Part shown: positions 1 to 58,823 of the stretch, piece by piece
Layout: each line of letters opens with the position of its first letter
Position numbering within the stretch: position 1 is the first letter of the stretch
IMG/VR virus record: IMGVR_UViG_3300009537_000010
Coordinates: 1-58,823 of that record
DNA from: a virus
Taxonomy: Duplodnaviria > Caudoviricetes
DNA length: 58,823 bases
Strand: one strand, 5' to 3'
Translations under genes and position numbers: made by a program
Notes under the pieces: model-generated
What the model saw: the letters and a program-made list of their open reading frames with translations, nothing else
What the model was told of the DNA's origin: nothing
The model's database searches: none

Positions 1-48
1 TCATATGTTATATCTGGAAACTCTTCCAGAACCCTGGGAATGACTTCA

Positions 49-486
49 TCAGCTCTTACACAAGGTCCGCAGGTCTGTCTCCCATATTTTATCACTTTCA
101 TAAATCATTACTTTTAATGACTTTGGTGTTCTTGCTAAACCGTCTATGTGCAGTTTACCATCTGCTTTTAATTGTAGACAGTTAGCCAATGCTAAAGGAA
201 TAGTAGTTTTACCGTATCCACAAGCTACATATCCGTCTGCTACACCATAATATGGACCTAATGCATAACAGTTGTATCCACTTCTGTTCTGATGGGCTAA
301 GGTATCCATGTCTTCCCAAGGTAAAATACTTGGATCTTCAAATTTTACTCTACAGATGGTCTTCCAACCTGTATCCTCTGGAACTGGCATCACATCAGGA
401 GCTTTAAATTTTAACCCGTTACATTCCCATTCTGTTCCACCTTTTCTATCGCTACTCCATTTTGGAGTCTCTATTAAGTTATTCAT
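49..486 (-). CDS. hypothetical phage protein
   Basis: 145-aa ORF in a tightly packed, overlapping minus-strand gene run; no recognised motif. Confidence 0.55.
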   Translation of the reverse strand: MNNLIETPKWSSDRKGGTEWECNGLKFKAPDVMPVPEDTGWKTICRVKFEDPSILPWEDMDTLAHQNRSGYNCYALGPYYGVADGYVACGYGKTTIPLALANCLQLKADGKLHIDGLARTPKSLKVMIYESDKIWETDLRTLCKS

Positions 487-769
487 CTGCTGTAATTGTT
501 ATATTACTGGTTGGATTAGGAAACCACTCTATAAGTGGTAACACTTCATATGACACAAGTGTAGCTGTCACCTCAGATTTACCATATACTTCAGCTGCTT
601 CAGGCGATAAAGATAAAATTAAAGAGATAGTACTCGGTCTATATGTATTAGCAGATAAATTATAACTCAAAATATCCTTTCTTTTTAAAGAAAAAGATCC
701 AGTTAATAAATTTGCACTTATAGTGTAATCTTGTGCGTTAAGAATTCTCTTGTCTGTTAAAGTCGTCAT
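479..769 (-). CDS. hypothetical phage protein
   Basis: 96-aa ORF overlapping both neighbours by 4-8 nt (translational coupling). Confidence 0.55.
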   Translation of the reverse strand: MTTLTDKRILNAQDYTISANLLTGSFSLKRKDILSYNLSANTYRPSTISLILSLSPEAAEVYGKSEVTATLVSYEVLPLIEWFPNPTSNITITADE

Positions 770-1314
770 ATTAATTTCTTCTCTTGTTTAGTCTCACGTC
801 TGCCACCTTTGACAGTCGTATACTCTTTAGCCTTTAAGAACTTTTGCTGGATCTCAGCAAGCTCTTCATAAAGCTTAAGATTCTTAGATACTGCTGTATC
901 TATTTTGTTTATGTTCTGAAGGTATTCATCTCTATTAGACATTACACTCTTCAAAATGTTGGCTCTCTCTGTTAAGTACTCTTTAGTGTCCTTGAGGCTT
1001 TTTTCGATAGAGTCCATAAAATCATTAGGATAGGACTCTAAGCACTGCTTAATGAATGGATCTTCCCAGTCTGTCTGAAAAAGTTCAGTCAACCTCTCTT
1101 GTCTCTCTTTTATTCCATATCTAAAAAATATGTTAACATCTTCATCAGGATCACTCATAAAAGTGATTGACCACATCTCTCCTGAGGACTTAGTCTTATC
1201 TTCTGATTCATCTCTATCGTAGAGTAACGAATAAGGAAGGACAATAGCAACCTGAGGATTTAACTCCCAATAGTTAATGTCCTTCGTGAAGTTCTTGCAA
1301 ACCTTGGTTAACAT
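766..1314 (-). CDS. helical phage protein, possibly terminase small subunit-like
   Basis: 182-aa ORF with coiled-coil C-half and basic tail (VKGGRRETKQEKKLI); function is a weak positional inference. Confidence 0.4.
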   Translation of the reverse strand: MLTKVCKNFTKDINYWELNPQVAIVLPYSLLYDRDESEDKTKSSGEMWSITFMSDPDEDVNIFFRYGIKERQERLTELFQTDWEDPFIKQCLESYPNDFMDSIEKSLKDTKEYLTERANILKSVMSNRDEYLQNINKIDTAVSKNLKLYEELAEIQQKFLKAKEYTTVKGGRRETKQEKKLI

Positions 1315-1483
1315 GTCTAAATCCTATTTTTTTATCTGAATCTGAGAACTCATGCGTTACTTTAATATGTTCTTTGGAATATCTTATTCCGAAGAAATAC
1401 TTTCTTTCGGTAGTCTCGCTATGGGCAAGATTCTTATCTCTATCTACCCAGTTCAGATGCTGTTCGTATTCTCGTTTGTACAT
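1274..1483 (-). CDS. small hypothetical protein
   Basis: 69-aa ORF filling the gap between flanking genes. Confidence 0.45.
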   Translation of the reverse strand: MYKREYEQHLNWVDRDKNLAHSETTERKYFFGIRYSKEHIKVTHEFSDSDKKIGFRHVNQGLQELHEGH

Positions 1484-2015
1484 TTGCGCTAATTTTTAAA
1501 ACGTCACTCGTTCCATCTTCAAAAGTCACTGTTATGTGCTTGGTGGAAGTGTAAGGTTTTCGTTTCTCTCTTGCATTAAAAGTGATCTCTATATCTACAT
1601 TACCTTCAGTATCTGATTCTTTATGAGAGGTACATCCACAAGAGGCATATACTTTCTTGATTGACTTTGGTCCAAAATAGGTAAAAATAGTTGAAATTTT
1701 TCCTGGTTGGATATCTCCAAAATCATGCTCTAATTTACTCCACATATATCTTGATATTCTGGGATAACAAGCTGGTTGTTTTAAATACTTAAGAGCTTCA
1801 CAGCCTTTGGATGCAAAAAAGACACCTGGGGTGTCACATCCACATGCATAGCATTCTGTGTTTTCTAAGCATCTTTTTCCTTTAAAAAATCTATACCTAA
1901 TATGTCTCTTTACATGAGACCTAAGGACAGACGGAAAATAAATGTACAGGAACATTCGTAAATATCCCTGTACAAAGTAAAAAACGTTACGGAAGGACAA
2001 CCTGGACGTCAGCAT
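1440..2015 (-). CDS. DUF1573-like Ig-fold protein with N-terminal Cys cluster
   Basis: HDFGDI...F...ASCGCT...I.ITFNA...K.ITV pattern typical of Bacteroidota DUF1573; N-terminal CYACGC..C motif. Confidence 0.6.
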   Translation of the reverse strand: MLTSRLSFRNVFYFVQGYLRMFLYIYFPSVLRSHVKRHIRYRFFKGKRCLENTECYACGCDTPGVFFASKGCEALKYLKQPACYPRISRYMWSKLEHDFGDIQPGKISTIFTYFGPKSIKKVYASCGCTSHKESDTEGNVDIEITFNAREKRKPYTSTKHITVTFEDGTSDVLKISANVQTRIRTASELGR

Positions 2016-2616
2016 ATGGATCTACTAAAATGTACCCATAATGTCTGTTGTCAGGATCAGTCGGATACATCACCTTTTCATAATCAGGGTGGATAAAAGC
2101 GTTGGGAATTGCAATTCTGGCTTGATCACCTCCACCTTCAAGAGCAATTGGTTTACCTCGGAGAACTATTCGATCTCCCACTTTAACACCCATGTATTCA
2201 GTCTGAACACCTTTTTCATCCTTGTAATAAGGAATAGCAATAACTATTGCTTCTCTTGAGAATGGAAATGGATTTTCAATTGCTTGCATGTTTCCATACC
2301 CTGCCTGTGTTTTAGGCATATACAACTCAACAGAAGGGATTAGAGTACCTTCTTCTGTGCGCTTAAGTTCGTTAAGACGCATCTTGATCAGGATTTTATT
2401 AATAGGCCTGACTGTTGAGTACATTTCGTCCAGGTCTGCTAATCGTTTATTGTAATCCTGAATTTTGGTCTGAAACTCCTCATTAAAATCGAAGTTATCA
2501 AGTCTGGCTTCTTTTTCAAGTCCATTTTCAACCTCACTTTTACCTTGAATATCACTTAAGATATCCTTGATAGATGTGTCACTTTTTCTTTTTTGCCGTC
2601 CGTCTGGTCCACTCAT
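1987..2616 (-). CDS. GroES/Cpn10-like co-chaperonin with N-terminal extension
   Basis: VRPINKILIKM...AIVIAIP...GVKVGDRIVL resembles GroES IRPLxDRV...GxVxAVG...VKVGDxV. Confidence 0.5.
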   Translation of the reverse strand: MSGPDGRQKRKSDTSIKDILSDIQGKSEVENGLEKEARLDNFDFNEEFQTKIQDYNKRLADLDEMYSTVRPINKILIKMRLNELKRTEEGTLIPSVELYMPKTQAGYGNMQAIENPFPFSREAIVIAIPYYKDEKGVQTEYMGVKVGDRIVLRGKPIALEGGGDQARIAIPNAFIHPDYEKVMYPTDPDNRHYGYILVDPYADVQVVLP

Positions 2617-2860
2617 TGTAAATTATTTTTAAATATTGGTTTTTACTTAAGGTCCTTGCCATATATAAGTTCTCTTGTTTAGGAAAGAACTTCATGAATT
2701 TAGAAATCATTATTCCTTTTCCAGTAAGAAGAGGGTGGGAGAGATAGTATCTTAGAGATTTCCAGAATTCTCTCTCCAACACCCTAACCTGTTCAAATGT
2801 CAGCCCCGTTTCTTTTGCTGTGTAATATAAAATATCTGACTGCTCAGTAATCTTCTTCAA
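2579..2860 (-). CDS. HU/IHF-like DNA-binding protein
   Basis: DILYYTAKETGLTFEQVRVL..FWKSLR..L..GKGIMISKFMKF matches the HU/IHF helical region and I..FGxF-like strand; IHF-like genes are typical of crAss-like phages. Confidence 0.55.
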   Translation of the reverse strand: MKKITEQSDILYYTAKETGLTFEQVRVLEREFWKSLRYYLSHPLLTGKGIMISKFMKFFPKQENLYMARTLSKNQYLKIIYNEWTRRTAKKKK

Positions 2861-3089
2861 AATCCATTACAGCTTTAATGTCATCCATTTGAGATCCTAG
2901 TTCTAAATCATAATACTCATCTACTTCAATATACATACCATGATACATAGACAGATCTTCTTCAGGATCTATTTCAAGTTCTTCTCTAAGAATGGCCACA
3001 TTTTCTGGGGATAACTTTAATACCTCAGGCTGACCTCTATACATATCACGATATTCTCTTTCAAGAAAATCTATCTCGTCGCGTATCAT
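2844..3089 (-). CDS. acidic hypothetical protein
   Basis: 81-aa coupled ORF. Confidence 0.55.
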   Translation of the reverse strand: MIRDEIDFLEREYRDMYRGQPEVLKLSPENVAILREELEIDPEEDLSMYHGMYIEVDEYYDLELGSQMDDIKAVMDFEEDY

Positions 3090-3090
3090 C

Positions 3091-3306
3091 TTAGTCTTTT
3101 TTAACTGCTATTCTGCGTCCATCTACGGACTTTATTATTTCAATTACTACTCTGTCACCTTTTAACATTTCTAAAATAAGATCAGAATCAAAATAATGTA
3201 CATTCTCTTTTTCTATATCGCTTTGAAATGCTTTGATTATTTTTTCCCTATCATCTTTAATAGCTTTATCTACTAGTAACTGTATAGCGTCATCTAACAT
3301 GCTCAT
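3091..3306 (-). CDS. hypothetical protein
   Basis: 71-aa coupled ORF. Confidence 0.5.
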   Translation of the reverse strand: MSMLDDAIQLLVDKAIKDDREKIIKAFQSDIEKENVHYFDSDLILEMLKGDRVVIEIIKSVDGRRIAVKKD

Positions 3307-3680
3307 AATACATAAGGCAGTTTAAGTAGTATAGGAAACTCTCCTTTACTTCTTTCACTTCTAATATATTTTCTCAGAAGTTGAAGTTTGTCATGAGGAA
3401 TTATACCATCCTCAGTATATTTTAGAAATCCTTTCTCCATCAGACTCTTCTTAAGATGAGAAAGCTGGGCAATACTCATTTTTAAAGTAGCAGCTATCCT
3501 CTTATGAGAAGCTCTCTTGAAAATAGGCTTATCTATATTTCCTGCCAGGACTATTGATAGCACATCAATCTCTCTATCAGTAAGCACTTCATAGTTAAGG
3601 TTAATCACCTTCAGATATATATTCCAGAATTTATCTTCTGAAACGTTAATATCCTGACCTTTGTTTATATCAATTTCCAT
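3303..3680 (-). CDS. winged helix-turn-helix DNA-binding protein
   Basis: LTDREIDVL...KRIAATLKMSIAQLSHLKKSLMEKGFL is a wHTH signature. Confidence 0.65.
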   Translation of the reverse strand: MEIDINKGQDINVSEDKFWNIYLKVINLNYEVLTDREIDVLSIVLAGNIDKPIFKRASHKRIAATLKMSIAQLSHLKKSLMEKGFLKYTEDGIIPHDKLQLLRKYIRSERSKGEFPILLKLPYVL

Positions 3681-4158
3681 AATTTATTTCTATAGCTCTC
3701 CTCACCCATCCTGATAAGAAGACCTTTAATGATTTCTTAGCTTGAGCAAGATCAACATAGTATTTTATCCTCTCGACTGTCAATGCACTATTAAATAAAA
3801 ATGGAGCATTATCAAGAGCTTCCCTGGTTCTCTCATCTAAGACACCAGTTATCTCAAGGTTAGCATTTATCCTATTTAATGTTCTCTGTAAAGTCTTGAC
3901 AGCGTTTCTATTACCCATATTTACAGACATATCAAACATCTGTAACCTTACAGAGACAGGATAGTTTTCAATCTTATACTTATTCCAAAAGTCTCTTTTA
4001 TAGATTTCAACAGCTTGCTCTTTAGTTAAATTCTTAATGTCAAGATCAGGGTAACTTCGTTTGGTAATACCCCAATTAGTCTCACCACCAGGGTCGGAAG
4101 GATGATTAACATATCCACCTTCATGTTTTAAAACACTTAATATGGCAGTACTAAACAT
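3670..4158 (-). CDS. endolysin, glycoside hydrolase family 108 with C-terminal peptidoglycan-binding region
   Basis: HEGGYVNHPSDPGGETNWGIT, FDMSVNMG and FLSGWVRR motifs; start placed at ATG 4158 (ORF track 4191). Confidence 0.92.
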   Translation of the reverse strand: MFSTAILSVLKHEGGYVNHPSDPGGETNWGITKRSYPDLDIKNLTKEQAVEIYKRDFWNKYKIENYPVSVRLQMFDMSVNMGNRNAVKTLQRTLNRINANLEITGVLDERTREALDNAPFLFNSALTVERIKYYVDLAQAKKSLKVFLSGWVRRAIEINYGN

Positions 4159-4456
4159 TATCAGTAATTTTCCAGTCATTCGCATAAGCATCTTCTTTTG
4201 ACGGAGTCCATAACATCAAAGTATGGTCACCAGTAAACAGGCACAAATCCTGATCTTTATCAAAATATAACTGTCCTCTAGGCCAGGATTGCCGGGTTAC
4301 AGGTATTCCATTCTTAACGAAACATAGAGCCTGATAAAAGGTCAAGTTCTCTTCTTTCTCAGGTAAATCAAGATGCATAGAACTTCTAATCACATACAGT
4401 GTATCCCTCACAAGGTCAATATGGGATAGATCTGGTTGAATACCTCTTCTTTTCAT
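4151..4456 (-). CDS. DUF2829 / Tad2-like protein (putative anti-defence signal sponge)
   Basis: LTFYQAL..VKNG.PVTRQSW...WTPSKEDAYANDWKI matches the family pattern F.eAl..lK.G..v.R.gW...W.ps..D.la.DW. Confidence 0.7.
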   Translation of the reverse strand: MKRRGIQPDLSHIDLVRDTLYVIRSSMHLDLPEKEENLTFYQALCFVKNGIPVTRQSWPRGQLYFDKDQDLCLFTGDHTLMLWTPSKEDAYANDWKITDNV

Positions 4457-4460
4457 ATTA

Positions 4461-4479
4461 CAAATATACGAAAAAGTTT
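4461..4479 (-). promoter_or_regulatory. Bacteroidota housekeeping-sigma promoter (-7 element TAnnTTTG), copy 1
   Basis: minus strand aaactttttcgTATATTTG, 4 nt upstream of the ATG at 4456; no clear -33 TTTG. Confidence 0.7.
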
Positions 4480-4516
4480 CTGAATTTAACTATTATCTTT
4501 ACATTAAAGTAAAGAA

Positions 4517-4545
4517 AAGTTAAACCGAGCAAGATCGCTCGGTCA
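4517..4545 (-). terminator. intrinsic terminator-like hairpin
   Basis: minus strand accgagc-gatctt-gctcggt followed by ttaactttt. Confidence 0.55.
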
Positions 4546-4745
4546 AAATATGTTATGTTTTCAGAGCAAATCGGTATTTTTTAGCAGGTTTAGCCTAAAG
4601 GCGACATCCGAGAGTCATTTTCAACCACAAACCACATTGGGTAATGACATCTAAATATTTCCGATCTTTCAATGGTCGCATCTCAAGGAATCTCTATAAC
4701 TTGATGTTATCTCTAATTTGAGGCTTGAGAGTCTAAACCAACTCT
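4517..4745 (-). ncRNA. candidate ~230-nt structured small RNA
   Basis: no long ORF; bounded by promoter copy 2 and a terminator hairpin; internal stems agagt/actct, ctcaag/cttgag, gtcatt/aatgac. Confidence 0.4.
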
Positions 4746-4750
4746 GAGTG

Positions 4751-4769
4751 CAAATATACGAAAAAGTTT
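4751..4769 (-). promoter_or_regulatory. Bacteroidota housekeeping-sigma promoter (-7 element), copy 2
   Basis: exact 19-bp repeat of 4461-4479 (caaatatacgaaaaagttt). Confidence 0.7.
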
Positions 4770-4977
4770 TTGAAATACATACTTTAGTTGACAACAAAGT
4801 AAACAAAATAGCCACTTTTTTTACTAATATAGTGTTAATTATATGTTAAATATACTTTAAAAAGCCCATTCTACGGGCAAAAAAGGATATACCATGAGTT
4901 TTATCATTTTTTTTAATTTTTTTTATAATTTTTCAACATTTTTATTTTTTTTTATAATTTTAGGGGCATTTTATAAT

Positions 4978-5050
4978 CTTAAAGGATGGAACTTGTGTGT
5001 TTCTATATTTTATTTTGTAAGCTTAAAGAATGGAACTTGCGTGCTTCTAT
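4978..5050. repeat. 29-bp imperfect direct repeat beside a poly-T tract at the strand switch
   Basis: cttaaaggatggaacttgtgtgtttctat (4978-5006) vs cttaaagaatggaacttgcgtgcttctat (5022-5050), 3 mismatches. Confidence 0.75.
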
Positions 5051-5304
5051 CTAAGAAGAGACCCCATCCAAAATTTGAGCAGAGGGAATACCCCGTCAAT
5101 CGAACGGTAAGAGACTCCTTTTGCTCTATTATGTCACCTTTAAATTAAACATCATGTCACTAGGCGAATTGACCGACGCTGCTGATCAAGGCAATGACTT
5201 CATTGACTCATTGTTTGAGTGGTGACACTAAGTGGTCTGTTGATCTCTAAAAACAGACCCTTTCCATAGGTTGAGTATCTTATTTTTTCATCTAAATATT
5301 TAAC

Positions 5305-5706
5305 ATGAAGAACGGATTTGCTATTGTCGCGGCTAAGACAGCGACACTTTACAAGGATGAGGCCAAGACCGAGTTGCGTCTTGACAAGAACGGGGAAAGA
5401 CCGATCATCCTTATTCCAGTCGGTGGACAGATTCCAAACAGGAACGTCCTAAGCGGCACAGCGGCCGCAAACGCTGGATTTCAGTCCAACAAGACGTACC
5501 TTGCAACTTATCGGGAGACAACTCCTGATGAGGATTATGGACGTCAGTTCGAATGGACAATGGTACAGGAGATCCATAGTCCGATCGACGTGATTGACGG
5601 TTGTTCCAAGCTTGGCCAACCTGACGTATTCAACGTTCTACCTGAAGGGCAGACCGAAGAGACGTCAGTTCATGCCAAAGCTCAGGCAGCCACATTTCCC
5701 GAGTAG
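5305..5706 (+). CDS. first early gene, hypothetical protein
   Basis: 133-aa ORF, visibly GC-richer than the genome, followed by a terminator. Confidence 0.75.
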   Translation: MKNGFAIVAAKTATLYKDEAKTELRLDKNGERPIILIPVGGQIPNRNVLSGTAAANAGFQSNKTYLATYRETTPDEDYGRQFEWTMVQEIHSPIDVIDGCSKLGQPDVFNVLPEGQTEETSVHAKAQAATFPE

Positions 5707-5725
5707 AGATCGAAAGATCTCTTTT
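5705..5725 (+). terminator. intrinsic terminator
   Basis: agagatc-gaaa-gatctct followed by T run. Confidence 0.7.
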
Positions 5726-6239
5726 GAACCGACTAGCTAATAGATAGCTAGTTATCAAATGACCAGTCAATATGTAAACGAACTACAAAAGTAGTTGAGT
5801 GAGTAATTGGCTGGTCACATTTTATTTTGATTATTCTCAGGTTGTGGTGTATCAGTTGGGAACAAAGTACACGTTCCATAGTTGTAGGTTGATGCTGATA
5901 GGCCCTTAAATAAACTAACCTTCCATTTGGCACTGGGTGAGATACTAACAAGATACTTGACAGGCAAACGCCGCAAGATATCAGCTCTACATAGAGAGTG
6001 CCCTCTTGTAGAGTTATTTACTACTTCGATTAATCGCAGATATGTATTCTTTTTGAACAACAGTCTAACAATCAATAAGTTATGTTGGTAACATTAGCAA
6101 TTATCATGGTCACATTAGCCATATTATGGTTTATTTACCGTGAGTTTAGTCTCCAAAGAAGGAAGAACCAACCCCAAAAACTTCCAGATAATGAAAAAAG
6201 ATCAAATAAACTCCACTAACTTCAGGAAAAGATAAAATC

Positions 6240-6536
6240 ATGAACTTACAACACAAATCAATAAGCTATCTAACTAGTTTATACAGAGCTAATCATACTG
6301 ATAAGCAAATATGTGCTGAGATAGATGCTGAAGTGGATAGAAGGATTGAGAATGAGACAATACTCAAAGGTTATAAGTGGGTTAATGATCCAAATGATGA
6401 TTTTAGAGGTGATAAAGCACATCAAGAGAAATGTCTTGCATACACTGGTAATGCTGGTAAACATTTATCACTACGACCAAGAGGTTGGAAATACTCTAAT
6501 AATCCAGTGGTTTGTTTGGGACTTGTTCCACTATAA
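6240..6536 (+). CDS. hypothetical early protein
   Basis: 98-aa ORF with A-rich leader. Confidence 0.55.
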   Translation: MNLQHKSISYLTSLYRANHTDKQICAEIDAEVDRRIENETILKGYKWVNDPNDDFRGDKAHQEKCLAYTGNAGKHLSLRPRGWKYSNNPVVCLGLVPL

Positions 6537-7050
6537 AAAGTGAAGTCATCCTACACCCTAAGTTAGGGTCACAACAGAGAAGTTGGGGTTTAAAAACTCC
6601 ATGCTGAGCAATCATGTTAAACTGCTTATTTTTATTCATCTTTCAATACATATATCATGCAAAATTCATTTGACGAAGCAGCTCCATTATTCATAATTCA
6701 AGCAATCATAGCTATAATCCTCTTTGCAGTAGCAGTATGGGGAATGTGTCAATAAAGAGTTAATCTTATTAGATAACACAAGTCAAACCTTGGCTACCAA
6801 TAGCTTAATAAACTCTAAGATTATGTTCTTTGAAGGTATGCTTGAGACAGGGTATAAATACTGGATAAATACCAATTTACTCCCAGATATTGACACTAAT
6901 GACTGGTGTTGGTTAAGATATTGGCCTGGTAATTTCTTTGACACAAAGGAAGAGAGGGATTTAGCAATTGGAGCCATCAAGACATATCTTAAGTATAAAG
7001 ACTATTCATCATACCTTACGCTTCTCAATCAACTACTAATAGCTTAGCAT

Positions 7051-7443
7051 ATGATACTCACACATCACTCACCTAAACTAATAGATAATCTCATTAATGT
7101 GTCTCAAGATGACTATTTTAAACCAAATGGTCTATGGGTTTCAGTTGATGATGATTGGCGTAGATGGTGCGAACAAGAAGAATTTAATGGACTAGGACAG
7201 TATACATACATGTGTGAATTGAAGGCAAATGCAAACGTCTTACATATTAAAACATGTAAAGAGTTAGATCAGTTAACCGTAGAATATGGAATCATTGATA
7301 GGTATGGTAAGACAGTAATAGATTGGGAAGACTTTGCTTCTAAGTACAAAGGTATAATCATAGCTCCATATTTACATGAACAAAGATTTAAAACATTCTG
7401 GTATTACTGTTGGGATTGTGCTAGTGGTTGTACATACGAGTGA
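7051..7443 (+). CDS. conserved-looking phage hypothetical protein
   Basis: KPNGLWVS...W..WC...IDW...Y.GI...WDCASGC pattern. Confidence 0.65.
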   Translation: MILTHHSPKLIDNLINVSQDDYFKPNGLWVSVDDDWRRWCEQEEFNGLGQYTYMCELKANANVLHIKTCKELDQLTVEYGIIDRYGKTVIDWEDFASKYKGIIIAPYLHEQRFKTFWYYCWDCASGCTYE

Positions 7444-7557
7444 ATTTTAAGATAAAAGTAAGTGGGGAGCTTAGTTAGATATTCACAGTTTTCCTTAGAG
7501 GTATTTTAGACTTTATTTTAGGATAAGTAAACCACTTACTTTATAATTTCTAACATA

Positions 7558-7632
7558 TGCCGGATAGCTCACCGGGTGAGAGCGAGAGTTTGTGGAGCTC
7601 TAGGGTAGGGTTCGAGTCCCAGCCGCGCATCA
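7558..7632 (+). tRNA. degenerate tRNA-His(GUG)-like gene
   Basis: D arm gctc/gagc, anticodon arm agagt-ttGTGga-gctct, T loop ggTTCGAgtcc; acceptor stem has 3 mismatches and T stem one. Confidence 0.55.
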
Positions 7633-7651
7633 GTGTATAAAATGATATATT

Positions 7652-8257
7652 ATGAGAGAAGTAATCATCCCTGGGACTGATTGTAGATATACAATTGGTG
7701 AAGATGGAGAAATGTATTCATATTATGGTAACAGAAAGAGATTAAAAAAGCGGCTTGACAAACTTGGTATAGCAACAGTAAAAGTGCGCTTCCATAACAA
7801 GGATGTAACTTATTACATATCACTTCTTATGAGAGATGCATTTAATTTAACACCACCAGATAGTTATCACTTATACCATCTTACTACTATAGATGGTGAT
7901 CCATTCAATAATTGTCTTAACAATTTACATTTTAGGAAAAGATTAAACACTAACTATCCGTTTTATCCAGAAACATTCTATAATTTTAAGGGAGAACTAA
8001 TACATAAAACCTGTGGTAAATGTGGAGATACTAGAGAGATAAAACATTTCCCAAAAGTACCAAGTAAACAAAAAGGAGCTTTTACATATGCTAATAGTTG
8101 TTACAGGTGTGTACCACGTATAACAGGTAAGGAAACACTTGCACCTTACTATATTGCTAAAAATCTTAGACTACATGTAAGTGATCTTACACCTGAAGTC
8201 ATCAGAATATATAAAAAGAAAAAGAATTTACAAAATCATCTAAAAACTTTATCATGA
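7652..8257 (+). CDS. NUMOD4/HNH-like protein with C-terminal CxxC...CxxC zinc site
   Basis: IPG...YTIGEDGEMYS (NUMOD4-like), IDGDPFNNCLNNL (HNH_3-like, catalytic His apparently missing), CGKC and CYRC. Confidence 0.55.
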   Translation: MREVIIPGTDCRYTIGEDGEMYSYYGNRKRLKKRLDKLGIATVKVRFHNKDVTYYISLLMRDAFNLTPPDSYHLYHLTTIDGDPFNNCLNNLHFRKRLNTNYPFYPETFYNFKGELIHKTCGKCGDTREIKHFPKVPSKQKGAFTYANSCYRCVPRITGKETLAPYYIAKNLRLHVSDLTPEVIRIYKKKKNLQNHLKTLS

Positions 8258-8460
8258 AACCTCAAGGAGCACGGAAAATCATTAGAAACACTGAGAACAT
8301 GGGTGACACTTTATATAACAAGTTCACAAAAACTCAGGACTTAAAAGTAGCTCAAACTGCTCTATCAGCTTATAGAGTAGCATTAGCCATAGCTAAAGGA
8401 GAGTTACAACATAAGAAACTCACTGGAGAACCCGCTAAGATTGATTTCTTTAAAAAATAG
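8254..8460 (+). CDS. hypothetical protein
   Basis: 68-aa coupled ORF. Confidence 0.55.
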   Translation: MKPQGARKIIRNTENMGDTLYNKFTKTQDLKVAQTALSAYRVALAIAKGELQHKKLTGEPAKIDFFKK

Positions 8461-8462
8461 CA

Positions 8463-8720
8463 ATGAAAACATTATATGATCGAATCGTTATAGTCTTCAA
8501 AGCAATAATGTTCTTACTATTTGTAGTGAGACCTGTATATATTGTTTTTACTACAGACACACAACCATTTCAGGGAAATGATGTACACTGGTGGGAGATA
8601 ATATTACTAATTGAGACATTCATCTTTGTTTTTGTACTTGTTAAGTTAACTTATGATAAAGTTGAAGGATGGTTAGAGAGTTTTAAAGAGTATGTTAATT
8701 CATTTGAAAAAGAAAAATAA
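8463..8720 (+). CDS. small two-TM membrane protein
   Basis: two hydrophobic stretches. Confidence 0.55.
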   Translation: MKTLYDRIVIVFKAIMFLLFVVRPVYIVFTTDTQPFQGNDVHWWEIILLIETFIFVFVLVKLTYDKVEGWLESFKEYVNSFEKEK

Positions 8721-8726
8721 ATTTAC

Positions 8727-9230
8727 ATGAATTCCTTAGAAGAGTTTGTGAAGATGTCGAAGGACAGGAAAGGACAAGTACAGTTATACGACATATGTTA
8801 CCGAAAGATATATCTAACATGTAAGAGATTTGAAAGTATTGATGAAGATGCAGAATCTTTATTTAATAATGGTTTCTGTAAGGCGTTAGCAAATTTACCA
8901 AAGCATGAGTTTCACTCAAAAGAGAAAACACTGAATTGGATGTGTCGTGTAATTACGAACAATATTATTGATACTCGTCGTAAAAGAAAGGAATACTTTA
9001 TTCCAAAGATCGCTCTTACTCATAATACTGCTGTTCGTAAGCTGGAGGCAGAGTATATTCTAAATGCGATTGATAAGAATCTATCACCTATTCAAAAAAA
9101 CATATTTCATCTTTATTCTATTATGGGGTACACACATAAGGAGATTGGAAAGATTTTAAATATATCGGACGGAACTTCTAAGTGGTATTTATCTGAAGCA
9201 AGGAAAAAGTTAAAAATTATATTATCATGA
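8727..9230 (+). CDS. ECF-type RNA polymerase sigma factor
   Basis: DAESLFNNGF.KAL...NWMCRVITNNIIDTRRK (region 2) and LSPIQKNIFHLYSIMGYTHKEIGKILNISDGTSKWYLSEARKKL (region 4). Confidence 0.9.
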   Translation: MNSLEEFVKMSKDRKGQVQLYDICYRKIYLTCKRFESIDEDAESLFNNGFCKALANLPKHEFHSKEKTLNWMCRVITNNIIDTRRKRKEYFIPKIALTHNTAVRKLEAEYILNAIDKNLSPIQKNIFHLYSIMGYTHKEIGKILNISDGTSKWYLSEARKKLKIILS

Positions 9231-9607
9231 ACTCGACTAAATACATCAGATTCGTAGCATCTATATTTCTTACAGCTATGCTCACAGCATTTCTCACTAG
9301 TTATGTAATGACACACAAATCTAAATCTCCATCTGAATCTCCAGTTAGATGTGAGAAGAAGACTGAGTGGTATCTTATTCATGATAAAGAACTTGGCTAT
9401 GCTATACGGAGAAATAAAACATCAAAAAGATGTAAAAAATCAGTAGTGTATATACGCAATGAATATAATGCTACTACACCATATGTTTCTGAGATTTTGT
9501 GGGGTGAGGAGAATCAAATAAAAAGGCAGATGTTTGACATCGGGATTATAAAATATTTACAAGAGGAAGTTTATCTGTTTCCTTACTGTTTAAATTGTAA
9601 AGAATAA
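9227..9607 (+). CDS. membrane-anchored hypothetical protein
   Basis: N-terminal hydrophobic helix. Confidence 0.55.
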   Translation: MNSTKYIRFVASIFLTAMLTAFLTSYVMTHKSKSPSESPVRCEKKTEWYLIHDKELGYAIRRNKTSKRCKKSVVYIRNEYNATTPYVSEILWGEENQIKRQMFDIGIIKYLQEEVYLFPYCLNCKE

Positions 9608-9707
9608 TCAAGAAAATGACACAAATTATTATAATCGCATTCATAGTAATAGTTATTGCTGTGGATCTGCAGCACTGGGATAGTACAAAGCCTTAAAAAT
9701 ACACACA

Positions 9708-11136
9708 ATGGAAAAATTTACCCCTAAAGATGACTTTAGAAGATTAGGAAGACAAATCTCTAAAATTGTCCAGCGTTGTTATGATGCTGATCAGCAAATG
9801 TTCACTAAAGAGAATCAGATACGATCATCTGTATGTCATGAATATATACCAGCTCAGTATATGCAGGATGAAAAACCCTTTATTATCAATCATAGTATAA
9901 AGTTCGATGGCGGTAAGCAGCAGAGAGAAGATGTAGATAGAGGTGCTTTGTGTATGACTTATGACCAGCTTAAAAGAACTTTTACACAAAATGAATTTCT
10001 ATGAGTTCATTTCATTTGCTGTATAAAAACATAGCAATAGAGAGAAGTAATATTACCAGATGGACAGTTCAAGATAGTGTCGTGCCAGGTAATGTTAACA
10101 TTACAATTGTATCAAACAATGGAAAAGAGATAACTCCATTATGTGTAGAAGCTTATGAAGGAGCAAGATTTATAGGTTGGATAGTTAATGAACCAGATGA
10201 TGACTTGATTGTGGATGCTATTTTTGATGAACGATTAGCTTTTTAATATTTACATTAATGAGAAAGTTATTATTTATTTTACTTTTATTTGCATGTTCAA
10301 GTAAAAGTAATAAGCTACAAGTAGTAGTATCTAATGAAGATAAAACAATAGATACTATGATAATCAGGTGTACAACTCAATGCGATCTTAAGCTTGAAGA
10401 TGGATGTTTATATGTGAATCAAATTGCCGTTAGGTGTCATGTTCGTAAATTTAGAAAACTGTAAATCATGTGGATAATAATCTTAGCCTTACTGTTCATT
10501 ATATGCTACTTAGCAATAATGAATACCGACCACAGGTTGGAAGTAAAACATTTAGAAGCCCAGAAAGCAGAACTGGAAGCAAATTCCAGAAAACAATTTA
10601 ATGAACTTCAAAATTTGAGAGATGAAAATGACGCCTTATGTGGTACACACCACAGAAAGAAAGAGAGCCTTCAACAACTTGAAGAGAGCTCGTGATTTCG
10701 CGCTAGTTGAAAGATTATCGGGAAGATTTAAAAAATTATGTAACAGGAAGGGTACTTGCCTTCCACTAAAATGAACACTATGCAGTTACAATTAGACCCT
10801 AAGAGAATAATGTATATCATTCTCGCCATTATTATCACTATAGGAGTAATAATAATGACTTCTTGTACCACTTACAATGAGAGTACTCCTCAATGTGATG
10901 AGTTAGAGATCGAGCATCGGGACTCAATTTGGATAGTATGGAAAGACATTGATACTGTTATGGTTCATCATAACGATGAACTTATCCGTAATTGGTGTAA
11001 AAGGGATGAAGACCTGAAAATATCTTCTAATGGAAGATGGAGTGCCATCCTTAAAACGAATGGATGGGTGTGTATGGATTTTGATTCAGAAGTTACACAT
11101 AATGACTACGAATGCTGCAGCCCATTGATAGAATAA
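9708..11136 (+). other. run of small early ORFs (9708-10004, 10001-10246, 10258-10464, 10468-10695, 10756-11136), including two predicted lipoproteins
   Basis: coupled ORFs; lipobox-like LLFAC (10258) and IMTSC (10756). Confidence 0.55.
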
Positions 11137-11164
11137 TTTACTACAATGCGTCGAAGATAATCCT

Positions 11165-11350
11165 CTTCATGAGAGCTACATGTCCCTTAAGGGTAGTTCT
11201 TCTCTCATGTCGTATAATAAAGTAGAATCTTAAGACTCCGAAAGAGTTGGTTAAGGATAACCGTTAACTCCAGGAGCGAAGATAGAGAACTAATAGCAGG
11301 GCAGATAGTGAGTCGGCACCACCATCTCAGAAGCTGCTCTGCTTTTTTAT
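11165..11350 (+). ncRNA. candidate structured RNA ending in a terminator-like stem
   Basis: stems catgagag/ctctcatg, gactc-cgaaa-gagtt, agcagggcag/ctgctctgct plus T run; no plus-strand ORF. Confidence 0.4.
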
Positions 11351-11417
11351 TTGGCATAAATGAGTGCTTTTGTAACAGCTGGAGTTTAAAATATAGGGGT
11401 ATGTTGCTCCAGCCACA

Positions 11418-11547
11418 ACCGGAGAGAGGGTGGCGGAGTAGCAGACGCGGCAATACCTTTACAGGGAAACGCTGAAACCGTGTCCGATATATAACTGGAT
11501 GTAAGTAACGGTTCGTGCAAGTATCGAATCTTGCCCCTCGATCCGGT
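11418..11547 (+). ncRNA. tRNA-like RNA with expanded anticodon/variable region
   Basis: acceptor-like accgga..gaggg/ccctc..tccggt, TG + D arm gcg/cgc, T arm gcaag-tatcgaat-cttgc; about 65 nt between D and T arms. Confidence 0.55.
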
Positions 11548-11565
11548 CTTTTTAACACAATAATT

Positions 11566-13151
11566 ATGGAAGATAAAGCAAGTATAATCATAAATGTGCC
11601 CATAAATAGCCATATCATTGTTCTCGACCAAGAGGATGAGGCTAAAATCATTTGGGCAACAGAGGGAGCTAATTATTGGTCTGCTCTCATAGACATAAAA
11701 GATGCTCTTCGTCAAAAAGTTAAGTATGGAGATCCTGATAAACAATTTTCAGCAGAGTATTTGCAAAGTAGATTCTTTCATATTTTAGAAAGTAATCACG
11801 TTGACTTAGATAAAATAAAATAATGAAAACTGTATATAGTATAGATGAAGCCAGAGATTGGTTCTTTGAGAATCATGAAGGTTCTGTAGCCTGCGTCAAG
11901 GACAACGGAGATGCAAGAATTTGTAAAAGTTATGTGGAAGCGAAGGAGTTTTATAAGCAGGATATCAGTGGGCCAAATACTCCTATTTTTAGGTCTGTTG
12001 GGAATACTCATTGAGTATGGAATAATAATGTGTTCTCTTTTGTTCTTATGTTTTTTAGGGTTTCTTTTAATGTTTGAAGAATGATTACAATTATAGTTGT
12101 TATAATCCTTATATTGTTAATAATCGACGACTCTATGCGAAAGTCTGAAGATAAAAAATATCTTGACGAATGAAACTACTTATGATAATATTCATAATAG
12201 CCTGGATAATGTTTATTGCCAAGGTTGTATTTCTACCTATCATGGATTTTTTGGGAATTTATAGATGGGTTGTAAGAAACTTTGTATTTGATGTTTGTCA
12301 GAATATCTCACTTCATACTCAAGAATTCACTATAAATAGAAGGACACAAAGAGTATATGAACCTGAACTTGATGAAGATACCTGGATCTTTGATGGATAT
12401 GATATTCTACATAAAGATTATATCATAAGAAAGTCTTCTTTTGAGTTAAAGGATAGAACAATAAAACTTAGAAGAAGTGAGGTAAGGTTAATCAATAAGA
12501 CAATTGACCAGCTCAACGATACAAAAGAAAAGAAAAGAAAAGATAAACTATATTACCAATCACTACAAGAGTTACTCGATGAACATGCTAAGGAAGTTAC
12601 TTAGATGGTTGCTTAGACAACCTATAATAATTACAGGGCCTTTGTGGATATGTGATAATAATGCATTCACTTTTAATGGAATGCTTGTTAACTATCCTAG
12701 TAAGGTAAAACAAAAGAACTATAAGTCTTCTAAGATTGATGTGGTAGCTAAGCTTACTAAACCAGTAAAAAAAAGATTTGATAATGACTATATGAAAGCC
12801 AAGTTGAGCATCGACAATGGAAGATTTTACATGGAATGGGTGAATGGAATGACTACTAAGACAGACGATCTTTCAATGTTTAAGTTTGCACCTAAAAGAA
12901 TATCCATCAGAGTACTCAATGTTGAACGTAGAATATTCTTTACCCCTAATATAGGCGAAATGCTTTATCTTACACTTGATAGACTGGATTTGAAGGCAGA
13001 TGATGTTTTATATCATAAGCATGTAAAAACCTTTCAGATATTAGATGATCGAACTATTATGCATGGTATAGGTAAAATTTATCGTGTAGTAGCATTGAGA
13101 TCCCATACTCCTTTAACTATCGGCACAATGTTAACATTATGGAAGTATTAG
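11566..13151 (+). other. run of hypothetical ORFs (11566-11823, 11823-12014, 12170-12604, about 12579-13151)
   Basis: coupled ORFs; first start moved to ATG 11566 because the longer call overlaps the tRNA-like element. Confidence 0.55.
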
Positions 13152-13843
13152 TAATCGGTGACATTCACGGACTCGAAACATGGAAACAATTAGTTTCAGA
13201 TGAGTATGACAAGATTATTTTCATGGGAGACTATTTTGATTCTTTCGACATAGACTCAGCTGCCCAAGTTAACAATTTTCTGGATATTCTAAAATATAAG
13301 GAATCAAATGAAAAAGTTGAGTTACTTACAGGAAATCATGATTTTCAGTATTTTCCTGATTTTGGTGAAAGATATTCTGGTAGACAGAGTGGTGTTTGGC
13401 CTATTAAAATTAGGGAAGTTCTTAAGAGTGCGCCGTTGAAAATGTGTCACATTCATGATAATTTTCTTTTCACTCATGCAGGAGTTACTAAGACTTGGTG
13501 TGAAGAGAATCAAATAGACACAGAAAATCTTGAACAGTCTATCAATGATAGACATAAATACAAGTCATTTTCTTTTTGTTTTGTAAAGTTAGGGCCAGGT
13601 GGAAGATTCTCTAATCCTTATGGTAATGATATCTTTCAATCACCAATCTGGGTAAGGGAAAAATCTCTTCATAACGATGGACTTCCAGGATACCATCAGA
13701 TTGTCGGTCACACTCCACAAAGTCTAATAAGAAAAGAACGAAATGTAACTTTCGTAGATTGTCTTCCTCATCAGTGCCTGATAATAGAAGACGGGAAACA
13801 AATTGTTTACGATATAGATTTACAAACTTATGATACAATTTGA
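13139..13843 (+). CDS. calcineurin-like metallophosphoesterase
   Basis: GDIHG, GDYFD, GNHD, THAG, GHT motifs. Confidence 0.92.
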   Translation: MEVLVIGDIHGLETWKQLVSDEYDKIIFMGDYFDSFDIDSAAQVNNFLDILKYKESNEKVELLTGNHDFQYFPDFGERYSGRQSGVWPIKIREVLKSAPLKMCHIHDNFLFTHAGVTKTWCEENQIDTENLEQSINDRHKYKSFSFCFVKLGPGGRFSNPYGNDIFQSPIWVREKSLHNDGLPGYHQIVGHTPQSLIRKERNVTFVDCLPHQCLIIEDGKQIVYDIDLQTYDTI

Positions 13844-14797
13844 GGTACTGACTTTCGAACGAAGAATCTTCGGTTCTCCCCTCATCTTTGAAATAACAAA
13901 GACAGGTGAGAATTGGGAGATTCATCTTGTTTTCAGGCATGAGGAAATGTATAAACACTATCTTAAGTCTGAAAAAAAGATTCAAAAATATATGAGCAAA
14001 GTTCTTGAGTTGATCAAGAGGAGACAACCTGTAATGCAAATTTATAATTTCACACAAAAGGAATTCTATGAATAAGATAGGAACAATATATAGCTGTAAC
14101 CATACTTTTGGAGAACTTAGTTATGAGTTTAAGAATGGTATGCATTGTTATACGCTTGGATCATACGTATTAACAAGCACAGAGTATTTTCCAATTCTTG
14201 ATGTCCCTGGTCTTATGATGGGGGTGGATCATGAGGGGCGTATTCATGGTAAATTGTGTGCAATTGGAGTTGCTGTAACAAGAGCTAAATTTAAAGACTT
14301 AAATGGTTATTTTCCTACAAGTCCTTCTCCAATAAGTATGTTGAAATTTATTTTATTGAGTAAAAAGAAAAAGTGTAAAGTTACTAAAGCTTATGAATAT
14401 TAAAACAGACTCTGGATATTATCTTATAAAGTTTGCTCATAAGGTAAATCACGAAAAAAATGCTGTATGCTTTTGTTTCATAAAAAATGAGAAACAAAGT
14501 ACTGTCAGTTCATTTGTGGAATTTCCACTCCGCAACTATACAAAGAAAATAGCAATATATAAAGCATTTGTTGAAACAATGCATCTTGCTATATCAGAAG
14601 ACTTTGTTTCTGGAAAAGATATTGAAACGTTATTCCTTGGATTTAAAAATAGAGGAAGGAAAAATGACCTATTCGTGTACAAAGGTACTGAATATTTAAT
14701 TGACCGTATGTCCACTGGACAGATGAGAGAGATATTTAGAGAAGTATCTCGACACTTAGCTAAACAAACTGTTAAAAATTTAAATTCTGTAGTATGA
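13830..14797 (+). other. three hypothetical ORFs (13830-14075, 14068-14403, 14393-14797)
   Basis: overlapping start/stop coupling. Confidence 0.55.
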
Positions 14798-15426
14798 AAC
14801 ATTTAATGTTATTCGCACTTATGTGCATCCCTTTTATGCTGTCCGCACAGAGTGGATGGCAAATTGTAAATAGTCGACAGGATGGGCCAATACCTCTTGT
14901 TACTATGAAAACCTCAGGAGCAACTGCGCCCAGTAATGCATGGCTCGGATCAGAGCTATTATATGAACTGGGAGAAGCAGATTTTGCTGATAATTTTCTA
15001 CTGCGATCCAGAATATTAGTAGAAATTACAAACACAGGAGATTTACACTTACCAATCATGTCAAATGTGGAAATCACATCTGAGTCTCCATTGAGTGGAG
15101 TAGATATTGGTATTTATCCTTGGCAGCAACTTAATGATAATTTTATCGCTCATGGTGGTGTAGTATTTGCAACTAATGGAGAGTTCAATGAAAATGCCTT
15201 GAAGGTGTTTGGGGGTTTTGAGTTTGTAGCCAACACTACAGGACTACCATTAACTGTAAGTGTAACTCCCTTGTTTACTTTTATGAATAAAGGTACTGTA
15301 GAGTTGGAGACCACTATTATAGTTCCTGTTGGAAATGGTCTGGGCTTACTAGCTCAAGCCAATATACCGTTTAAGAATACTCCAGCTACTTTACAGCTAG
15401 GGGTAGTAATGAACCGGATACTCTAA
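14794..15426 (+). CDS. secreted, probable outer-membrane beta-strand protein
   Basis: signal peptide MKHLMLFALMCIPFMLSA|Q; alternating hydrophobic beta-strand pattern. Confidence 0.55.
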   Translation: MKHLMLFALMCIPFMLSAQSGWQIVNSRQDGPIPLVTMKTSGATAPSNAWLGSELLYELGEADFADNFLLRSRILVEITNTGDLHLPIMSNVEITSESPLSGVDIGIYPWQQLNDNFIAHGGVVFATNGEFNENALKVFGGFEFVANTTGLPLTVSVTPLFTFMNKGTVELETTIIVPVGNGLGLLAQANIPFKNTPATLQLGVVMNRIL

Positions 15427-15460
15427 GGCAGGGCCTTAGAAGTTTTGTTAATCTTTTATA

Positions 15461-16301
15461 ATGACTTTTCGTGAAATAGCACTATTGTGTTTGTTGGTGG
15501 ATAGGTATAATCCAAATCCACCATCATTAATTGATCAGATGTGGAGTAGAGAATTCTCTCTCTTAATGAAGAGGGGATATGTCGATATTCACGGAGAGCC
15601 TACAAAGAAAGGTAGGTCCAAAGCATATTTCTTCAAAAATAACAGGATTATTTTTGATGAAGAAGCCTCACGTAGAGGTATGAGATATTCCATAGCTATG
15701 ACGCTTGGTGGTCTCAAAGGAATCCAATCTAACTTAGGTCAAGAGCCAGAATTGGAAGAAAGATTCTTTGAAACTTTGAGGGAATATGAAGAAAGAATAC
15801 TACCTGAGTTGGCGTAGCAAGAAGGGAATTCCCCTTCTTGTTACTCCTCTCGAATTTGTAGGTTATGGTTCTTCATTTACAATTAATGGTGTTGTTTATG
15901 AAGAACAAAAATGGAGATGTAAACTTCCAGATGGAAAGATTGCAACTCTAAGTTTTAGAGAGGTAAAGGGTAATGACTCTGAAACCTCGCATGTTGAAAA
16001 TCCCAACCCAATAACAGATAACCAGCCAGATCCTATACAGTTTACAAGAGAAGAGATGGAGCATGGCAAGACTGGCACCAATTTTATGTTAAAAATGAAA
16101 ATTAAGGAAAGCAATCTTCTAAAGAGAAAAATTAAATCGTTAGATTTAGAAGGTGCAAAAGAATATCATAAGGCGTTAAAGTCTCCTTCCATGGCAACTG
16201 TAAATGCATGGAGAAAATGGGTTAAAGACAACCCTGATAAGCATGAAAAATTTAAGGAGGCCCTGTGGAGTCTGAAAGAAGAATTGAGATCTACGACATA
16301 G
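15461..16301 (+). other. two hypothetical ORFs (15461-15817, 15786-16301)
   Basis: ORF track, contiguous with the polymerase gene. Confidence 0.55.
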
Positions 16302-18211
16302 AAAACTGGTCTAACTTTTGGTCTTATGCATACGAGAACGATAAAGGAAAAGACTTTTTCTATATTCATGAATCTCACAGTGATCTTGATAGATTTGTAA
16401 AACACTTTGAACCAAATAGAAGATATGTAGGATTTAATAACTTAAAATATGATTATCCTATATGTTACTTTATTTGGAAGAATTACAAATATATTAAAGA
16501 TTTTGACGTTAAAGATCTTCTACGATTAATAAGAGATGAAAACAATAGAGTAATCAGAAATGAATACTCTCAAGTAGATGGGCCACACGAACAGTGTGAT
16601 CTGTTTAAAATTCATCATTTTGACAACAGAAACAGAAGTGCAAGTCTAAAATGGGTACAATGTGTACTTGGGTTGGAGAATGTAATGGATTTGCCATTCT
16701 CTATTGATAAAGAGATAACAATAGATGATATTCCATTAATTAAAGAATATAACCTTGGTTCTGACGTAGAATCTACTAAGCAATTCTATAAGTTTACAAT
16801 TCCTAAAATTGAGCTAAGAGACAGTTTCAAACAGAGATTTAATTTAGATTGTCTCAACTATAGTGATGCAAAAATTGGATCGGAACTAATGTTGAAGAAG
16901 TATTGTGAAAAAACACAAAAAGATCCTTATTATGTAAAAAAATTACGTACATATCGAGATAGAGTTGCTCTGAAAGACATCCTTGTGACTAATTATCAGT
17001 TTAAAGATAAGGGATTTCAACAGCTCTACCTTTATCTCTATAATAAGACGGTTAAAGGTACCGATGAGATTGAGGAGAAAGTGTTTTTTAGAGGAGTTGA
17101 AGTTAAGTATGGATCAGGTGGATTTCATGGATGTACTAACGCTGGAGTTTACGAAGAGGATGACAAATGGATGATATTAGATATAGATGCTGGCTCATTA
17201 TACCCATTTTATTCTGTTCTTAACAAGAATTATCCAGAACACCTTGGCCCTGTATTCTCGGAAATATACAAAGAAACTACTGAAGAGAGAATAGCAGCTA
17301 AGATAGCTAAAGACATGGTAACTTCAGATGGACTGAAGCTAGCATTAAATGCTTGTACTGGAAATTATAACTCTGAATACTCATTTCTTTATGACCTCAA
17401 AGCTTTTTTATCTACAACGATCAACTGCCAGCTTCAGTTGACACAGTTATCTGAAGATATTGCCTATAACACGCCATGTAAGTTACTTCAGATGAACACT
17501 GATGGCATTACTGTAATGTTGAAACGTGACAAACTTGACGACTTTAAAAAGATATGCAAGCAATGGGAAGCTAAAACTGGTTATACTCTTGAGGATGCAC
17601 CATATAAAAAGATGGTAATTAAAGATGTAAATAACTATATAGCTGTTAAACATGACGGTAAAACCAAGGAAAAAGGTTGCTTTGAGGTAGATAAGAAGGT
17701 AGGTTCTGAATTAGCTTTTCATAAGAATCACTCTAAGAGGATTGTAAGATTAGCATTACGTGATTATTATTCAAAGAATGTTCCAGTTGAAAAGACAATT
17801 ACAGAACATGAAGATATTCGGGATTTTCTCATCCATAGTAGGACAAAAAGAGGTGATAGACATGAGTGGGATGACGTCAAGCAGCAGAAAACATTAAGAT
17901 ATTATATATCTACCGATGGACTTCCTCTGTTTAAAATCATGTCTCCTAACAAAAACAAAAAAGGAGCACTTGATCGTTTTAGAGAGAAAGTAGCTAATCA
18001 ACTTGACATATTCAGTATAATAGAAGACAAACCAGAATATAGTGAGAGAAGAAACAGATTATCTGCTGGTTATCTTGCTACTATAATGAATAAATTAACA
18101 AAAGCTTCCAATATAAACTATCAGTTTTATATAGATGAAGCTAATAAAATTGTAAGAAAATGCGGAAGCTTAAATTTAGAGGAATCAAAAGAGGAACATA
18201 TTTATCTATAA
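16265..18211 (+). CDS. family B DNA polymerase
   Basis: exonuclease YDIE and GFNNLKYD; motif A DIDAGSLYP; motif B KLALNACTG; motif C NTDG; DVNNY; KEKG. Confidence 0.9.
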   Translation: MESERRIEIYDIENWSNFWSYAYENDKGKDFFYIHESHSDLDRFVKHFEPNRRYVGFNNLKYDYPICYFIWKNYKYIKDFDVKDLLRLIRDENNRVIRNEYSQVDGPHEQCDLFKIHHFDNRNRSASLKWVQCVLGLENVMDLPFSIDKEITIDDIPLIKEYNLGSDVESTKQFYKFTIPKIELRDSFKQRFNLDCLNYSDAKIGSELMLKKYCEKTQKDPYYVKKLRTYRDRVALKDILVTNYQFKDKGFQQLYLYLYNKTVKGTDEIEEKVFFRGVEVKYGSGGFHGCTNAGVYEEDDKWMILDIDAGSLYPFYSVLNKNYPEHLGPVFSEIYKETTEERIAAKIAKDMVTSDGLKLALNACTGNYNSEYSFLYDLKAFLSTTINCQLQLTQLSEDIAYNTPCKLLQMNTDGITVMLKRDKLDDFKKICKQWEAKTGYTLEDAPYKKMVIKDVNNYIAVKHDGKTKEKGCFEVDKKVGSELAFHKNHSKRIVRLALRDYYSKNVPVEKTITEHEDIRDFLIHSRTKRGDRHEWDDVKQQKTLRYYISTDGLPLFKIMSPNKNKKGALDRFREKVANQLDIFSIIEDKPEYSERRNRLSAGYLATIMNKLTKASNINYQFYIDEANKIVRKCGSLNLEESKEEHIYL

Positions 18212-18456
18212 ATCATTTTTATGACAGCTTTGGAGAAGTAAATAATAGATGTCCTACATTAAATATGTGGGGATTTGTGCAATGTGCAGAAGGTAAAAGG
18301 AGAAGTATTCAGGACATTCAAGCATTGCTTAATTATTACTTTCCTATAAAGCGGCATTATCATACTGTTGAAGATATCATAGATAAACTTAAAAACTATG
18401 CAGATAGGGGCATGTATTGTCCAAGTATTAATAGATACACATATAGATTCAGATGA
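18160..18456 (+). CDS. hypothetical protein, paralog of 19387-19824
   Basis: shared QC...KRRS..D..AL...YF...YCP.I pattern. Confidence 0.6.
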   Translation: MRKLKFRGIKRGTYLSINHFYDSFGEVNNRCPTLNMWGFVQCAEGKRRSIQDIQALLNYYFPIKRHYHTVEDIIDKLKNYADRGMYCPSINRYTYRFR

Positions 18457-19247
18457 ATGCAATAGTATCAAGTTTTAGAGGAGTATTTAATATAGTGGAA
18501 CAGATGAAAGAACCTGTCTCTGTTTATATTAAAGGTAAGCTTGTCAAAGGAGAAAGAGGTGAAATTGATACTCTCATCAGATGGGGTTGTAGAACTCCAA
18601 TGAAAGCAAAACAGTATATAAATCTCTCTAAAAACATAGGTCATATCTCTGACAAAATAACTGCCAGAGAGATATTAAAGGTACCTATGACAAAAGAATA
18701 TATAGAGGGAGATTTTGATACCATTATTGGCAGACCTCGATTCCATAGAGGAGGTAGAAATTTTCATGTTTGTACCACTGCGGAAGAGTATGAAGAAGTT
18801 AGAGAATTATGTGATTATTTCACTCATTTCTATCCTAAGACAAGAGAATTTAGAGCACATGTTGCTCATGGTAAAATATTGGTGCTGCTGGAGAAAGCTC
18901 CATGTGAAGGAATAGCTTGGAATCATACCTTAAATGAAGAAGCGTGGACAGTAATACCATGGAATGATTACGATACAGAGATTTGCAAGCTTGCATTACA
19001 AGCTGCGGATGAAATAGAGGTTGATTTTTGCGCGGTTGATATATTAGCATATCCAGAAGACAAAAGACTACACAAACAAGTAGTGTGTGAGTTAAACAGT
19101 TCTCCTGCTGTAGAAGGTTATACTGCAGAGAGATATGCTAAATACTTTGACTGGTTGTTAAAAGGGGAAAGAGAACATTTTAATTGGAAGAACTGGACTG
19201 AAGCAAAAAGCTTTGCCTTTAAAAATAAACAGTTATGCGCAGGATAG
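18453..19247 (+). CDS. ATP-grasp ligase
   Basis: IRWG, DK, REFRAHV, DFCAVD, CELNSSP motifs. Confidence 0.85.
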   Translation: MNAIVSSFRGVFNIVEQMKEPVSVYIKGKLVKGERGEIDTLIRWGCRTPMKAKQYINLSKNIGHISDKITAREILKVPMTKEYIEGDFDTIIGRPRFHRGGRNFHVCTTAEEYEEVRELCDYFTHFYPKTREFRAHVAHGKILVLLEKAPCEGIAWNHTLNEEAWTVIPWNDYDTEICKLALQAADEIEVDFCAVDILAYPEDKRLHKQVVCELNSSPAVEGYTAERYAKYFDWLLKGEREHFNWKNWTEAKSFAFKNKQLCAG

Positions 19248-19386
19248 TATTATTAAGTACCTTTCATAAGATTATGGAGGCATCTAATGAAGGGATTGAA
19301 TTGAAACAATTTAAAGATGTACAAATGGAAGAGAAGATGACATCAAAAGAGCAACTCTATTATGTTGTACACGAAAAGGAGGAATT

Positions 19387-19824
19387 ATGATTTATGTTAA
19401 AGATAGACCAAGTCTGATAAAAAGTAGAAAATCACTATCTGAATTTATAGAACATTTCATAAGAACCTCTCCTGGTACGTTTGATAAAGATGGTGAACTA
19501 CAATGTTTTCCAAGAAAAAAGAGATCATTTGGAGACACTGTGGCATTATGTAAGACTTATTTTAAGTGTACCAAAGTTGATGTGGCTAAGGTCCTTCTAG
19601 AACTTTGCTCTCAAGGTATAGCAAGAATTAGTTATTGTCCTACTATAAGAAAGAGAGTTATTTTTATTAATAATAACGCAAATTATAGTGTTCGCCATAG
19701 CAGATATGTGACAGGACTACTTAGAATGTGTGGTTACAAATATAATATTGAACATTATCACTCTTGTGTAATGATCTGTTATCAAAGTGATAATGGAAAA
19801 AGAATAATAATTTCAAATTATTGA
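19387..19824 (+). CDS. hypothetical protein, paralog of 18160-18456
   Basis: QCFPRKKRSFGDTVALCKTYF...YCPTI. Confidence 0.6.
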   Translation: MIYVKDRPSLIKSRKSLSEFIEHFIRTSPGTFDKDGELQCFPRKKRSFGDTVALCKTYFKCTKVDVAKVLLELCSQGIARISYCPTIRKRVIFINNNANYSVRHSRYVTGLLRMCGYKYNIEHYHSCVMICYQSDNGKRIIISNY

Positions 19825-20669
19825 CGAAAAATGAAGTAGGAGAACAAGCGTTAGATTCACTAGAGAATCTTGAAGGTATTCTTGATATGGCCCCCAGAAC
19901 CGGAAAGACAAAGATAGCTATTGAAGCCATCCGACATTTTCCAGGTAAAGTACTTGTAACTTATCCTTATAATGTTATTGGTGAGGTATGGAGAGAGGAG
20001 CTACAAAAATGGAATGGCCCTTCTTTAACTCTGGCAAATCAACGAAACATACCAGATGAAGAATTTGACTTGATTATTTGTGATGAAATCCATAGTTTAA
20101 GTGAGGCTCAAATAAATAGACTTAAAGGTAGTAAGATCCTCGGTTTAACTGGATCATTGTCAGAAGAAACAGCTAAAATACTTAAACAAAAACTTGGACT
20201 TGACGTAAAGTATACCTACACAATAGATCAGGCAATCATAGATGGTATTATATCTAATTATCAGATCACAGTATTTTTTCTCCCACTGGATACTAAGGAA
20301 AAATATGTAGAAGCTGGTACTAAGAAAAAACCGTTCTTAACAACAGAACGTGTCAATTATGAGTATTTAACTAAACAATTCAATCGTTTTAAATACTTAT
20401 CTTGGCAAGATCCAACATTAGCAAATGTAAAAATGTCTTTTGCTGGTAAGAGAGCAAGAGGTATCTATTCTTATAAAAGCAAATTAGAAGCAGTTAAATC
20501 CTTCCTAAGAACTCTTGATGAAAGGTATATGATTTTCACTGTATTAAATAATATTGCTAATGAATTATCAGAACATAGATATCACTCTAAATCAGAAGGA
20601 GACGAGCTGGATAAATTTATAAATGGTGAATTTCCCAGTATTTCAGTATGTAATATGGTATCAATGGGT
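19821..20669 (+). CDS. superfamily 2 DExH helicase, exon 1
   Basis: Walker A APRTGKT, DEIH, motif III LTGS; homology breaks after ...NMVSMG in motif V. Confidence 0.85.
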
Positions 20670-20719
20670 AGACTTAAATGCCCCTTTAATTAATAATAAT
20701 TTTAGCAAACACAGAATCC

Positions 20720-21097
20720 ATGGAATTTAAAAGCGTAGAGGAGATTTTATCCCTAGACCTGGAGGAGGATGACGCACTCATTGGTCCTTTTTCGGTAGGC
20801 GACAAAAATAGTTATACTCTTGAGGTCATGCATCCGGGTTGGAACTGTCAACTGGTAGTACTTGATGCAGTAGATGCTTTTCTTCGAAGAAACCTAAATG
20901 TAGACATGCAAGAGTTCAAAGAAGTAGTATCTAGAATTATGAGACCTTGTGTCTTTATACATTTGACTGATCCAGATATAATGGATCTTATAGAGCAACA
21001 TTTTGAAGTACTATACTGTAACGAAATAGTTGCCAGAAATGGTCATATTCAATATCATATACTGTTTAAAAATCCTCGCTACATACCATGGGGTTGA
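20720..21097 (+). CDS. intron cargo ORF1, unknown function
   Basis: 125-aa ORF between P1 and P4; no HNH, GIY-YIG or LAGLIDADG motif seen. Confidence 0.7.
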   Translation: MEFKSVEEILSLDLEEDDALIGPFSVGDKNSYTLEVMHPGWNCQLVVLDAVDAFLRRNLNVDMQEFKEVVSRIMRPCVFIHLTDPDIMDLIEQHFEVLYCNEIVARNGHIQYHILFKNPRYIPWG

Positions 21098-21124
21098 AAA
21101 GCTAACGGAGAAACTCTTTTTAAT

Positions 21125-21490
21125 ATGAAAACAATAGAATCGGAATTAGAGAAATATATTGAGAAGACAACTGCCGTCGCGTCACTTGATTTTACTGATG
21201 CAATCTATATTAAATCTCCAAGAGATCATAGAAAGAGAAAACAATGGACTCAAGTCCATGAAATACAGTGGATGATAAATGGAGATTACTGGATAGTAAA
21301 AACCAATCGTTTTGGTTGGGAAATGCTATCTGATTGTATTATAAAACAAAACGCGCGAGAGACTGACAATGTGCAACCTAATCTAAAAGAGATTCTTGAT
21401 TATTGCAAGAGACACCATTTAAAATGTGTGGAAGAATTTGATCAAAAATGTTGGTCAGAAGTAATTAAGATTTATCTAAGGAAAGGTTGA
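21125..21490 (+). CDS. intron cargo ORF2, overlapping the ribozyme core
   Basis: 121-aa open frame covering P4', P6, P7 5' strand and P8; stop TGA lies at the end of P8'. Confidence 0.6.
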   Translation: MKTIESELEKYIEKTTAVASLDFTDAIYIKSPRDHRKRKQWTQVHEIQWMINGDYWIVKTNRFGWEMLSDCIIKQNARETDNVQPNLKEILDYCKRHHLKCVEEFDQKCWSEVIKIYLRKG

Positions 21491-21519
21491 AGATACAGTC
21501 CAAATTACAAATATAAACG

Positions 21520-22071
21520 ATGAAAAATTTTAATAGAAGATTGACTTATTCTGCATATAATGATAAAGAGAAGGTACTTGACATAGATCATGAGATGTGT
21601 TTTGGTGATCTTAGAAGATTAACTCACAAATATACACATATCAAGATTAAGTTGTTTAGAAGATCTAAGAAATTTGAGGAGATAGTAAACAAAATTCATC
21701 CTATCACTATTGATGACGATTTTCTACAATTTGAAACTCTTGGTTATAAGAAAGATTTAATGTTTCTTACACTTCTGAGACCGTTGTGTGAAAGATATTG
21801 CATAGGTGACTCAGAAAATCATATTGGAGATTGTGAAAAGATCTTGAAGTCGTTTGAAGAGAATGTCTCCGAATACGAAGATCCAATGAGTCAATACTGT
21901 GATTTAGTCGAGAAATGTCATATACCATTAATGGCAGGAGGTTTTGGATATTATAAGTCTCATTATCTTGGTGCAACTAAAGACTTACAGATAAAAACAT
22001 TGGAAGACTTTAAAAGTTATGTACCTGGTCAAGTATCATGGGTCAATAAATTCTTCACTACTAAATTGTAA
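21520..22071 (+). CDS. intron cargo ORF3 in the P9 loop
   Basis: 183-aa ORF enclosed by ttacaa (21505)/ttgtaa (22066); weak resemblance to 28722-29276 and 29895-30416. Confidence 0.7.
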   Translation: MKNFNRRLTYSAYNDKEKVLDIDHEMCFGDLRRLTHKYTHIKIKLFRRSKKFEEIVNKIHPITIDDDFLQFETLGYKKDLMFLTLLRPLCERYCIGDSENHIGDCEKILKSFEENVSEYEDPMSQYCDLVEKCHIPLMAGGFGYYKSHYLGATKDLQIKTLEDFKSYVPGQVSWVNKFFTTKL

Positions 22072-22079
22072 ACAAAAAG

Positions 22080-22304
22080 GTTACGATACCAGATTTAAAA
22101 ATAGGTGTTTTTCATCAACTTCAATCATCTGAAGAGTTGGCAATCCAAAAGTCATTAAGATTTATGAATCTTGACGAAAATAAAATTGCTCAGCTCTATA
22201 TATTTGCGTATGCGAATACAGTTGACCAGGAGTGGGTTGAGAAAGCCATAAAACCATTTAAAAATATTACTTATGCTTATTGGGATCAACCAACTATGCA
22301 ATAA
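22080..22304 (+). CDS. superfamily 2 helicase, exon 2 (absent from the ORF track)
   Basis: VTIPDLKIGVFHQLQSSEELAIQKSLR...YANTVDQEWV supplies the rest of motif V and motif VI; spliced product 357 aa. Confidence 0.85.
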   Translation, partial: VTIPDLKIGVFHQLQSSEELAIQKSLRFMNLDENKIAQLYIFAYANTVDQEWVEKAIKPFKNITYAYWDQPTMQ

Positions 22305-22896
22305 AACAAATAATTACAATGATCTGTTCTCCAAATACGGAGATGTTGTAAATGCTGGATTAAGATTTAATCCAGATATAGAGTTTTTAGTTTTAACAGG
22401 AGGAGCAGATGTAGATCCAGCTAGATATGGTGCAAAAAGAGAGAAACAGACTAGTGATCCTGACCCTTGGAAAGAGAAATTTGATACAGAGCTATTACCT
22501 CTTTACATTGAAAAGGGTATACCTATAGCAGGTATCTGCAGGGGACATCAGACGTTAGCAGTCAACCAAGGTATGTCATTAACTCAACATGTACACCACA
22601 CATGGATGAATGTAATACTATTTGATGGTTACTATCATGTAGTTAACTCTTATCATCATCAGGTAGTTACTGAAGCAAATGAAAATGCTGAAGTTGCTGC
22701 CATAGATACTACATTTGGTACAATTGAAGCGTTAAGATATACTAATATAAATGCTATATCTGTACAATGGCATCCTGAATTACTTTACGAAGACTGTGAA
22801 GTAACCAAAAAACTCCTATCAGAAATTGGAATTAAAGAACCAGTTAAAAAACTTAGGAATAGAAAAAATAGATTCAGTTCTATTATACCTTTTTAG
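22273..22896 (+). CDS. class I glutamine amidotransferase-like / peptidase C26 family
   Basis: LTGGADVDP, GICRGHQ, VNSYHHQ, VQWHPE. Confidence 0.9.
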   Translation: MLIGINQLCNKTNNYNDLFSKYGDVVNAGLRFNPDIEFLVLTGGADVDPARYGAKREKQTSDPDPWKEKFDTELLPLYIEKGIPIAGICRGHQTLAVNQGMSLTQHVHHTWMNVILFDGYYHVVNSYHHQVVTEANENAEVAAIDTTFGTIEALRYTNINAISVQWHPELLYEDCEVTKKLLSEIGIKEPVKKLRNRKNRFSSIIPF

Positions 22897-23350
22897 TCTG
22901 CAATATGATATTAATATTGAGTTAGATATTTCCAAAGAGGATATGGCTCTTATTAAAAAACATAAGCTAGCAAAAAGGAATTATAAGAACGGTAGCTATG
23001 ATACAATTCTTGGGAAAGGTGAAAGGACGAGTACTCTACTTAAAGTTGTAGAAGAGAGAGTAGACGAGTATCGTCTTTTATTCAAAAATACTGGTATTCC
23101 TGGTAAAATGGGTGATAGGAATGCTTGTATCAAGAAATTAGTAAAGTTCTTGGAAATACGTCCTCAGATAACGATGGATGAAGTAATTGAGGTAGCAAGG
23201 TATTATTGTCAAAACTATAAACAGATAACAAATTATCTACAACAAGCAGATTATTTTATAGAAAAGAATGGACAATCAAGACTTGCTGCTTTGTATGATG
23301 AGAGACCTCAACATGTAGAGTCTAATGAGTATGGAGGTAATTTAGTTTGA
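22826..23350 (+). CDS. hypothetical protein upstream of DnaB, possible replication initiator/helicase loader
   Basis: 174-aa ORF coupled to the helicase; function inferred from position only. Confidence 0.45.
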   Translation: MELKNQLKNLGIEKIDSVLLYLFSLQYDINIELDISKEDMALIKKHKLAKRNYKNGSYDTILGKGERTSTLLKVVEERVDEYRLLFKNTGIPGKMGDRNACIKKLVKFLEIRPQITMDEVIEVARYYCQNYKQITNYLQQADYFIEKNGQSRLAALYDERPQHVESNEYGGNLV

Positions 23351-24252
23351 AGACAGTAGACATTGCAATTCAGGAAGAATTAGACTATATAAGAGGTAGA
23401 AAGACTGGAGAGATAACATCTGTAAAGTGCCAATATCCAGCCATCAATAGTGTGTATATGGACGGATTTGAATGGGGCTGGATAGTTACTATTGGAGGAA
23501 TGTCTGGTAGTGGAAAGACTTCGTTTATGAACAGTCTTGAAGAAGGAATTTGTGGGTTGAATGAGAATGTTTCTGTTCTATCGTTTAACTTTGAGATGTT
23601 AGCTCGAAGATTGATTGGTAGAAAAATCTCGTCTATAACTAATCTTTCTGTTAAACAGTTGTACAGTGCAGATGGAGTTCTTTCAGATGACCAATGGGAG
23701 CATATTACCAAAGAAGTCACGCCTATGTTAGGCAAACATGATGTCACATATACAGAGTACAGACAGACTGTACCAGAAATGATAGACACAGTCAAGAGAT
23801 TTCTTGATAAAAAAGCTCCCAATGGTGTTATTGTAGAAGTAGATCACTCATTATTAGTAAAGAGACTAAGGAATGCAAATGAAAGAGATACGCTAATAGA
23901 TCTTACTTCAGAGTTCAATGATCTGAAGAAACAGTACCCAAAGTTATTGTTCTTTATAGTTAGTCAACTAAATAGGGATATAGAAGAAGACAACAGGATA
24001 ATCAATCCGAATCTTCATTTCCCAAGAAAGAAAGATCTCTTTGGATCAGATTCTATTTTTCAAATCTGTGATGGTGTAATGATTCTACATAGACCAGAAA
24101 TGCTTGGTATTACCTATTATGGAGCAAAGCAATGGCCAGTTAAAGATCTGGTATACCTACATCACTTAAAAGTAAGAGATGGAGAGCCTGTTATTAATAG
24201 GTTCAAAAACGATCTAAAACATAACAAGCTTTTATGGCAAAAGGAATCTTAG
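23347..24252 (+). CDS. dnaB: DnaB-like replicative helicase
   Basis: GGMSGSGKT, FNFEM, VDH, SQLNR, DLFGSDSIFQICD, KVRDG. Confidence 0.9.
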   Translation: MKTVDIAIQEELDYIRGRKTGEITSVKCQYPAINSVYMDGFEWGWIVTIGGMSGSGKTSFMNSLEEGICGLNENVSVLSFNFEMLARRLIGRKISSITNLSVKQLYSADGVLSDDQWEHITKEVTPMLGKHDVTYTEYRQTVPEMIDTVKRFLDKKAPNGVIVEVDHSLLVKRLRNANERDTLIDLTSEFNDLKKQYPKLLFFIVSQLNRDIEEDNRIINPNLHFPRKKDLFGSDSIFQICDGVMILHRPEMLGITYYGAKQWPVKDLVYLHHLKVRDGEPVINRFKNDLKHNKLLWQKES

Positions 24253-24923
24253 TCCTTGGAGAAAGTGGTTTAGGAAAATCCACATCTATTGGAAATATTC
24301 CAGAGATAGGAATTCAAGGACTTCCACCAAAAGAAACAGTTATTATTAATCCGAGAGGTAAAATACTACCTTTCAGATCTAAGGGATACACAAAATTTGA
24401 TAAAGATCATCTTACTGGAAATCATTTAACTACTCTAGATGCAGGTGAAATAATTAATGCACTGAGATATGTGAATGAAAACAGACCAGAGATCAAATAT
24501 GTGGTATTCGACGATGCTCAATATATAATGGCAAGCTATTTCATGGAAAATGCTTTAGTTAAAGGTGAAAAAGTTTATACAATGTTTAGAACTTTAGCTA
24601 AAGATATGTATGACTTGCTAAATATAGGTCTTGGTATGAGAGATGATATTGTATTTATTACAATGAGTCATTCAGAAGAGACCAGAGATGGATTTAAGAT
24701 GAAAACTATCGGAAAGATGTTCGATCAATATTGTACTCCCGAAGGTATGTTTTCTATAGTTCTATACACTTTGGTGAAAACTGAAGGTAAAAAGGTAGAA
24801 CATTTTTTCCTGACAAACAACGATGGAGTGCATCCTGCCAAATCTCCATCTGGTATGTTTCCAGGATTACACATTCCTAATGATATGAGTGTGGTTATTA
24901 AATATCTAAATGAATATGTCTAA
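24234..24923 (+). CDS. AAA_24-like P-loop ATPase
   Basis: GESGLGKSTS, VVFDDAQY, KTIGKM, PEGMF, AKSP.GMF. Confidence 0.85.
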   Translation: MAKGILVLGESGLGKSTSIGNIPEIGIQGLPPKETVIINPRGKILPFRSKGYTKFDKDHLTGNHLTTLDAGEIINALRYVNENRPEIKYVVFDDAQYIMASYFMENALVKGEKVYTMFRTLAKDMYDLLNIGLGMRDDIVFITMSHSEETRDGFKMKTIGKMFDQYCTPEGMFSIVLYTLVKTEGKKVEHFFLTNNDGVHPAKSPSGMFPGLHIPNDMSVVIKYLNEYV

Positions 24924-25761
24924 CGATATGTTTGGAGGATCTCAGAAGCAAATTGGATTTACTAAGTACACAGGTCTAGCACCTTTTAAAGTTGTAATGG
25001 TAAATCCTACAGAGGATGAATGGAAAGCATATACTGACCGAGATGCTCCATATGAATTCAATTACGACTTCTCAGAGAATCCTAATACAGAACGGCAAGA
25101 AAGGCCAGTAATATTTTGGGTTGAATATGAAGGAAATGTTTATCCTCTTCGTATCAATATCGCTGAAGATATTGTAACAACGAAAGATGAAGATAAATTT
25201 AAATTCATCAACCGATTAGGTCAAGTCTCTTATTTTGCAGCAAATGCAGATGAACTCATTCAAAATGAGAACATCTCCAAATGGTTTAATAAGGAGAACT
25301 TGAGAAAAGTTAGGATTGGAGAAGAAGCAATTCATATGTTTCTGCAAAGACTCATATGTTATAGTTCTGCTGATACCAATGCTAACTGGATGAGTGATAT
25401 TGAGAATAACGCTGGATTCACTTTTGAGTCTCTATTGAAAGGAGATTTAACTGGTATTCGTAATATTCTCAATTATGCAAATAGTAAGGAGAACAGAATT
25501 GGTCTTCTTTTCTGTGTGAAACATCAGGAAGAGAAAGATGCTTATTGGCAAGAAATTTGTTCTAATCCTGAAACCTTCTCATTTATTTCTATTGACAGTG
25601 GTACATTGCCAGAAACGGCATATACTCGTCTTGAGAAATTAGATCAGAAATATCAAGAACAAGGACGAAAACTTACCAACAGACTGTACACTGTACGTCT
25701 GCAGAAGTTCAATCCTAATGATTTTGTAGAAGCGACAGCAGAAGCCAAGTCAGCTTGGTAA
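24910..25761 (+). CDS. probable single-stranded DNA-binding/recombination protein
   Basis: follows the AAA ATPase; KYTGLAPFKVVMVNPT start and aromatic C-terminus; call is partly positional. Confidence 0.45.
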   Translation: MNMSNDMFGGSQKQIGFTKYTGLAPFKVVMVNPTEDEWKAYTDRDAPYEFNYDFSENPNTERQERPVIFWVEYEGNVYPLRINIAEDIVTTKDEDKFKFINRLGQVSYFAANADELIQNENISKWFNKENLRKVRIGEEAIHMFLQRLICYSSADTNANWMSDIENNAGFTFESLLKGDLTGIRNILNYANSKENRIGLLFCVKHQEEKDAYWQEICSNPETFSFISIDSGTLPETAYTRLEKLDQKYQEQGRKLTNRLYTVRLQKFNPNDFVEATAEAKSAW

Positions 25762-25768
25762 CATCAAG

Positions 25769-25796
25769 GAGAGGGGAGAGATCCCCTCTCTTTTTT
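25769..25796 (+). terminator. intrinsic terminator
   Basis: gagagggga-gaga-tcccctctc followed by T6. Confidence 0.85.
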
Positions 25797-26127
25797 ATTT
25801 AATGAGAGTAAAATATAGTATTAAGATGAGTTACTTTGATCTTATTCTCGGTTTATTAGGATTATACGAAGTCCTTGCTGTATTTATATATGCAGGAGCT
25901 ATACAAAATCAAAAATAGATGATAAAATTTACAAAAGACTCAAGCGGGTTAACAGATACGCAATCATATATGTACTCTGATAAAGTTAGTCCTTGTCCTT
26001 TAATTAAAGTTCAAGATGCAGACATTACAGACGACAGATGGAAATCCATATCTGATAAAGAATTCTATGACTTTTTTTGTAAGGATTTCCATAAACAGGG
26101 TATTACCACTTTAGAAGAAGAATAAAT

Positions 26128-27083
26128 ATGACAGACAGCGAAAAACTTAGAATGCTTGCAGATTGGTTCGACAATTATGACGCACGATATGCAAACGAAA
26201 GAAAAGACCTTAGACACGATCAAGACGAAGTACAGGCCGACCTTCGCCGCATTGCGGATGAGCTGGAGCAATCCAAAGACCTACAAGAATACTGGAAGGC
26301 ACTCGCACTCGCGGCTGAGCCATTATTAGAACTAAATGGTACATTTTCAATGCAAACAGATGAAGATAAAGAGAAGATACTTAAGTGGAGAGAGATAAAA
26401 AAAGCAGAACCGAAATGAAAGACAGCGAAAAAGCGGATAACCTTGAAGTGAGTGACGACGAGATAGAGGTCTGGAAATATCCCGAAGCCAAAGACAAAAA
26501 TAAGACATGGTTTTGGCACTTCTATCTGGACGGTAGTTACGGTGGCGCGGAAAGGACTAGAAAAAAAGCCATATCTGCTGTATTATATTACTGGAAACAT
26601 TCAAAAACAAGCATAATGACAGACAGCGAGAAACTTAGAAGGCTTGCTTCTCTGATTGATTTTATTGAGCAACACATGGATGAAGTGCAAAATGATCATA
26701 GTTTAGGGCGGAGGGTTAAGTATATTAGTCAGACAATAATGTCCGAGATTTGGAAGCATAAAGACCTACGGCGCATAGCGGATAACCTTGAGGCTACTCA
26801 ACCATTAATAGAGCGACAGGAGAAGGCATTTGAAACTTTCAAAAAGGTTTGTGAGACACCAATGCCTGACACAGAATATGATTACGCTATGATAAAAATG
26901 ATGGCTTTTCTTGCGGGAAGGGTATTTGAGTTCGAGAAGCGTACGGACAACCTTGAGGTGAGCGACGAGGAGATTAAGCGTGCTGCCCCAACCTGTCCAG
27001 ACGTAGGACTTGAAGATATTTTAGCACACAACTGGTTTACAGCTGGTGCAGGATGGATGCGCGACAAAATGCAAGGTAGATGA
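26128..27083 (+). repeat. two ORFs (26128-26418, 26415-27083) built from repeated modules
   Basis: atgacagacagcga(a/g)aaacttaga at 26128 and 26617; M(T/K)DSEK x3, DLRRIAD x2, DNLEVSD(D/E)EI x2; GC-richer than flanks. Confidence 0.75.
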
Positions 27084-27086
27084 GAA

Positions 27087-27824
27087 ATGGCAAAAGAAAA
27101 TCACAAAGCTAAAAAAATGAAAAAATATTTTATTTTAAATGACAAGGGTAAATACTATGTTTCAGAAGGACAAGCCAGTTATGACATTGATAAGGCTTTA
27201 AGATTTGAAACATTGGAAGAAATAGTAACAACTGTCCCTATAATGAAAGATTGGAATTGGGATTATGCTGTATACGAAGTTCTGGATGGTAAAACTAAAA
27301 AAATTGATGATAGAGTTTGGACGGATATACACTACAAATGGAAAGACGAGAATCCAAAAGAATATGAAAAACTTTATAGTGCTTCAGGCTTTTCAAACTT
27401 CATTAGGATTACTACCCCAATAGAAAAATGAAAAAAATATTTAGTAACAATAGAGTTTAGATACGGATTCAGAGCTGTTAATGGCGATTATATATATCGT
27501 AGTGAGGAAGTTACCATAGGTGTGTTTGATGATTTTGATAACGCTTGCTTAGAAGGTAATAAGTTACTGGAAAACCTTGAAAGCAAATTTCCTTTACATG
27601 TATTCCCTAACGGAAAAGGTGTTGCTAAAAAAGAAAGGTTTAGTAAGAATGGTGGATGCTTTGGTTCAAAGCTGACTCTAATTACAGACCTAGCTTATCT
27701 TAAAACCCCTTTTACATTTTATGCTAAAATCACTACTCTAAACTACGAAGATATTAACAGCATAATTGATGGGATTCAAGCAGAAATACGTGAGTCAAGT
27801 GAAGATATAACAGAATATTCTTGA
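27087..27824 (+). other. two hypothetical ORFs (27087-27431, about 27428-27824)
   Basis: ORF track; the second may be frameshifted in the A-run after ATG 27428. Confidence 0.45.
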
Positions 27825-27846
27825 GTATCAAAAACACAGAACCAAA

Positions 27847-28725
27847 ATGATAGGAGGAGCAGGTTTTAATCTGAAACATAAAATAAAAGAGTGTGATCAG
27901 GCAGCTTTATTTAAGAAGTATTTTGAAGTAGATCCTGATTTAGGAAGACGATACTTTTCTATATTTCGTGAGGACAATCATGGTGACTGTAGATTTGAGA
28001 TGATTGATGGTGTGCTCTTTTTTGTCGACAATGCTGGTTACAATGGAAAGATTTACTTCAATATTTATAGCGCTCTAAAGGAAATAGGTTTATCTCACTC
28101 TGATATATTGAAACTCCTCTCTAAGAAGGGTGTAACAGATATACCAGAATCTGAAGGTAAAAGAGCAGAGATTGAGATAGGTGCTATTCCATGGGAGAAA
28201 GGTAATCGCTTTGAAGTTTATGGCTTAGATGCGGATTTTCTTAACAATGATCCTCATACATTTGATGTGTTAGCTTTCTCCATTAATGGCAGGTTGATTA
28301 ATCAAAGAGCTACAGGATATGTTTGCAATAATCATGTGAAGTTAAGAACTATAGATCATCATATCAACAACTTTGAAGTTGATGATATAATGAATGTAGG
28401 TTATCTTGATAGATTTTCAAAAGATATTATAGGAATCATAAAGGCAAAAAAGGATGCACTTGTTGTTGAAAAACATTTGAACATCCCAAGCCTTATCATT
28501 TACAATGAGAGAGTAATACTTCCTGATTGGGCCATCGACATAGCGAAGACTTATAATGATGTTTTTGTGTTCATGGATAACGATAAAACAGGAAGAGAGT
28601 CAGCAGCACAATATAGAAAGCGTTATGGATTTCGTAGTGTGTTTACTGAGGAAAAGCACATAACTGACTTGATAGATAAGAAAGGTTTAGATTACGGAAT
28701 TGAAACATTAAAAAATATAATATGA
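27847..28725 (+). CDS. DNA primase (TOPRIM)
   Basis: S.FRED..GDC N-terminal motif, KAKKDAL, FMDNDKTG, KHITD. Confidence 0.8.
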   Translation: MIGGAGFNLKHKIKECDQAALFKKYFEVDPDLGRRYFSIFREDNHGDCRFEMIDGVLFFVDNAGYNGKIYFNIYSALKEIGLSHSDILKLLSKKGVTDIPESEGKRAEIEIGAIPWEKGNRFEVYGLDADFLNNDPHTFDVLAFSINGRLINQRATGYVCNNHVKLRTIDHHINNFEVDDIMNVGYLDRFSKDIIGIIKAKKDALVVEKHLNIPSLIIYNERVILPDWAIDIAKTYNDVFVFMDNDKTGRESAAQYRKRYGFRSVFTEEKHITDLIDKKGLDYGIETLKNII

Positions 28726-29276
28726 TAAAGCTATTTCACAACAACATCGTTGACCATGAGGAACAGCTAGATGGGTGTCTGGCAATTGCTAAGTTTGGTG
28801 GAGATCCTATCACCAAAATAGAGATTGCTCTTGCAGGAAGAGACAGGCTGACTGTGGATGAAATCAAGAAGTTCTTCTATTTACTGAAGAGTAAACTTGA
28901 GTTTTATGGGACCTTTAAATGCGTTGTTAAAGGTAGAAATATAGTTATAACCTGGACATATCGTAAAGGAATCAACTACGGAACAAGACTTTACTACCTT
29001 CTTTCAATGATGAGAACTGTTTGGTTACATCCAGAAGTAGTTAAATCTTTTTTAAAATTATGCAAGGTAATGGATGCACAAGCAGCATTCGTTATGGCTT
29101 GTATGAAACATGGTGCTTTTGGAGATGGGAAGGACATCATACCTGATTTGGTTGATATGATTCCTTTGTTTACAGACGTAGAGGTAGACTCTGGTAATGA
29201 TCTTTGGAATTACATGGATGAAGTAGATGATGCGGAATTTCTAGACACTATTGTTAATGAACTCTGTAAAGGATAA
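28722..29276 (+). CDS. hypothetical protein
   Basis: 184 aa; RLYYLLSMMR motif shared with 29895-30416 (RLYFILCLAR). Confidence 0.6.
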   Translation: MIKLFHNNIVDHEEQLDGCLAIAKFGGDPITKIEIALAGRDRLTVDEIKKFFYLLKSKLEFYGTFKCVVKGRNIVITWTYRKGINYGTRLYYLLSMMRTVWLHPEVVKSFLKLCKVMDAQAAFVMACMKHGAFGDGKDIIPDLVDMIPLFTDVEVDSGNDLWNYMDEVDDAEFLDTIVNELCKG

Positions 29277-29901
29277 GATAGAAGAACATATTCATGATAG
29301 TTGGAAAGAATTATTTTATGATAAATTTTCCAATGTTAGAATGAAACTTCTGGAGAAGGTGATAGAGTCTGATAAAGAAGAGTCTAATGTTTTTCCAAGT
29401 AAATTTGAAGATATATTTAAGATTTTCAAAGTTCCTATTGACAAAATCTCATGTTGTATTGTCGGACAAGATCCATATGCAAGAGCAGGACAAGCAATAG
29501 GAAGATCGTTTGCAGTTAGTGAAAAGACTCCTGTTCCCTTGAGCTTGAGAGTAATGTTCAAAGAAATAGAAAGAACTTATGGTCATGTCTATACTGATAG
29601 AACTCTTCAACATTGGGAAGATCAAGGAGTTTTTTTACTAAATATGGCATTAACTGTAAGACAAGAAAGGTCAGGATCTCATTTGCCTTATTGGGAATTC
29701 TTCACAGAAGATGTAGTGAGAATATTAAACGACAGAGATATCCCATTTTTATTAATGGGAGCGTTTGCTAAAAAATTACAAGTGAAAACTGCAGTGAAAA
29801 CACTTCACCCTGCAGTAGAAGGATACGGTAAATTAAAGTTTGTAGGAAATGATGCATTTACCGAGTTAAATATATGGTTAAATGACAAAATAATATGGTA
29901 A
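29251..29901 (+). CDS. ung: uracil-DNA glycosylase, family 1
   Basis: VGQDPY, A.G.SF, P.SL, L.HW..QGVFLLN.ALTV, SH...W, HP. Confidence 0.92.
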   Translation: MLMNSVKDKIEEHIHDSWKELFYDKFSNVRMKLLEKVIESDKEESNVFPSKFEDIFKIFKVPIDKISCCIVGQDPYARAGQAIGRSFAVSEKTPVPLSLRVMFKEIERTYGHVYTDRTLQHWEDQGVFLLNMALTVRQERSGSHLPYWEFFTEDVVRILNDRDIPFLLMGAFAKKLQVKTAVKTLHPAVEGYGKLKFVGNDAFTELNIWLNDKIIW

Positions 29902-30416
29902 CAGTATGGAAAGAGGGCAATATAGTACATCAGAGAGAGAGTTTGTATCTTTGCTCTGAACATGTAAGAAAAATACACGGAGACGAAATAGTAATATCTG
30001 GAGAACTTGTATCGACTCCTGCTAAAGAATATGTTAATAACTTAAATAAGCTAGGGCTTCCTGGGGTATTTAGTTTTAAAGATAGGATATTACGTTGGAA
30101 AGGACCAGATCAAGGAAGAAACAGATTGTATTTTATTCTTTGTCTTGCAAGATATCCTTTTAACCGCGCTAAAGTAGTTAGAAAGTTTAATATAGCGTGT
30201 AAATATGTTTCTTGTAAAGAGGCGCTTATGTTAGCGCATTATAATGCACCTTTTGATAGAAATGTTTTTCCGGGTAGATTCAATCGTAGAGTTACGGACT
30301 TTGAATTTAGTAAAATAGATAACAGAAGATTGGGTTTGCAAGATCAATTTACTACGGAATTTGTATATCCACCAACACAAAATCTTGATTTGTGGACTAA
30401 ACTTGAAAATATTTGA
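29895..30416 (+). CDS. hypothetical protein, probable paralog of 28722-29276
   Basis: RLYFILCLARY...VVRKF...C...AL.LA pattern. Confidence 0.6.
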   Translation: MVTVWKEGNIVHQRESLYLCSEHVRKIHGDEIVISGELVSTPAKEYVNNLNKLGLPGVFSFKDRILRWKGPDQGRNRLYFILCLARYPFNRAKVVRKFNIACKYVSCKEALMLAHYNAPFDRNVFPGRFNRRVTDFEFSKIDNRRLGLQDQFTTEFVYPPTQNLDLWTKLENI

Positions 30417-30423
30417 AAAAAAA

Positions 30424-31122
30424 ATGATTATTGGATCTGATTTTGAAGTACCAATCTATGATCATAGAAGGGGTATTTATGTCTCAGCCATTGGCCTTAT
30501 TGGTGGTACTAAAAAAAGACCACTTAGTATAGGAAATGGTTGCTTTAGACAAGAGGACAATGTAAGCGCGGAATTCAATATTCCACCAGTTAATAATGTA
30601 AAAGATTTCAAAAAGTTTATATCCTACTGTCTCGAACAGGGCGAGGCTATAATTCAAAAAATTAATACAGATTATCGCTTTGATATAACAAGTTCAGCAA
30701 GATATCCAATGGGAGAACTTGGTGATATGAAAGCGTGGGAATTTGGATGTGAGCCAGCTATATGTGCATATGATAAGTCTATAGTAATATCTTCTGAAAC
30801 AGAAGATACTCTAAGAACTTTTGGATTTCATATTCATATTAATGCTGATCAAAATCCATATGAGCTTGTAAAGAAGCTTGACTATTTTCTTGGGTTACCA
30901 TCTTTAACAATGGACCCAGATGATGAAAGGAGAAGGCTTTATGGAAAAGCAGGTGAATGTAGAGTTAAAGAGTATGGAGTTGAATATCGAGTACTTGGTT
31001 CCTATATGTTAAATTTCCAAGATTTCGTATGGGAGAAGATAGAAGAGGCAATTAAATCAAAATTAAAAATAAAAGATGCAGTCAGAGAAAAAATTAATAG
31101 CAGTATACGGGTCACTGCGTAA
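30424..31122 (+). CDS. COOH.NH2 ligase type 2 (phiEco32-like, glutamine synthetase fold)
   Basis: IGSDFE, IGGTK..P, QEDNV.AEFNIPP, FGCEP, GFHIH, RRRLYGKAGECR...YGVEYR. Confidence 0.9.
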   Translation: MIIGSDFEVPIYDHRRGIYVSAIGLIGGTKKRPLSIGNGCFRQEDNVSAEFNIPPVNNVKDFKKFISYCLEQGEAIIQKINTDYRFDITSSARYPMGELGDMKAWEFGCEPAICAYDKSIVISSETEDTLRTFGFHIHINADQNPYELVKKLDYFLGLPSLTMDPDDERRRLYGKAGECRVKEYGVEYRVLGSYMLNFQDFVWEKIEEAIKSKLKIKDAVREKINSSIRVTA

Positions 31123-31435
31123 AGGAGAATATAACTACAGCTCAAGAGACTTAAATTATATTAAAACTGTAACTATTCCTGGATTCGATCTATTTTCCCT
31201 GGGAGCATATCCTGGAATTAGACCCGGAGAAGGAAATTTGGTTATAGATATTATGGAATGTGATGTGCAAACTAAGCAGGGTATTGACCGAATGGAAATT
31301 AGAGCAGGGTATAGTGCTGAAAGTATTAATATTGATGGTCTTAATTGTACTATCTATGTATATAAGCATGATGTGAATCCCGATCAACTGGTTGAGTCAG
31401 GAGATTGGACAAAAAGAGAAGTATGTGTGGACTAG
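31076..31435 (+). CDS. gamma-glutamylcyclotransferase (AIG2-like)
   Basis: IAVYGSLRKG.YN, LGAYPG, D.ME..GY, SGDW. Confidence 0.9.
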   Translation: MQSEKKLIAVYGSLRKGEYNYSSRDLNYIKTVTIPGFDLFSLGAYPGIRPGEGNLVIDIMECDVQTKQGIDRMEIRAGYSAESINIDGLNCTIYVYKHDVNPDQLVESGDWTKREVCVD

Positions 31436-32910
31436 CAGGATTTAGTGGCAAACAACCAGCAAATCCTTACAAGATATTACTATTGGGTACATTAAACACC
31501 ACAAGAGGTGTAGATAGTTGTGGAGTATATATGGCTAATACTATCATTAAAGGAATTGATAAAACAGCAAACTTTTGCAATTTAGTTAAATCAAAAGCAT
31601 TACCTTTTGATACAGCAAAGCATAATACTATATTAATTCACACAAGGAAGGCTAGCTATGGTGCTCATAATGTTAAAAATGCTCATCCATTTGCATATCC
31701 ACAAGATCAGGGATTTACATTTGCATTCATGCATAATGGTCATCTTCAGGATTTACATAACCTGGCTAAAAAGTATGGTTATAATAGTTTTGCTTCAGAG
31801 TTTGATGTGGATTCGCAATTACTTGGAGAAGTAATATTTAAAAAAGATCTTAGTATCCTATCTTACTATGAAGGAGATGCTGCTTGTGTATGGACATCAG
31901 TGAATGAACCTAATACTATTTACTTATGGAAAGGTGCTCACAAGTACGAAGATGATAAAGATCTCACGGTGGAAAGACCATTGTACTATGTAATTGAAGA
32001 AGAAGGATTATACTTTTGCTCAGAAGCAGGAGCTTTAGAATGTATTACAGACTTTTCTGAAAACATAAAGGAAGTTCCCAACAATACTGTTTTAAAGATT
32101 GCAGAAGGAGAAATAGTGGAGAAAAAGAGAATGAAAAGATACTACCACGAAAAAAAGTTAGTAACCTCTTCAGTGGCTGTAACTACTGCTACCACTACCC
32201 CTGCATCTGCGACGACTTCTTTGATGAAGAAACGTTTTACAGAAGCAATGACATCCTCAGGAGGAAACAGAATCTTCTGGTTTGATGGTAGATATTTCTA
32301 TGGTAAATCTACAGCTCATGGGGTTATAAAAGTGTCCATAAATGGTAGAATAACAGAAGGAGGAGAAACCTTATATTTCTATCACGGAATACTTGCAAAA
32401 GACGAAGAGGCTTTTGATGAGATGTGTAAAGATATGTTTATAACTGAAAATGCCATTGAAGAAGGAAAGTGTAGTCACATGCTTACTAATCTTGTACATC
32501 CTGGTTCTCTAATACGAGGACAACATGGTTGGTACAAGAAAGGTGGTGAGTATCATGCATCAACTGGAGAATGTCATCCTATTTTCTCTTTCTATAGAAT
32601 GATATTATCTGGAGGTCAAGTTTCTCAATTATTCTCGGTTCAGACACATCAGTATAGAAAGAACAATGAAAATTATATAAAATCAGAAGAAATGCAACAA
32701 ACAGGCCCAATAGAAGATGAATATACCACTGGTTTAGCTGAAGATGTATTAAGTAGAGCAGCGAAGGAACTAATAGCTAAAATAGATGAAACTACCTCTG
32801 TTCTCGAAGATTTTGTAGACAGTGTAGACCCATCAATACTAGAAAAACTTATGCTCTTTGAGGATATGCGTAAAAAATTAATTGAATTGCAATGGCAGAC
32901 ACAGTTGTAA
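31423..32910 (+). CDS. class II (Ntn) glutamine amidotransferase with C-terminal extension
   Basis: MCGLAG start, RGVDSCG, HTRKAS, NAHPF, HNG, VDSQ, ERPL. Confidence 0.9.
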   Translation: MCGLAGFSGKQPANPYKILLLGTLNTTRGVDSCGVYMANTIIKGIDKTANFCNLVKSKALPFDTAKHNTILIHTRKASYGAHNVKNAHPFAYPQDQGFTFAFMHNGHLQDLHNLAKKYGYNSFASEFDVDSQLLGEVIFKKDLSILSYYEGDAACVWTSVNEPNTIYLWKGAHKYEDDKDLTVERPLYYVIEEEGLYFCSEAGALECITDFSENIKEVPNNTVLKIAEGEIVEKKRMKRYYHEKKLVTSSVAVTTATTTPASATTSLMKKRFTEAMTSSGGNRIFWFDGRYFYGKSTAHGVIKVSINGRITEGGETLYFYHGILAKDEEAFDEMCKDMFITENAIEEGKCSHMLTNLVHPGSLIRGQHGWYKKGGEYHASTGECHPIFSFYRMILSGGQVSQLFSVQTHQYRKNNENYIKSEEMQQTGPIEDEYTTGLAEDVLSRAAKELIAKIDETTSVLEDFVDSVDPSILEKLMLFEDMRKKLIELQWQTQL

Positions 32911-34364
32911 CTATTTCCGGTAAAAAAGTAAGCAAGTCAAGATGTAGAAAGATTGGTGACGACTACTATAAAATAGGAGATAATCAAATCAAAGACTCAG
33001 GCGACTGTTATCTTATTGACGGAAAGTATGTAAGAATAAACTCAGGTTACATAGAGTTTGATCATATGACAAACGAATATGTAAGAAAAACTAAGGTAAA
33101 CTTATTAAAAGGAGTAGTGGATATCAAGAATGGAGTTCTTATAGAGGGATATTTTAGCGATAATCCTAGTGAAGTTTTTTTGATACACTACTCTGCTTCA
33201 GGTACAGTCCCTTGTATGAATGAGGATGTTATTAAAAAGTTACGTCTTACCTTTTTTAGTACAGGCGGTCTGTATACGCAAGGTGCAAGATCTGAACATG
33301 GTAAAATGTCATATTCAAAATTCAACACAGGGTTGTACTCCGTAGATGAAAATTCTCTGTCCTTTGTTGATAAGTGGAGATATAAGTTTAAAGAAACTCC
33401 TTTTTCCAAGCTTATACCTTACAATGTAGGTATTGAGTATGAAACAGATTCAGGAAATGTTCCAGAGCATTTATGTGTAAGAAATGGATTGATTCCTATT
33501 AGAGATGGCAGTATAGGTGGTTATGAGTATGCTACAGTGGTGATAGAACCTGAAGAGTTGAGTATGATCGAAGCTCAGTGTGAAGTTTTAAGTTCTCACT
33601 GTCATGTTAAAGCTTATTGTAGTGTTCATAATCATATGGGAAGGTATCCAAAGAATGAATTGAAGGTGCTGGCCTTGTATGAACTATGTAGAAGGATTCA
33701 GGAGGAAGTTTTTAGCTTTTTACCACCATTTAAGAAGGATGTGAGATATTTCGTATCTAAAAAAGAAGCAAAAGACCATTGTCAAATGCTTCCCAATTTA
33801 GCTATACAAGTATTTCAAAACAATGAAATATCTTCAGAAGCTGTATCAATGTATTTCAAAAGATTATTGTTGTTTTTAAATGAAGGAAATACTCCTGAAA
33901 AGATTAACGACATTTATGTTCATGCCAGAAGTGGAAATAACAAATGGGACTACAAAAGAAGATACTATTGGGTAAATTTCATTCCTCTTCTATTTGAAAG
34001 GAAAGCAACTGTAGAATTTAGAGCACATCATGGTACTCTCAATAAACATAAAGTGTTAAAATGGTTAGAGATTACCAATGCAATCATGAGATTTGCAGAT
34101 GCTTATCCTGAATTGATCTTGAAAAGAGAAGAAAAAATAACATTAATGGATGTTATTCAGGGTTATCGTAATAATTTTGGAGCAGGTAACGTAGACGGAT
34201 CTAGTCTTGCTGATAGTATATGCAGATATATTAAGTCAAGGCAAGAAGATTTCTTCGAGTATCTGATGCAAGATAATGTATTCTGTGATGCAGAATTCGC
34301 CAAAGATAGTCAATTTACGTGGGAAACAATAGAAGAAAAGGTCACGACTTTGAACGCAGTATAG
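32892..34364 (+). CDS. putative amidoligase (COOH.NH2 ligase family)
   Basis: GIEYET, RDGSI..YEY, CSVHNH, RYYWVN, TVEFRAH.GT. Confidence 0.82.
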   Translation: MADTVVTISGKKVSKSRCRKIGDDYYKIGDNQIKDSGDCYLIDGKYVRINSGYIEFDHMTNEYVRKTKVNLLKGVVDIKNGVLIEGYFSDNPSEVFLIHYSASGTVPCMNEDVIKKLRLTFFSTGGLYTQGARSEHGKMSYSKFNTGLYSVDENSLSFVDKWRYKFKETPFSKLIPYNVGIEYETDSGNVPEHLCVRNGLIPIRDGSIGGYEYATVVIEPEELSMIEAQCEVLSSHCHVKAYCSVHNHMGRYPKNELKVLALYELCRRIQEEVFSFLPPFKKDVRYFVSKKEAKDHCQMLPNLAIQVFQNNEISSEAVSMYFKRLLLFLNEGNTPEKINDIYVHARSGNNKWDYKRRYYWVNFIPLLFERKATVEFRAHHGTLNKHKVLKWLEITNAIMRFADAYPELILKREEKITLMDVIQGYRNNFGAGNVDGSSLADSICRYIKSRQEDFFEYLMQDNVFCDAEFAKDSQFTWETIEEKVTTLNAV

Positions 34365-34702
34365 CTAAAATGTGGAGAGAACTTGGATTTGAGAGAGCAG
34401 CTACATCCAGAGCAGTTAATAGAATTCTAGATGATTGTAAGATAGACATTGCAATTAATGGCACTTCTTTTGATATGCCAGTACTGCAACAATGTAAATC
34501 AGGTTATGTCAAAAACAGAATAAAGCCAGACGAGGAAATGTTAAAAATAAGGACGGCTTTATCTGAAAACTTTGATGAGAATCATAGCATTCATAATACG
34601 CCAATAGCTGTTATCCATAAGCTTCCTAGAAGTGTGACATTGGTGACAATTGATTTAAACTTTTATAAAGAATTATTAAAAGCATGGATTATGAAGAAGT
34701 AG
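34319..34702 (+). CDS. Holliday junction resolvase-like PD-(D/E)xK nuclease
   Basis: NRRKGHDFERSIA..WRELGF...LDDCKIDI...QCK. Confidence 0.75.
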   Translation: MGNNRRKGHDFERSIAKMWRELGFERAATSRAVNRILDDCKIDIAINGTSFDMPVLQQCKSGYVKNRIKPDEEMLKIRTALSENFDENHSIHNTPIAVIHKLPRSVTLVTIDLNFYKELLKAWIMKK

Positions 34703-35580
34703 AAGCTCTAAATCAGAGCACAGTAAAATTAATTCTGAGTAATCAGCTGACTAAAGCAAAGAAAGCAAGAGATACAGAAGGCTTTATGCTTGGTAACATG
34801 GTTGATAGCTTAGTAACAGGTAGCGAGTATAATTACATAGTTTGTGAAGAGAAGATTCCAGACTCTTTAGACTCTATATTCCACACTCTTTTGGAAAATA
34901 GAATTGCTGATGATATTGAGAAAAATAAGGAGCTTATTCTACAATTAGCTAATCAGTTTGAATATTGCATGAAGATGGGAGAGGAGGTTAGAATTGATAG
35001 GATAATAAAAGCATGTAAACCTCTTTGGGATAAATCTATTGAAGCAAATGGCAAGTTACTTATCCCACAAGACTTACATACATCAGCTGTTCTGATGAGT
35101 GAAATGTTAAAGAATCATCCTTTTACAAAGGATATCATTAATAATCCAGACAATGAGTTTCAAAAAGAATTATACTTTGAGTATAATGATACCCCTTGTA
35201 AAGGAAGATTAGATATCCTTGCACCTGATATAATTTACGATGTCAAGGTGATCACAAAAGGTAGCGTTCATAATTTCATGAAATCTTATAACAGATTCAG
35301 ATATTCGATTCAATCAGCTTTTTATACTATAGGGGCAGAGACTCTCTATAATTGTGAGTTTGAATTTAAGTTTATCGCCGTTTCGCCATTCAGTAACTAT
35401 CCGCTTATATTTAATGTAAGTAGTGATATTATTGAAAAAGAAATACCGAAAATAGAAGAAGCAATTGTAAAATACAATTGGCATCAAGAAAACGGGTGGG
35501 AAACTCCTATGGACGTTGTTTTGTCCAATGGAAATGTAGAGATTGGAATTGATGACATATCATACAAATTCGACGATTGA
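34684..35580 (+). CDS. RecE/DUF3799-like PD-(D/E)xK exonuclease
   Basis: CKGRLDIL..IIYDVK, Y.IQSAFY, FKFIAVS. Confidence 0.8.
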   Translation: MDYEEVEALNQSTVKLILSNQLTKAKKARDTEGFMLGNMVDSLVTGSEYNYIVCEEKIPDSLDSIFHTLLENRIADDIEKNKELILQLANQFEYCMKMGEEVRIDRIIKACKPLWDKSIEANGKLLIPQDLHTSAVLMSEMLKNHPFTKDIINNPDNEFQKELYFEYNDTPCKGRLDILAPDIIYDVKVITKGSVHNFMKSYNRFRYSIQSAFYTIGAETLYNCEFEFKFIAVSPFSNYPLIFNVSSDIIEKEIPKIEEAIVKYNWHQENGWETPMDVVLSNGNVEIGIDDISYKFDD

Positions 35581-36169
35581 TTTAACTAAAGGTATTTTAT
35601 ACGAAAATAGAACTTTAAAGTATCTAACTCCATCATTAAAGGATTGGGGTACTGATCTTACATACAGGGTAAATAGAATACCAGCATTAGCTTGGTGTAT
35701 TGGAGATGCCAACATGTCTGATACTTTTACTGATGACACATTATATATGCTTACAGAAGTAGACTCTGATCTCAGTATATCATTTCATAACTTCTTAGAA
35801 TGGTTTCAAGATAACGAATTTTATTCTACAGATTATGAGTATGATGAGATAGATGGAAACAAGCATATGCTGGTATTTAAAATTCCTGAAAATCATGAAG
35901 GAATTGTTTCAAGGTTTATAAAGGGAAAGTATAGTAGTTTATATTCTGATGAATCTCTCAAAAGATTATTTTCTAGAATAGTTAAAAGAGATGGAAAAGA
36001 GTATTATAATGAAAGACTTCAAATATTAGAGAAAGATCCCAAGTATAGAGAAAGATTTAAAAAACAACTAGTAAAAGATTTTAACTATTTTGGAGAAATA
36101 GATTCGACCAGTGAATTTGATTATCCACCTATTCTCTCTGAAGAAATATTTAACTATGAAAGCTTATGA
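35543..36169 (+). CDS. conserved-looking phage hypothetical protein
   Basis: 208-aa ORF, HMLVFKIP...FIKGKYS.LY. Confidence 0.6.
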   Translation: MELMTYHTNSTIDLTKGILYENRTLKYLTPSLKDWGTDLTYRVNRIPALAWCIGDANMSDTFTDDTLYMLTEVDSDLSISFHNFLEWFQDNEFYSTDYEYDEIDGNKHMLVFKIPENHEGIVSRFIKGKYSSLYSDESLKRLFSRIVKRDGKEYYNERLQILEKDPKYRERFKKQLVKDFNYFGEIDSTSEFDYPPILSEEIFNYESL

Positions 36170-36815
36170 CATTGATGGTGTAATAGCAAATTTTGTAGAA
36201 AGGTTTTATGAGTATTTTGACAAACCTTATTTAGAGTATCCTGATTGGGATGATCCTTTTATTGCAGCCAATCAGGGAATACTAGAGGATGACGATCGCT
36301 TTTGGCGAAATCTACCTCTATATAATGAAATGATTCCAAAAAACGGTCTTTATGTTACAAATAGACCTAAAGCTACAACAATTCCCACATTACATTGGTT
36401 TATAAATCATGACATATCTTTTAGTGCAGTAGTGATCACTAAAGATAAAGTTGCTGTATGTAAAAAATATGAAGTAACTGAGTTTATTGATGATAATCCT
36501 AAGAATGTAAAAGCTTTACTTGAGGCTGGAATTGATGCAGTTTTACTCGATAGAGTGTGGAATCGAAATGTCGATCTCCCAAGAGTTAATTCGCTTAAGG
36601 AATTTATAGATGGCAGCGACGCGGTACAACGATGGAAAGTTAGAATGGAGTCAAATAAACTGGAAGGCTCTGGAACCGATGGTGAAAGTTCTGATGTTTG
36701 GAGCGAAAAAGTACGGACGGTCAAATTGGAAACAAGGATTAAGTACCACACAAATCCTAGACAGTCTACTCCGTCATTTGATAGAGTACTCAGAGGGAAA
36801 AAACCTAGACGATGA
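36156..36815 (+). CDS. HAD-superfamily 5'(3')-nucleotidase-like phosphatase
   Basis: DIDGVIANF, VTNR, FIDDNPKN, WN; start at ATG 36156; C-terminal ~68 aa overlap the next gene. Confidence 0.8.
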   Translation: MKAYDIDGVIANFVERFYEYFDKPYLEYPDWDDPFIAANQGILEDDDRFWRNLPLYNEMIPKNGLYVTNRPKATTIPTLHWFINHDISFSAVVITKDKVAVCKKYEVTEFIDDNPKNVKALLEAGIDAVLLDRVWNRNVDLPRVNSLKEFIDGSDAVQRWKVRMESNKLEGSGTDGESSDVWSEKVRTVKLETRIKYHTNPRQSTPSFDRVLRGKKPRR

Positions 36816-36906
36816 ATCAAAGCTTCGTATAGTAGGACATATATTATGTAATGCAATGTTCCTATCTTATTTTGAAGATACTGAATGGGATGACAGAAAC
36901 AAGTAA
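36610..36906 (+). CDS. dATP/dGTP diphosphohydrolase domain protein (DUF5664-like)
   Basis: RYNDGK..W, VLMFGAKKYGRSNWKQG, DSLLRH, D.ES.L...H..CNAMFL. Confidence 0.82.
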   Translation: MAATRYNDGKLEWSQINWKALEPMVKVLMFGAKKYGRSNWKQGLSTTQILDSLLRHLIEYSEGKNLDDESKLRIVGHILCNAMFLSYFEDTEWDDRNK

Positions 36907-36912
36907 GCTATT

Positions 36913-38496
36913 ATGATTAAGAAAACTTTTTATAGGACGTTAAGAACTCACGATCCTTATGAGCCACCTGAGACAGTAAGTGTATATGAAACTTTAGATT
37001 TAATTCCTGAAAATTCAGAGGTAGTTCAATTTCTAAGAGAAGCAAATGACTACGATAAAATTAAACATGGAAGTAAAACTGTGTATATTTATCAGAATAT
37101 TCATACTGGAGAAGAAGTTCCGGCAGATTGGACAGGACCTGATTGTTTGTATGTTGAACCTATAGAGGTTATTTGTAAATCATAATATATTAAGTTATGA
37201 AAAATCCATATTCTCAAGTTCAAATTGATGCTGTAAATGAAATTTTAGACAAAGTTCGTAGTCGTAAGAAACAAGGCATTAGTGGATTAGAAATGTGTAT
37301 TATAATTATCAATCTGTTACATGTCACAAAAAAGGATAAAACACCTATATCAGCAAAAGAATTATGGAACAGTTCTTCTACTGGTGAATTGTGGCATATT
37401 TATGCATATTTTGCAGAGTGTATGAAACTTTTACAAACAAAAAAATATAGAGAATATGGGTTTGTAAATCATATTATATAACTATTTAACAATTACTAAA
37501 ATGAAAAAGATTAGAATTAAAGTCTGTGAAGATTGTCCTCACTATTATACAGAAGGAATGGAGAGACTAATGACTTGTGGACACAAAGATGCTCCAGATT
37601 GGAGACAGTATGAAAATTTAGTCGATAGAAGCTCTGCTCCACCAGAATGGTGTCCTATACGTAAGGCAGGAAATTCTGTTGTAGAAACTAGAGTTAGAAA
37701 ATTAGTAATCGTTTAAACCTAGAGTAGAGATAAATTAGTTAATTTAAAATAGATAACATGTATTATCAAGATCCATCAGATGACCCTGCAAATTATAATC
37801 AATTTCAACAGCAAAATAGTTGTTCTGATTTTGAAAAGAGACTTAAAAAGTTAGAGAAATTAATTATCAAGCCCGTAACTGCCACCAATATGAAGCCTAT
37901 TATAGTAGACGTTAAATATGGAGACGGAATTAATCTTAAAAGAATTGCTAATCTTCCATATTTTATATTATCAGATGGTAGCATTAAAGCTATCAGAGGT
38001 ATGGAGTTTGCATCTGTCGTAAAACTCGGAGATGACTTCATAGTTTGTACAGATGATAAAATCCAAGTCTTTGATAAATTTGCAAACTGTATAAAAGTTA
38101 AGAGGTTATTATGAATAGGTTGACAGTATGATCTAAGTGGTAGTTGGGAAGGTCCTGTTACCTGTAATTGTTGTGGAGCTGAACATTAAAATAAATTTTA
38201 TCATGTCAATTACTAGAGTTATAGCTCGAAGAGTACAAGTAGTCCAAGAAAAAGTATTAGTAGGTACATTTAAAAGAAATGGTACTTACACTGCAGAAGG
38301 CCAAAGAGTACGACGTTATCGACCTAATGATTATACCTCTCACGAAAAAGGTGATAGATGTGTAATACCATTTGTCGATAAAATACCTGAATTCGTTACA
38401 ATGGGTCAGTTTCGAGAAGGTAATATCCATAAAGTACCTTCTAAAGACTTAAATTGGGTGTCAAAGTGGCAGGATAAATCAGAAGGCTTTAGCTAG
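36913..38496 (+). other. run of small hypothetical ORFs (36913-37185, 37197-37481, 37501-37716, 37758-38114, 38203-38496)
   Basis: ORF track; 37501 is Cys-rich (CEDCP...C...PEWCP). Confidence 0.55.
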
Positions 38497-38607
38497 GAAG
38501 GATGCTTTTACAATAGACTACTTAATAGAACCTAGGGAATTTATAGGATTTGAACATGATGAAGATGAGTGGATTTCGGAAGTGAGTATTTTAAATAAGT
38601 ATGAAGA

Positions 38608-40112
38608 GTGAATGAACTAGAATATTTTAATAATGAATTACCTGCCTCAGTCTGGAGAGACAAGTATACAGATGAAGGTGAACAGAATCCAGACGATATG
38701 CATAGACGGTTAGCTAGGGAACTAGCTGGGCCTCTTTCAGAAGAAGAGGTTTATAATTTGTTGAAGGACTTCAAATTCATAATTCCTCAAGGCTCTGTAA
38801 TGGCTACACTTGGGACAGAAAAGATAGCAAGTTTATCTAACTGTCTTGTAGTTGGTCAGCCAGAAGATTCCTACGGTGGAATTATGAGGAAAGATGAACA
38901 GCTGGTTCAAGCAATGAAACGAAGAATGGGTGTCGGTATAGATATTTCTTCACTTCGTCCAGCTGGTTCAGATGTTAACAATGCAGCTCAAACTTCAACA
39001 GGTGCTGTAAGTTTTATGCATAGATATTCAAATACAACAAGGGAAGTCGCGCAGGATGGTCGTAGAGGTGCATTAATGATATCTATGGATATCAGGCATC
39101 CCGATGTATTTGAATTTGTTAAGATGAAACAAGATCTTGCCAAAGTAACTGGTGCTAATGTGTCAGTAATGGTAAGAGATGATTTTATGAAAGCTGTTGA
39201 AGAAGATAAAGACTACTATCTTAGATGGCCTTGTGATTATGATATTGATAAATACATTAAAGATCTTCCTAAAGAATATTTAAGTGAAGAACATCTTCCA
39301 TATAACAAAATACAAACTTTATTGGAAGAATCAAATAATGTGTATTTTACTAGGATCAAAGCAAAAGAGCTTTGGGATCTTATAATTGAGTGCGCGTGGA
39401 ATAGTGCAGAACCTGGTGTTCTATTTTTAGATAGACATTGGAATTATTCTCCAGATTCAGTTTATTCGCAATATAAAGGAGTTACTACAAATCCTTGCGG
39501 AGAGATATTCATGCAAATGTATGATGCTTGCCGTCTGATTTGTGTAAACCTGTTTTCCTTTGTGAAGAATCCATTCAAGGATGATGCCTTTTTTGACTTC
39601 GAGTTATTTTACGACATATGTTACAAGCAACAATTATTAGCTGATCGTATTGTCGATTTGGAGCTTGAATACATAAAAAGGATAATTGAGAAGGTTGAGC
39701 AAAGTGGTGGAGAAAACCATGTTGAACTGGATCTTTGGAAGAATATACTTAAGGTGGCCGCTTCAGGGCGGAGGACAGGCTCAGGCCTTACTGCTTTAGG
39801 TGACTGCTTTGCTGCTCTTGGACTTGGATACGATAATGATGAGGCCAAAGCTCGACTGCGGCAAATCATGAAGACCAAGTTCGGAGCAGAATTGCAGTGT
39901 TCTGTTGATCTAGCTATAAAACATGGACATTTTGAAGGTTGGAATCCTGACTTAGAGTTTGATATAATAGGCAAAAAGAATGGATTTAGTGTAGTTGGAA
40001 AGAATCCCTTTTATCAAATGATTGCAGAAGAATTTCCAGAACTAGCTTTCAAGATGTGTGTTTTTGGTAGAAGAAATGTTTCTTTTTCGACTGTTGCTCC
40101 TACAGGTTCCGT
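38608..40112 (+). CDS. nrdJ: class II (B12-dependent) ribonucleotide reductase, exon 1
   Basis: SLSNC, QDGRRGALM, AEPG, TNPCGE, RRTG.G, VAPTGSV; no small-subunit gene in the window. Confidence 0.88.
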
Positions 40113-40213
40113 AAAATACTTGCGGCTTTGAGAAGTGATTCTCATTGAAAAATTGGATGAATTGCTGGAAAGCTAAAATTAACAATTAATTAACGATAAT
40201 TTAACATAAAATA

Positions 40214-40245
40214 TTTGGATCTTGTCCAATTATTTCGTATACTTA
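40214..40245 (+). promoter_or_regulatory. possible intron-internal promoter for the endonuclease
   Basis: TTTG at 40214 and tttcgTATACTTA, similar to the tttcgTATATTTG promoters at 4461/4751. Confidence 0.4.
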
Positions 40246-40266
40246 TGGGATTAAAACCATAATTTT

Positions 40267-40932
40267 ATGAGAAAAATGACAAGAAATGTTAAAGGACAAT
40301 ATGAAAAGGGTGGTAAAACTCGAAAATACTACCCCAAATTGGGAGACACTTATGGTGATTACATTGTTATTAGTGAAGATGTTGAATTTACTAATGATAA
40401 TAAAATTAAATATCATGTAAGATGTTCCTGTGGATATGAACATTTTGTAAGAGCTTACTTTCTGTTTACTGGTAGACAATTATCTTGTAGAGAATGTAGT
40501 AGTAGAAAAGCTTATAATAGAGCTTTAATAGAAGGTAAAAAAATAGGATTTATAAAATTACATCATGAAGGTGTAGGAAATCTTACTAAAACAGCATATT
40601 GGTATTTTAAAAATAATGCTGCAAGAAGAAAAATAGAGTGGTCTGAAGATTTGACTATTGAATATTTGTGGAAATTATTTCAAGATCAAAATAATAAATG
40701 TGCTCTTTCTGGATTAGATATAAAATTAACAGAAAAGAGAAAATTGTCAAACATAGATTTTGAGTATATGACCGCATCTCTTGATAGAATAGATTCATCT
40801 AAACCATATACCACAGATAATGTTCAATGGGTTCATAAAGATATTAATAGAATGAAATGGTGTTTCAAAGAAAATCGTTTCATTGAATTATGTAAATTAA
40901 TTGTTAATCATGCTAATCAGCAGCCTAGCTAA
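40267..40932 (+). CDS. intron-encoded HNH/His-Me homing endonuclease
   Basis: CSCG...SCREC N-terminal module; CALSG, SLDRIDSSKPYTTDNVQWVHKDINRMK. Confidence 0.88.
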   Translation: MRKMTRNVKGQYEKGGKTRKYYPKLGDTYGDYIVISEDVEFTNDNKIKYHVRCSCGYEHFVRAYFLFTGRQLSCRECSSRKAYNRALIEGKKIGFIKLHHEGVGNLTKTAYWYFKNNAARRKIEWSEDLTIEYLWKLFQDQNNKCALSGLDIKLTEKRKLSNIDFEYMTASLDRIDSSKPYTTDNVQWVHKDINRMKWCFKENRFIELCKLIVNHANQQPS

Positions 40933-41064
40933 GAGTACACTCTTAGAAGGTTCAGAGACTACTGGAGAGGTTTAGCCCTCTTAATAACCAGAATTAGCGT
41001 CCAACTTCCTCTGGCGAGGAAGATGATATAGTCCAAATCTATAAGAAATTATAGAACGAGAATG

Positions 41065-42046
41065 AAGTATTCTCACGCAAACTACTTCAGGATTAGAGCC
41101 ACTCTTTCAGCCATATTACATCAGGAGAAAGAAAGTTAATCCAGGAGACAGAGTAGACTTTGTTGATCAGAACGGTGATTCTTGGCAGGAGTATCCAGTT
41201 CTGCATTCAAAGTTTGTTGACTGGTGTCTCTCTAAGAATGACGGAAACAGTAAAGAGTTCTTAGAGTCTTTAGACAAAGAAACATTAGACGATTTATTTA
41301 AACTCTCTCCTTGGTATGGTTCAACCGCAAATGATATTGACTGGAAAAGCAGAATAGAGATTCAATCCATAATTCAAAAATACACAACCCATAGTATAAG
41401 TAGTACTATAAATCTTCCTAATAATGTAACAAAAGAGGAAGTAAGCGCTATTTACATGGAGGCTTGGAAGAAGGGATTGAAAGGCGTGACAATCTATAGA
41501 GAAGGTAGTAGAACAGGAGTTCTAATCAATAAGAAGGAGTTCAATCAACATGATGCTCCAAAACGTCCTAAGCAATTAGATGCAGTCTGGTATTCTACTA
41601 CAGCATCAAAAGAAGATTTACAGGTTATAGTTGGTCTATATGAGGAGAAACCATATGAAGTGTTTACCATATTTGAACCGCCTGAAATACCTGACTCTAC
41701 TATTGGTGCAGTAGTTAAGAACGCGAAAGGGAAATATTCTTTTCAGTCTCAAGACTATAAGAGAAGTAATATAATGCGTGAAGAGAATTCTGAACATGTA
41801 GCTATTTGTAGATTAGTCTCTACTAGTTTGAGACACGGAGCTGATGTAAAATTTATTGTTGAGCAATTAAACAAGACTCCAGGTGAGTTAAACAGCTTCG
41901 CAAGAGCGATTGGTAGAGTACTAAAAAAATATATACCAGATGGAGAAACAACAACAATCAGATTCGAAGACTGTGAAGGAGACTGTAACATCGTCTTTGA
42001 AGAAGGATGTATCACCTGTAAAACCTGTGGAAAGTCAAAATGTTAA
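41065..42046 (+). CDS. nrdJ: class II ribonucleotide reductase, exon 2
   Basis: open from 41066: TTSGLEP, SISSTINLP, GLKGVTIYREGSR, C-terminal FEEGCITCKTCGKSKC; spliced product 828 aa. Confidence 0.9.
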
Positions 42047-43131
42047 ACCTTTCATGGGAACTAGTGGAGATCCTTCTTTGTATGAGAAAATGATGAAAAA
42101 TTCTCTTAGTCCAGACGATATGGTAGTGGCGAAAGCTAAGAGAGATTGTTTCATTCCACCTTATCATTCAACTAATATATTAGTTAGTAGTAAGTATAAT
42201 GACAAAAGAGTTTCAGTCGACGCTGGTGGTTGTATCTCTCATGCATCACATGAACTTGACACAAGGATGACATTGAAGGGTTTTGGTGACTATCTTGAAG
42301 ATCTCTTTAAGAACAAAGACTGGACATCATTTTTTTGGAGAGTAGGTTTACCCTTCAAGAACAATGGAAGGAATCTCTTTGTTAAAATGGATGGTAAGTG
42401 GGTGCGGTGTAAGCGAATTAAAGTAGTGGATGATACTCTTATTTATTGTAAAGGCAAATATTTAACTAAATTGTAATGTTTAAAAGAATACTTGTAGAAT
42501 TATCAGGAAAATTACTGCTATGCACTATATGGAATGATGGTAGAGTTTTAAATTATGTTACGGGTAGAAGAATACGTTTAACTGGTCATGATCCAATAGT
42601 GGATGTTATTGACGCGAAGCCGTGGACTCCAAATACGTTTAACTATTATCTCAATCTACATGAGGAAAGAAGACAGATTTACGATAGACGCCGTTAATCA
42701 GCAATTTTCAATTGCAGGATATGATCTCTCTTACAAACATGTTAAAGATAGTAAGAATCCTCTGTTTAAAATTTACAAGATAACATCTTTACAACATAGA
42801 ATATTCAAAGACTGGTTTATTAGAAATATAATAAAAAGTCTAAAGATCAGTATTGAAAAAGCCAATGCAGAGTTCGATTGGTTTGAATTAACTTATGGAC
42901 TCAAAATTGATGACAAATAGCGATTTTAATAGAATACTAAAGGGTAAAAGATTTAAAGTTGATTTAACTCTATCCGATAAAGAATTTATTAATAGAATTA
43001 ATAAAATACTCGATAGTATAGGGGAAGAAAGACTTATGTATCTTAATCATAGAGATATTGAAGTGTTTGCTAACCAAACAATGAGACGTTTACAAAACAT
43101 AAGAAAGAAAACTAATCTTACATTGGTATGA
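41940..43131 (+). other. run of hypothetical ORFs (41940-42476, 42476-42697, 42660-42920, 42895-43131)
   Basis: coupled ORFs. Confidence 0.55.
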
Positions 43132-43439
43132 AAAAGCATACCAAAGTATATTTAAATACTTTTTATCCTGATTTCGAATTTGATAAACCTTTGTGTGAAA
43201 TTTGTGGCAAAATAGCTACGGACATTCATCATATAGATGCAGGGTGGCACAAGAGAAGTGATCATCCTGCACTTCTTATTGGTTTGTGTAGAGAAGACCA
43301 TATTAAGTATGGAGATAAGAAACAGTTCTTTAAATTTCTAATGAAAAAACATGAGCAGTTTATTATACGAAAATTAGGAAAAATACCTGAAGAGTGGATA
43401 TTATTAATTAATAATTATGGATTTAAAAACTTACAGTGA
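43128..43439 (+). CDS. small HNH-type nuclease
   Basis: CEICG..ATDIHHI...LIGLCREDH. Confidence 0.75.
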   Translation: MKKHTKVYLNTFYPDFEFDKPLCEICGKIATDIHHIDAGWHKRSDHPALLIGLCREDHIKYGDKKQFFKFLMKKHEQFIIRKLGKIPEEWILLINNYGFKNLQ

Positions 43440-43929
43440 GATCATTGAAAAGACAGCAGTTTATCCTAAGGAATTCGGATGTGCTTATACGATCTTAGGG
43501 CTTATTGAAGAAATAGGCGAATTGCAACAGGCAGCAGCGGAAGAAATACTCTACGACTTTTCGATTCCTGACGAAGTGAAATGTTCTTTTACTGACTCTG
43601 AAAGAGTAGTTCAAGAGTGTGGAGACGTGTGCTGGTATACAGCTGCTACACTTGCAGAACTCGACTTAGACATGACAGTATTAGTTGACATAGTTAGCTC
43701 CTCAAATGATCCTATTTTTGACTTGGCTAAATTTGGGAAAAAGTATATCCGTGACAAAAATGAAAATCTTGATCTTTTACTTCCGGCACTTAAAAAGGTA
43801 ATGTTAGATATTCAAAAAGCATTAAATACAGCTGGTGTTAATTTTGAAGACTGTCTTCAGATGAATTACGATAAATTAATGAAAAGAAGAGATGACGGAA
43901 CTATTCACGGAGACGGAGATAATAGATGA
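43417..43929 (+). CDS. MazG-like nucleotide pyrophosphohydrolase
   Basis: LGLIEEIGE, ECGDVCWY, N..KL..R...GTIHGDGDNR. Confidence 0.88.
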   Translation: MDLKTYSEIIEKTAVYPKEFGCAYTILGLIEEIGELQQAAAEEILYDFSIPDEVKCSFTDSERVVQECGDVCWYTAATLAELDLDMTVLVDIVSSSNDPIFDLAKFGKKYIRDKNENLDLLLPALKKVMLDIQKALNTAGVNFEDCLQMNYDKLMKRRDDGTIHGDGDNR

Positions 43930-45062
43930 GTTAAACGCAGAAATAAAAAGAAGGCTTCCTGATTATGAATTTGATGAAGTCAAATACCCAATTCCTGAGT
44001 TCATTATTGCAACTCAAGAGAATAGCAAACCTATTATTGCAAGGTATGTATATTTTAAAAATGACAAGATTTGGAAAATACTTTAGTAATTGAAGGAATA
44101 TTAGATGGTATAAGAAGTAGAGCAGATAGAACTCTTGCTGTTATTATTGGTACTCAGGAAATGAGTCCTGATCAGATAGGCAAGTTATGGAGTCACTATA
44201 AGAATTATATACATCTTGCTGTCAGAGATATTCCTTTTAACGATGAGGAATTGCAGGCTTTTTCTTCTATGAAAGCAGAAGCTCCTGAACTTTTACAACG
44301 AAGAACTCCAAGTCAAAAGCTTAGAAATGTTCTTTATAGAGTATGGGAGAAAGAACCTGAAGGGTTTGAGAACTTTGATAATTTTTATCGCAAAAAAGTA
44401 GAAGAAATTATATCACAATACTTAAAGAAATTAGAATGAAATTTTTCAATCGTATTCCAGAAGATTATAAATACCAATCTGGAGACAGTTTATTGTTAGT
44501 ATTAGGAGGTTCATTGTATCCTATACAGTTTTCAATGGGCTATATCCATTCTGAATATACCACATTTGATGTTATATTAGATAATCTAAATATTGATGAT
44601 CCTGTAAAATATCTTTCATCAAAAAAATTAGCTTATGCATCAGAAATGGATGGTGAGAAAGAAAGGATTGTAGCTATAAAGTGCGGTAATGGCGACAACA
44701 GAGAGAGAGTTTTATCTTTACTAAAAGAAATTTGTAAAGTTTCAAAACAGCAGTCCAGAGATAAATCTTCTTGTGATCTTGATGAATTTTCACATATAAT
44801 TGAGTGTGTGATTCATGACTATATCAATGAAGAGCTTGATCTATCTGAGATGAGAATATTGATCAGAAAGACAATATGTGATTTTCTGAAGCTGGATGAG
44901 AAAAAGATGACAAACTTTATACAGGATAGTTCTGTACTCTTACAGGAAAGAAAGAATAAAAAATCAGCTCTTAATCCTGTTGCGGATTTTCATATTGAAG
45001 ATATAGGTATTATGCCAATAGGAGCTGACTTTATGGGAGATAATCCTATGGAAGAAGAATGA
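43892..45062 (+). other. three hypothetical ORFs (43892-44086, 44071-44439, 44436-45062)
   Basis: coupled ORFs; 44071 has a TPSQKLRNVLY motif. Confidence 0.55.
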
Positions 45063-45250
45063 TTGTGTAGGTTCAACTTTAGTACCCGTATCGCACAGCA
45101 GGGCTAAGTAAGATACAATTTCTGTTAGCGAGAAGTAGAATGCTAAAGAGACCTGCATTAGACAGAGGAGCCGCCGGGAGAATATGGTAACCTCACGATG
45201 CCCGTCCAGTTGCAGCCATATGTATAATCTGGGTAGCGGCTCCTTTTTTA
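45062..45250 (+). ncRNA. candidate structured RNA / terminator with large insert
   Basis: GC-rich intergenic; gcagg/cctgc, ttagc/gctaa, aggagccgc (45166)/gcggctcct (45236) followed by T run. Confidence 0.45.
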
Positions 45251-45265
45251 AAACTAAAAAAAAAT

Positions 45266-47080
45266 ATGAATCAACAACAAAGAAGATATCTTATAAAGAA
45301 AATATCTCAATTTTATACGAACGAGATAGATGTTATAAATATTAGAATCAATGAAACACCAAAGCCTTGTGTTATTGAAGCTGTTAGACTTGCAGCAAAG
45401 ACTGGTCAATTAAAGATGGTTGATAATTCCATGTTTATGCGAATGCTTGCTGTTGATAAAGAATTTACTCTAAATCATGGATATCTTTACAACAAACTTG
45501 AAAAAGATAGACCTGTTCGGCTATGCATTGATAATGTTTCTAAAATTATAGACATACCAGAAAAGTACTACAGTGATTTAGAAATATATGAGACTGCAAT
45601 AAAGCACTTAAATGATGAAAGAGACAAATTGAATAGAGAACATGAGTCTCTAATATCTAGAATAACTTTCTGCGACGGAAAATTACTAGAGCCAGTTATT
45701 GAGATGATGAATGACAAAGGTAAATTATCTCGTGAACTTCTTATTAAAGTCTTTAATGAAGTAAAATGAACAAAGAATTTGTACCTTACGAAATAGCTCT
45801 ATCTCTTAAAAAGATAGGATTTGATAAGAGATGTTTTGGTTGTTATGATGAACATGGAGTTTTTGGACTTACTGTAATGAGTATACAAAAATATTATACT
45901 AACAGAGAAATAGATTCATGGAATGTAGCAGCACCAACTTGGTCACAAGTCTTTAGATGGTTTAGGAAAAAACATAAGCTACATGGCATATTATTTAACA
46001 TGGACACTAAGGACTTCGGAGTTGAAATAAGAACTATTGATAACGAACCTGAGGGTTGTATATTGCTTGGATATTTCAAAACTTTTAAAAAAGCACAACT
46101 TGCATGTCTTAGAAAATTAATTGAAATTGTAAAAGAGAAGAATTCCAATGGATTTAAAAATAAGTGTAAAAAATGAAAAAATTCAGAGTAGAATTAGTAT
46201 GGAATGGAGAGTTTGACTGGAGTCATTTTGGAGAAGACTATGATGACTTAGAGCTTGCTAGACAAGCAGCATTGTCTATTCGTGATTCAGGAGATGGAGC
46301 AAGAGTTAAAAAAGCACGCATAGTTGATAACGAAACAGATGAAGTGGTAATAGATGCTTATCAACTTTATAAATCAACGTTATGAAAAAGAAGAAAACTA
46401 AAACTAAAAAGGAAAAGAAAGAGAAATATCCTGGTCTCTATCTTGGTACTAATTTAAGAACAGGATCAAACTTTTAAGTGACTGATAATCAGCTACTTAC
46501 TAAAATAACGCGTTTTAAAGCGTTTAGAGAAGAGATTTTTAGGGTGATGCTGGGAGTTAACTTTCGAAAGAAAGTCGCTCCTGGCTTTTTAAAACGATAA
46601 AAAAATGAGAGAAATGACTGATAAGGAGTTAGAAAGAGCAAAAGCCTTTTTAGACTATTTTCACGTCTCTTATGACAAAGAGATTATCAATTTAACCAAC
46701 GGAGGTACTTCAGTTATCATGAACCCCACTACAAGGTGGAAAGAGTTTCTTGGTTTTAGTATAAACCAGGTAGCAGAAGCTGTAGCTAAAAAACTAAATA
46801 AGAAAACAAAGTGGCTAGAATAAACGATCCACATCAATATTTACCAGCATTAAAAGCGATATGGAATTATCCAGAAGAGCTTTTAAATAGAATATTGTGG
46901 CAACTTGAGATTAACAGAATCAGTGCTTGGTCAGACAACCATGAAAAATCTATGATACTTGGACTTGCGAATTCTTTGATTGACTATATGGATGGTCAAG
47001 AGATTAAAGATCCAAAAGATGCATGGAAAGATTGGGCTAGTCAAAATGAGATCTATATAGAAGAAAATCCTTTTGAATGA
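45266..47080 (+). other. run of hypothetical ORFs (45266-45769, 45766-46176, 46173-46385, 46605-46823, 46811-47080)
   Basis: coupled ORFs; 45766 has a common phage EFVPYE.AL.LK..GFD...APT.SQVFRWFR pattern. Confidence 0.55.
46549..46590 (+). terminator. intrinsic terminator-like hairpin
   Basis: gctgggag..actttc-gaaa-gaaagt..ctcctggc followed by T5. Confidence 0.6.
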
Positions 47081-47649
47081 AAAATACATGGTTTACAAGT
47101 GACTTTCATTTTCTACACAGAAACATGGCAAGAGGAACTTCCATATGGGACATAGAGAGCACAAGAGACTTTAAGGATAAAGATCATATGACAAGAAGCA
47201 TCATTGATACTCTTAATTCTCATGTGAAAGAGGATGATGCTCTTTACTTTATGGGCGACTTTTGTTTTGGCTCCTTTGATACAATAAGATATCTCAGACA
47301 ACAAATCCTTGTAAAAGAGTTTCATTTCATCTTAGGTAATCATGATAAGACAATACGTAAGAGAAAAGAAGCTCAAGCATTATTTACTTCCGTAGAGAAA
47401 TGGTCTATAGTTACAATTAATAAACAACGTTTTTTTCTCATTCATTATCCAATGAGAGCATGGGACGGTTCTGCTCACGGAACTATTTGTTTATATGGCC
47501 ACAGCCATGGTAACATGCCTGATTATGGAATGAGTATGGATGTAGGAGTTGATGTAGCGTTTAGAGAGTTTGGAGAGTATCGTCCATTTCATATAGATGA
47601 AATTTTACAAAAATTTACTGAAAGAATTAATATTTATCATCATGACTAA
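47077..47649 (+). CDS. calcineurin-like metallophosphoesterase
   Basis: SDFHF.H, MGDF, GNHD, IHYP, YGHSHG, DVGVD. Confidence 0.92.
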   Translation: MKNTWFTSDFHFLHRNMARGTSIWDIESTRDFKDKDHMTRSIIDTLNSHVKEDDALYFMGDFCFGSFDTIRYLRQQILVKEFHFILGNHDKTIRKRKEAQALFTSVEKWSIVTINKQRFFLIHYPMRAWDGSAHGTICLYGHSHGNMPDYGMSMDVGVDVAFREFGEYRPFHIDEILQKFTERINIYHHD

Positions 47650-48168
47650 ATTAGAGATTATTAATTTGTGTCAGAATCTTGGAATCGACTTAGAGTATGA
47701 TAGATGGGATAAATCAGGATGGATGAGATTTCGAGATGATACATTTGACAGAGGTGAGCTAGGGGTTGCTCTTGTAATATTCAAAGAACATAATATAGAT
47801 CATGTTTATAGGAGTATTAGAAAACATCTTATAAAAGTAGGGAAACATAAGATCAAGCGAAATCTTAAAGAAGTATTGAAATTATAGTAACTGATTAAAA
47901 ATTAAAGACTATGTTAATAGAGTACGTTAAAAGCTAAGAGATGAAGTATGCAGTAAAGTGTCCAATAGATCCAAACGAAAAATGGCATAGCTTTTTAGAT
48001 TATCTAAGAGGCTGTGCCATTGAAGAAATTGAAGAGCCATGTCTGACTGGAAAGTATTATACTACTGTTGACGGTTATATTGTGGCTCTAGAACCAGAAG
48101 AACTAAAAGGTATATTGTATATTGATATAGATACCTGGTATGTTTTTCACGAAAGTGTCTTAGCCTGA
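47642..48168 (+). other. last two ORFs of the plus-strand arm (47642-47887, 47941-48168)
   Basis: ORF track. Confidence 0.5.
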
Positions 48169-48602
48169 TCTGGAATCTGACCTGTATATGGTATACAAGT
48201 TACAGCAGCTTCATACGATCCAGGACAGCTAGGAGTTGGCGATAAGATTATCTCAAAGTTAAACCGAATTCCATCTATTATATTAATAAAACCTATACTA
48301 TGAACAAGAGATTCATATGGTACATCTTCATCTGTACCTACACAGAACAGCTTGAATGACGACCATTCTTCACCGTGCTGGGTAAAAGTATGACTAAGTT
48401 TAACTGTAAAGCATCTACCATAATATTTTCTTAATGCAGCTTGACAATATTCTACTACCTTCTGAGAAGATCCTTCAATCTTCTTAAAGTCTAACACGAG
48501 TGGTATTGTTTTGTAATATTTTACGCCATTAGCCATTTTAATATATGTAAAATTAATAGCTGATAACTTTGCGTATAAGGTATTACCTCTATATTCCCAC
48601 AT
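48147..48602 (-). CDS. hypothetical protein
   Basis: 151-aa ORF convergent with the plus-strand arm. Confidence 0.55.
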   Translation of the reverse strand: MWEYRGNTLYAKLSAINFTYIKMANGVKYYKTIPLVLDFKKIEGSSQKVVEYCQAALRKYYGRCFTVKLSHTFTQHGEEWSSFKLFCVGTDEDVPYESLVHSIGFINIIDGIRFNFEIILSPTPSCPGSYEAAVTCIPYTGQIPDQAKTLS

Positions 48603-48604
48603 GA

Positions 48605-48874
48605 TTATTTAAGTTTGGTTTCATTATTATCTACTCGTCTATAGTCTTCCTTCCAAAGAATGTCTGCAGTATGAATAGATAGTTTATTTATTTCTTTCTC
48701 TGATAAGTCTGGAAAGAGACGGTGATATATTTCGTGTATAAGTATCTGTAAATGACCTTTACCTTTTAAAGATTTGTCAAGTTCGATAACACCATCATTC
48801 CAACTTAAACCCCAGCATTTGTTTCCTTCATAAACAATCTTGTCTTTGTAAATAACTTTTTTAATTTTTTGCAT
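48605..48874 (-). CDS. small zincin-like (HExxH) protein
   Basis: WGLS..G.IELD..L...ILIHEIYH..FPDLSE. Confidence 0.7.
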   Translation of the reverse strand: MQKIKKVIYKDKIVYEGNKCWGLSWNDGVIELDKSLKGKGHLQILIHEIYHRLFPDLSEKEINKLSIHTADILWKEDYRRVDNNETKLK

Positions 48875-48875
48875 T

Positions 48876-49001
48876 ATGAAGTATGTATTTGTATTTATTG
48901 CATTTTTGTTTGTTTGTGCTTGCGACAGTTGTTCAACTGTTAATCAGACAGATCAGACAGAAACTCCAGCTGAGATCACTCAGCCGGATACTTTGCAGTA
49001 A
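48876..49001 (+). CDS. 41-aa predicted lipoprotein (not in the ORF track)
   Basis: MKYVFVFIAFLFVCAC-DSCSTVNQTDQTETPAEITQPDTLQ; ends at the terminator. Confidence 0.5.
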   Translation: MKYVFVFIAFLFVCACDSCSTVNQTDQTETPAEITQPDTLQ

Positions 49002-49027
49002 AGAGAAGGGGGAAACCCCTTTTCTTT
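49000..49027. terminator. bidirectional terminator
   Basis: aaagagaagggg-gaaa-ccccttttcttt between convergent genes. Confidence 0.8.
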
Positions 49028-52000
49028 ATTGTGTATAATATTTCAAAGTCTCTTCAGGTGTAAACCATCGTTCAACCTGATCTACTGGTGGAATAAGTTT
49101 TCTACTCTTTACCCATAAAAATGTTTCACCTTTATGTTTACCTGATTGATATACCCGTAAAAAAGGTTTATCATTTACCATCCAGCCATAAGGATCAACT
49201 GCGGTAAACAGATCAATTATGTTTTGAACTTGCATTACACCAGCACTTGGAGCTTTCATAATTCTCATAAATTCATTAGGATTAGCATAAAATCCTAATT
49301 CAGACCTTAGTCTGTTAACTTGTAATGCAAACGTATTCAAGAGGTATTTATCATCATCGTCAGCTCCCTCACCTAAGGCTCTCAGTATTCCACCTGCTAC
49401 TACAGCAAATGTAAATTGAGCCATTCCAGTAAGTCCTCTTAGTATATTTGCTCTTTGCCAATCTTCCAACTGGTCATAGTAGGCCATAAGATGAAAGCTG
49501 CCTGCTCTCATCTCACTGATCAAACCTGACATAAACTTGAATAAGGAAATATAAGTTCCTTCATTCATTTTCTCAGTATTGTAATCATAATGTTTTCCCA
49601 CAAACCTTCTCGAAATACCTGGTGGCATCCATGATCTAAAGACCATGGCCATCCTACCTATTGCCCACTGTTTAGCAGCTATTCTATCCATGTCTCCCAT
49701 GTTACCGTGTAACTCACGGTTGAGCTGTTGAATTTTCAGGTAAACTTCCGCTTCGTTTATTTTAACTCCTTCCTTTAGTACTGCTTTGTTATTATCTACC
49801 TTGTATGCCTTAAGCAGTGGTATCTTTTCCCCTTTATATTCTACTTTTATGTTGTTTAAGATGGATAGACCCATTCTTGAACCAACATGTACTTCACCCA
49901 TTCTGGTTGCAAAAAGAGCATGGCTCATGTTAAGCTGACGTTTGAACCAGTCTCTGTCAGTATTCATGCCATATAGCCTAGAGGTATAATCTTGAACCAT
50001 ATCATATTTGTCGATTAAGAGTCGCAAAATATTATTAGTAGTTAGATTACCTATACTGCCAAGATATCCTGCACCATGTCTCATCCAGAAGTTATCAGCT
50101 GCTTGAATATCACTATTGGTTACGTGTTGTCCAGCTACACCCTCTTGTCTAATCAAGAAGTTAGAAATGACAGGGTTAGCTAAAGCTGCACTTAAGTTAA
50201 GAGCAAGTCCTTTTAGTCCCACATATTTATTGAATGTGTCAGCTAGTTTAGCCGTATTAAATTCAATATAGTAGCCACCTCCCTTCTTTGGTAACCATTT
50301 AATATCCTCTCCGGGTTTCTTACTTTTACCATACATATGCATTTGTAGAAAGTCGTGATAACGATCTGCTACAAACCCGCCTGTTCTAATTACTTCTTTT
50401 ACATTCTTATCTATAAGAGATCTAAACTTACCTAACCAGGTTGGTTTTCCTGTTATCTTTCTCTTCTTTAGCACATCCTCTCCCACCTCAAGTATGTCAA
50501 TGTAATCCTTCATTGTTATATAATGTTGAGCCATTTCCATATATAACAACAAAGATCTCGTCGGATCATCACTTAGATCTGAAGGATCTATCTTCCTGAT
50601 AAAATTAACAGGAAGAGTGTCATACCTCTTGTTATTCTCATCTGTAATAACAAATTCTCCTCCAAACTCTGTTTCGTCTTGTCTTTTGTTAAACCATTCG
50701 TACATTTCTTGCTTGATTGCATCAAATGGTTTGTCTTTTATCCTCTCCATTAAATCTTTATGGACCTGAACAGCTCTATGTGGTACTCCCATTGGTAGTA
50801 ACTTATCAAAACTAGCTTTCAAATCCATGTAGTACTTATAGAATTTCTTCTTTGCAGGATCAGCTTGTATCTCATCGTATTGAAGATTACTATATCTCTC
50901 ACTAGGTCTCAACAGCTGACCTTTAACGTAAAAAGGATCTTTATGTGATCTCTCTCGATAAGCAGAATAACCTATATTCTCATTTACCCATTCCTGAAAT
51001 AGACGTTGTACATATTTTTCATCCTCATTTAACGCTGTCTTACCTTCACCTAATGAAGGAAACCATTTATGATATCCTTTAATGGTGTTTCTAATTATTT
51101 GATCTATAGAGTCCTGATTTATATCGTGAAACTCATCTTTATAGAGTCTCGTAATATAGTCCATTATGATATTAGGAGTATCAGGATTTTCTTCAGTGTT
51201 ATCCTTCATCCAAATAGCCCAGTCTCTATTGTACATTTTTCTTGTAGCGTCAATCTCTGCAAGCTTCTGTTCTACATCATTGGAGAATCCAGTATAAGCG
51301 AATTTCTTATTCAATCTCTCTCTCAGATAAGCGTTCGGTTTCCAGTTCTTTACAGTTTCAGCATCATAAATAAATAGTTTTCTCCTATCTTCCGCATCTT
51401 CTGGTAGTCCATATTTCTCTATTAACTCTTTACTCATTTTAGCTTCTTCTCTTTCATACTCCTCCATATTCCTATCTGTTACTAAATTGTTAGTAGGTTT
51501 ACCATCAACCTGTTCTTTCATCCACTTAAAATCCCCAACTTTTTTCTTTGTCTCTTCAGCTATAACTAAAAGATCTTGACCTTTTGCATGATTAATGATT
51601 CTATCTTGAGCTTGCAAGTGTTGAACAGCTCTGGCTACACCACCCAAAACATCGTTAGGAGTCTCTGCCATGGCTGATAAGAATCTGTGATACATGTTAA
51701 TATCCTTGCCTTCCTTAAGCATAGCTACTAGGTCATCACGACTGTGAATATCAGGGTGATTCTTAAAATGAGGAAGAATGTAATCAGCTATAAGATAAGG
51801 CGCATCATTTTCATAAAGAGTAATGAGATCATCAATAGTTGATTGTATTTTTATTAACTCATTTCGTATTTCTGTGTAACGTTCTCCATCATACTCAGCT
51901 AAACCTGCCTTAATATTACGAATAATACCATTATAGGCTTCTGCTAATGAATTAAGATCTTTAAGATGTTTAGCTATTATGTTTTGTTCTGAGCTTAGTG

Positions 52001-53180
52001 CTCTGTCTTTTATTCTTTTGTATTTAGTAAAAGCTCTCTCAATGTCAGAACCTATATAATTGATAGCATTCACAACACCATAAGTAACCTTATCATTATG
52101 GAGCGCCCTGTTAAGCGTTGTTAACCGCTTGTTAATTTCAGTTTTATTTACAGCTTTATCTTTAGTGTAAGCTATTTTTGTTCTAAGTATAGTTTTATTG
52201 ATAGTTTCTTCAAGCTGTTCTTTAAATCTATTTAATATTGTAGATTGTTCATATTTCTCAACATCAATATCAAAATAAAACTTGTCTGTTAAATCAAAAT
52301 TAGGATCAACATTAGCTCCTATTAAGTCTTTAGCAATATCATTTATATGAGACTGTAACTCTTCGTGGTTGTTAAAGAATGACATAAACTTATCCCAAAG
52401 ATGAGTGATAACATTTGCCAGTCTTCTATAAGGTTTAATGTTATTTCTAATCTGATTCCAAATCAATCTATCAAGTACCTCTTTTCTTACATCCTCTTCG
52501 TTACCATATTTGCTCATGTAAGCATCGTGTAACTCTTCATATTCTTTAGTCTCTACAACTAACTCTAAAGCTCTCTTATAACGAAAATCATCCTTGAGTC
52601 CTACAGTTGCAAAGTGAACCACCTCTTGAGATAAGGCTTTTTCGTTACCCTTCTTGACAGCTATAGTTCTGTTCAGAATATCAACGATACCCTGAACATC
52701 TTCATCCAAAACCTTACCTGTCCTCTTTTTGTATTCATCATGGTATTCCTCAAAGATACCAACCCTTAAACCTAATTTAATCATTAATGATCTAAGAGTG
52801 TCAAGAACTTCATCTCTCTTTTCTACAACATCGTCTGGTACTTTAATCTCACCCTCATCTTCTACAAAGGTTTGCTGTTTAGCAAAGTATTCTGCTATCT
52901 TCTGTTCAGCAATAGGATTAATGTTAACCTTAATTCTCCTACTTCTATCCTGTCCTACTATCCTTTCTCCATACTGCTTGTTGATACTGTTAATTAGAGC
53001 CATTCCATCTTTAATACGCTCTGTGTCATATTTAGGTAAGTACAGTCCTTTATTGGCTCTCCTAAATAATTTACTGTCTTCCAGACGAGTCATAACTGAC
53101 TTATAGATACCATAAGCTATTTGAGCTTCTGTATTCTCGTACTTTCTTTTATTGTGGATGAAACAACTCATTATTCGCAA
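49026..53180 (-). CDS. giant virion/ejection protein of the crAss-like RNAP gene block
   Basis: 1384 aa, largely helical, degenerate zincin-like QEVVH, coupled to the RNAP gene. Confidence 0.65.
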   Translation of the reverse strand: MRIMSCFIHNKRKYENTEAQIAYGIYKSVMTRLEDSKLFRRANKGLYLPKYDTERIKDGMALINSINKQYGERIVGQDRSRRIKVNINPIAEQKIAEYFAKQQTFVEDEGEIKVPDDVVEKRDEVLDTLRSLMIKLGLRVGIFEEYHDEYKKRTGKVLDEDVQGIVDILNRTIAVKKGNEKALSQEVVHFATVGLKDDFRYKRALELVVETKEYEELHDAYMSKYGNEEDVRKEVLDRLIWNQIRNNIKPYRRLANVITHLWDKFMSFFNNHEELQSHINDIAKDLIGANVDPNFDLTDKFYFDIDVEKYEQSTILNRFKEQLEETINKTILRTKIAYTKDKAVNKTEINKRLTTLNRALHNDKVTYGVVNAINYIGSDIERAFTKYKRIKDRALSSEQNIIAKHLKDLNSLAEAYNGIIRNIKAGLAEYDGERYTEIRNELIKIQSTIDDLITLYENDAPYLIADYILPHFKNHPDIHSRDDLVAMLKEGKDINMYHRFLSAMAETPNDVLGGVARAVQHLQAQDRIINHAKGQDLLVIAEETKKKVGDFKWMKEQVDGKPTNNLVTDRNMEEYEREEAKMSKELIEKYGLPEDAEDRRKLFIYDAETVKNWKPNAYLRERLNKKFAYTGFSNDVEQKLAEIDATRKMYNRDWAIWMKDNTEENPDTPNIIMDYITRLYKDEFHDINQDSIDQIIRNTIKGYHKWFPSLGEGKTALNEDEKYVQRLFQEWVNENIGYSAYRERSHKDPFYVKGQLLRPSERYSNLQYDEIQADPAKKKFYKYYMDLKASFDKLLPMGVPHRAVQVHKDLMERIKDKPFDAIKQEMYEWFNKRQDETEFGGEFVITDENNKRYDTLPVNFIRKIDPSDLSDDPTRSLLLYMEMAQHYITMKDYIDILEVGEDVLKKRKITGKPTWLGKFRSLIDKNVKEVIRTGGFVADRYHDFLQMHMYGKSKKPGEDIKWLPKKGGGYYIEFNTAKLADTFNKYVGLKGLALNLSAALANPVISNFLIRQEGVAGQHVTNSDIQAADNFWMRHGAGYLGSIGNLTTNNILRLLIDKYDMVQDYTSRLYGMNTDRDWFKRQLNMSHALFATRMGEVHVGSRMGLSILNNIKVEYKGEKIPLLKAYKVDNNKAVLKEGVKINEAEVYLKIQQLNRELHGNMGDMDRIAAKQWAIGRMAMVFRSWMPPGISRRFVGKHYDYNTEKMNEGTYISLFKFMSGLISEMRAGSFHLMAYYDQLEDWQRANILRGLTGMAQFTFAVVAGGILRALGEGADDDDKYLLNTFALQVNRLRSELGFYANPNEFMRIMKAPSAGVMQVQNIIDLFTAVDPYGWMVNDKPFLRVYQSGKHKGETFLWVKSRKLIPPVDQVERWFTPEETLKYYTQ

Positions 53181-56100
53181 GGTTTAAAATCTTCTCCCTC
53201 AATTTCTGAGAGTCCTGGTAGCTCTTCTGGCTTATTAACAGGAGCTGGTAAAGCTTCACCAGTGTAATCAGGAACCTGATAATAGTTCCAATATTCGTTC
53301 TCCAAGTAATCATTCTTTGGAGTTAACTCTTTATATTCATTTTCAGTACGCTTAAACAATCTCCATTTCTTATTCTTGTAAGTCTTAACGTACAAGGCAC
53401 CTTGTCCTTTTGTAGTATTAACCTGTCTTATAAAGTTCAACCTAGGAAAGAAATTAGCGATGAACTGCTCTTTAAAGTTATGATGTTCTTGCTTTAATGA
53501 CAAGGAATCATCAATTAATTCTTGTAAGTTAATAGCTCCCCACATTGAGAGAGGAATTAGATTAGAAATGGAATTAGGAGCAAATCTGACACCTGATTGC
53601 AAGAATGCATAGTAGAATAAGTTACCAGCAAATCTTCTTTGTTCTTCAGTACCATTTAACCACATTCTCTCTATCTCTCTTCTAATTAATGAAGCTTCAT
53701 GCTTTCCAGGATCACCTCTTTTCATCAAAAATCCTTCCTTACTCATTCCCAAAACTGACTTAGTGTATTCAAACCCAGTAAGATCAGGAAGTTCATCAAA
53801 GAATTTACTAGCTCGCTTAGCTACAAGTTCTCTTCTGAGTTTTTTAGACGCTAAGAAAGACATAAAACTATGATATAAGAGCTTACTATCTCTGGTTGAA
53901 ATATAACTACCGGAAAGTTCTGTAAAATATTCCTGCATCTTGATAAATGCTTCGTTTCCATAAGGTAATTTTGCTACCTCATATAATACATTTTGAGCAC
54001 CTATTATACCTAAATCAAAAAGAACATTATTAGCAATCCTTTTATCATTAAAAAACTTATCAGCATTTAATACTGCAAGATTTTCCATATAAGGTAACAT
54101 CTCTCTTCGATTAATAATATCGGCAGTTTCTACAAACGACTTACCTACACCATCATCGGACGTTTGAGCTACTAATATCACCTTTCTATAAACGTCATCA
54201 GCTATTTGTTTGTATACAATAAACGTATTAACCAATTCTTGCTTTCTAGCTACATGTTCTAAGGAACCTTCAGGAACTTTTTCAGTCAAATATTTGTTTG
54301 TGAGTGGTACAGTATTACCTGTAATATTTATACCTTCACTCTGTAATGCGAGCCTTACCATGAACTCACCTTCAGATCTAATCTTATCTGTCAGTTCTCT
54401 AATAATAGGATTACTAATGAATCTAAGAGTAATCTCAAGAGGAACTCCCATTATTCTAAACATTAAAGCAACAGGAGCAGTATACTCATTGAGGTTAACT
54501 CTACTCATTCGAGGATCATTCCTATCGTCTACAGACGCACCACCTAAGTCTGATAAACCTTGACTAACCAGATCTCCATCTAAATCTTCTGTTACTCCAA
54601 GTTTAGTAAGTTTTTGATCTCCAATTAGAACAGACCTTTTAGTATGTAAATCACCAAACATTTGCATTGCAGGAAAGGCTGCAGAAAAGTCAGCTACCAT
54701 ACCAATCAATGCTCGGGCATCATTATAACTAGCGACAACATCAGCTCTGACGTTAATATCAAGAAGATCAGGATCATTCACAGGTGGAGCAATCTTATCT
54801 ACAATTTCTTTAAAGTTATTAAAATCGCCGGGTATCAACTGTTCTTTTTGTCTCTTCTGAAGCATATTCAACATCAGAGACAGTGTTCTATCATGTAAAC
54901 TTGATCTATCCTCAGTTTCAAATGTGATCAATGAGGTCTTGTCGATATCAAAGTCATGACCTGTCATAATTATAAGTTCCTGTGGCATAGTTATACCACC
55001 GTTCCCTAAAGTCCTTTTAGTTACTTTAAATCTAAACATAGACCTGAAACCTTCAGTAGGAGTACGATAAGCTATACCCTCTGTTCCAACAGGAAGATCA
55101 GCCCACGCTTCTGCATATAAGAAATCACCTTGATCACTCCACGCTAATCTGGGTGGATTTTCAAGTCCCCAATCTGATATATTATAAAAAGCAGCACCTG
55201 GAACTTTTCTGATTGTAAAGTTGTTCTTTGGGATGGAATTTACAGTAGCTTCCAATGAATTAGAATGTACTGGAATATACCAAGGAATCTTGTCAATAGC
55301 TTGAATAATATCTTCAGGCTCCCCTCTTTCTCTCATCTGTCTAACCACAACGTCTCTTGCTGTTTCTGTGTTAAACATTTTAACAAATGAGTTCCAACGT
55401 TTATGGTAGTCTTCTTTTAATAAGTTGTTATAATTTTCAAGATCTTCAGGATCAGCATTAGTTTGGATCATCTTCTTCTTCTGCGTACCATCTTTAATGG
55501 TCTTATATTTAACAGGAGTTTCTTGTTGATGACCCCAGATGTCATTCATGAAAGTATGTTTATCACCAAATAAACCAACCTTTACAGCTGAAGAAAATAC
55601 AAAATGATCCGTGTACTTACCGTTATCTCTACCTTCCTCATCAAAAGTTATTTCCTCTCCAAACTTATAACCCATTTTTTCAAGAAGAGCCTTCCTTGCT
55701 GGATGGTTTCTTGCTTCACTAGGAATAAGTATAGCTTCTGACAGTTTATGTTCTACAGGATAAACAGAGTCTCCCTTTTTGACAATACCATAAATGAAAG
55801 ATTTGACTACCTCAAATACGTCTCGTACATCTTTAGGAGTTTCCTTACCAGCAAGAACTCTACGATATGCTTTCTCTTTTTTGACATTCCAGCGACCCAG
55901 CATCATCTGTTCCTCTCTAAAGCGATAAGGGTCAATAAACGATTGAGAGTCTGATCTATCTATTCTCTCATAAGCATCAGCTTCATCTCCAATTAAATTT
56001 CTAATCTTATCAATATCAGGAGAGGTCTGTGGTTCATCATAAAGATACTCTACGTTATAAGTAGTTCTTACGCTATGTGTTTTTCCCTTATCATCTGTGA

Positions 56101-58823
56101 ACGTAGCATCGGTATTACCATATGTAACAGGAGAATAAATCTGTTTATTTCTCTTATAGAACGATAAAGTATCAGAATAAAAAGCAGGGTCACCTGAAAA
56201 CATAGTAATCAGTTGACTTTGCATATAGTGATCGTTAGCTACAAATTGATGAAGATCATCTACTGTTCTTATTGGAGAATTAACTTTTAGCACTTTAAGG
56301 TTAGCAGCAAGTTCGTCTCTCTTTATTAAAAGATGTTCTCTAATCTGGTCTTTAGCTGTTGTCTCATCTCTACTAGTTACATAAGAAAACATTCTGTATT
56401 TAGGGCGCTTGTGAGCAGGATGTTCTACTCTATTCATCTCACTTAATGCAGCCAAATATATTCTATCTACTGAGTCTTCTACAGACAGTTTAGGCATCCT
56501 TAAGAAACCATACTCTCTGGAGTCTGAAAATACTGGGAATCCAAAGTAAGCTTTTTTTGCATTTCCGTTATTATGGAAAGCAGTCAACGTAGATAGTAGA
56601 AAATTGCTTTTACTCATTTTATTGTAAGGTACTCTTACTCTTATTCCAGCTAGTCCGTTGAGATTGGCGTATTCAACTATGTCTTTTGCTTCCTTTACGT
56701 CATCAAAAAAGGGCATTAGTTCATAGAACGGATCTGTTCCATAACGAAGTCCTTTATCTTTATATGCCCTAAGTCTTCTGTTTACAAAATTGGGTCTTCT
56801 GTGTAAATACTCACGTTCATAGTTAACATTAGTAAATGAAGGTACATAGTAAGAAGAATAGAATTTTTTAACAAAAGAGGCTATTTTGTTAGTGTTAGTA
56901 ACTGCTCCCTTCTCTGTGAAGATATCTACATTGTTACTAATAGCTGTGAGCAATTCTGTAACGTTATCAGATATCTTCCGAAGTTTAGGATGGTCATCAA
57001 TTTTAATACCAAGTCTAACTAAGTATTCATGGACTGAGAGCTTTTGATCTAACAACTCCTTAGCTCTTTCTGGTGTGATATTATTAGTGCTTATTCCATT
57101 TCTTAAGTCACTGATGACCTGACGAACTATGTCTCTCTCAGTTGCACTACCGAACCTGCCATTTGTATAAGCCAACATAGGCTCAGGTGTATTCATTTGG
57201 AATATTCCTAATATCTGACTTCTAAGTGCTGAATTATTGATAGTCTCTCCCTCTTTTACTTTATCTTCCAGAAGTTCAATAACATCATAGACCCAAGGCT
57301 TGATTGTGGCCAATTCCTTGAGCTGATCCATCATATCCTCTTCGTTATAAGTCTCTCTGATATTCTCAATAAGATAAGCAAACACCTGAGAACCATCAAG
57401 ATAGTCAGGGAATTTTTCTATGAATCCTTTAGTGTATTTAATTTGATCTCCATCGAACTCCCTATTAGGAATACCATGAAATAGAGCTTTCAACGTAGGA
57501 GACAATCTCTCCGTAGGACTGATATAGGCATCGTTTACAGCGTAATATTCTTTAGTCTCATCTTCTTCATCTATCTCTTCTTCAATATCAAAGTCAATAT
57601 GAACTCCTCTCTTTGAGATTTTATCGAGTACTACACGATAGAAATCACTATCAGTGTTTATATATTTAAGAAGCCTGGCTGCGTTAGGGTCGTCTGAATA
57701 GCTTTCAAAGAAACCATAGACACTATCTATCTCTCTGGAAACAATAAGATTCTGTTGAGGATTTTGTGAAAGAGCAATACGATAAGCCTCATCTCTTTCA
57801 AGATCATTCTCTTTCATCAGTTTACTGGTATAACCATCGAATACACGAGCAGCTAACCTTGCAGCTTGATCTACTTGAGCTATCGTAAATTCATCATAAA
57901 TATTTCCAAAGCTGGTTTTTGAGTTATAATAACCGCCATCCGTGATAACCTCTTTCATGGCTTTTTTAAGCTCAGCTTCATTCCTTCTAATCAGAGTCTC
58001 AAATATACCACCAACTGTCTCTTTCTTACCCATTACTCTATTGATAAGCCTGATAATACTATCAATTAACTCGTCAATAAATTTGACACTAGTGAATTTA
58101 TTAGGACTGATTGAGAAGTGATCTCTGCTATCAATCTCAAGTTCTGCTATTAATCTTCCATATCTGGGATTAGCAAACAGTTCAGATAAAAATTCATGGG
58201 CATTAGTAAATCCATGAGTGTCGTTAGCATCTACTATTTCTTGATAAGCTTTAAACCAAGGAGAATCTGGATCTTGCAATCTCTCCATCACTTTATCATA
58301 TAGTCCATCTATCTCAGCTTTAAACTGTTTATCGGTTAGATATTTAGGGACTACTAAGGCATGTAAGCCTTCATGTACAAAGGTATATACATTTGTTCCT
58401 CTTGGTACATAAATTGTGCTGTCATTAGGGTTGTACCAACCACCATATATTGCATCAAAGTACTTCTCTTTTGGGAGTACTACTACTTTTGTATCAAGAG
58501 TCTCTAAAATATCATAGAGAATCGCCTGATAAGAAGTTATTTTACCTTTCTTCCTTGCAGTCTTAAGAGCATCTCCTAAAGTGTGAGTAGAGATGATATC
58601 AGCTTCATCCATGTTCTCTCTATAATGATCCAATAACTCTCTCCTTGCTGAAGAATTAGGATTCACACTAAGAAGTATTTGAGCTACATCTCTATTATCA
58701 TTAATCTTCACTTCATACCACTCATTGCCATACTCATCAGTTATTCTTGTTGGCTTATAACCTTGTTTTTTTAATATATTATAAATAGTTTCTTCATAAA
58801 ACTTATAGATAGGTTTTAAAGCA
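53171..58823 (-). CDS. giant virion-associated RNA polymerase with zincin-like domain, 5'-truncated by the window edge
   Basis: YRTP...GHDFDIDK double-psi-barrel catalytic motif; VHEGLH...HEFLSE zincin; frame stays open from 58711 to the window end (ALKPIYKFYEE...EWYEVKIN). Confidence 0.82.
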   Translation of the reverse strand, partial: ALKPIYKFYEETIYNILKKQGYKPTRITDEYGNEWYEVKINDNRDVAQILLSVNPNSSARRELLDHYRENMDEADIISTHTLGDALKTARKKGKITSYQAILYDILETLDTKVVVLPKEKYFDAIYGGWYNPNDSTIYVPRGTNVYTFVHEGLHALVVPKYLTDKQFKAEIDGLYDKVMERLQDPDSPWFKAYQEIVDANDTHGFTNAHEFLSELFANPRYGRLIAELEIDSRDHFSISPNKFTSVKFIDELIDSIIRLINRVMGKKETVGGIFETLIRRNEAELKKAMKEVITDGGYYNSKTSFGNIYDEFTIAQVDQAARLAARVFDGYTSKLMKENDLERDEAYRIALSQNPQQNLIVSREIDSVYGFFESYSDDPNAARLLKYINTDSDFYRVVLDKISKRGVHIDFDIEEEIDEEDETKEYYAVNDAYISPTERLSPTLKALFHGIPNREFDGDQIKYTKGFIEKFPDYLDGSQVFAYLIENIRETYNEEDMMDQLKELATIKPWVYDVIELLEDKVKEGETINNSALRSQILGIFQMNTPEPMLAYTNGRFGSATERDIVRQVISDLRNGISTNNITPERAKELLDQKLSVHEYLVRLGIKIDDHPKLRKISDNVTELLTAISNNVDIFTEKGAVTNTNKIASFVKKFYSSYYVPSFTNVNYEREYLHRRPNFVNRRLRAYKDKGLRYGTDPFYELMPFFDDVKEAKDIVEYANLNGLAGIRVRVPYNKMSKSNFLLSTLTAFHNNGNAKKAYFGFPVFSDSREYGFLRMPKLSVEDSVDRIYLAALSEMNRVEHPAHKRPKYRMFSYVTSRDETTAKDQIREHLLIKRDELAANLKVLKVNSPIRTVDDLHQFVANDHYMQSQLITMFSGDPAFYSDTLSFYKRNKQIYSPVTYGNTDATFTDDKGKTHSVRTTYNVEYLYDEPQTSPDIDKIRNLIGDEADAYERIDRSDSQSFIDPYRFREEQMMLGRWNVKKEKAYRRVLAGKETPKDVRDVFEVVKSFIYGIVKKGDSVYPVEHKLSEAILIPSEARNHPARKALLEKMGYKFGEEITFDEEGRDNGKYTDHFVFSSAVKVGLFGDKHTFMNDIWGHQQETPVKYKTIKDGTQKKKMIQTNADPEDLENYNNLLKEDYHKRWNSFVKMFNTETARDVVVRQMRERGEPEDIIQAIDKIPWYIPVHSNSLEATVNSIPKNNFTIRKVPGAAFYNISDWGLENPPRLAWSDQGDFLYAEAWADLPVGTEGIAYRTPTEGFRSMFRFKVTKRTLGNGGITMPQELIIMTGHDFDIDKTSLITFETEDRSSLHDRTLSLMLNMLQKRQKEQLIPGDFNNFKEIVDKIAPPVNDPDLLDINVRADVVASYNDARALIGMVADFSAAFPAMQMFGDLHTKRSVLIGDQKLTKLGVTEDLDGDLVSQGLSDLGGASVDDRNDPRMSRVNLNEYTAPVALMFRIMGVPLEITLRFISNPIIRELTDKIRSEGEFMVRLALQSEGINITGNTVPLTNKYLTEKVPEGSLEHVARKQELVNTFIVYKQIADDVYRKVILVAQTSDDGVGKSFVETADIINRREMLPYMENLAVLNADKFFNDKRIANNVLFDLGIIGAQNVLYEVAKLPYGNEAFIKMQEYFTELSGSYISTRDSKLLYHSFMSFLASKKLRRELVAKRASKFFDELPDLTGFEYTKSVLGMSKEGFLMKRGDPGKHEASLIRREIERMWLNGTEEQRRFAGNLFYYAFLQSGVRFAPNSISNLIPLSMWGAINLQELIDDSLSLKQEHHNFKEQFIANFFPRLNFIRQVNTTKGQGALYVKTYKNKKWRLFKRTENEYKELTPKNDYLENEYWNYYQVPDYTGEALPAPVNKPEELPGLSEIEGEDFKPCE

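Follow-up and report, generated by a model that had tools for sequence, protein, structure and literature searches.

A putative group I intron with three open reading frames at motif V of a phage SF2 helicase gene

In the window, i.e., the entire 58,823-nt stretch of viral DNA analysed here, the frame of an SF2 helicase gene breaks off within motif V and its C-terminal part resumes 1410 nt downstream, behind three tandem open reading frames (ORFs). How is such a gene read as a whole, and what kind of element separates its halves? An initial annotation, made from the letters alone, had proposed a group I intron with a three-gene cargo and no recognisable homing endonuclease. Our analysis upholds the intron, its site, its helices, the three ORFs, and the lack of an endonuclease profile match, but not the view of the ORFs as simple loop cargo, as ORF2 runs through the ribozyme core. 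Based on its anatomy, the continuity of the exons, covariation, a family of relatives, and the coding signal, we conclude that positions 20670–22079 most probably (roughly 85%) form an intact group I intron that splits the helicase gene within its codons for motif V.

The interrupted helicase gene

We read the helicase gene as two exons flanking the insert:

19821 to 20669, plus strand: helicase exon 1, 283 codons, ResIII/SF2 helicase N-terminal part, ending in ...NMVSMG
20670 to 22079, plus strand: putative group I intron, 1410 nt, ending in G22079
22080 to 22304, plus strand: helicase exon 2, 74 codons plus stop, VTIPDLKIGVFHQLQSSEE..., without a start codon of its own

Read without splicing, the helicase ORF spans 19821–20693, with its stop 8 codons beyond the MG codons (last base 20669). 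The downstream frame 22080–22304 contains no ATG, GTG, or TTG before TTG 22137, and an in-frame TAA precedes it at 22062–22064. Joining U20669 to G22080, as had been suggested, indeed yields a helicase of 357 amino acids (283 + 74) in register with its homologues: 14 of the 20 database homologues that we read (12 in the main alignment and two more) pass uninterrupted through the junction, and those 12 continue with ...MG(I/V)TIPNLK... at the exact start of the downstream frame VTIPDLK.... The remaining six break after MG, exactly at the junction residue; the tails of four (P0003, P0004, P0009, and P0011) are compatible with the 5' end of the intron family, and in two (P0002 and P0014) the frame continues into the insert. 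As a chance control, 80 of 80 helicase loci from IMG/VR, all of them intron-less and retrieved with a 6-row alignment, show no interruption at the junction site; a single helicase protein as query for related loci found nothing, and blastn of 19300–22900 against GenBank phages gave no match. In one further locus, L088, the same helicase codon is interrupted by a related insert of 1215 nt. The register of the junction is fixed: The bases at 20669 (T) and 22079 (G) are not the same, nor are those at 20670 (A) and 22080 (G). Since the junction cannot be slid, the exon-terminal U and the insert-terminal G are forced and not chosen by register.

Ribozyme anatomy and covariation in a family of relatives

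The insert and the adjoining exon bases can be assigned to the elements of a group I ribozyme as follows:

20666 to 20669, plus strand: P1 5' strand, exon GGGU, with U20669 in a U·G pair with G20680
20677 to 20683, plus strand: internal guide sequence AAUGCCC; AAU (20677–20679) pairs with exon 2 GUU (22080–22082; P10), GCCC (20680–20683) with exon 1 (P1)
20685 to 20704, plus strand: P2 hairpin, UUUAAUUA, loop AUAA, UAAUUUUA; 6 of 8 positions pair in the window
20710 to 20713, plus strand: P3 5' strand CACA; paired in 10 of 10 introns, with five different pair sets
20715 to 20723, plus strand: 5' strand of the ORF1-bearing hairpin, AAUCCAUGG, including the ORF1 start codon
21086 to 21095, plus strand: 3' strand of the ORF1-bearing hairpin, CCAUGGGGUU, abutting the ORF1 stop codon
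21105 to 21110, plus strand: P4 5' strand ACGGAG, from comparison with relatives
21115 to 21118, plus strand: P5 5' strand UCUU, read by eye from printed flanks
21164 to 21167, plus strand: P5 3' strand AAGA; relatives CCUUUA/UAAAGG, CCAUUA/UAAUGG, UCAA/UUGA, UCAU/AUGA
21171 to 21177, plus strand: P4 3' strand CUGCCGU with one bulged G; consensus ACGGGG/UCCCGU, L088 ACGGCG/CGCCGU
21178 to 21182, plus strand: P6 5' strand CGCGU, covarying in relatives
21186 to 21194, plus strand: P6a 5' strand UUGAUUUUA; L177 intron B UUGAUAAU-GUAA-AUUACAA
21342 to 21349, plus strand: P6a 3' strand UAAAACAA, from comparison with L177 intron B
21351 to 21355, plus strand: P6 3' strand ACGCG; relatives GCCGU/ACGGU, GCCGU/ACGGC, CACGU/ACGUG, ACCGU/ACGGU
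21358 to 21365, plus strand: J6/7 plus P7 5' strand, AGA GACUG, from the Rfam consensus and relatives
21370 to 21373, plus strand: P3 3' strand UGUG, with the same covariation as the P3 5' strand
21374 to 21379, plus strand: P8 5' strand CAACCU, covarying in relatives
21484 to 21489, plus strand: P8 3' strand AGGUUG; phage phi14:2 GAACCU/AGGUUC
21490 to 21500, plus strand: J8/7 AAGAUA plus P7 3' strand CAGUC; L177 intron A ACUA/UAGU
21505 to 21510, plus strand: P9 5' strand UUACAA, from the sequence and relatives
22066 to 22071, plus strand: P9 3' strand UUGUAA, including the ORF3 stop codon

The strand order P3-P4-P5-P6 and P7-P3'-P8-P7', with a P3/P7 pseudoknot, is canonical. J6/7-P7 (AGAGACUG) and J8/7-P7' (GAAGAUACAGUCC) match the RF00028 consensus aAGACUA and gAAGAUAUAGUCu when compared by eye, and they agree with the Rfam group I consensus AGACUA/AAGAUAUAGUC, whereby P7 swaps an A-U for a G-C pair. 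P1 (GGGU/GCCC with its U·G pair), P4, P6, P7, P8, and the J8/7 GAAGAUA lie where the initial annotation had placed them and are backed by covariation in relatives. The terminal G, present at 22079, is the sole element it had named that lacks such covariation support; its position is fixed by the protein alignment, and the last intron base is also G in L088, L092, L124, L125, L141, L147, and L175. P3, which had been considered not unambiguously assignable, can now be assigned: A search in a fixed register next to P4 failed, and the 5' strand was found instead upstream of the ORF1 hairpin, whose flanks are conserved in relatives as GAAUCC ... GGGGUU. Subgroup IA2 (T4 td-like) is defined by P7.1/P7.2 between P7 and P3'. 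We rejected this subgroup for the window intron: Between P7 and P8 there are 8 nt only (ACAAUGUG) and no P7.1/P7.2.

Judged by these comparisons, the intron belongs to a family of marine phage introns, laden with genes, that had not been described before. We found 18 related introns in 17 other records, giving a family of 19 with the window's own; the host genes encode an SF2 helicase, a DnaB-like helicase, a family A DNA polymerase (PolA), or a ribonucleotide reductase (RNR), and the target sites are GGGU, GGCGU, or CCGU in replication genes. The count derives from 74 pattern matches that contained 20 relatives and, after removal of four duplicates, 16 loci, to which a second intron of L177 and that of phage phi14:2 were added. 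The patterns fixed parts of P7 and P8, so that variation in these two helices is under-sampled; one further pattern, GGTTGAAGNNACAGTCC, was discarded, as 32 of its 34 loci were chance matches. The phages of the family are marine and probably crAss-like and Bacteroidota-infecting; among cultured phages, Cellulophaga phage phi14:2 (Crassvirales) and Flavobacterium phages are closest to the window contig. A blastn search with the compact core of L177 intron B returned only matches of 27–39 nt (E 0.007 to 1), mostly in phages of Cronobacter, Pectobacterium, Salmonella, and Klebsiella, at places without annotation.

Across the family, pairing is kept via compensatory changes in P1, P10, P2, P3, P4, P5, P6, P6a, P7, and P8. 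In P1 and P2 taken together 95.1% of the cells are paired vs 78.2% in shuffles and 24–63% in slid controls, with none of 500 shuffles reaching the observed value, and 9 of 12 pairs change on both sides; for P2 itself this holds for 7 of 8 pairs. All 12 aligned introns have the P1 U·G pair, and in the two RNR introns a change in the exon is matched by one in the guide. P4, P6, P7, and P8 have compensatory variants in relatives, as does P5 in the printed flanks. Likewise, the P10 part of the guide changes along with exon 2. The pairs are AAU/GUU for the window, UUAU/AUAA for L088, and UUUU/AAAA for the six DnaB introns with both guide and exon 2 read.

The Rfam model itself does not recognise these introns. 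At the gathering threshold, Rfam gave no group I match at the intron; the covariance-model check proposed in the initial annotation, RF00028 on 20400–22400, came out negative even at E ≤ 10, as did RF00028 on L088 at E ≤ 10 and on eight relatives at E ≤ 0.01. The core is split by inserts of 0.1–0.6 kb, and RF00028 scores even the compact RNR intron of the same genome below its cut-off. Given the lack of an Rfam match, the group I assignment rests on the comparative model built in this analysis. The window copy also departs from the family pattern: P1 comprises only 4 bp and P10 only 3 bp (3–4 bp across the family), little is left of the second P3 half, which relatives form from UU(A)G and CAA, P2 is capped by an AUAA loop where relatives have GNRA, the P9.1 hairpin with loop CAGAAAUGA, present in 10 of 17 loci scanned, is missing, and P9.2 was not found in the window intron. 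Because P9.1 and P9.2 are missing, this copy may splice poorly or need a helper.

In the splicing reaction that this anatomy suggests, the guide AAUGCCC would pair within the pre-mRNA with the last four bases of exon 1, placing the U·G pair at the splice site, as well as with the first three bases of exon 2. Upon folding of the core from P3 to P9, an external guanosine would cleave after U20669, and the freed exon 1 would attack after G22079, thereby producing the junction ATGGGT/GTTACG and the 357-aa helicase.

Cargo genes and competing explanations

Inside the putative intron and directly upstream of the helicase lie the following genes:

19387 to 19824, plus strand: upstream neighbour gene, outside the intron, overlapping the helicase start by 4 nt
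20720 to 21097, plus strand: ORF1, 125 aa, in the loop of the hairpin inside the P3 5' strand; no homologue found
21125 to 21490, plus strand: ORF2, 121 aa, starting in L5 and stopping at a UGA formed by P8'/J8/7
21520 to 22071, plus strand: ORF3, 183 aa, in L9; no homologue found

The three ORFs of the proposed lengths look like real genes in terms of codon usage: They score 0.40, 0.27, and 0.35 vs 0.41 ± 0.05 for the long genes of the phage, and the off frames are negative. That they are loop cargo of the ribozyme holds for ORF1 and ORF3, but not for ORF2, which reads through P5', P4', P6, P6a, P7, P3', and P8. In phi14:2, the counterpart of ORF2 that crosses the core is g027. An ORF through the core is found in 18 of 19 introns, and the distance from P4' to J6/7 equals 1 modulo 3 in 16 of 17, i.e., the phase of ORF2 is conserved. 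Two to six ORFs per intron is the rule among the complete relatives; this and the assignment of P3 extend the initial annotation. In line with that annotation, ORF1–3 show no match to any family of homing endonucleases, neither in Pfam and PHROGs (E ≤ 0.1) nor in NCBIfam (E ≤ 1), and the HNH, GIY-YIG, LAGLIDADG, PD-(D/E)xK, and EDxHD profiles have no match among the cargo ORFs. PDB sequence searches with ORF1–3 returned nothing useful and PADLOC on the cargo ORFs nothing. ORF1 and ORF3 found only themselves among 5.8 billion proteins, ORF3 only itself among 1.84 billion representatives, and the Atlas feature and structure matches of both stayed below the bars of the tool itself, the Atlas models of the cargo ORFs being poor (pLDDT 0.52 and 0.35). 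Membership of ORF3 in either of the two cargo families of the relatives was rejected (0.1% and 0.5% probability in hhalign). As orphans, ORF1 and ORF3 might have any function, that of an endonuclease included.

The three genes would sit where extra sequence is tolerated: ORF1 in the loop of the P3 hairpin, ORF3 in L9, and ORF2 from L5 onward; because they occupy such places, the ribozyme is spread over 1.4 kb. The AUG and stop codon of ORF1 lie in the closing stem of its hairpin, and the stop codon of ORF3 lies in P9'. Ribosomes on ORF2 must unfold P4–P8, so that splicing and ORF2 translation would exclude each other on one molecule; the ORFs might be translated from excised intron RNA or from unspliced transcripts. 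Tentatively, the introns of this family could act as modular gene carriers rather than endonuclease vehicles, with a core frame kept open such that ribosome traffic and ribozyme folding gate each other, resulting in a self-removing "operon". Such a carrier would offer at least five insertion-tolerant places (P3 hairpin, L5, L6a, L8, and L9; a sixth near P9.2 in relatives) to exchangeable non-nuclease genes, including those for GNAT-fold and winged-helix proteins and orphans such as ORF1 and ORF3.

The commonest L9 cargo of the relatives is a family of predicted GNAT-fold proteins, to which the window ORF3 is unrelated: The family model has a pLDDT of 87.3, all 50 VIA matches listed are GNAT-type or related acyl-CoA acyltransferase-fold proteins, and the best values reach a Z of up to 9.3 at an rmsd of 2.2 Å over 107 aligned residues. 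Conservation in ORF2 coincides exactly with the core segments that are constrained as RNA, and the L5-coded N-terminal part of ORF2 is hypervariable; in L092 this part comprises a GNAT domain (28.4 bits on PF00583, cut-off 20.7).

A possible alternative is that the element is an ordinary mobile intron in which one ORF is an unrecognised or very divergent homing endonuclease that cuts helicase alleles lacking the intron, the other ORFs being passengers. ORF2 would be the likeliest candidate as the only ORF kept across the family, with ORF1 or ORF3, orphans that might encode a nuclease, as alternatives. That several helicases are hit at one and the same codon, and four gene families at precise sites, implies site-specific spread, an ORF runs through the core in nearly every member, and Cys-rich CxC...CxxC peptides coded in L8 recur in many ORF2 relatives, with weak zinc-ribbon matches below the Pfam cut-off for the ORF2 of L088. 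However, the cargo ORFs have neither an endonuclease-family match nor a PDB sequence match, the conservation of ORF2 is confined to the RNA-constrained core while its N-terminal part varies up to a GNAT domain, and the commonest L9 cargo has a GNAT and not a nuclease fold.

It is rather unlikely that the intron lacks an endonuclease of its own and spread in trans, by means of an adjacent free-standing nuclease or DNA-binding gene or through passive recombination between co-infecting phages. The upstream gene at 19387–19824 would be a candidate helper: It belongs to a 10-member family whose other nine members all reside inside related introns, its protein is predicted to be winged-helix-like in the N-terminal part, and the RNR intron of the same genome encodes an HNH/EndoVII-like enzyme. 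Yet neither sequence nor predicted model revealed a nuclease motif or fold in this family (best Foldseek match E = 0.013, to a DNA-binding fold only; pLDDT < 50 for the C-terminal 50 residues), and in L088, whose intron occupies the same site, the gene upstream is unrelated.

That the insert is a decayed, non-splicing remnant, leaving the helicase a pseudogene or made as two pieces, appears very improbable. While the missing Rfam match, the absence of P9.1/P9.2, and the weak half of P3 would fit decay, neither exon is damaged and both align in register with homologues, pairing persists in every core helix, exon 2 lacks a start codon and follows an in-frame stop, and the guide fits the window's own codons (AAU/GUU here vs UUAU/AUAA in L088). 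Helicase motifs are common intein sites, and the inserts of P0002 and P0014 are entered in frame, but an intein, a group II intron, or translational bypass can practically be dismissed given the stop 8 codons after the junction and many further stops in that frame, the lack of Hint and reverse-transcriptase domains in Pfam and PHROGs searches, the insert start AGAC..., which is unlike the group II 5' consensus, and a length of 1410 nt that far exceeds all known ribosomal hops.

Phage surveys find introns via endonucleases or compact covariance models, and the family described here escapes both. If the group I anatomy holds, it would explain split "hypothetical" genes in marine, crAss-like, and flavobacterial phages, including the DnaB gene of Cellulophaga phage phi14:2. 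It would also mean that a ribozyme core can double as coding sequence with a conserved phase, provide natural examples of kilobase-insert tolerance in a group I ribozyme that are useful for RNA engineering, and raise the question of what brings an intron that has no recognisable endonuclease to one and the same codon in different phages. Should the family indeed serve as modular gene carriers, a phage could house accessory genes within essential replication genes without harming the latter.

Comparison with known systems

Textbook phage group I introns contain no ORF or one homing endonuclease gene. The start codon of I-TevI lies in a stem, and so does that of ORF1. The closest point of reference within the window is a second intron in the RNR gene (core 40844–41055), which shares the J6/7-P7 and J8/7-P7' consensus and, read by eye, pairs a guide GCGG with exon CCGU as L177 intron B does. 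It differs in being compact, in matching Rfam with 37.8 bits (cut-off 50), and in having a single ORF (40267–40932), which matches endonuclease VII/HNH families.

With introns of the T4 td, nrdB, and nrdD type, the helicase intron has in common the P1–P10 layout, the U·G pair at the 5' splice site, the terminal G, the insertion into conserved motifs of DNA-metabolism genes, and ORFs in peripheral loops, as far as passages of PMC3984707 describe them; according to a figure legend there, some endonuclease ORFs extend into the intron core. In contrast to these T4-type introns with none or one ORF, it harbours three (complete relatives two to six), its cargo has no endonuclease profile match, one ORF spans the whole P4–P8 core, the P3 5' strand is broken by an additional hairpin, and P7.1/P7.2 are lacking.

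Precedents for more than one ORF exist among group I introns of fungal mitochondria, where as many as five LAGLIDADG genes share a single cob intron, and so do precedents for non-endonuclease cargo such as rps3, aminotransferases, and N-acetyltransferases, as reported in passages of PMC11835236 and PMC8393795. These introns are organellar, however, and their multiple ORFs are recognisable endonucleases (PMC11835236, PMC8393795); a passage of PMC11835236 calls multi-endonuclease introns surprising and unreported earlier. In the literature searched we found no phage counterpart of multi-ORF group I introns described. For crAss-like phages, group I introns are reported to be dense in the core genes of some groups (Yutin et al. 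2021, PMC7886860); the main-text passages of this survey mention no multi-gene cargo, and the introns were located via endonuclease domains, so that introns like the one in the window would be missed. Finally, fractured genes with split inteins and a free-standing endonuclease are likewise replication genes of marine metagenomic phages split by inserted gene(s) (PMC2677866); in contrast to these, the helicase gene has no intein halves, its exons abut at the nucleotide level, and a ribozyme core lies between them.

The interrupted helicase gene

The initial annotation placed a group I intron inside an SF2 helicase gene that breaks at SMG (20669), resumes at 22080 and yields a joined product of 357 aa. 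The features concerned are:

19387-19824: gene upstream of the helicase, overlapping the helicase start by 4 nt
19821-20693: helicase ORF, matching ResIII and PHROG DNA helicase families
20670-22079: insert of 1410 nt, the intron
20720-21097, same strand as helicase: ORF1, 125 aa
21125-21490, same strand as helicase: ORF2, 121 aa
21520-22071, same strand as helicase: ORF3, 183 aa
22080-22304: downstream helicase frame, beginning VTIPDLK..., open only from 22065

The G codon of ...NMVSMG ends at 20669, and the helicase ORF runs into a stop codon 8 codons further on. Because the frame 22080-22304 has a TAA upstream (22062-64) and no ATG, GTG or TTG before 22137, it is not a normal separate gene. 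The proposed break, resumption and product (283 + 74 = 357 aa) are borne out when both pieces are aligned with 16 homologues out of the 29 found in the database: In 12 of these 16, the chain runs on as MG(I/V)TIPNLK... exactly where the VTIPDLK... frame of the window starts. This junction cannot be slid by one base either way, as 20669 differs from 22079 and 20670 from 22080; therefore exon 1 ends in U and the insert in G, which fixes the register of the proposed terminal G.

None of the 80 helicase relatives retrieved from IMG/VR is interrupted at the motif V site. The frame extends 64-92 codons past it in 78 of them and stops 31 codons on, at motif VI, in two (loci L052 and L053). Among 20 homologues read, six (P0002, P0003, P0004, P0009, P0011, P0014) break directly after MG, and a degenerate pattern (CNMVxMG followed by AR) retrieved the related locus L088, where a 1215-nt insert after the identical helicase codon ends in G and holds two ORFs, with 145 nt at its 3' end free of ORFs. 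Judged from these sequences, the helicase interruption recurs as an insertion at the same codon and does not mark a normal gene end.

P0002 (449 aa) and P0014 (431 aa) carry in-frame extensions of 150-200 residues after the same MG codon; the added sequence differs from the intron start of the window and may represent different inserts at the same site. In L052 and L053 the sequence reads ...ELIQR about 93 nt past the motif V site and changes there to KLCAFVW and a stop; at the same position other relatives read QRIGR (motif VI), and another intron may lie at this different site.

Fold and family of the intron

Nucleotide blocks common to the window and L088 include P4, P6, P7, P8 and J8/7 as initially placed. 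A J8/7-P7' pattern matched 34 loci, of which only L088 and L092 were genuine. A J6/7-P7-P8 pattern returned 74 rows (7 viral and 67 metagenome loci): 16 have a P8'/P7' partner within 600 nt, four more share the same flank, and 54 are chance matches. Merging four duplicate contigs leaves a family of 16 loci, which together with the second intron of L177, Cellulophaga phage phi14:2 and the window gives 19 introns. The helices of the window are set beside those of relatives in the following table; P5, P6a, P9 and P10 were identified by eye on the sequence, and the patterns that gathered the family fix parts of P7 and P8.

Table. Helices of the helicase intron and variants in other introns
P1: GGGU 20666-69 / GCCC 20680-83; two ribonucleotide reductase (RNR) introns GGCGU/GCGCC and CCGU/GCGG
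P3: CACA 20710-13 / UGUG 21370-73; pairing in 10/10 introns
P4: ACGGAG/CUGCCGU; consensus ACGGGG/UCCCGU; L088 ACGGCG/CGCCGU
P5: UCUU/AAGA; relatives CCUUUA/UAAAGG, CCAUUA/UAAUGG, UCAA/UUGA, UCAU/AUGA (by eye)
P6: CGCGU/ACGCG; relatives GCCGU/ACGGU, GCCGU/ACGGC, CACGU/ACGUG, ACCGU/ACGGU
P6a: UUGAUUUUA / UAAAACAA; compact L177 intron B UUGAUAAU-GUAA-AUUACAA
P7: ACUG/CAGU; L177 intron A ACUA/UAGU
P8: CAACCU/AGGUUG; phi14:2 GAACCU/AGGUUC
P10: AAU 20677-79 / GUU 22080-82; L088 (same site, other codons) UUAU/AUAA; DnaB introns UUUU/AAAA

Compensatory variants in relatives uphold the proposed P1, P4, P6, P7 and P8, and P3, which had been left unassigned, is now filled: In 10/10 introns its strands are the 4 nt preceding GAAUCC and the 4 nt preceding P8, pairing as five sets (CACA/UGUG, CUUU/GAAG, UUCC/GGAA, UUCA/UGAA, CUCA/UGAG). 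Across 12 aligned introns, 95.1% of the P1 and P2 cells are paired vs 78.2% in shuffles, with 0/500 shuffles reaching the observed values and slid controls at 24-63% pairing; both-sided changes occur in 9 of 12 pairs, and all 12 introns have the U.G pair at the splice site. J6/7-P7 AGAGACUG and J8/7-P7' GAAGAUACAGUCC fit the Rfam group I consensus except for a compensated A-U to G-C pair, and the strand order of the helices is canonical, P3/P7 pseudoknot included.

In the covariance-model search, Rfam reported neither the helicase intron in the window nor a group I match in L088 or eight relatives, a miss that we attribute to inserts breaking up the core. Even the compact RNR intron of the window reaches 37.8 bits with the group I model (RF00028) vs a 50-bit cut-off. 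An Rfam tRNA match at 7558-7630 (30 bits vs cut-off 29) has several non-standard pairs, and ARAGORN predicts no tRNA anywhere in the window.

The host genes, listed here with L127, L128 and L181 excluded, are the SF2 helicase (window, L088), a DnaB-like helicase split in its Walker A codons, ANSKVG|KTQ (L092, L124, L125, L141, L147, L156, L158, L175, phi14:2), family A DNA polymerase (L143, L135) and RNR (L177, two introns, with the exon upstream of intron A seen by eye only and that before intron B by Pfam); in L145 a DnaB-like gene lies just downstream of the intron. The L177 introns, both in one RNR gene, occupy 3410-4420 and 5514 onward; the core of intron B is compact and ORF-free, and its ORFs lie instead in the P3 hairpin, L5 and L9.

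In the cultured crAss-like phage phi14:2 (L194, NC_021806.1, ~13100-15900), exon 1 of DnaB ends in ...GTGGGT, the core lies at locus positions 3700-3930 and the intron encloses g025-g028; DnaB is annotated in the record on g029 alone, and no intron is marked there. The minus strand at the end of the window carries very long ORFs at 49026-53180 (1384 aa) and 53171-58822 (>1846 aa), which, taken with the relatedness to phi14:2 and Flavobacterium phages, would be consistent with a crAss-like phage. Matches of 39 nt to the P8-J8/7-P7' segment (85-87% identity) occur in GenBank phages of Cronobacter, Pectobacterium, Salmonella, Klebsiella and Escherichia (including CR9, PBES 02, CB7 and SSE121), nearly all in stretches without an annotated feature or in unannotated records; these matches may be unannotated introns.

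Cargo genes

The three cargo ORFs are present as described and use the codons of the phage: In-frame scores are 0.40 (ORF1), 0.27 (ORF2) and 0.35 (ORF3) vs 0.41 +/- 0.05 for 23 long ORFs of the phage, and off-frame scores -0.65 to -1.24. A hairpin (AAUCCAUGG 20715-23 / CCAUGGGGUU 21086-95) breaks the 5' strand of P3 and carries ORF1 in its loop, the closing stem holding the AUG at one end and the stop at the other; relatives have a small hairpin there between the same conserved flanks, GAAUCC...GGGGUU. ORF3 occupies L9 (UUACAA 21505-10 to UUGUAA 22066-71), a loop of 15 nt in L088.

ORF2 starts in L5, and its frame passes through P5', P4', P6, P6a, P7, P3' and P8 to a UGA in P8'/J8/7. Such an ORF is found in 18/19 introns, the exception being L177 intron B. 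The spacing from P4' to J6/7 ranges from 106 to 286 nt and yet equals 1 mod 3 in 16 of the 17 introns measured (L177 intron B, with 39 nt, is again the exception), so selection acts on the ORF2 phase. Read as protein, the RNA core gives the invariant peptide blocks DNPVPS(L/I)D and NGVET..QP. Loop-coded parts are variable: many have CxC...CxxC in L8, and the L5-coded part of L092 is a GNAT domain over the Pfam cut-off. Residues 14-87 of the window ORF2 share 44% identity with the matching peptide of L177 intron A, an intron in a different host gene; the L6a-coded peptide of intron A is likewise 44% identical to that of the window ORF2.

Complete introns carry between two and six ORFs of 50 aa or more on the sense strand: two in L088, three in the window, four each in L125 and L141, five in L147 and six each in L124 and L175. 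One recurrent cargo family (11 members, in L9) has a predicted GNAT fold at residues 76-218 (model pLDDT 87.3), with all 50 matches listed being GNAT-type or related acyl-CoA acyltransferase-fold proteins (Z up to 9.3); ORF3 of the window is unrelated to it. In a second family (10 members, ~140 aa), nine lie inside introns, to either side of the core; the remaining one, window gene 19387-19824, is outside the intron. Its model (pLDDT 64.6) appears winged-helix-like over residues 1-95 (best Foldseek match E = 0.013) and displays no nuclease feature.

The claimed lack of a recognisable homing endonuclease stood up to profile searches of ORF1-3 against Pfam, PHROGs and NCBIfam. Pfam and PHROGs, searched at E <= 0.1, gave only non-significant PHROGs of unknown function (two for ORF2, one for ORF3), NCBIfam and PADLOC no relevant match, PDB sequences no match and the Atlas none over its own bars. 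ORF1 and ORF3 match only themselves among 5.8 billion proteins, as does ORF3 among 1.84 billion representatives. That the intron spread to its sites via an endonuclease which these profiles fail to recognise among the ORFs is a tentative explanation; help in trans is an unlikely one, and passive recombination is a further option.

Predicted splicing and comparison with known introns

The anatomy of the intron predicts ordinary guanosine-initiated splicing, which would rejoin the exons into an intact helicase. Its efficiency is uncertain, since the window copy lacks the P9.1 hairpin (present in 10 of 17 loci scanned) and the second P3 half, UU(A)G ahead of CUA-ACGG paired with CAA after P7, which occurs in most relatives, is nearly absent from it. 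A molecule whose core is folded could not at the same time be translated through ORF2, and the ORF1 start codon would be sequestered in its stem, from which we infer that the cargo is expressed from excised intron RNA or non-splicing transcripts.

The RNR gene of the same genome contains another group I intron (40132-41455, core 40844-41055), whose ORF at 40267-40932 matches endonuclease VII / HNH PHROGs; it is a conventional endonuclease-bearing intron.

Our search of literature outside subscription journals and supplements found no described phage group I intron with several non-endonuclease genes, nor a described conserved frame through a phage group I core. Introns with several ORFs, and non-endonuclease cargo including N-acetyltransferases, are reported from fungal mitochondria (PMC11835236, PMC8393795), some crAss-like phages are reported to have a high intron density, with introns located via endonuclease domains (PMC7886860), and ORF-core overlap is known (PMC3984707). 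Whereas classical phage group I introns carry no ORF or one endonuclease ORF (PMC3984707), the helicase intron of the window carries three ORFs without a match to an endonuclease family.

Follow-up and report, generated by a model that had tools for sequence, protein, structure and literature searches.

A putative group I intron in a phage helicase gene with a conserved open reading frame running through its catalytic core

In fungal mitochondria, group I introns contain exon-fused open reading frames (ORFs) that translate core sequence and encode LAGLIDADG or GIY-YIG maturases/endonucleases. Overlaps between intron ORFs and the ribozyme core, a phenomenon named "core creep", were found to range from 9 to 81 nt in the review of Edgell, Chalamcharla and Belfort (2011), the sections of which used here (PMC3073962) also document ribosome sites hidden in hairpins and a splicing defect caused by ribosomes entering the core. 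With the td intron of phage T4, these sections describe an element inserted in a DNA-metabolism gene, whose P6-loop ORF encodes the GIY-YIG endonuclease I-TevI and enters the core by 20 nt at its 3' end; its ribosome-binding site is masked by an RNA hairpin, and td splicing suffers when I-TevI is translated (PMC3073962). A precedent for reading further into the core is found in the Synechococcus lividus LSU rDNA intron, where a LAGLIDADG ORF inserted in P8 overlaps P6, P7, P3, P8, P9.0 and P9 for a total of 81 nt, but this is a single case with predicted ORF ends, on which the same sections of the review advise caution (PMC3073962). With overlaps of up to 81 nt on record there, the premise of an earlier note on the present DNA, that intron ORFs normally meet the core only at their ends, needs softening (PMC3073962).

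The window analysed here is a whole virus record of 58,823 bp, with an estimated completeness of ca. 50%. An ORF at positions 19821-20693 was identified as an SF2 helicase that is broken off in motif V. Up to the ..NMVSMG sequence, this product aligns by BLASTP with residues 64-337 of the FpV21 helicase, a 413-aa Flavobacterium phage protein, and a downstream frame opening at 22065 (..VTIPDLKIGVFHQLQSSEELAIQKSLRF..) aligns with residues 333-402 of the same protein, as well as with the helicase of the crAss-like phage cr111_1. The helicase is thus split in motif V by an insert of 1,410 nt, the removal of which restores both the reading frame and the motif (..NMVSMG/VTIPDL.., the slash marking the junction). 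Junction bases are GGGU/A.. on the 5' side and ..AAAAAG/GUU on the 3' side. In contrast to the fungal mitochondrial introns, exon reading ends after 7 intron codons (TAA at 20691-93), and the second ORF of the insert starts independently. Helicase relatives, none of which reaches 60% identity, were found in 76 records from phages of Flavobacterium, Bacteroides (crAss-like) and Cellulophaga; the nucleotide sequence of 19800-22400 had no blastn match among phage records, and exon 1 searched against viral contigs revealed no close locus. The main features are as follows.

19821..20669, + strand: helicase exon 1 (SF2, ResIII-type), ending ..NMVSMG in motif V with U as last base (Pfam PF04851, phrog_16, BLASTP)
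20670..22079, + strand: predicted group I intron of 1,410 nt, last base G (omega-G); junctions restore motif V and core helices covary in relatives
22080..22304, + strand: helicase exon 2, VTIPDLKIGVF..IQKSLRF.., aligned to the FpV21 and cr111_1 helicases
20720..21097, + strand: ORF1, 125 aa, with its start in the 5' strand and its stop in the 3' strand of a hairpin; no known family
21125..21490, + strand: ORF2, 121 aa, ATG to TGA (ORF list, shuffles, codon score, homologues)
21520..22071, + strand: ORF3, 183 aa, with its stop in the P9 3' strand

HMMER searches with ORF2 against 1.84 billion representatives yielded seven short homologues having 44-62% identity; five long repeat proteins among the matches were regarded as spurious. 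These homologues led to two viral contigs, L006 and L007, in which a homologous insert splits a ribonucleotide reductase (RNR) gene (..EGR/(K)RGALM..) and a DnaB-like gene inside its Walker A motif (GK/T), respectively. Both inserts are preceded by a U and end with a G, and the inferred junctions restore the conserved motif in each case. Additional members were collected by using DNA patterns derived from the conserved blocks and ignoring ORFs, which matched 4 and 6 stretches in viral contigs and 28 in metagenome contigs; the 38 pattern instances (window and loci) were reduced to 28 distinct ones after removing 10 duplicates. The family comprises ca. 30 introns, so far only from uncultured phage and marine metagenome contigs, and its host genes encode helicase, RNR and DnaB-like proteins. 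Since blastn of the compact L006 core against phage records gave only one weak match, to the uncultured phage cr1_1 (E 6e-3), no cultured phage with an intron of this family was found in this collection.

The predicted core can be described element by element, the grounds for each assignment being indicated and the handles beginning with L designating related loci.

20666..20683, + strand: P1, exon GGGU (20666-69) with guide GCCC (20680-83), U-G wobble at the splice site (read from sequence)
20710..20713, + strand: P3 5' strand CACA, partner UGUG at 21370-73 (covariation in relatives)
20715..21095, + strand: extra hairpin between P3 and P4 (AAUCCAUGG / CCAUGGGGUU), with ORF1 in its loop (comparison with L007, L008, L006 and L014)
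21100..21108, + strand: J3/4 and P4 5' strand (AGCUAACGG; P4 at 21105-08) (AGCUAACGGRGAAAC block conserved in L006-L009)
21115..21167, + strand: P5, 13-bp stem (21115-27 / 21155-67) (MFE fold)
21174..21177, + strand: P4' (CCGU), within ORF2 (fold and alignment of relatives)
21178..21355, + strand: P6 (CGCGU 21178-82 / ACGCG 21351-55) with a 168-nt branched extension, encoding the middle module of ORF2
21356..21373, + strand: J6/7 (21356-58), P7 5' strand (G21359, bulged A21360, GACUG 21361-65), J7/3 (ACAA, 21366-69) and P3' (UGUG, 21370-73), encoding ..ARETDNV..
21374..21489, + strand: P8 (CAACCU 21374-79 / AGGUUG 21484-89) with a 104-nt loop, encoding the C-terminal module of ORF2
21490..21501, + strand: J8/7 (AAGAUA) and P7' (CAGUCC, 21496-501), sequence AAGAUACAGUCC, abutting the ORF2 stop
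21505..22071, + strand: P9 (UUACAA 21505-10 / UUGUAA 22066-71) around ORF3 (read from sequence)

Unconstrained folding of 21085-21520 recovered P4, P5, P6, P7 (GACUG/CAGUC) and P8. The P6 domain, which lies entirely within ORF2, folds at -54 kcal/mol, compared with -29.4 +/- 3.5 in shuffles (z = -7.0, and -6.3 in a second computation), and z values of the P6 domains of six relatives range from -1.9 to -3.8. Comparative evidence points to the same helices. On a MAFFT alignment of 28 members, 98.8% of the 501 cells of P6, P7 and P8 taken together are paired, a proportion that falls to 22-37% once the 3' strands are offset by 1-3 columns; 6 of the 18 pairs change on both sides, and none of five pairing measures was reached by any of 500 shuffles. 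One P7 pair is A-U in half of the members and G-C in the other half (14/28 each), with no unpaired case. P6 is paired in 100% of cells in relatives, with two pairs changed on both sides, and P8 in 96.9%; as a caveat, the pattern used for searching constrained the P8 5' strand and part of P7, but not the 3' partners of either. P4 (ACGG/CCGU) is formed in 74 of the 75 cells available from 15 members, one P5 pair changes between U-A and C-G from L006 to L007, and the P1 guide follows its own exon, with GCCC/GGGU in the window and GCGCC/GGCGU in L006. Outside the innermost core, the interval between P3 and P4 is occupied in relatives by a short hairpin with a GAAA cap, P8 of L006 is a compact hairpin, and P9 is found as compact hairpins with a GUGA cap in L013, L019, L023 and L040; a layout similar to the P9 of the window occurs in L007, where CUAUAA / UUAUAG surround a 130-aa ORF.

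The short P3 was a prediction that afterwards held. In eight of nine loci, the 4 nt immediately 5' of the conserved GAAUY can pair with the 4 nt following ACAA, with five combinations: CACA/UGUG (window), UUCC/GGAA, CUCA/UGAG, CUCA/UGGG and CAUC/GAUG. L011, the ninth locus, yielded no such site. A stricter context search, which missed known loci and picked a non-homologous site in the window, was used for extra examples only and added CUCU/GGAG and UUCA/UGAA. Another candidate for P3, GGGUUG (21091-96) pairing with CAACCU, was dropped, as the 4-nt P3 covaries and the CAACCU/AGGUUG pair is replaced in L007 by UACCUGA/UCAGGUA, a replacement that identifies this helix as P8. A P3 of 4 bp and a hairpin between P3 and P4 are unusual features for group I introns.

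No match to Rfam RF00028 was detected at the gathering threshold or at E<=10, whether with the window, 19500-24500 or 21050-21560; the best score at the intron was 8.1 bits (21433-21519), for a gathering threshold of 50 bits, and scans of L006 and L007 gave no match either. This failure is probably due to the large L6 and L8 loops (168 and 104 nt), which, together with ORFs in other loops, are estimated to cost tens of bits. Group I membership rests on comparative structure: the P3-P9 core has the canonical order and the nested P3/P7 arrangement and is backed by covariation; a U-G at the 5' splice site in P1 and a G as last intron base are present in the window, L006 and L007; and both J8/7-P7' and J6/7-P7 resemble the Rfam group I consensus. 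A stretch covering P8, J8/7 and P7' in L006b, another member of the family, is 87% identical (E 0.01) to one in the DNA polymerase intron of Cronobacter phage CR9, which Rfam detects at 56.7 bits for a cut-off of 50. Subgroup IA2, the T4 td type, is defined by P7.1 and P7.2 between P7 and P3'. These two elements are absent from all 28 aligned members, where J7/3 consists of ACAA only (4 nt), a difference from td; the P4-P6 sequences of td and of the helicase intron are presumably alike. Together, these data identify the 1,410-nt helicase insert as a group I intron by comparative sequence analysis, and splicing would be expected.

The insert might instead be a dead intron or a gene cassette, with the helicase reduced to a pseudogene or made as two polypeptides and the ORFs being ordinary phage genes. 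Besides the missing Rfam call, the three ORFs are packed in an operon-like fashion, leaving a non-coding remainder of only 114 nt, and exon 2 has a degenerate motif VI (QKSLRFMNL, compared with QRIGRLIRF in FpV21), so that the window helicase is possibly not fully functional. Yet core helices and junctions are all intact and match those of a covarying family, with the right bases at both junctions, and exon 2 lacks any start codon upstream of the remainder of motif V (no ATG, GTG or TTG before 22137). The junctions of L006 and L007 also restore their motifs. We consider this explanation most improbable.

Within this predicted group I intron, ORF2 follows a path that starts in P5 and continues through P5', P4', P6-L6-P6', J6/7, P7, J7/3, P3' and P8-L8-P8', its TGA (21488-90) straddling P8' and J8/7. 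The earlier note had reported a frame without stops from just after the P4 5' strand through P4', P6, J6/7, P7 and P8, with enlarged in-frame P6 and P8 loops; the fold and the conserved blocks of relatives bear this out, as do the loop sizes given above. An ATG-initiated ORF of at least 121 codons was never obtained in 5,000 dinucleotide shuffles of 21098-21519 (mean 30, maximum 112). Stops and frameshifts were looked for in homologous introns, and the frame proved to be open through the core in 27 of the 28 distinct relatives found by pattern, over 73-251 codons, whereas the other two frames across the core are open for only 2-38 codons. In relatives, this frame extends from a point 5' of the P4'/P6 block (..DNPVPS[LI]..) via the P7 block (..NGVET[DN]xxQP..) to a stop that is mostly located 2-10 nt before the J8/7-P7' block, with a few stops 6 nt inside it and one 113 nt before; three of the threading ORFs run off the contig end. 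L007 and L009, which were met through other patterns, also carry such an ORF. The sole exception is L006b, in which L6 and L8 measure 23 and 3 nt and no threading ORF is present; since its conserved core blocks are nonetheless kept, the open frame is an additional feature maintained by selection, and the constraint on the RNA is independent of coding.

The P7 block contains stops in both other frames, UAG in one and UAA or UGA in the other, and all members use a single frame because it is the only one free of stops across the core. The core-encoded peptides (..AVASL.. and ..NARETDNVQP.. in the window; ..DNPVPSL.. and ..QNGVETxxEQP.. in relatives) are dictated by the RNA. The D or G in ..K[DG]NPVPS.. 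tracks the U-A or C-G pair of P5 between L006 and L007. Taken as a whole, the anatomy is likely that of a group I intron with a conserved, coding frame threaded through its core.

L6 and L8 inserts vary among members, many L8 inserts being Cys-rich, and amino-acid-changing differences per site (pN) are well below silent ones (pS) in most module pairs. For L6, pN and pS are 0.34 and 0.71 between the window and L006, 0.32 and 0.79 between the window and L007, 0.18 and 0.50 for L011-L020, and 0.29 and 0.77 for L015-L017; for L8, they are 0.10 and 0.35 for L025-L035 and 0.22 and 0.60 for L025-L028. Exceptions are the L6 pairs L013-L025, with a dN/dS of 0.97, and L021-L041, with a dN/dS of 1.46 on a poor alignment (11/32 residues). 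The codon score of ORF2 is 0.334 bits per codon, compared with 0.41 +/- 0.07 for the genes of this phage (5th percentile of 121-codon windows, 0.289), a score attained in 29 of 3,000 random sequences devoid of stops and in 11 of 194 off-frame runs that are open. The scores attained are those of ORF2 or higher. With an alignment of eight sequences, AlphaFold2 produced a model with a pLDDT of 75.1 and a pTM of 0.64 (block means of 78-91 over residues 21-80); from a single sequence, the model reached a pLDDT of only 46. Among the homologues, P0012 matches the L6 module but is devoid of both core-encoded linker motifs, which hints that this module also exists free-standing, outside introns. The L6 and L8 inserts thus appear to be protein modules under their own selection, and ORF2 has the properties of a real protein-coding frame, which would imply its translation. 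The dual coding proposed for this region by the earlier note is supported by the frame kept in 27 of 28 relatives and by coding inserts that look protein-constrained.

An opposite reading is that ORF2 yields no functional protein, ribosome passage itself being what matters (for instance by opening up or removing the intron RNA, or by preventing polarity), or the frame being only inherited from an ancestor. It would account for the exact coincidence of conserved peptides with conserved RNA elements, for the two module pairs with dN/dS near or above 1, for the lack of a known domain in ORF2, and for the L006-L007 comparison, in which 15 of 70 codons differ (5 synonymous, 10 not) with changes distributed 6/4/5 over codon positions and no third-position excess. 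We regard it as very improbable, given that non-homologous L6 and L8 inserts of up to ca. 390 nt are free of stops in frame in 27 of 28 members, and in view of the low pN of most module pairs, the confident AlphaFold2 model over the L6 module, and P0012.

Neither ORF2 (Pfam, PHROG) nor any of 10 threading ORFs (Pfam) was assigned to a family at the cut-off, the one weak signal being a PvuRts1I-like match in the L024 ORF (E 0.027, below cut-off). Searches of ORF2 by tblastn in phage records and by a word-based protein search gave no match, and the ESM Atlas search gave no usable match. Fold searches returned no significant match (best Foldseek E 0.066, best VIA-align Z 3.4), the weak rows corresponding to small barrels of the Tudor/SH3/KOW-like type (E >= 0.066, Z <= 3.4). 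Our best guess is that the product may be an accessory protein of the intron that binds nucleic acid and folds as a small beta-barrel.

For the RNA, a threaded frame of this kind would have direct consequences. A ribosome moving along ORF2 would have to melt P5, P4, P6, P7, P3 and P8, and on a single RNA molecule the folded ribozyme and the translating ribosome would be mutually exclusive. Since folded P5 fully pairs the ORF2 ATG (21125-27) and hides it, splicing would come first, and ORF2 would then be translated from the excised intron or from an unfolded fraction of the precursor. Other loops of the intron carry genes of their own, with ORF1 in the P3-P4 hairpin and ORF3 in L9. This splicing-first order is, we think, the simplest, and is less certain than the anatomy. 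On the exclusion of translation and splicing, the proposal of the earlier note stands as a physical argument only, from core melting and, as found here, from the buried ATG.

The same note went further and saw a regulatory switch, in which ribosome loading against ribozyme folding would time or dose helicase production during infection. In this direction point the physically unavoidable exclusion (ATG in P5, ORF2 from P5' to P8'), the conservation of the arrangement in 27 of 28 relatives and, in T4, the lower td splicing that follows early I-TevI translation, according to the review sections used here (PMC3073962). However, the same type of intron occurs in helicase, RNR and DnaB-like genes, which suggests that the arrangement is centred on the intron and not on the helicase; one family member, L006b, lacks the threading ORF; nothing links the arrangement to timing; and for td, the one case studied, the antagonism is presented in these sections as a suppressed cost, not one that is put to use (PMC3073962). 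A timing switch is thus unsupported here, splicing followed by translation from the intron fitting the data equally well, and we consider it unlikely.

A broader scheme may be put forward tentatively, as a possibility that we rate below even. Core segments would serve at once as catalytic RNA, as in-frame peptide linkers and as recombination joints at which L5, L6 and L8 cassettes are swapped, and ribosome loading and splicing would compete on each precursor, setting the ratio of host to intron protein. If true, the intron would be a natural domain-shuffling scaffold whose product is made only by unfolding the ribozyme. Hints of shuffling come from the L5 part, which is identical in L011 and L015 (55/55 codons, no nucleotide differences) and shared by L022 and L025 (49/49 codons), the L6 and L8 translations of each pair looking unrelated by eye; L013 also shares L6 with L025 (21/37) and L8 with L029 (16/20). 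Mosaicism is suggested here by module codon comparison and by translations compared by eye; a table of nucleotide identities was left unused, being too noisy (median of 65% for any pair).

When set beside described systems, the helicase intron has both familiar and new traits. It shares with td a location in a phage DNA-metabolism gene, an ORF in P6 that reaches into the core and a translation start hidden in a hairpin, here P5, but ORF2 crosses ca. 55 nt of paired and joining core together with two coding loops, and no endonuclease domain was found (td as described in the review sections used, PMC3073962). By comparison with the single S. lividus ORF presented in the same source, coding inserts occur in L5, L6 and L8 of one frame and are kept in 27 of 28 relatives (PMC3073962). 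Overlap between ORF and core and antagonism between translation and splicing were already known on a smaller scale. New are the extent of the overlap, from P5' to P8', a single frame with coding inserts in as many as three loops, the conservation across the family, the lack of a recognisable endonuclease and the fact that one intron can hold several cargo genes; no account of such an arrangement appeared in the literature searched.

Nearly the whole core 3' of P5 is read in one frame across ca. 30 introns, as opposed to marginal overlaps of a few to 81 nt. This provides many natural replicates of how a single sequence meets the constraints of RNA structure and of protein, and a clean system for ribosome-ribozyme competition in a prokaryotic setting. 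Introns of this kind escape the usual RNA-family scans, so the number of split genes in phage metagenomes may be underestimated.

A single phage group I intron may also hold several genes that do not encode an endonuclease. At the thresholds used, no Pfam or PHROG family corresponding to a nuclease domain (GIY-YIG, HNH, LAGLIDADG or PD-(D/E)xK) was detected in ORF1, ORF2 or ORF3. ORF1 is distantly related to a sequence of the L007 intron (22% identity, E 3e-7), ORF3 has no homologue by Pfam, PHROG or protein search, and the L006 intron carries a glutamine amidotransferase gene. The window contains a second intron, located in the RNR gene (ca. 40113-41065) and detected by Rfam at 37.8 bits (match at 40844-41055). 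Like the CR9 polymerase intron, it is Rfam-detected, contains an HNH ORF and shares the J8/7-P7' sequence type with the helicase intron. Threading of P7 by the CR9 HNH ORF is not claimed, since this locus has two R-like elements. In the RNR intron, the HNH ORF extends at its end into the 5' portion of the Rfam match (40844-40932), and both introns have one recognisable endonuclease ORF each, with an overlap at one end only, unlike the helicase intron.

Two of the three open reading frames of the group I intron that splits the helicase gene, ORF1 and ORF2, share a reading frame; between them lie a single UGA stop and nine sense codons (window 21095-21127), the stop-free stretch in this frame extending from 21098 to 21490. 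With odds of one in three, the shared frame may be due to chance, and no sign of stop-codon recoding was found elsewhere in the window.

Related introns of other contigs show variants of the ORF threading the ribozyme core, the counterpart of ORF2, or of the core itself. The threading ORF of locus L007 (1576-1902) has no stop at P8' and continues through J8/7, P7' (translated as ..ETV..) and P9, so that translation covers a still larger part of the core. The threading ORF of L009 (minus strand, reversed locus 7527-7985) includes degenerate second copies of both the P4'/P6 block and the P7 block; core and insert seem to have undergone a partial tandem duplication. At L014 (minus strand), a shortened J8/7-P7' block (about 870-1000 in reversed-locus coordinates) reads ..GAGAUAGU followed by AAAAUG.., where an ORF starts that encodes a LAGLIDADG-like motif (..LIGLTIGDGN..); the P7' strand appears to be interrupted by an inserted endonuclease gene.

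In L006, a locus on a further contig, a single ribonucleotide reductase (RNR) gene harbours two introns of this family, and one gene of this locus has a homologue in the window.

L006 3370-5130 and 5480-6900: two introns of the helicase-intron family
L006 4305-5111: glutamine amidotransferase gene (phrog_7218, E 1.9e-41)
Window 22273-22896: homologue of this gene, directly after helicase exon 2

One intron of the pair has a threading ORF, and the second (L006b) has a compact core devoid of it, preceded by two ORFs of 235 and 169 aa. The L006 amidotransferase gene is intronic, with P9 upstream and the 3' splice site downstream, and its window homologue overlaps the last 32 nt of helicase exon 2. 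Within this exon, motif VI (22140-22170) reads QKSLRFMNL, versus QRIGRLIRF in Flavobacterium phage FpV21; because one of the two arginines is missing, the helicase may be impaired or atypical.

Other RNA elements were identified in the window and in Cronobacter phage CR9 (L043).

Window 40113-41065: second group I intron, splitting an RNR gene (core 40844-41055, Rfam RF00028)
Window 40267-40932: ORF of this intron, with an HNH-like motif recognized by eye
L043 820-1553: DNA polymerase intron (Rfam 56.7 bits)
Window 7558-7630: tRNA-like gene, a marginal pass (Rfam 30.0 bits, threshold 29)

RNR exon 1 ends near 40112 (..APTGSV), and exon 2 is an open frame from 41066 (..ILTQTTSGLEP..). The RF00028 match, at 37.8 bits, falls short of the 50-bit cut-off, and its 5' part is overlapped by the 3' end of the HNH-like ORF. 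In the CR9 intron, an HNH ORF is flanked by two P7-like elements (near 963-975 and 1452-1465), the first being used in the Rfam alignment and the second being closer to the consensus.
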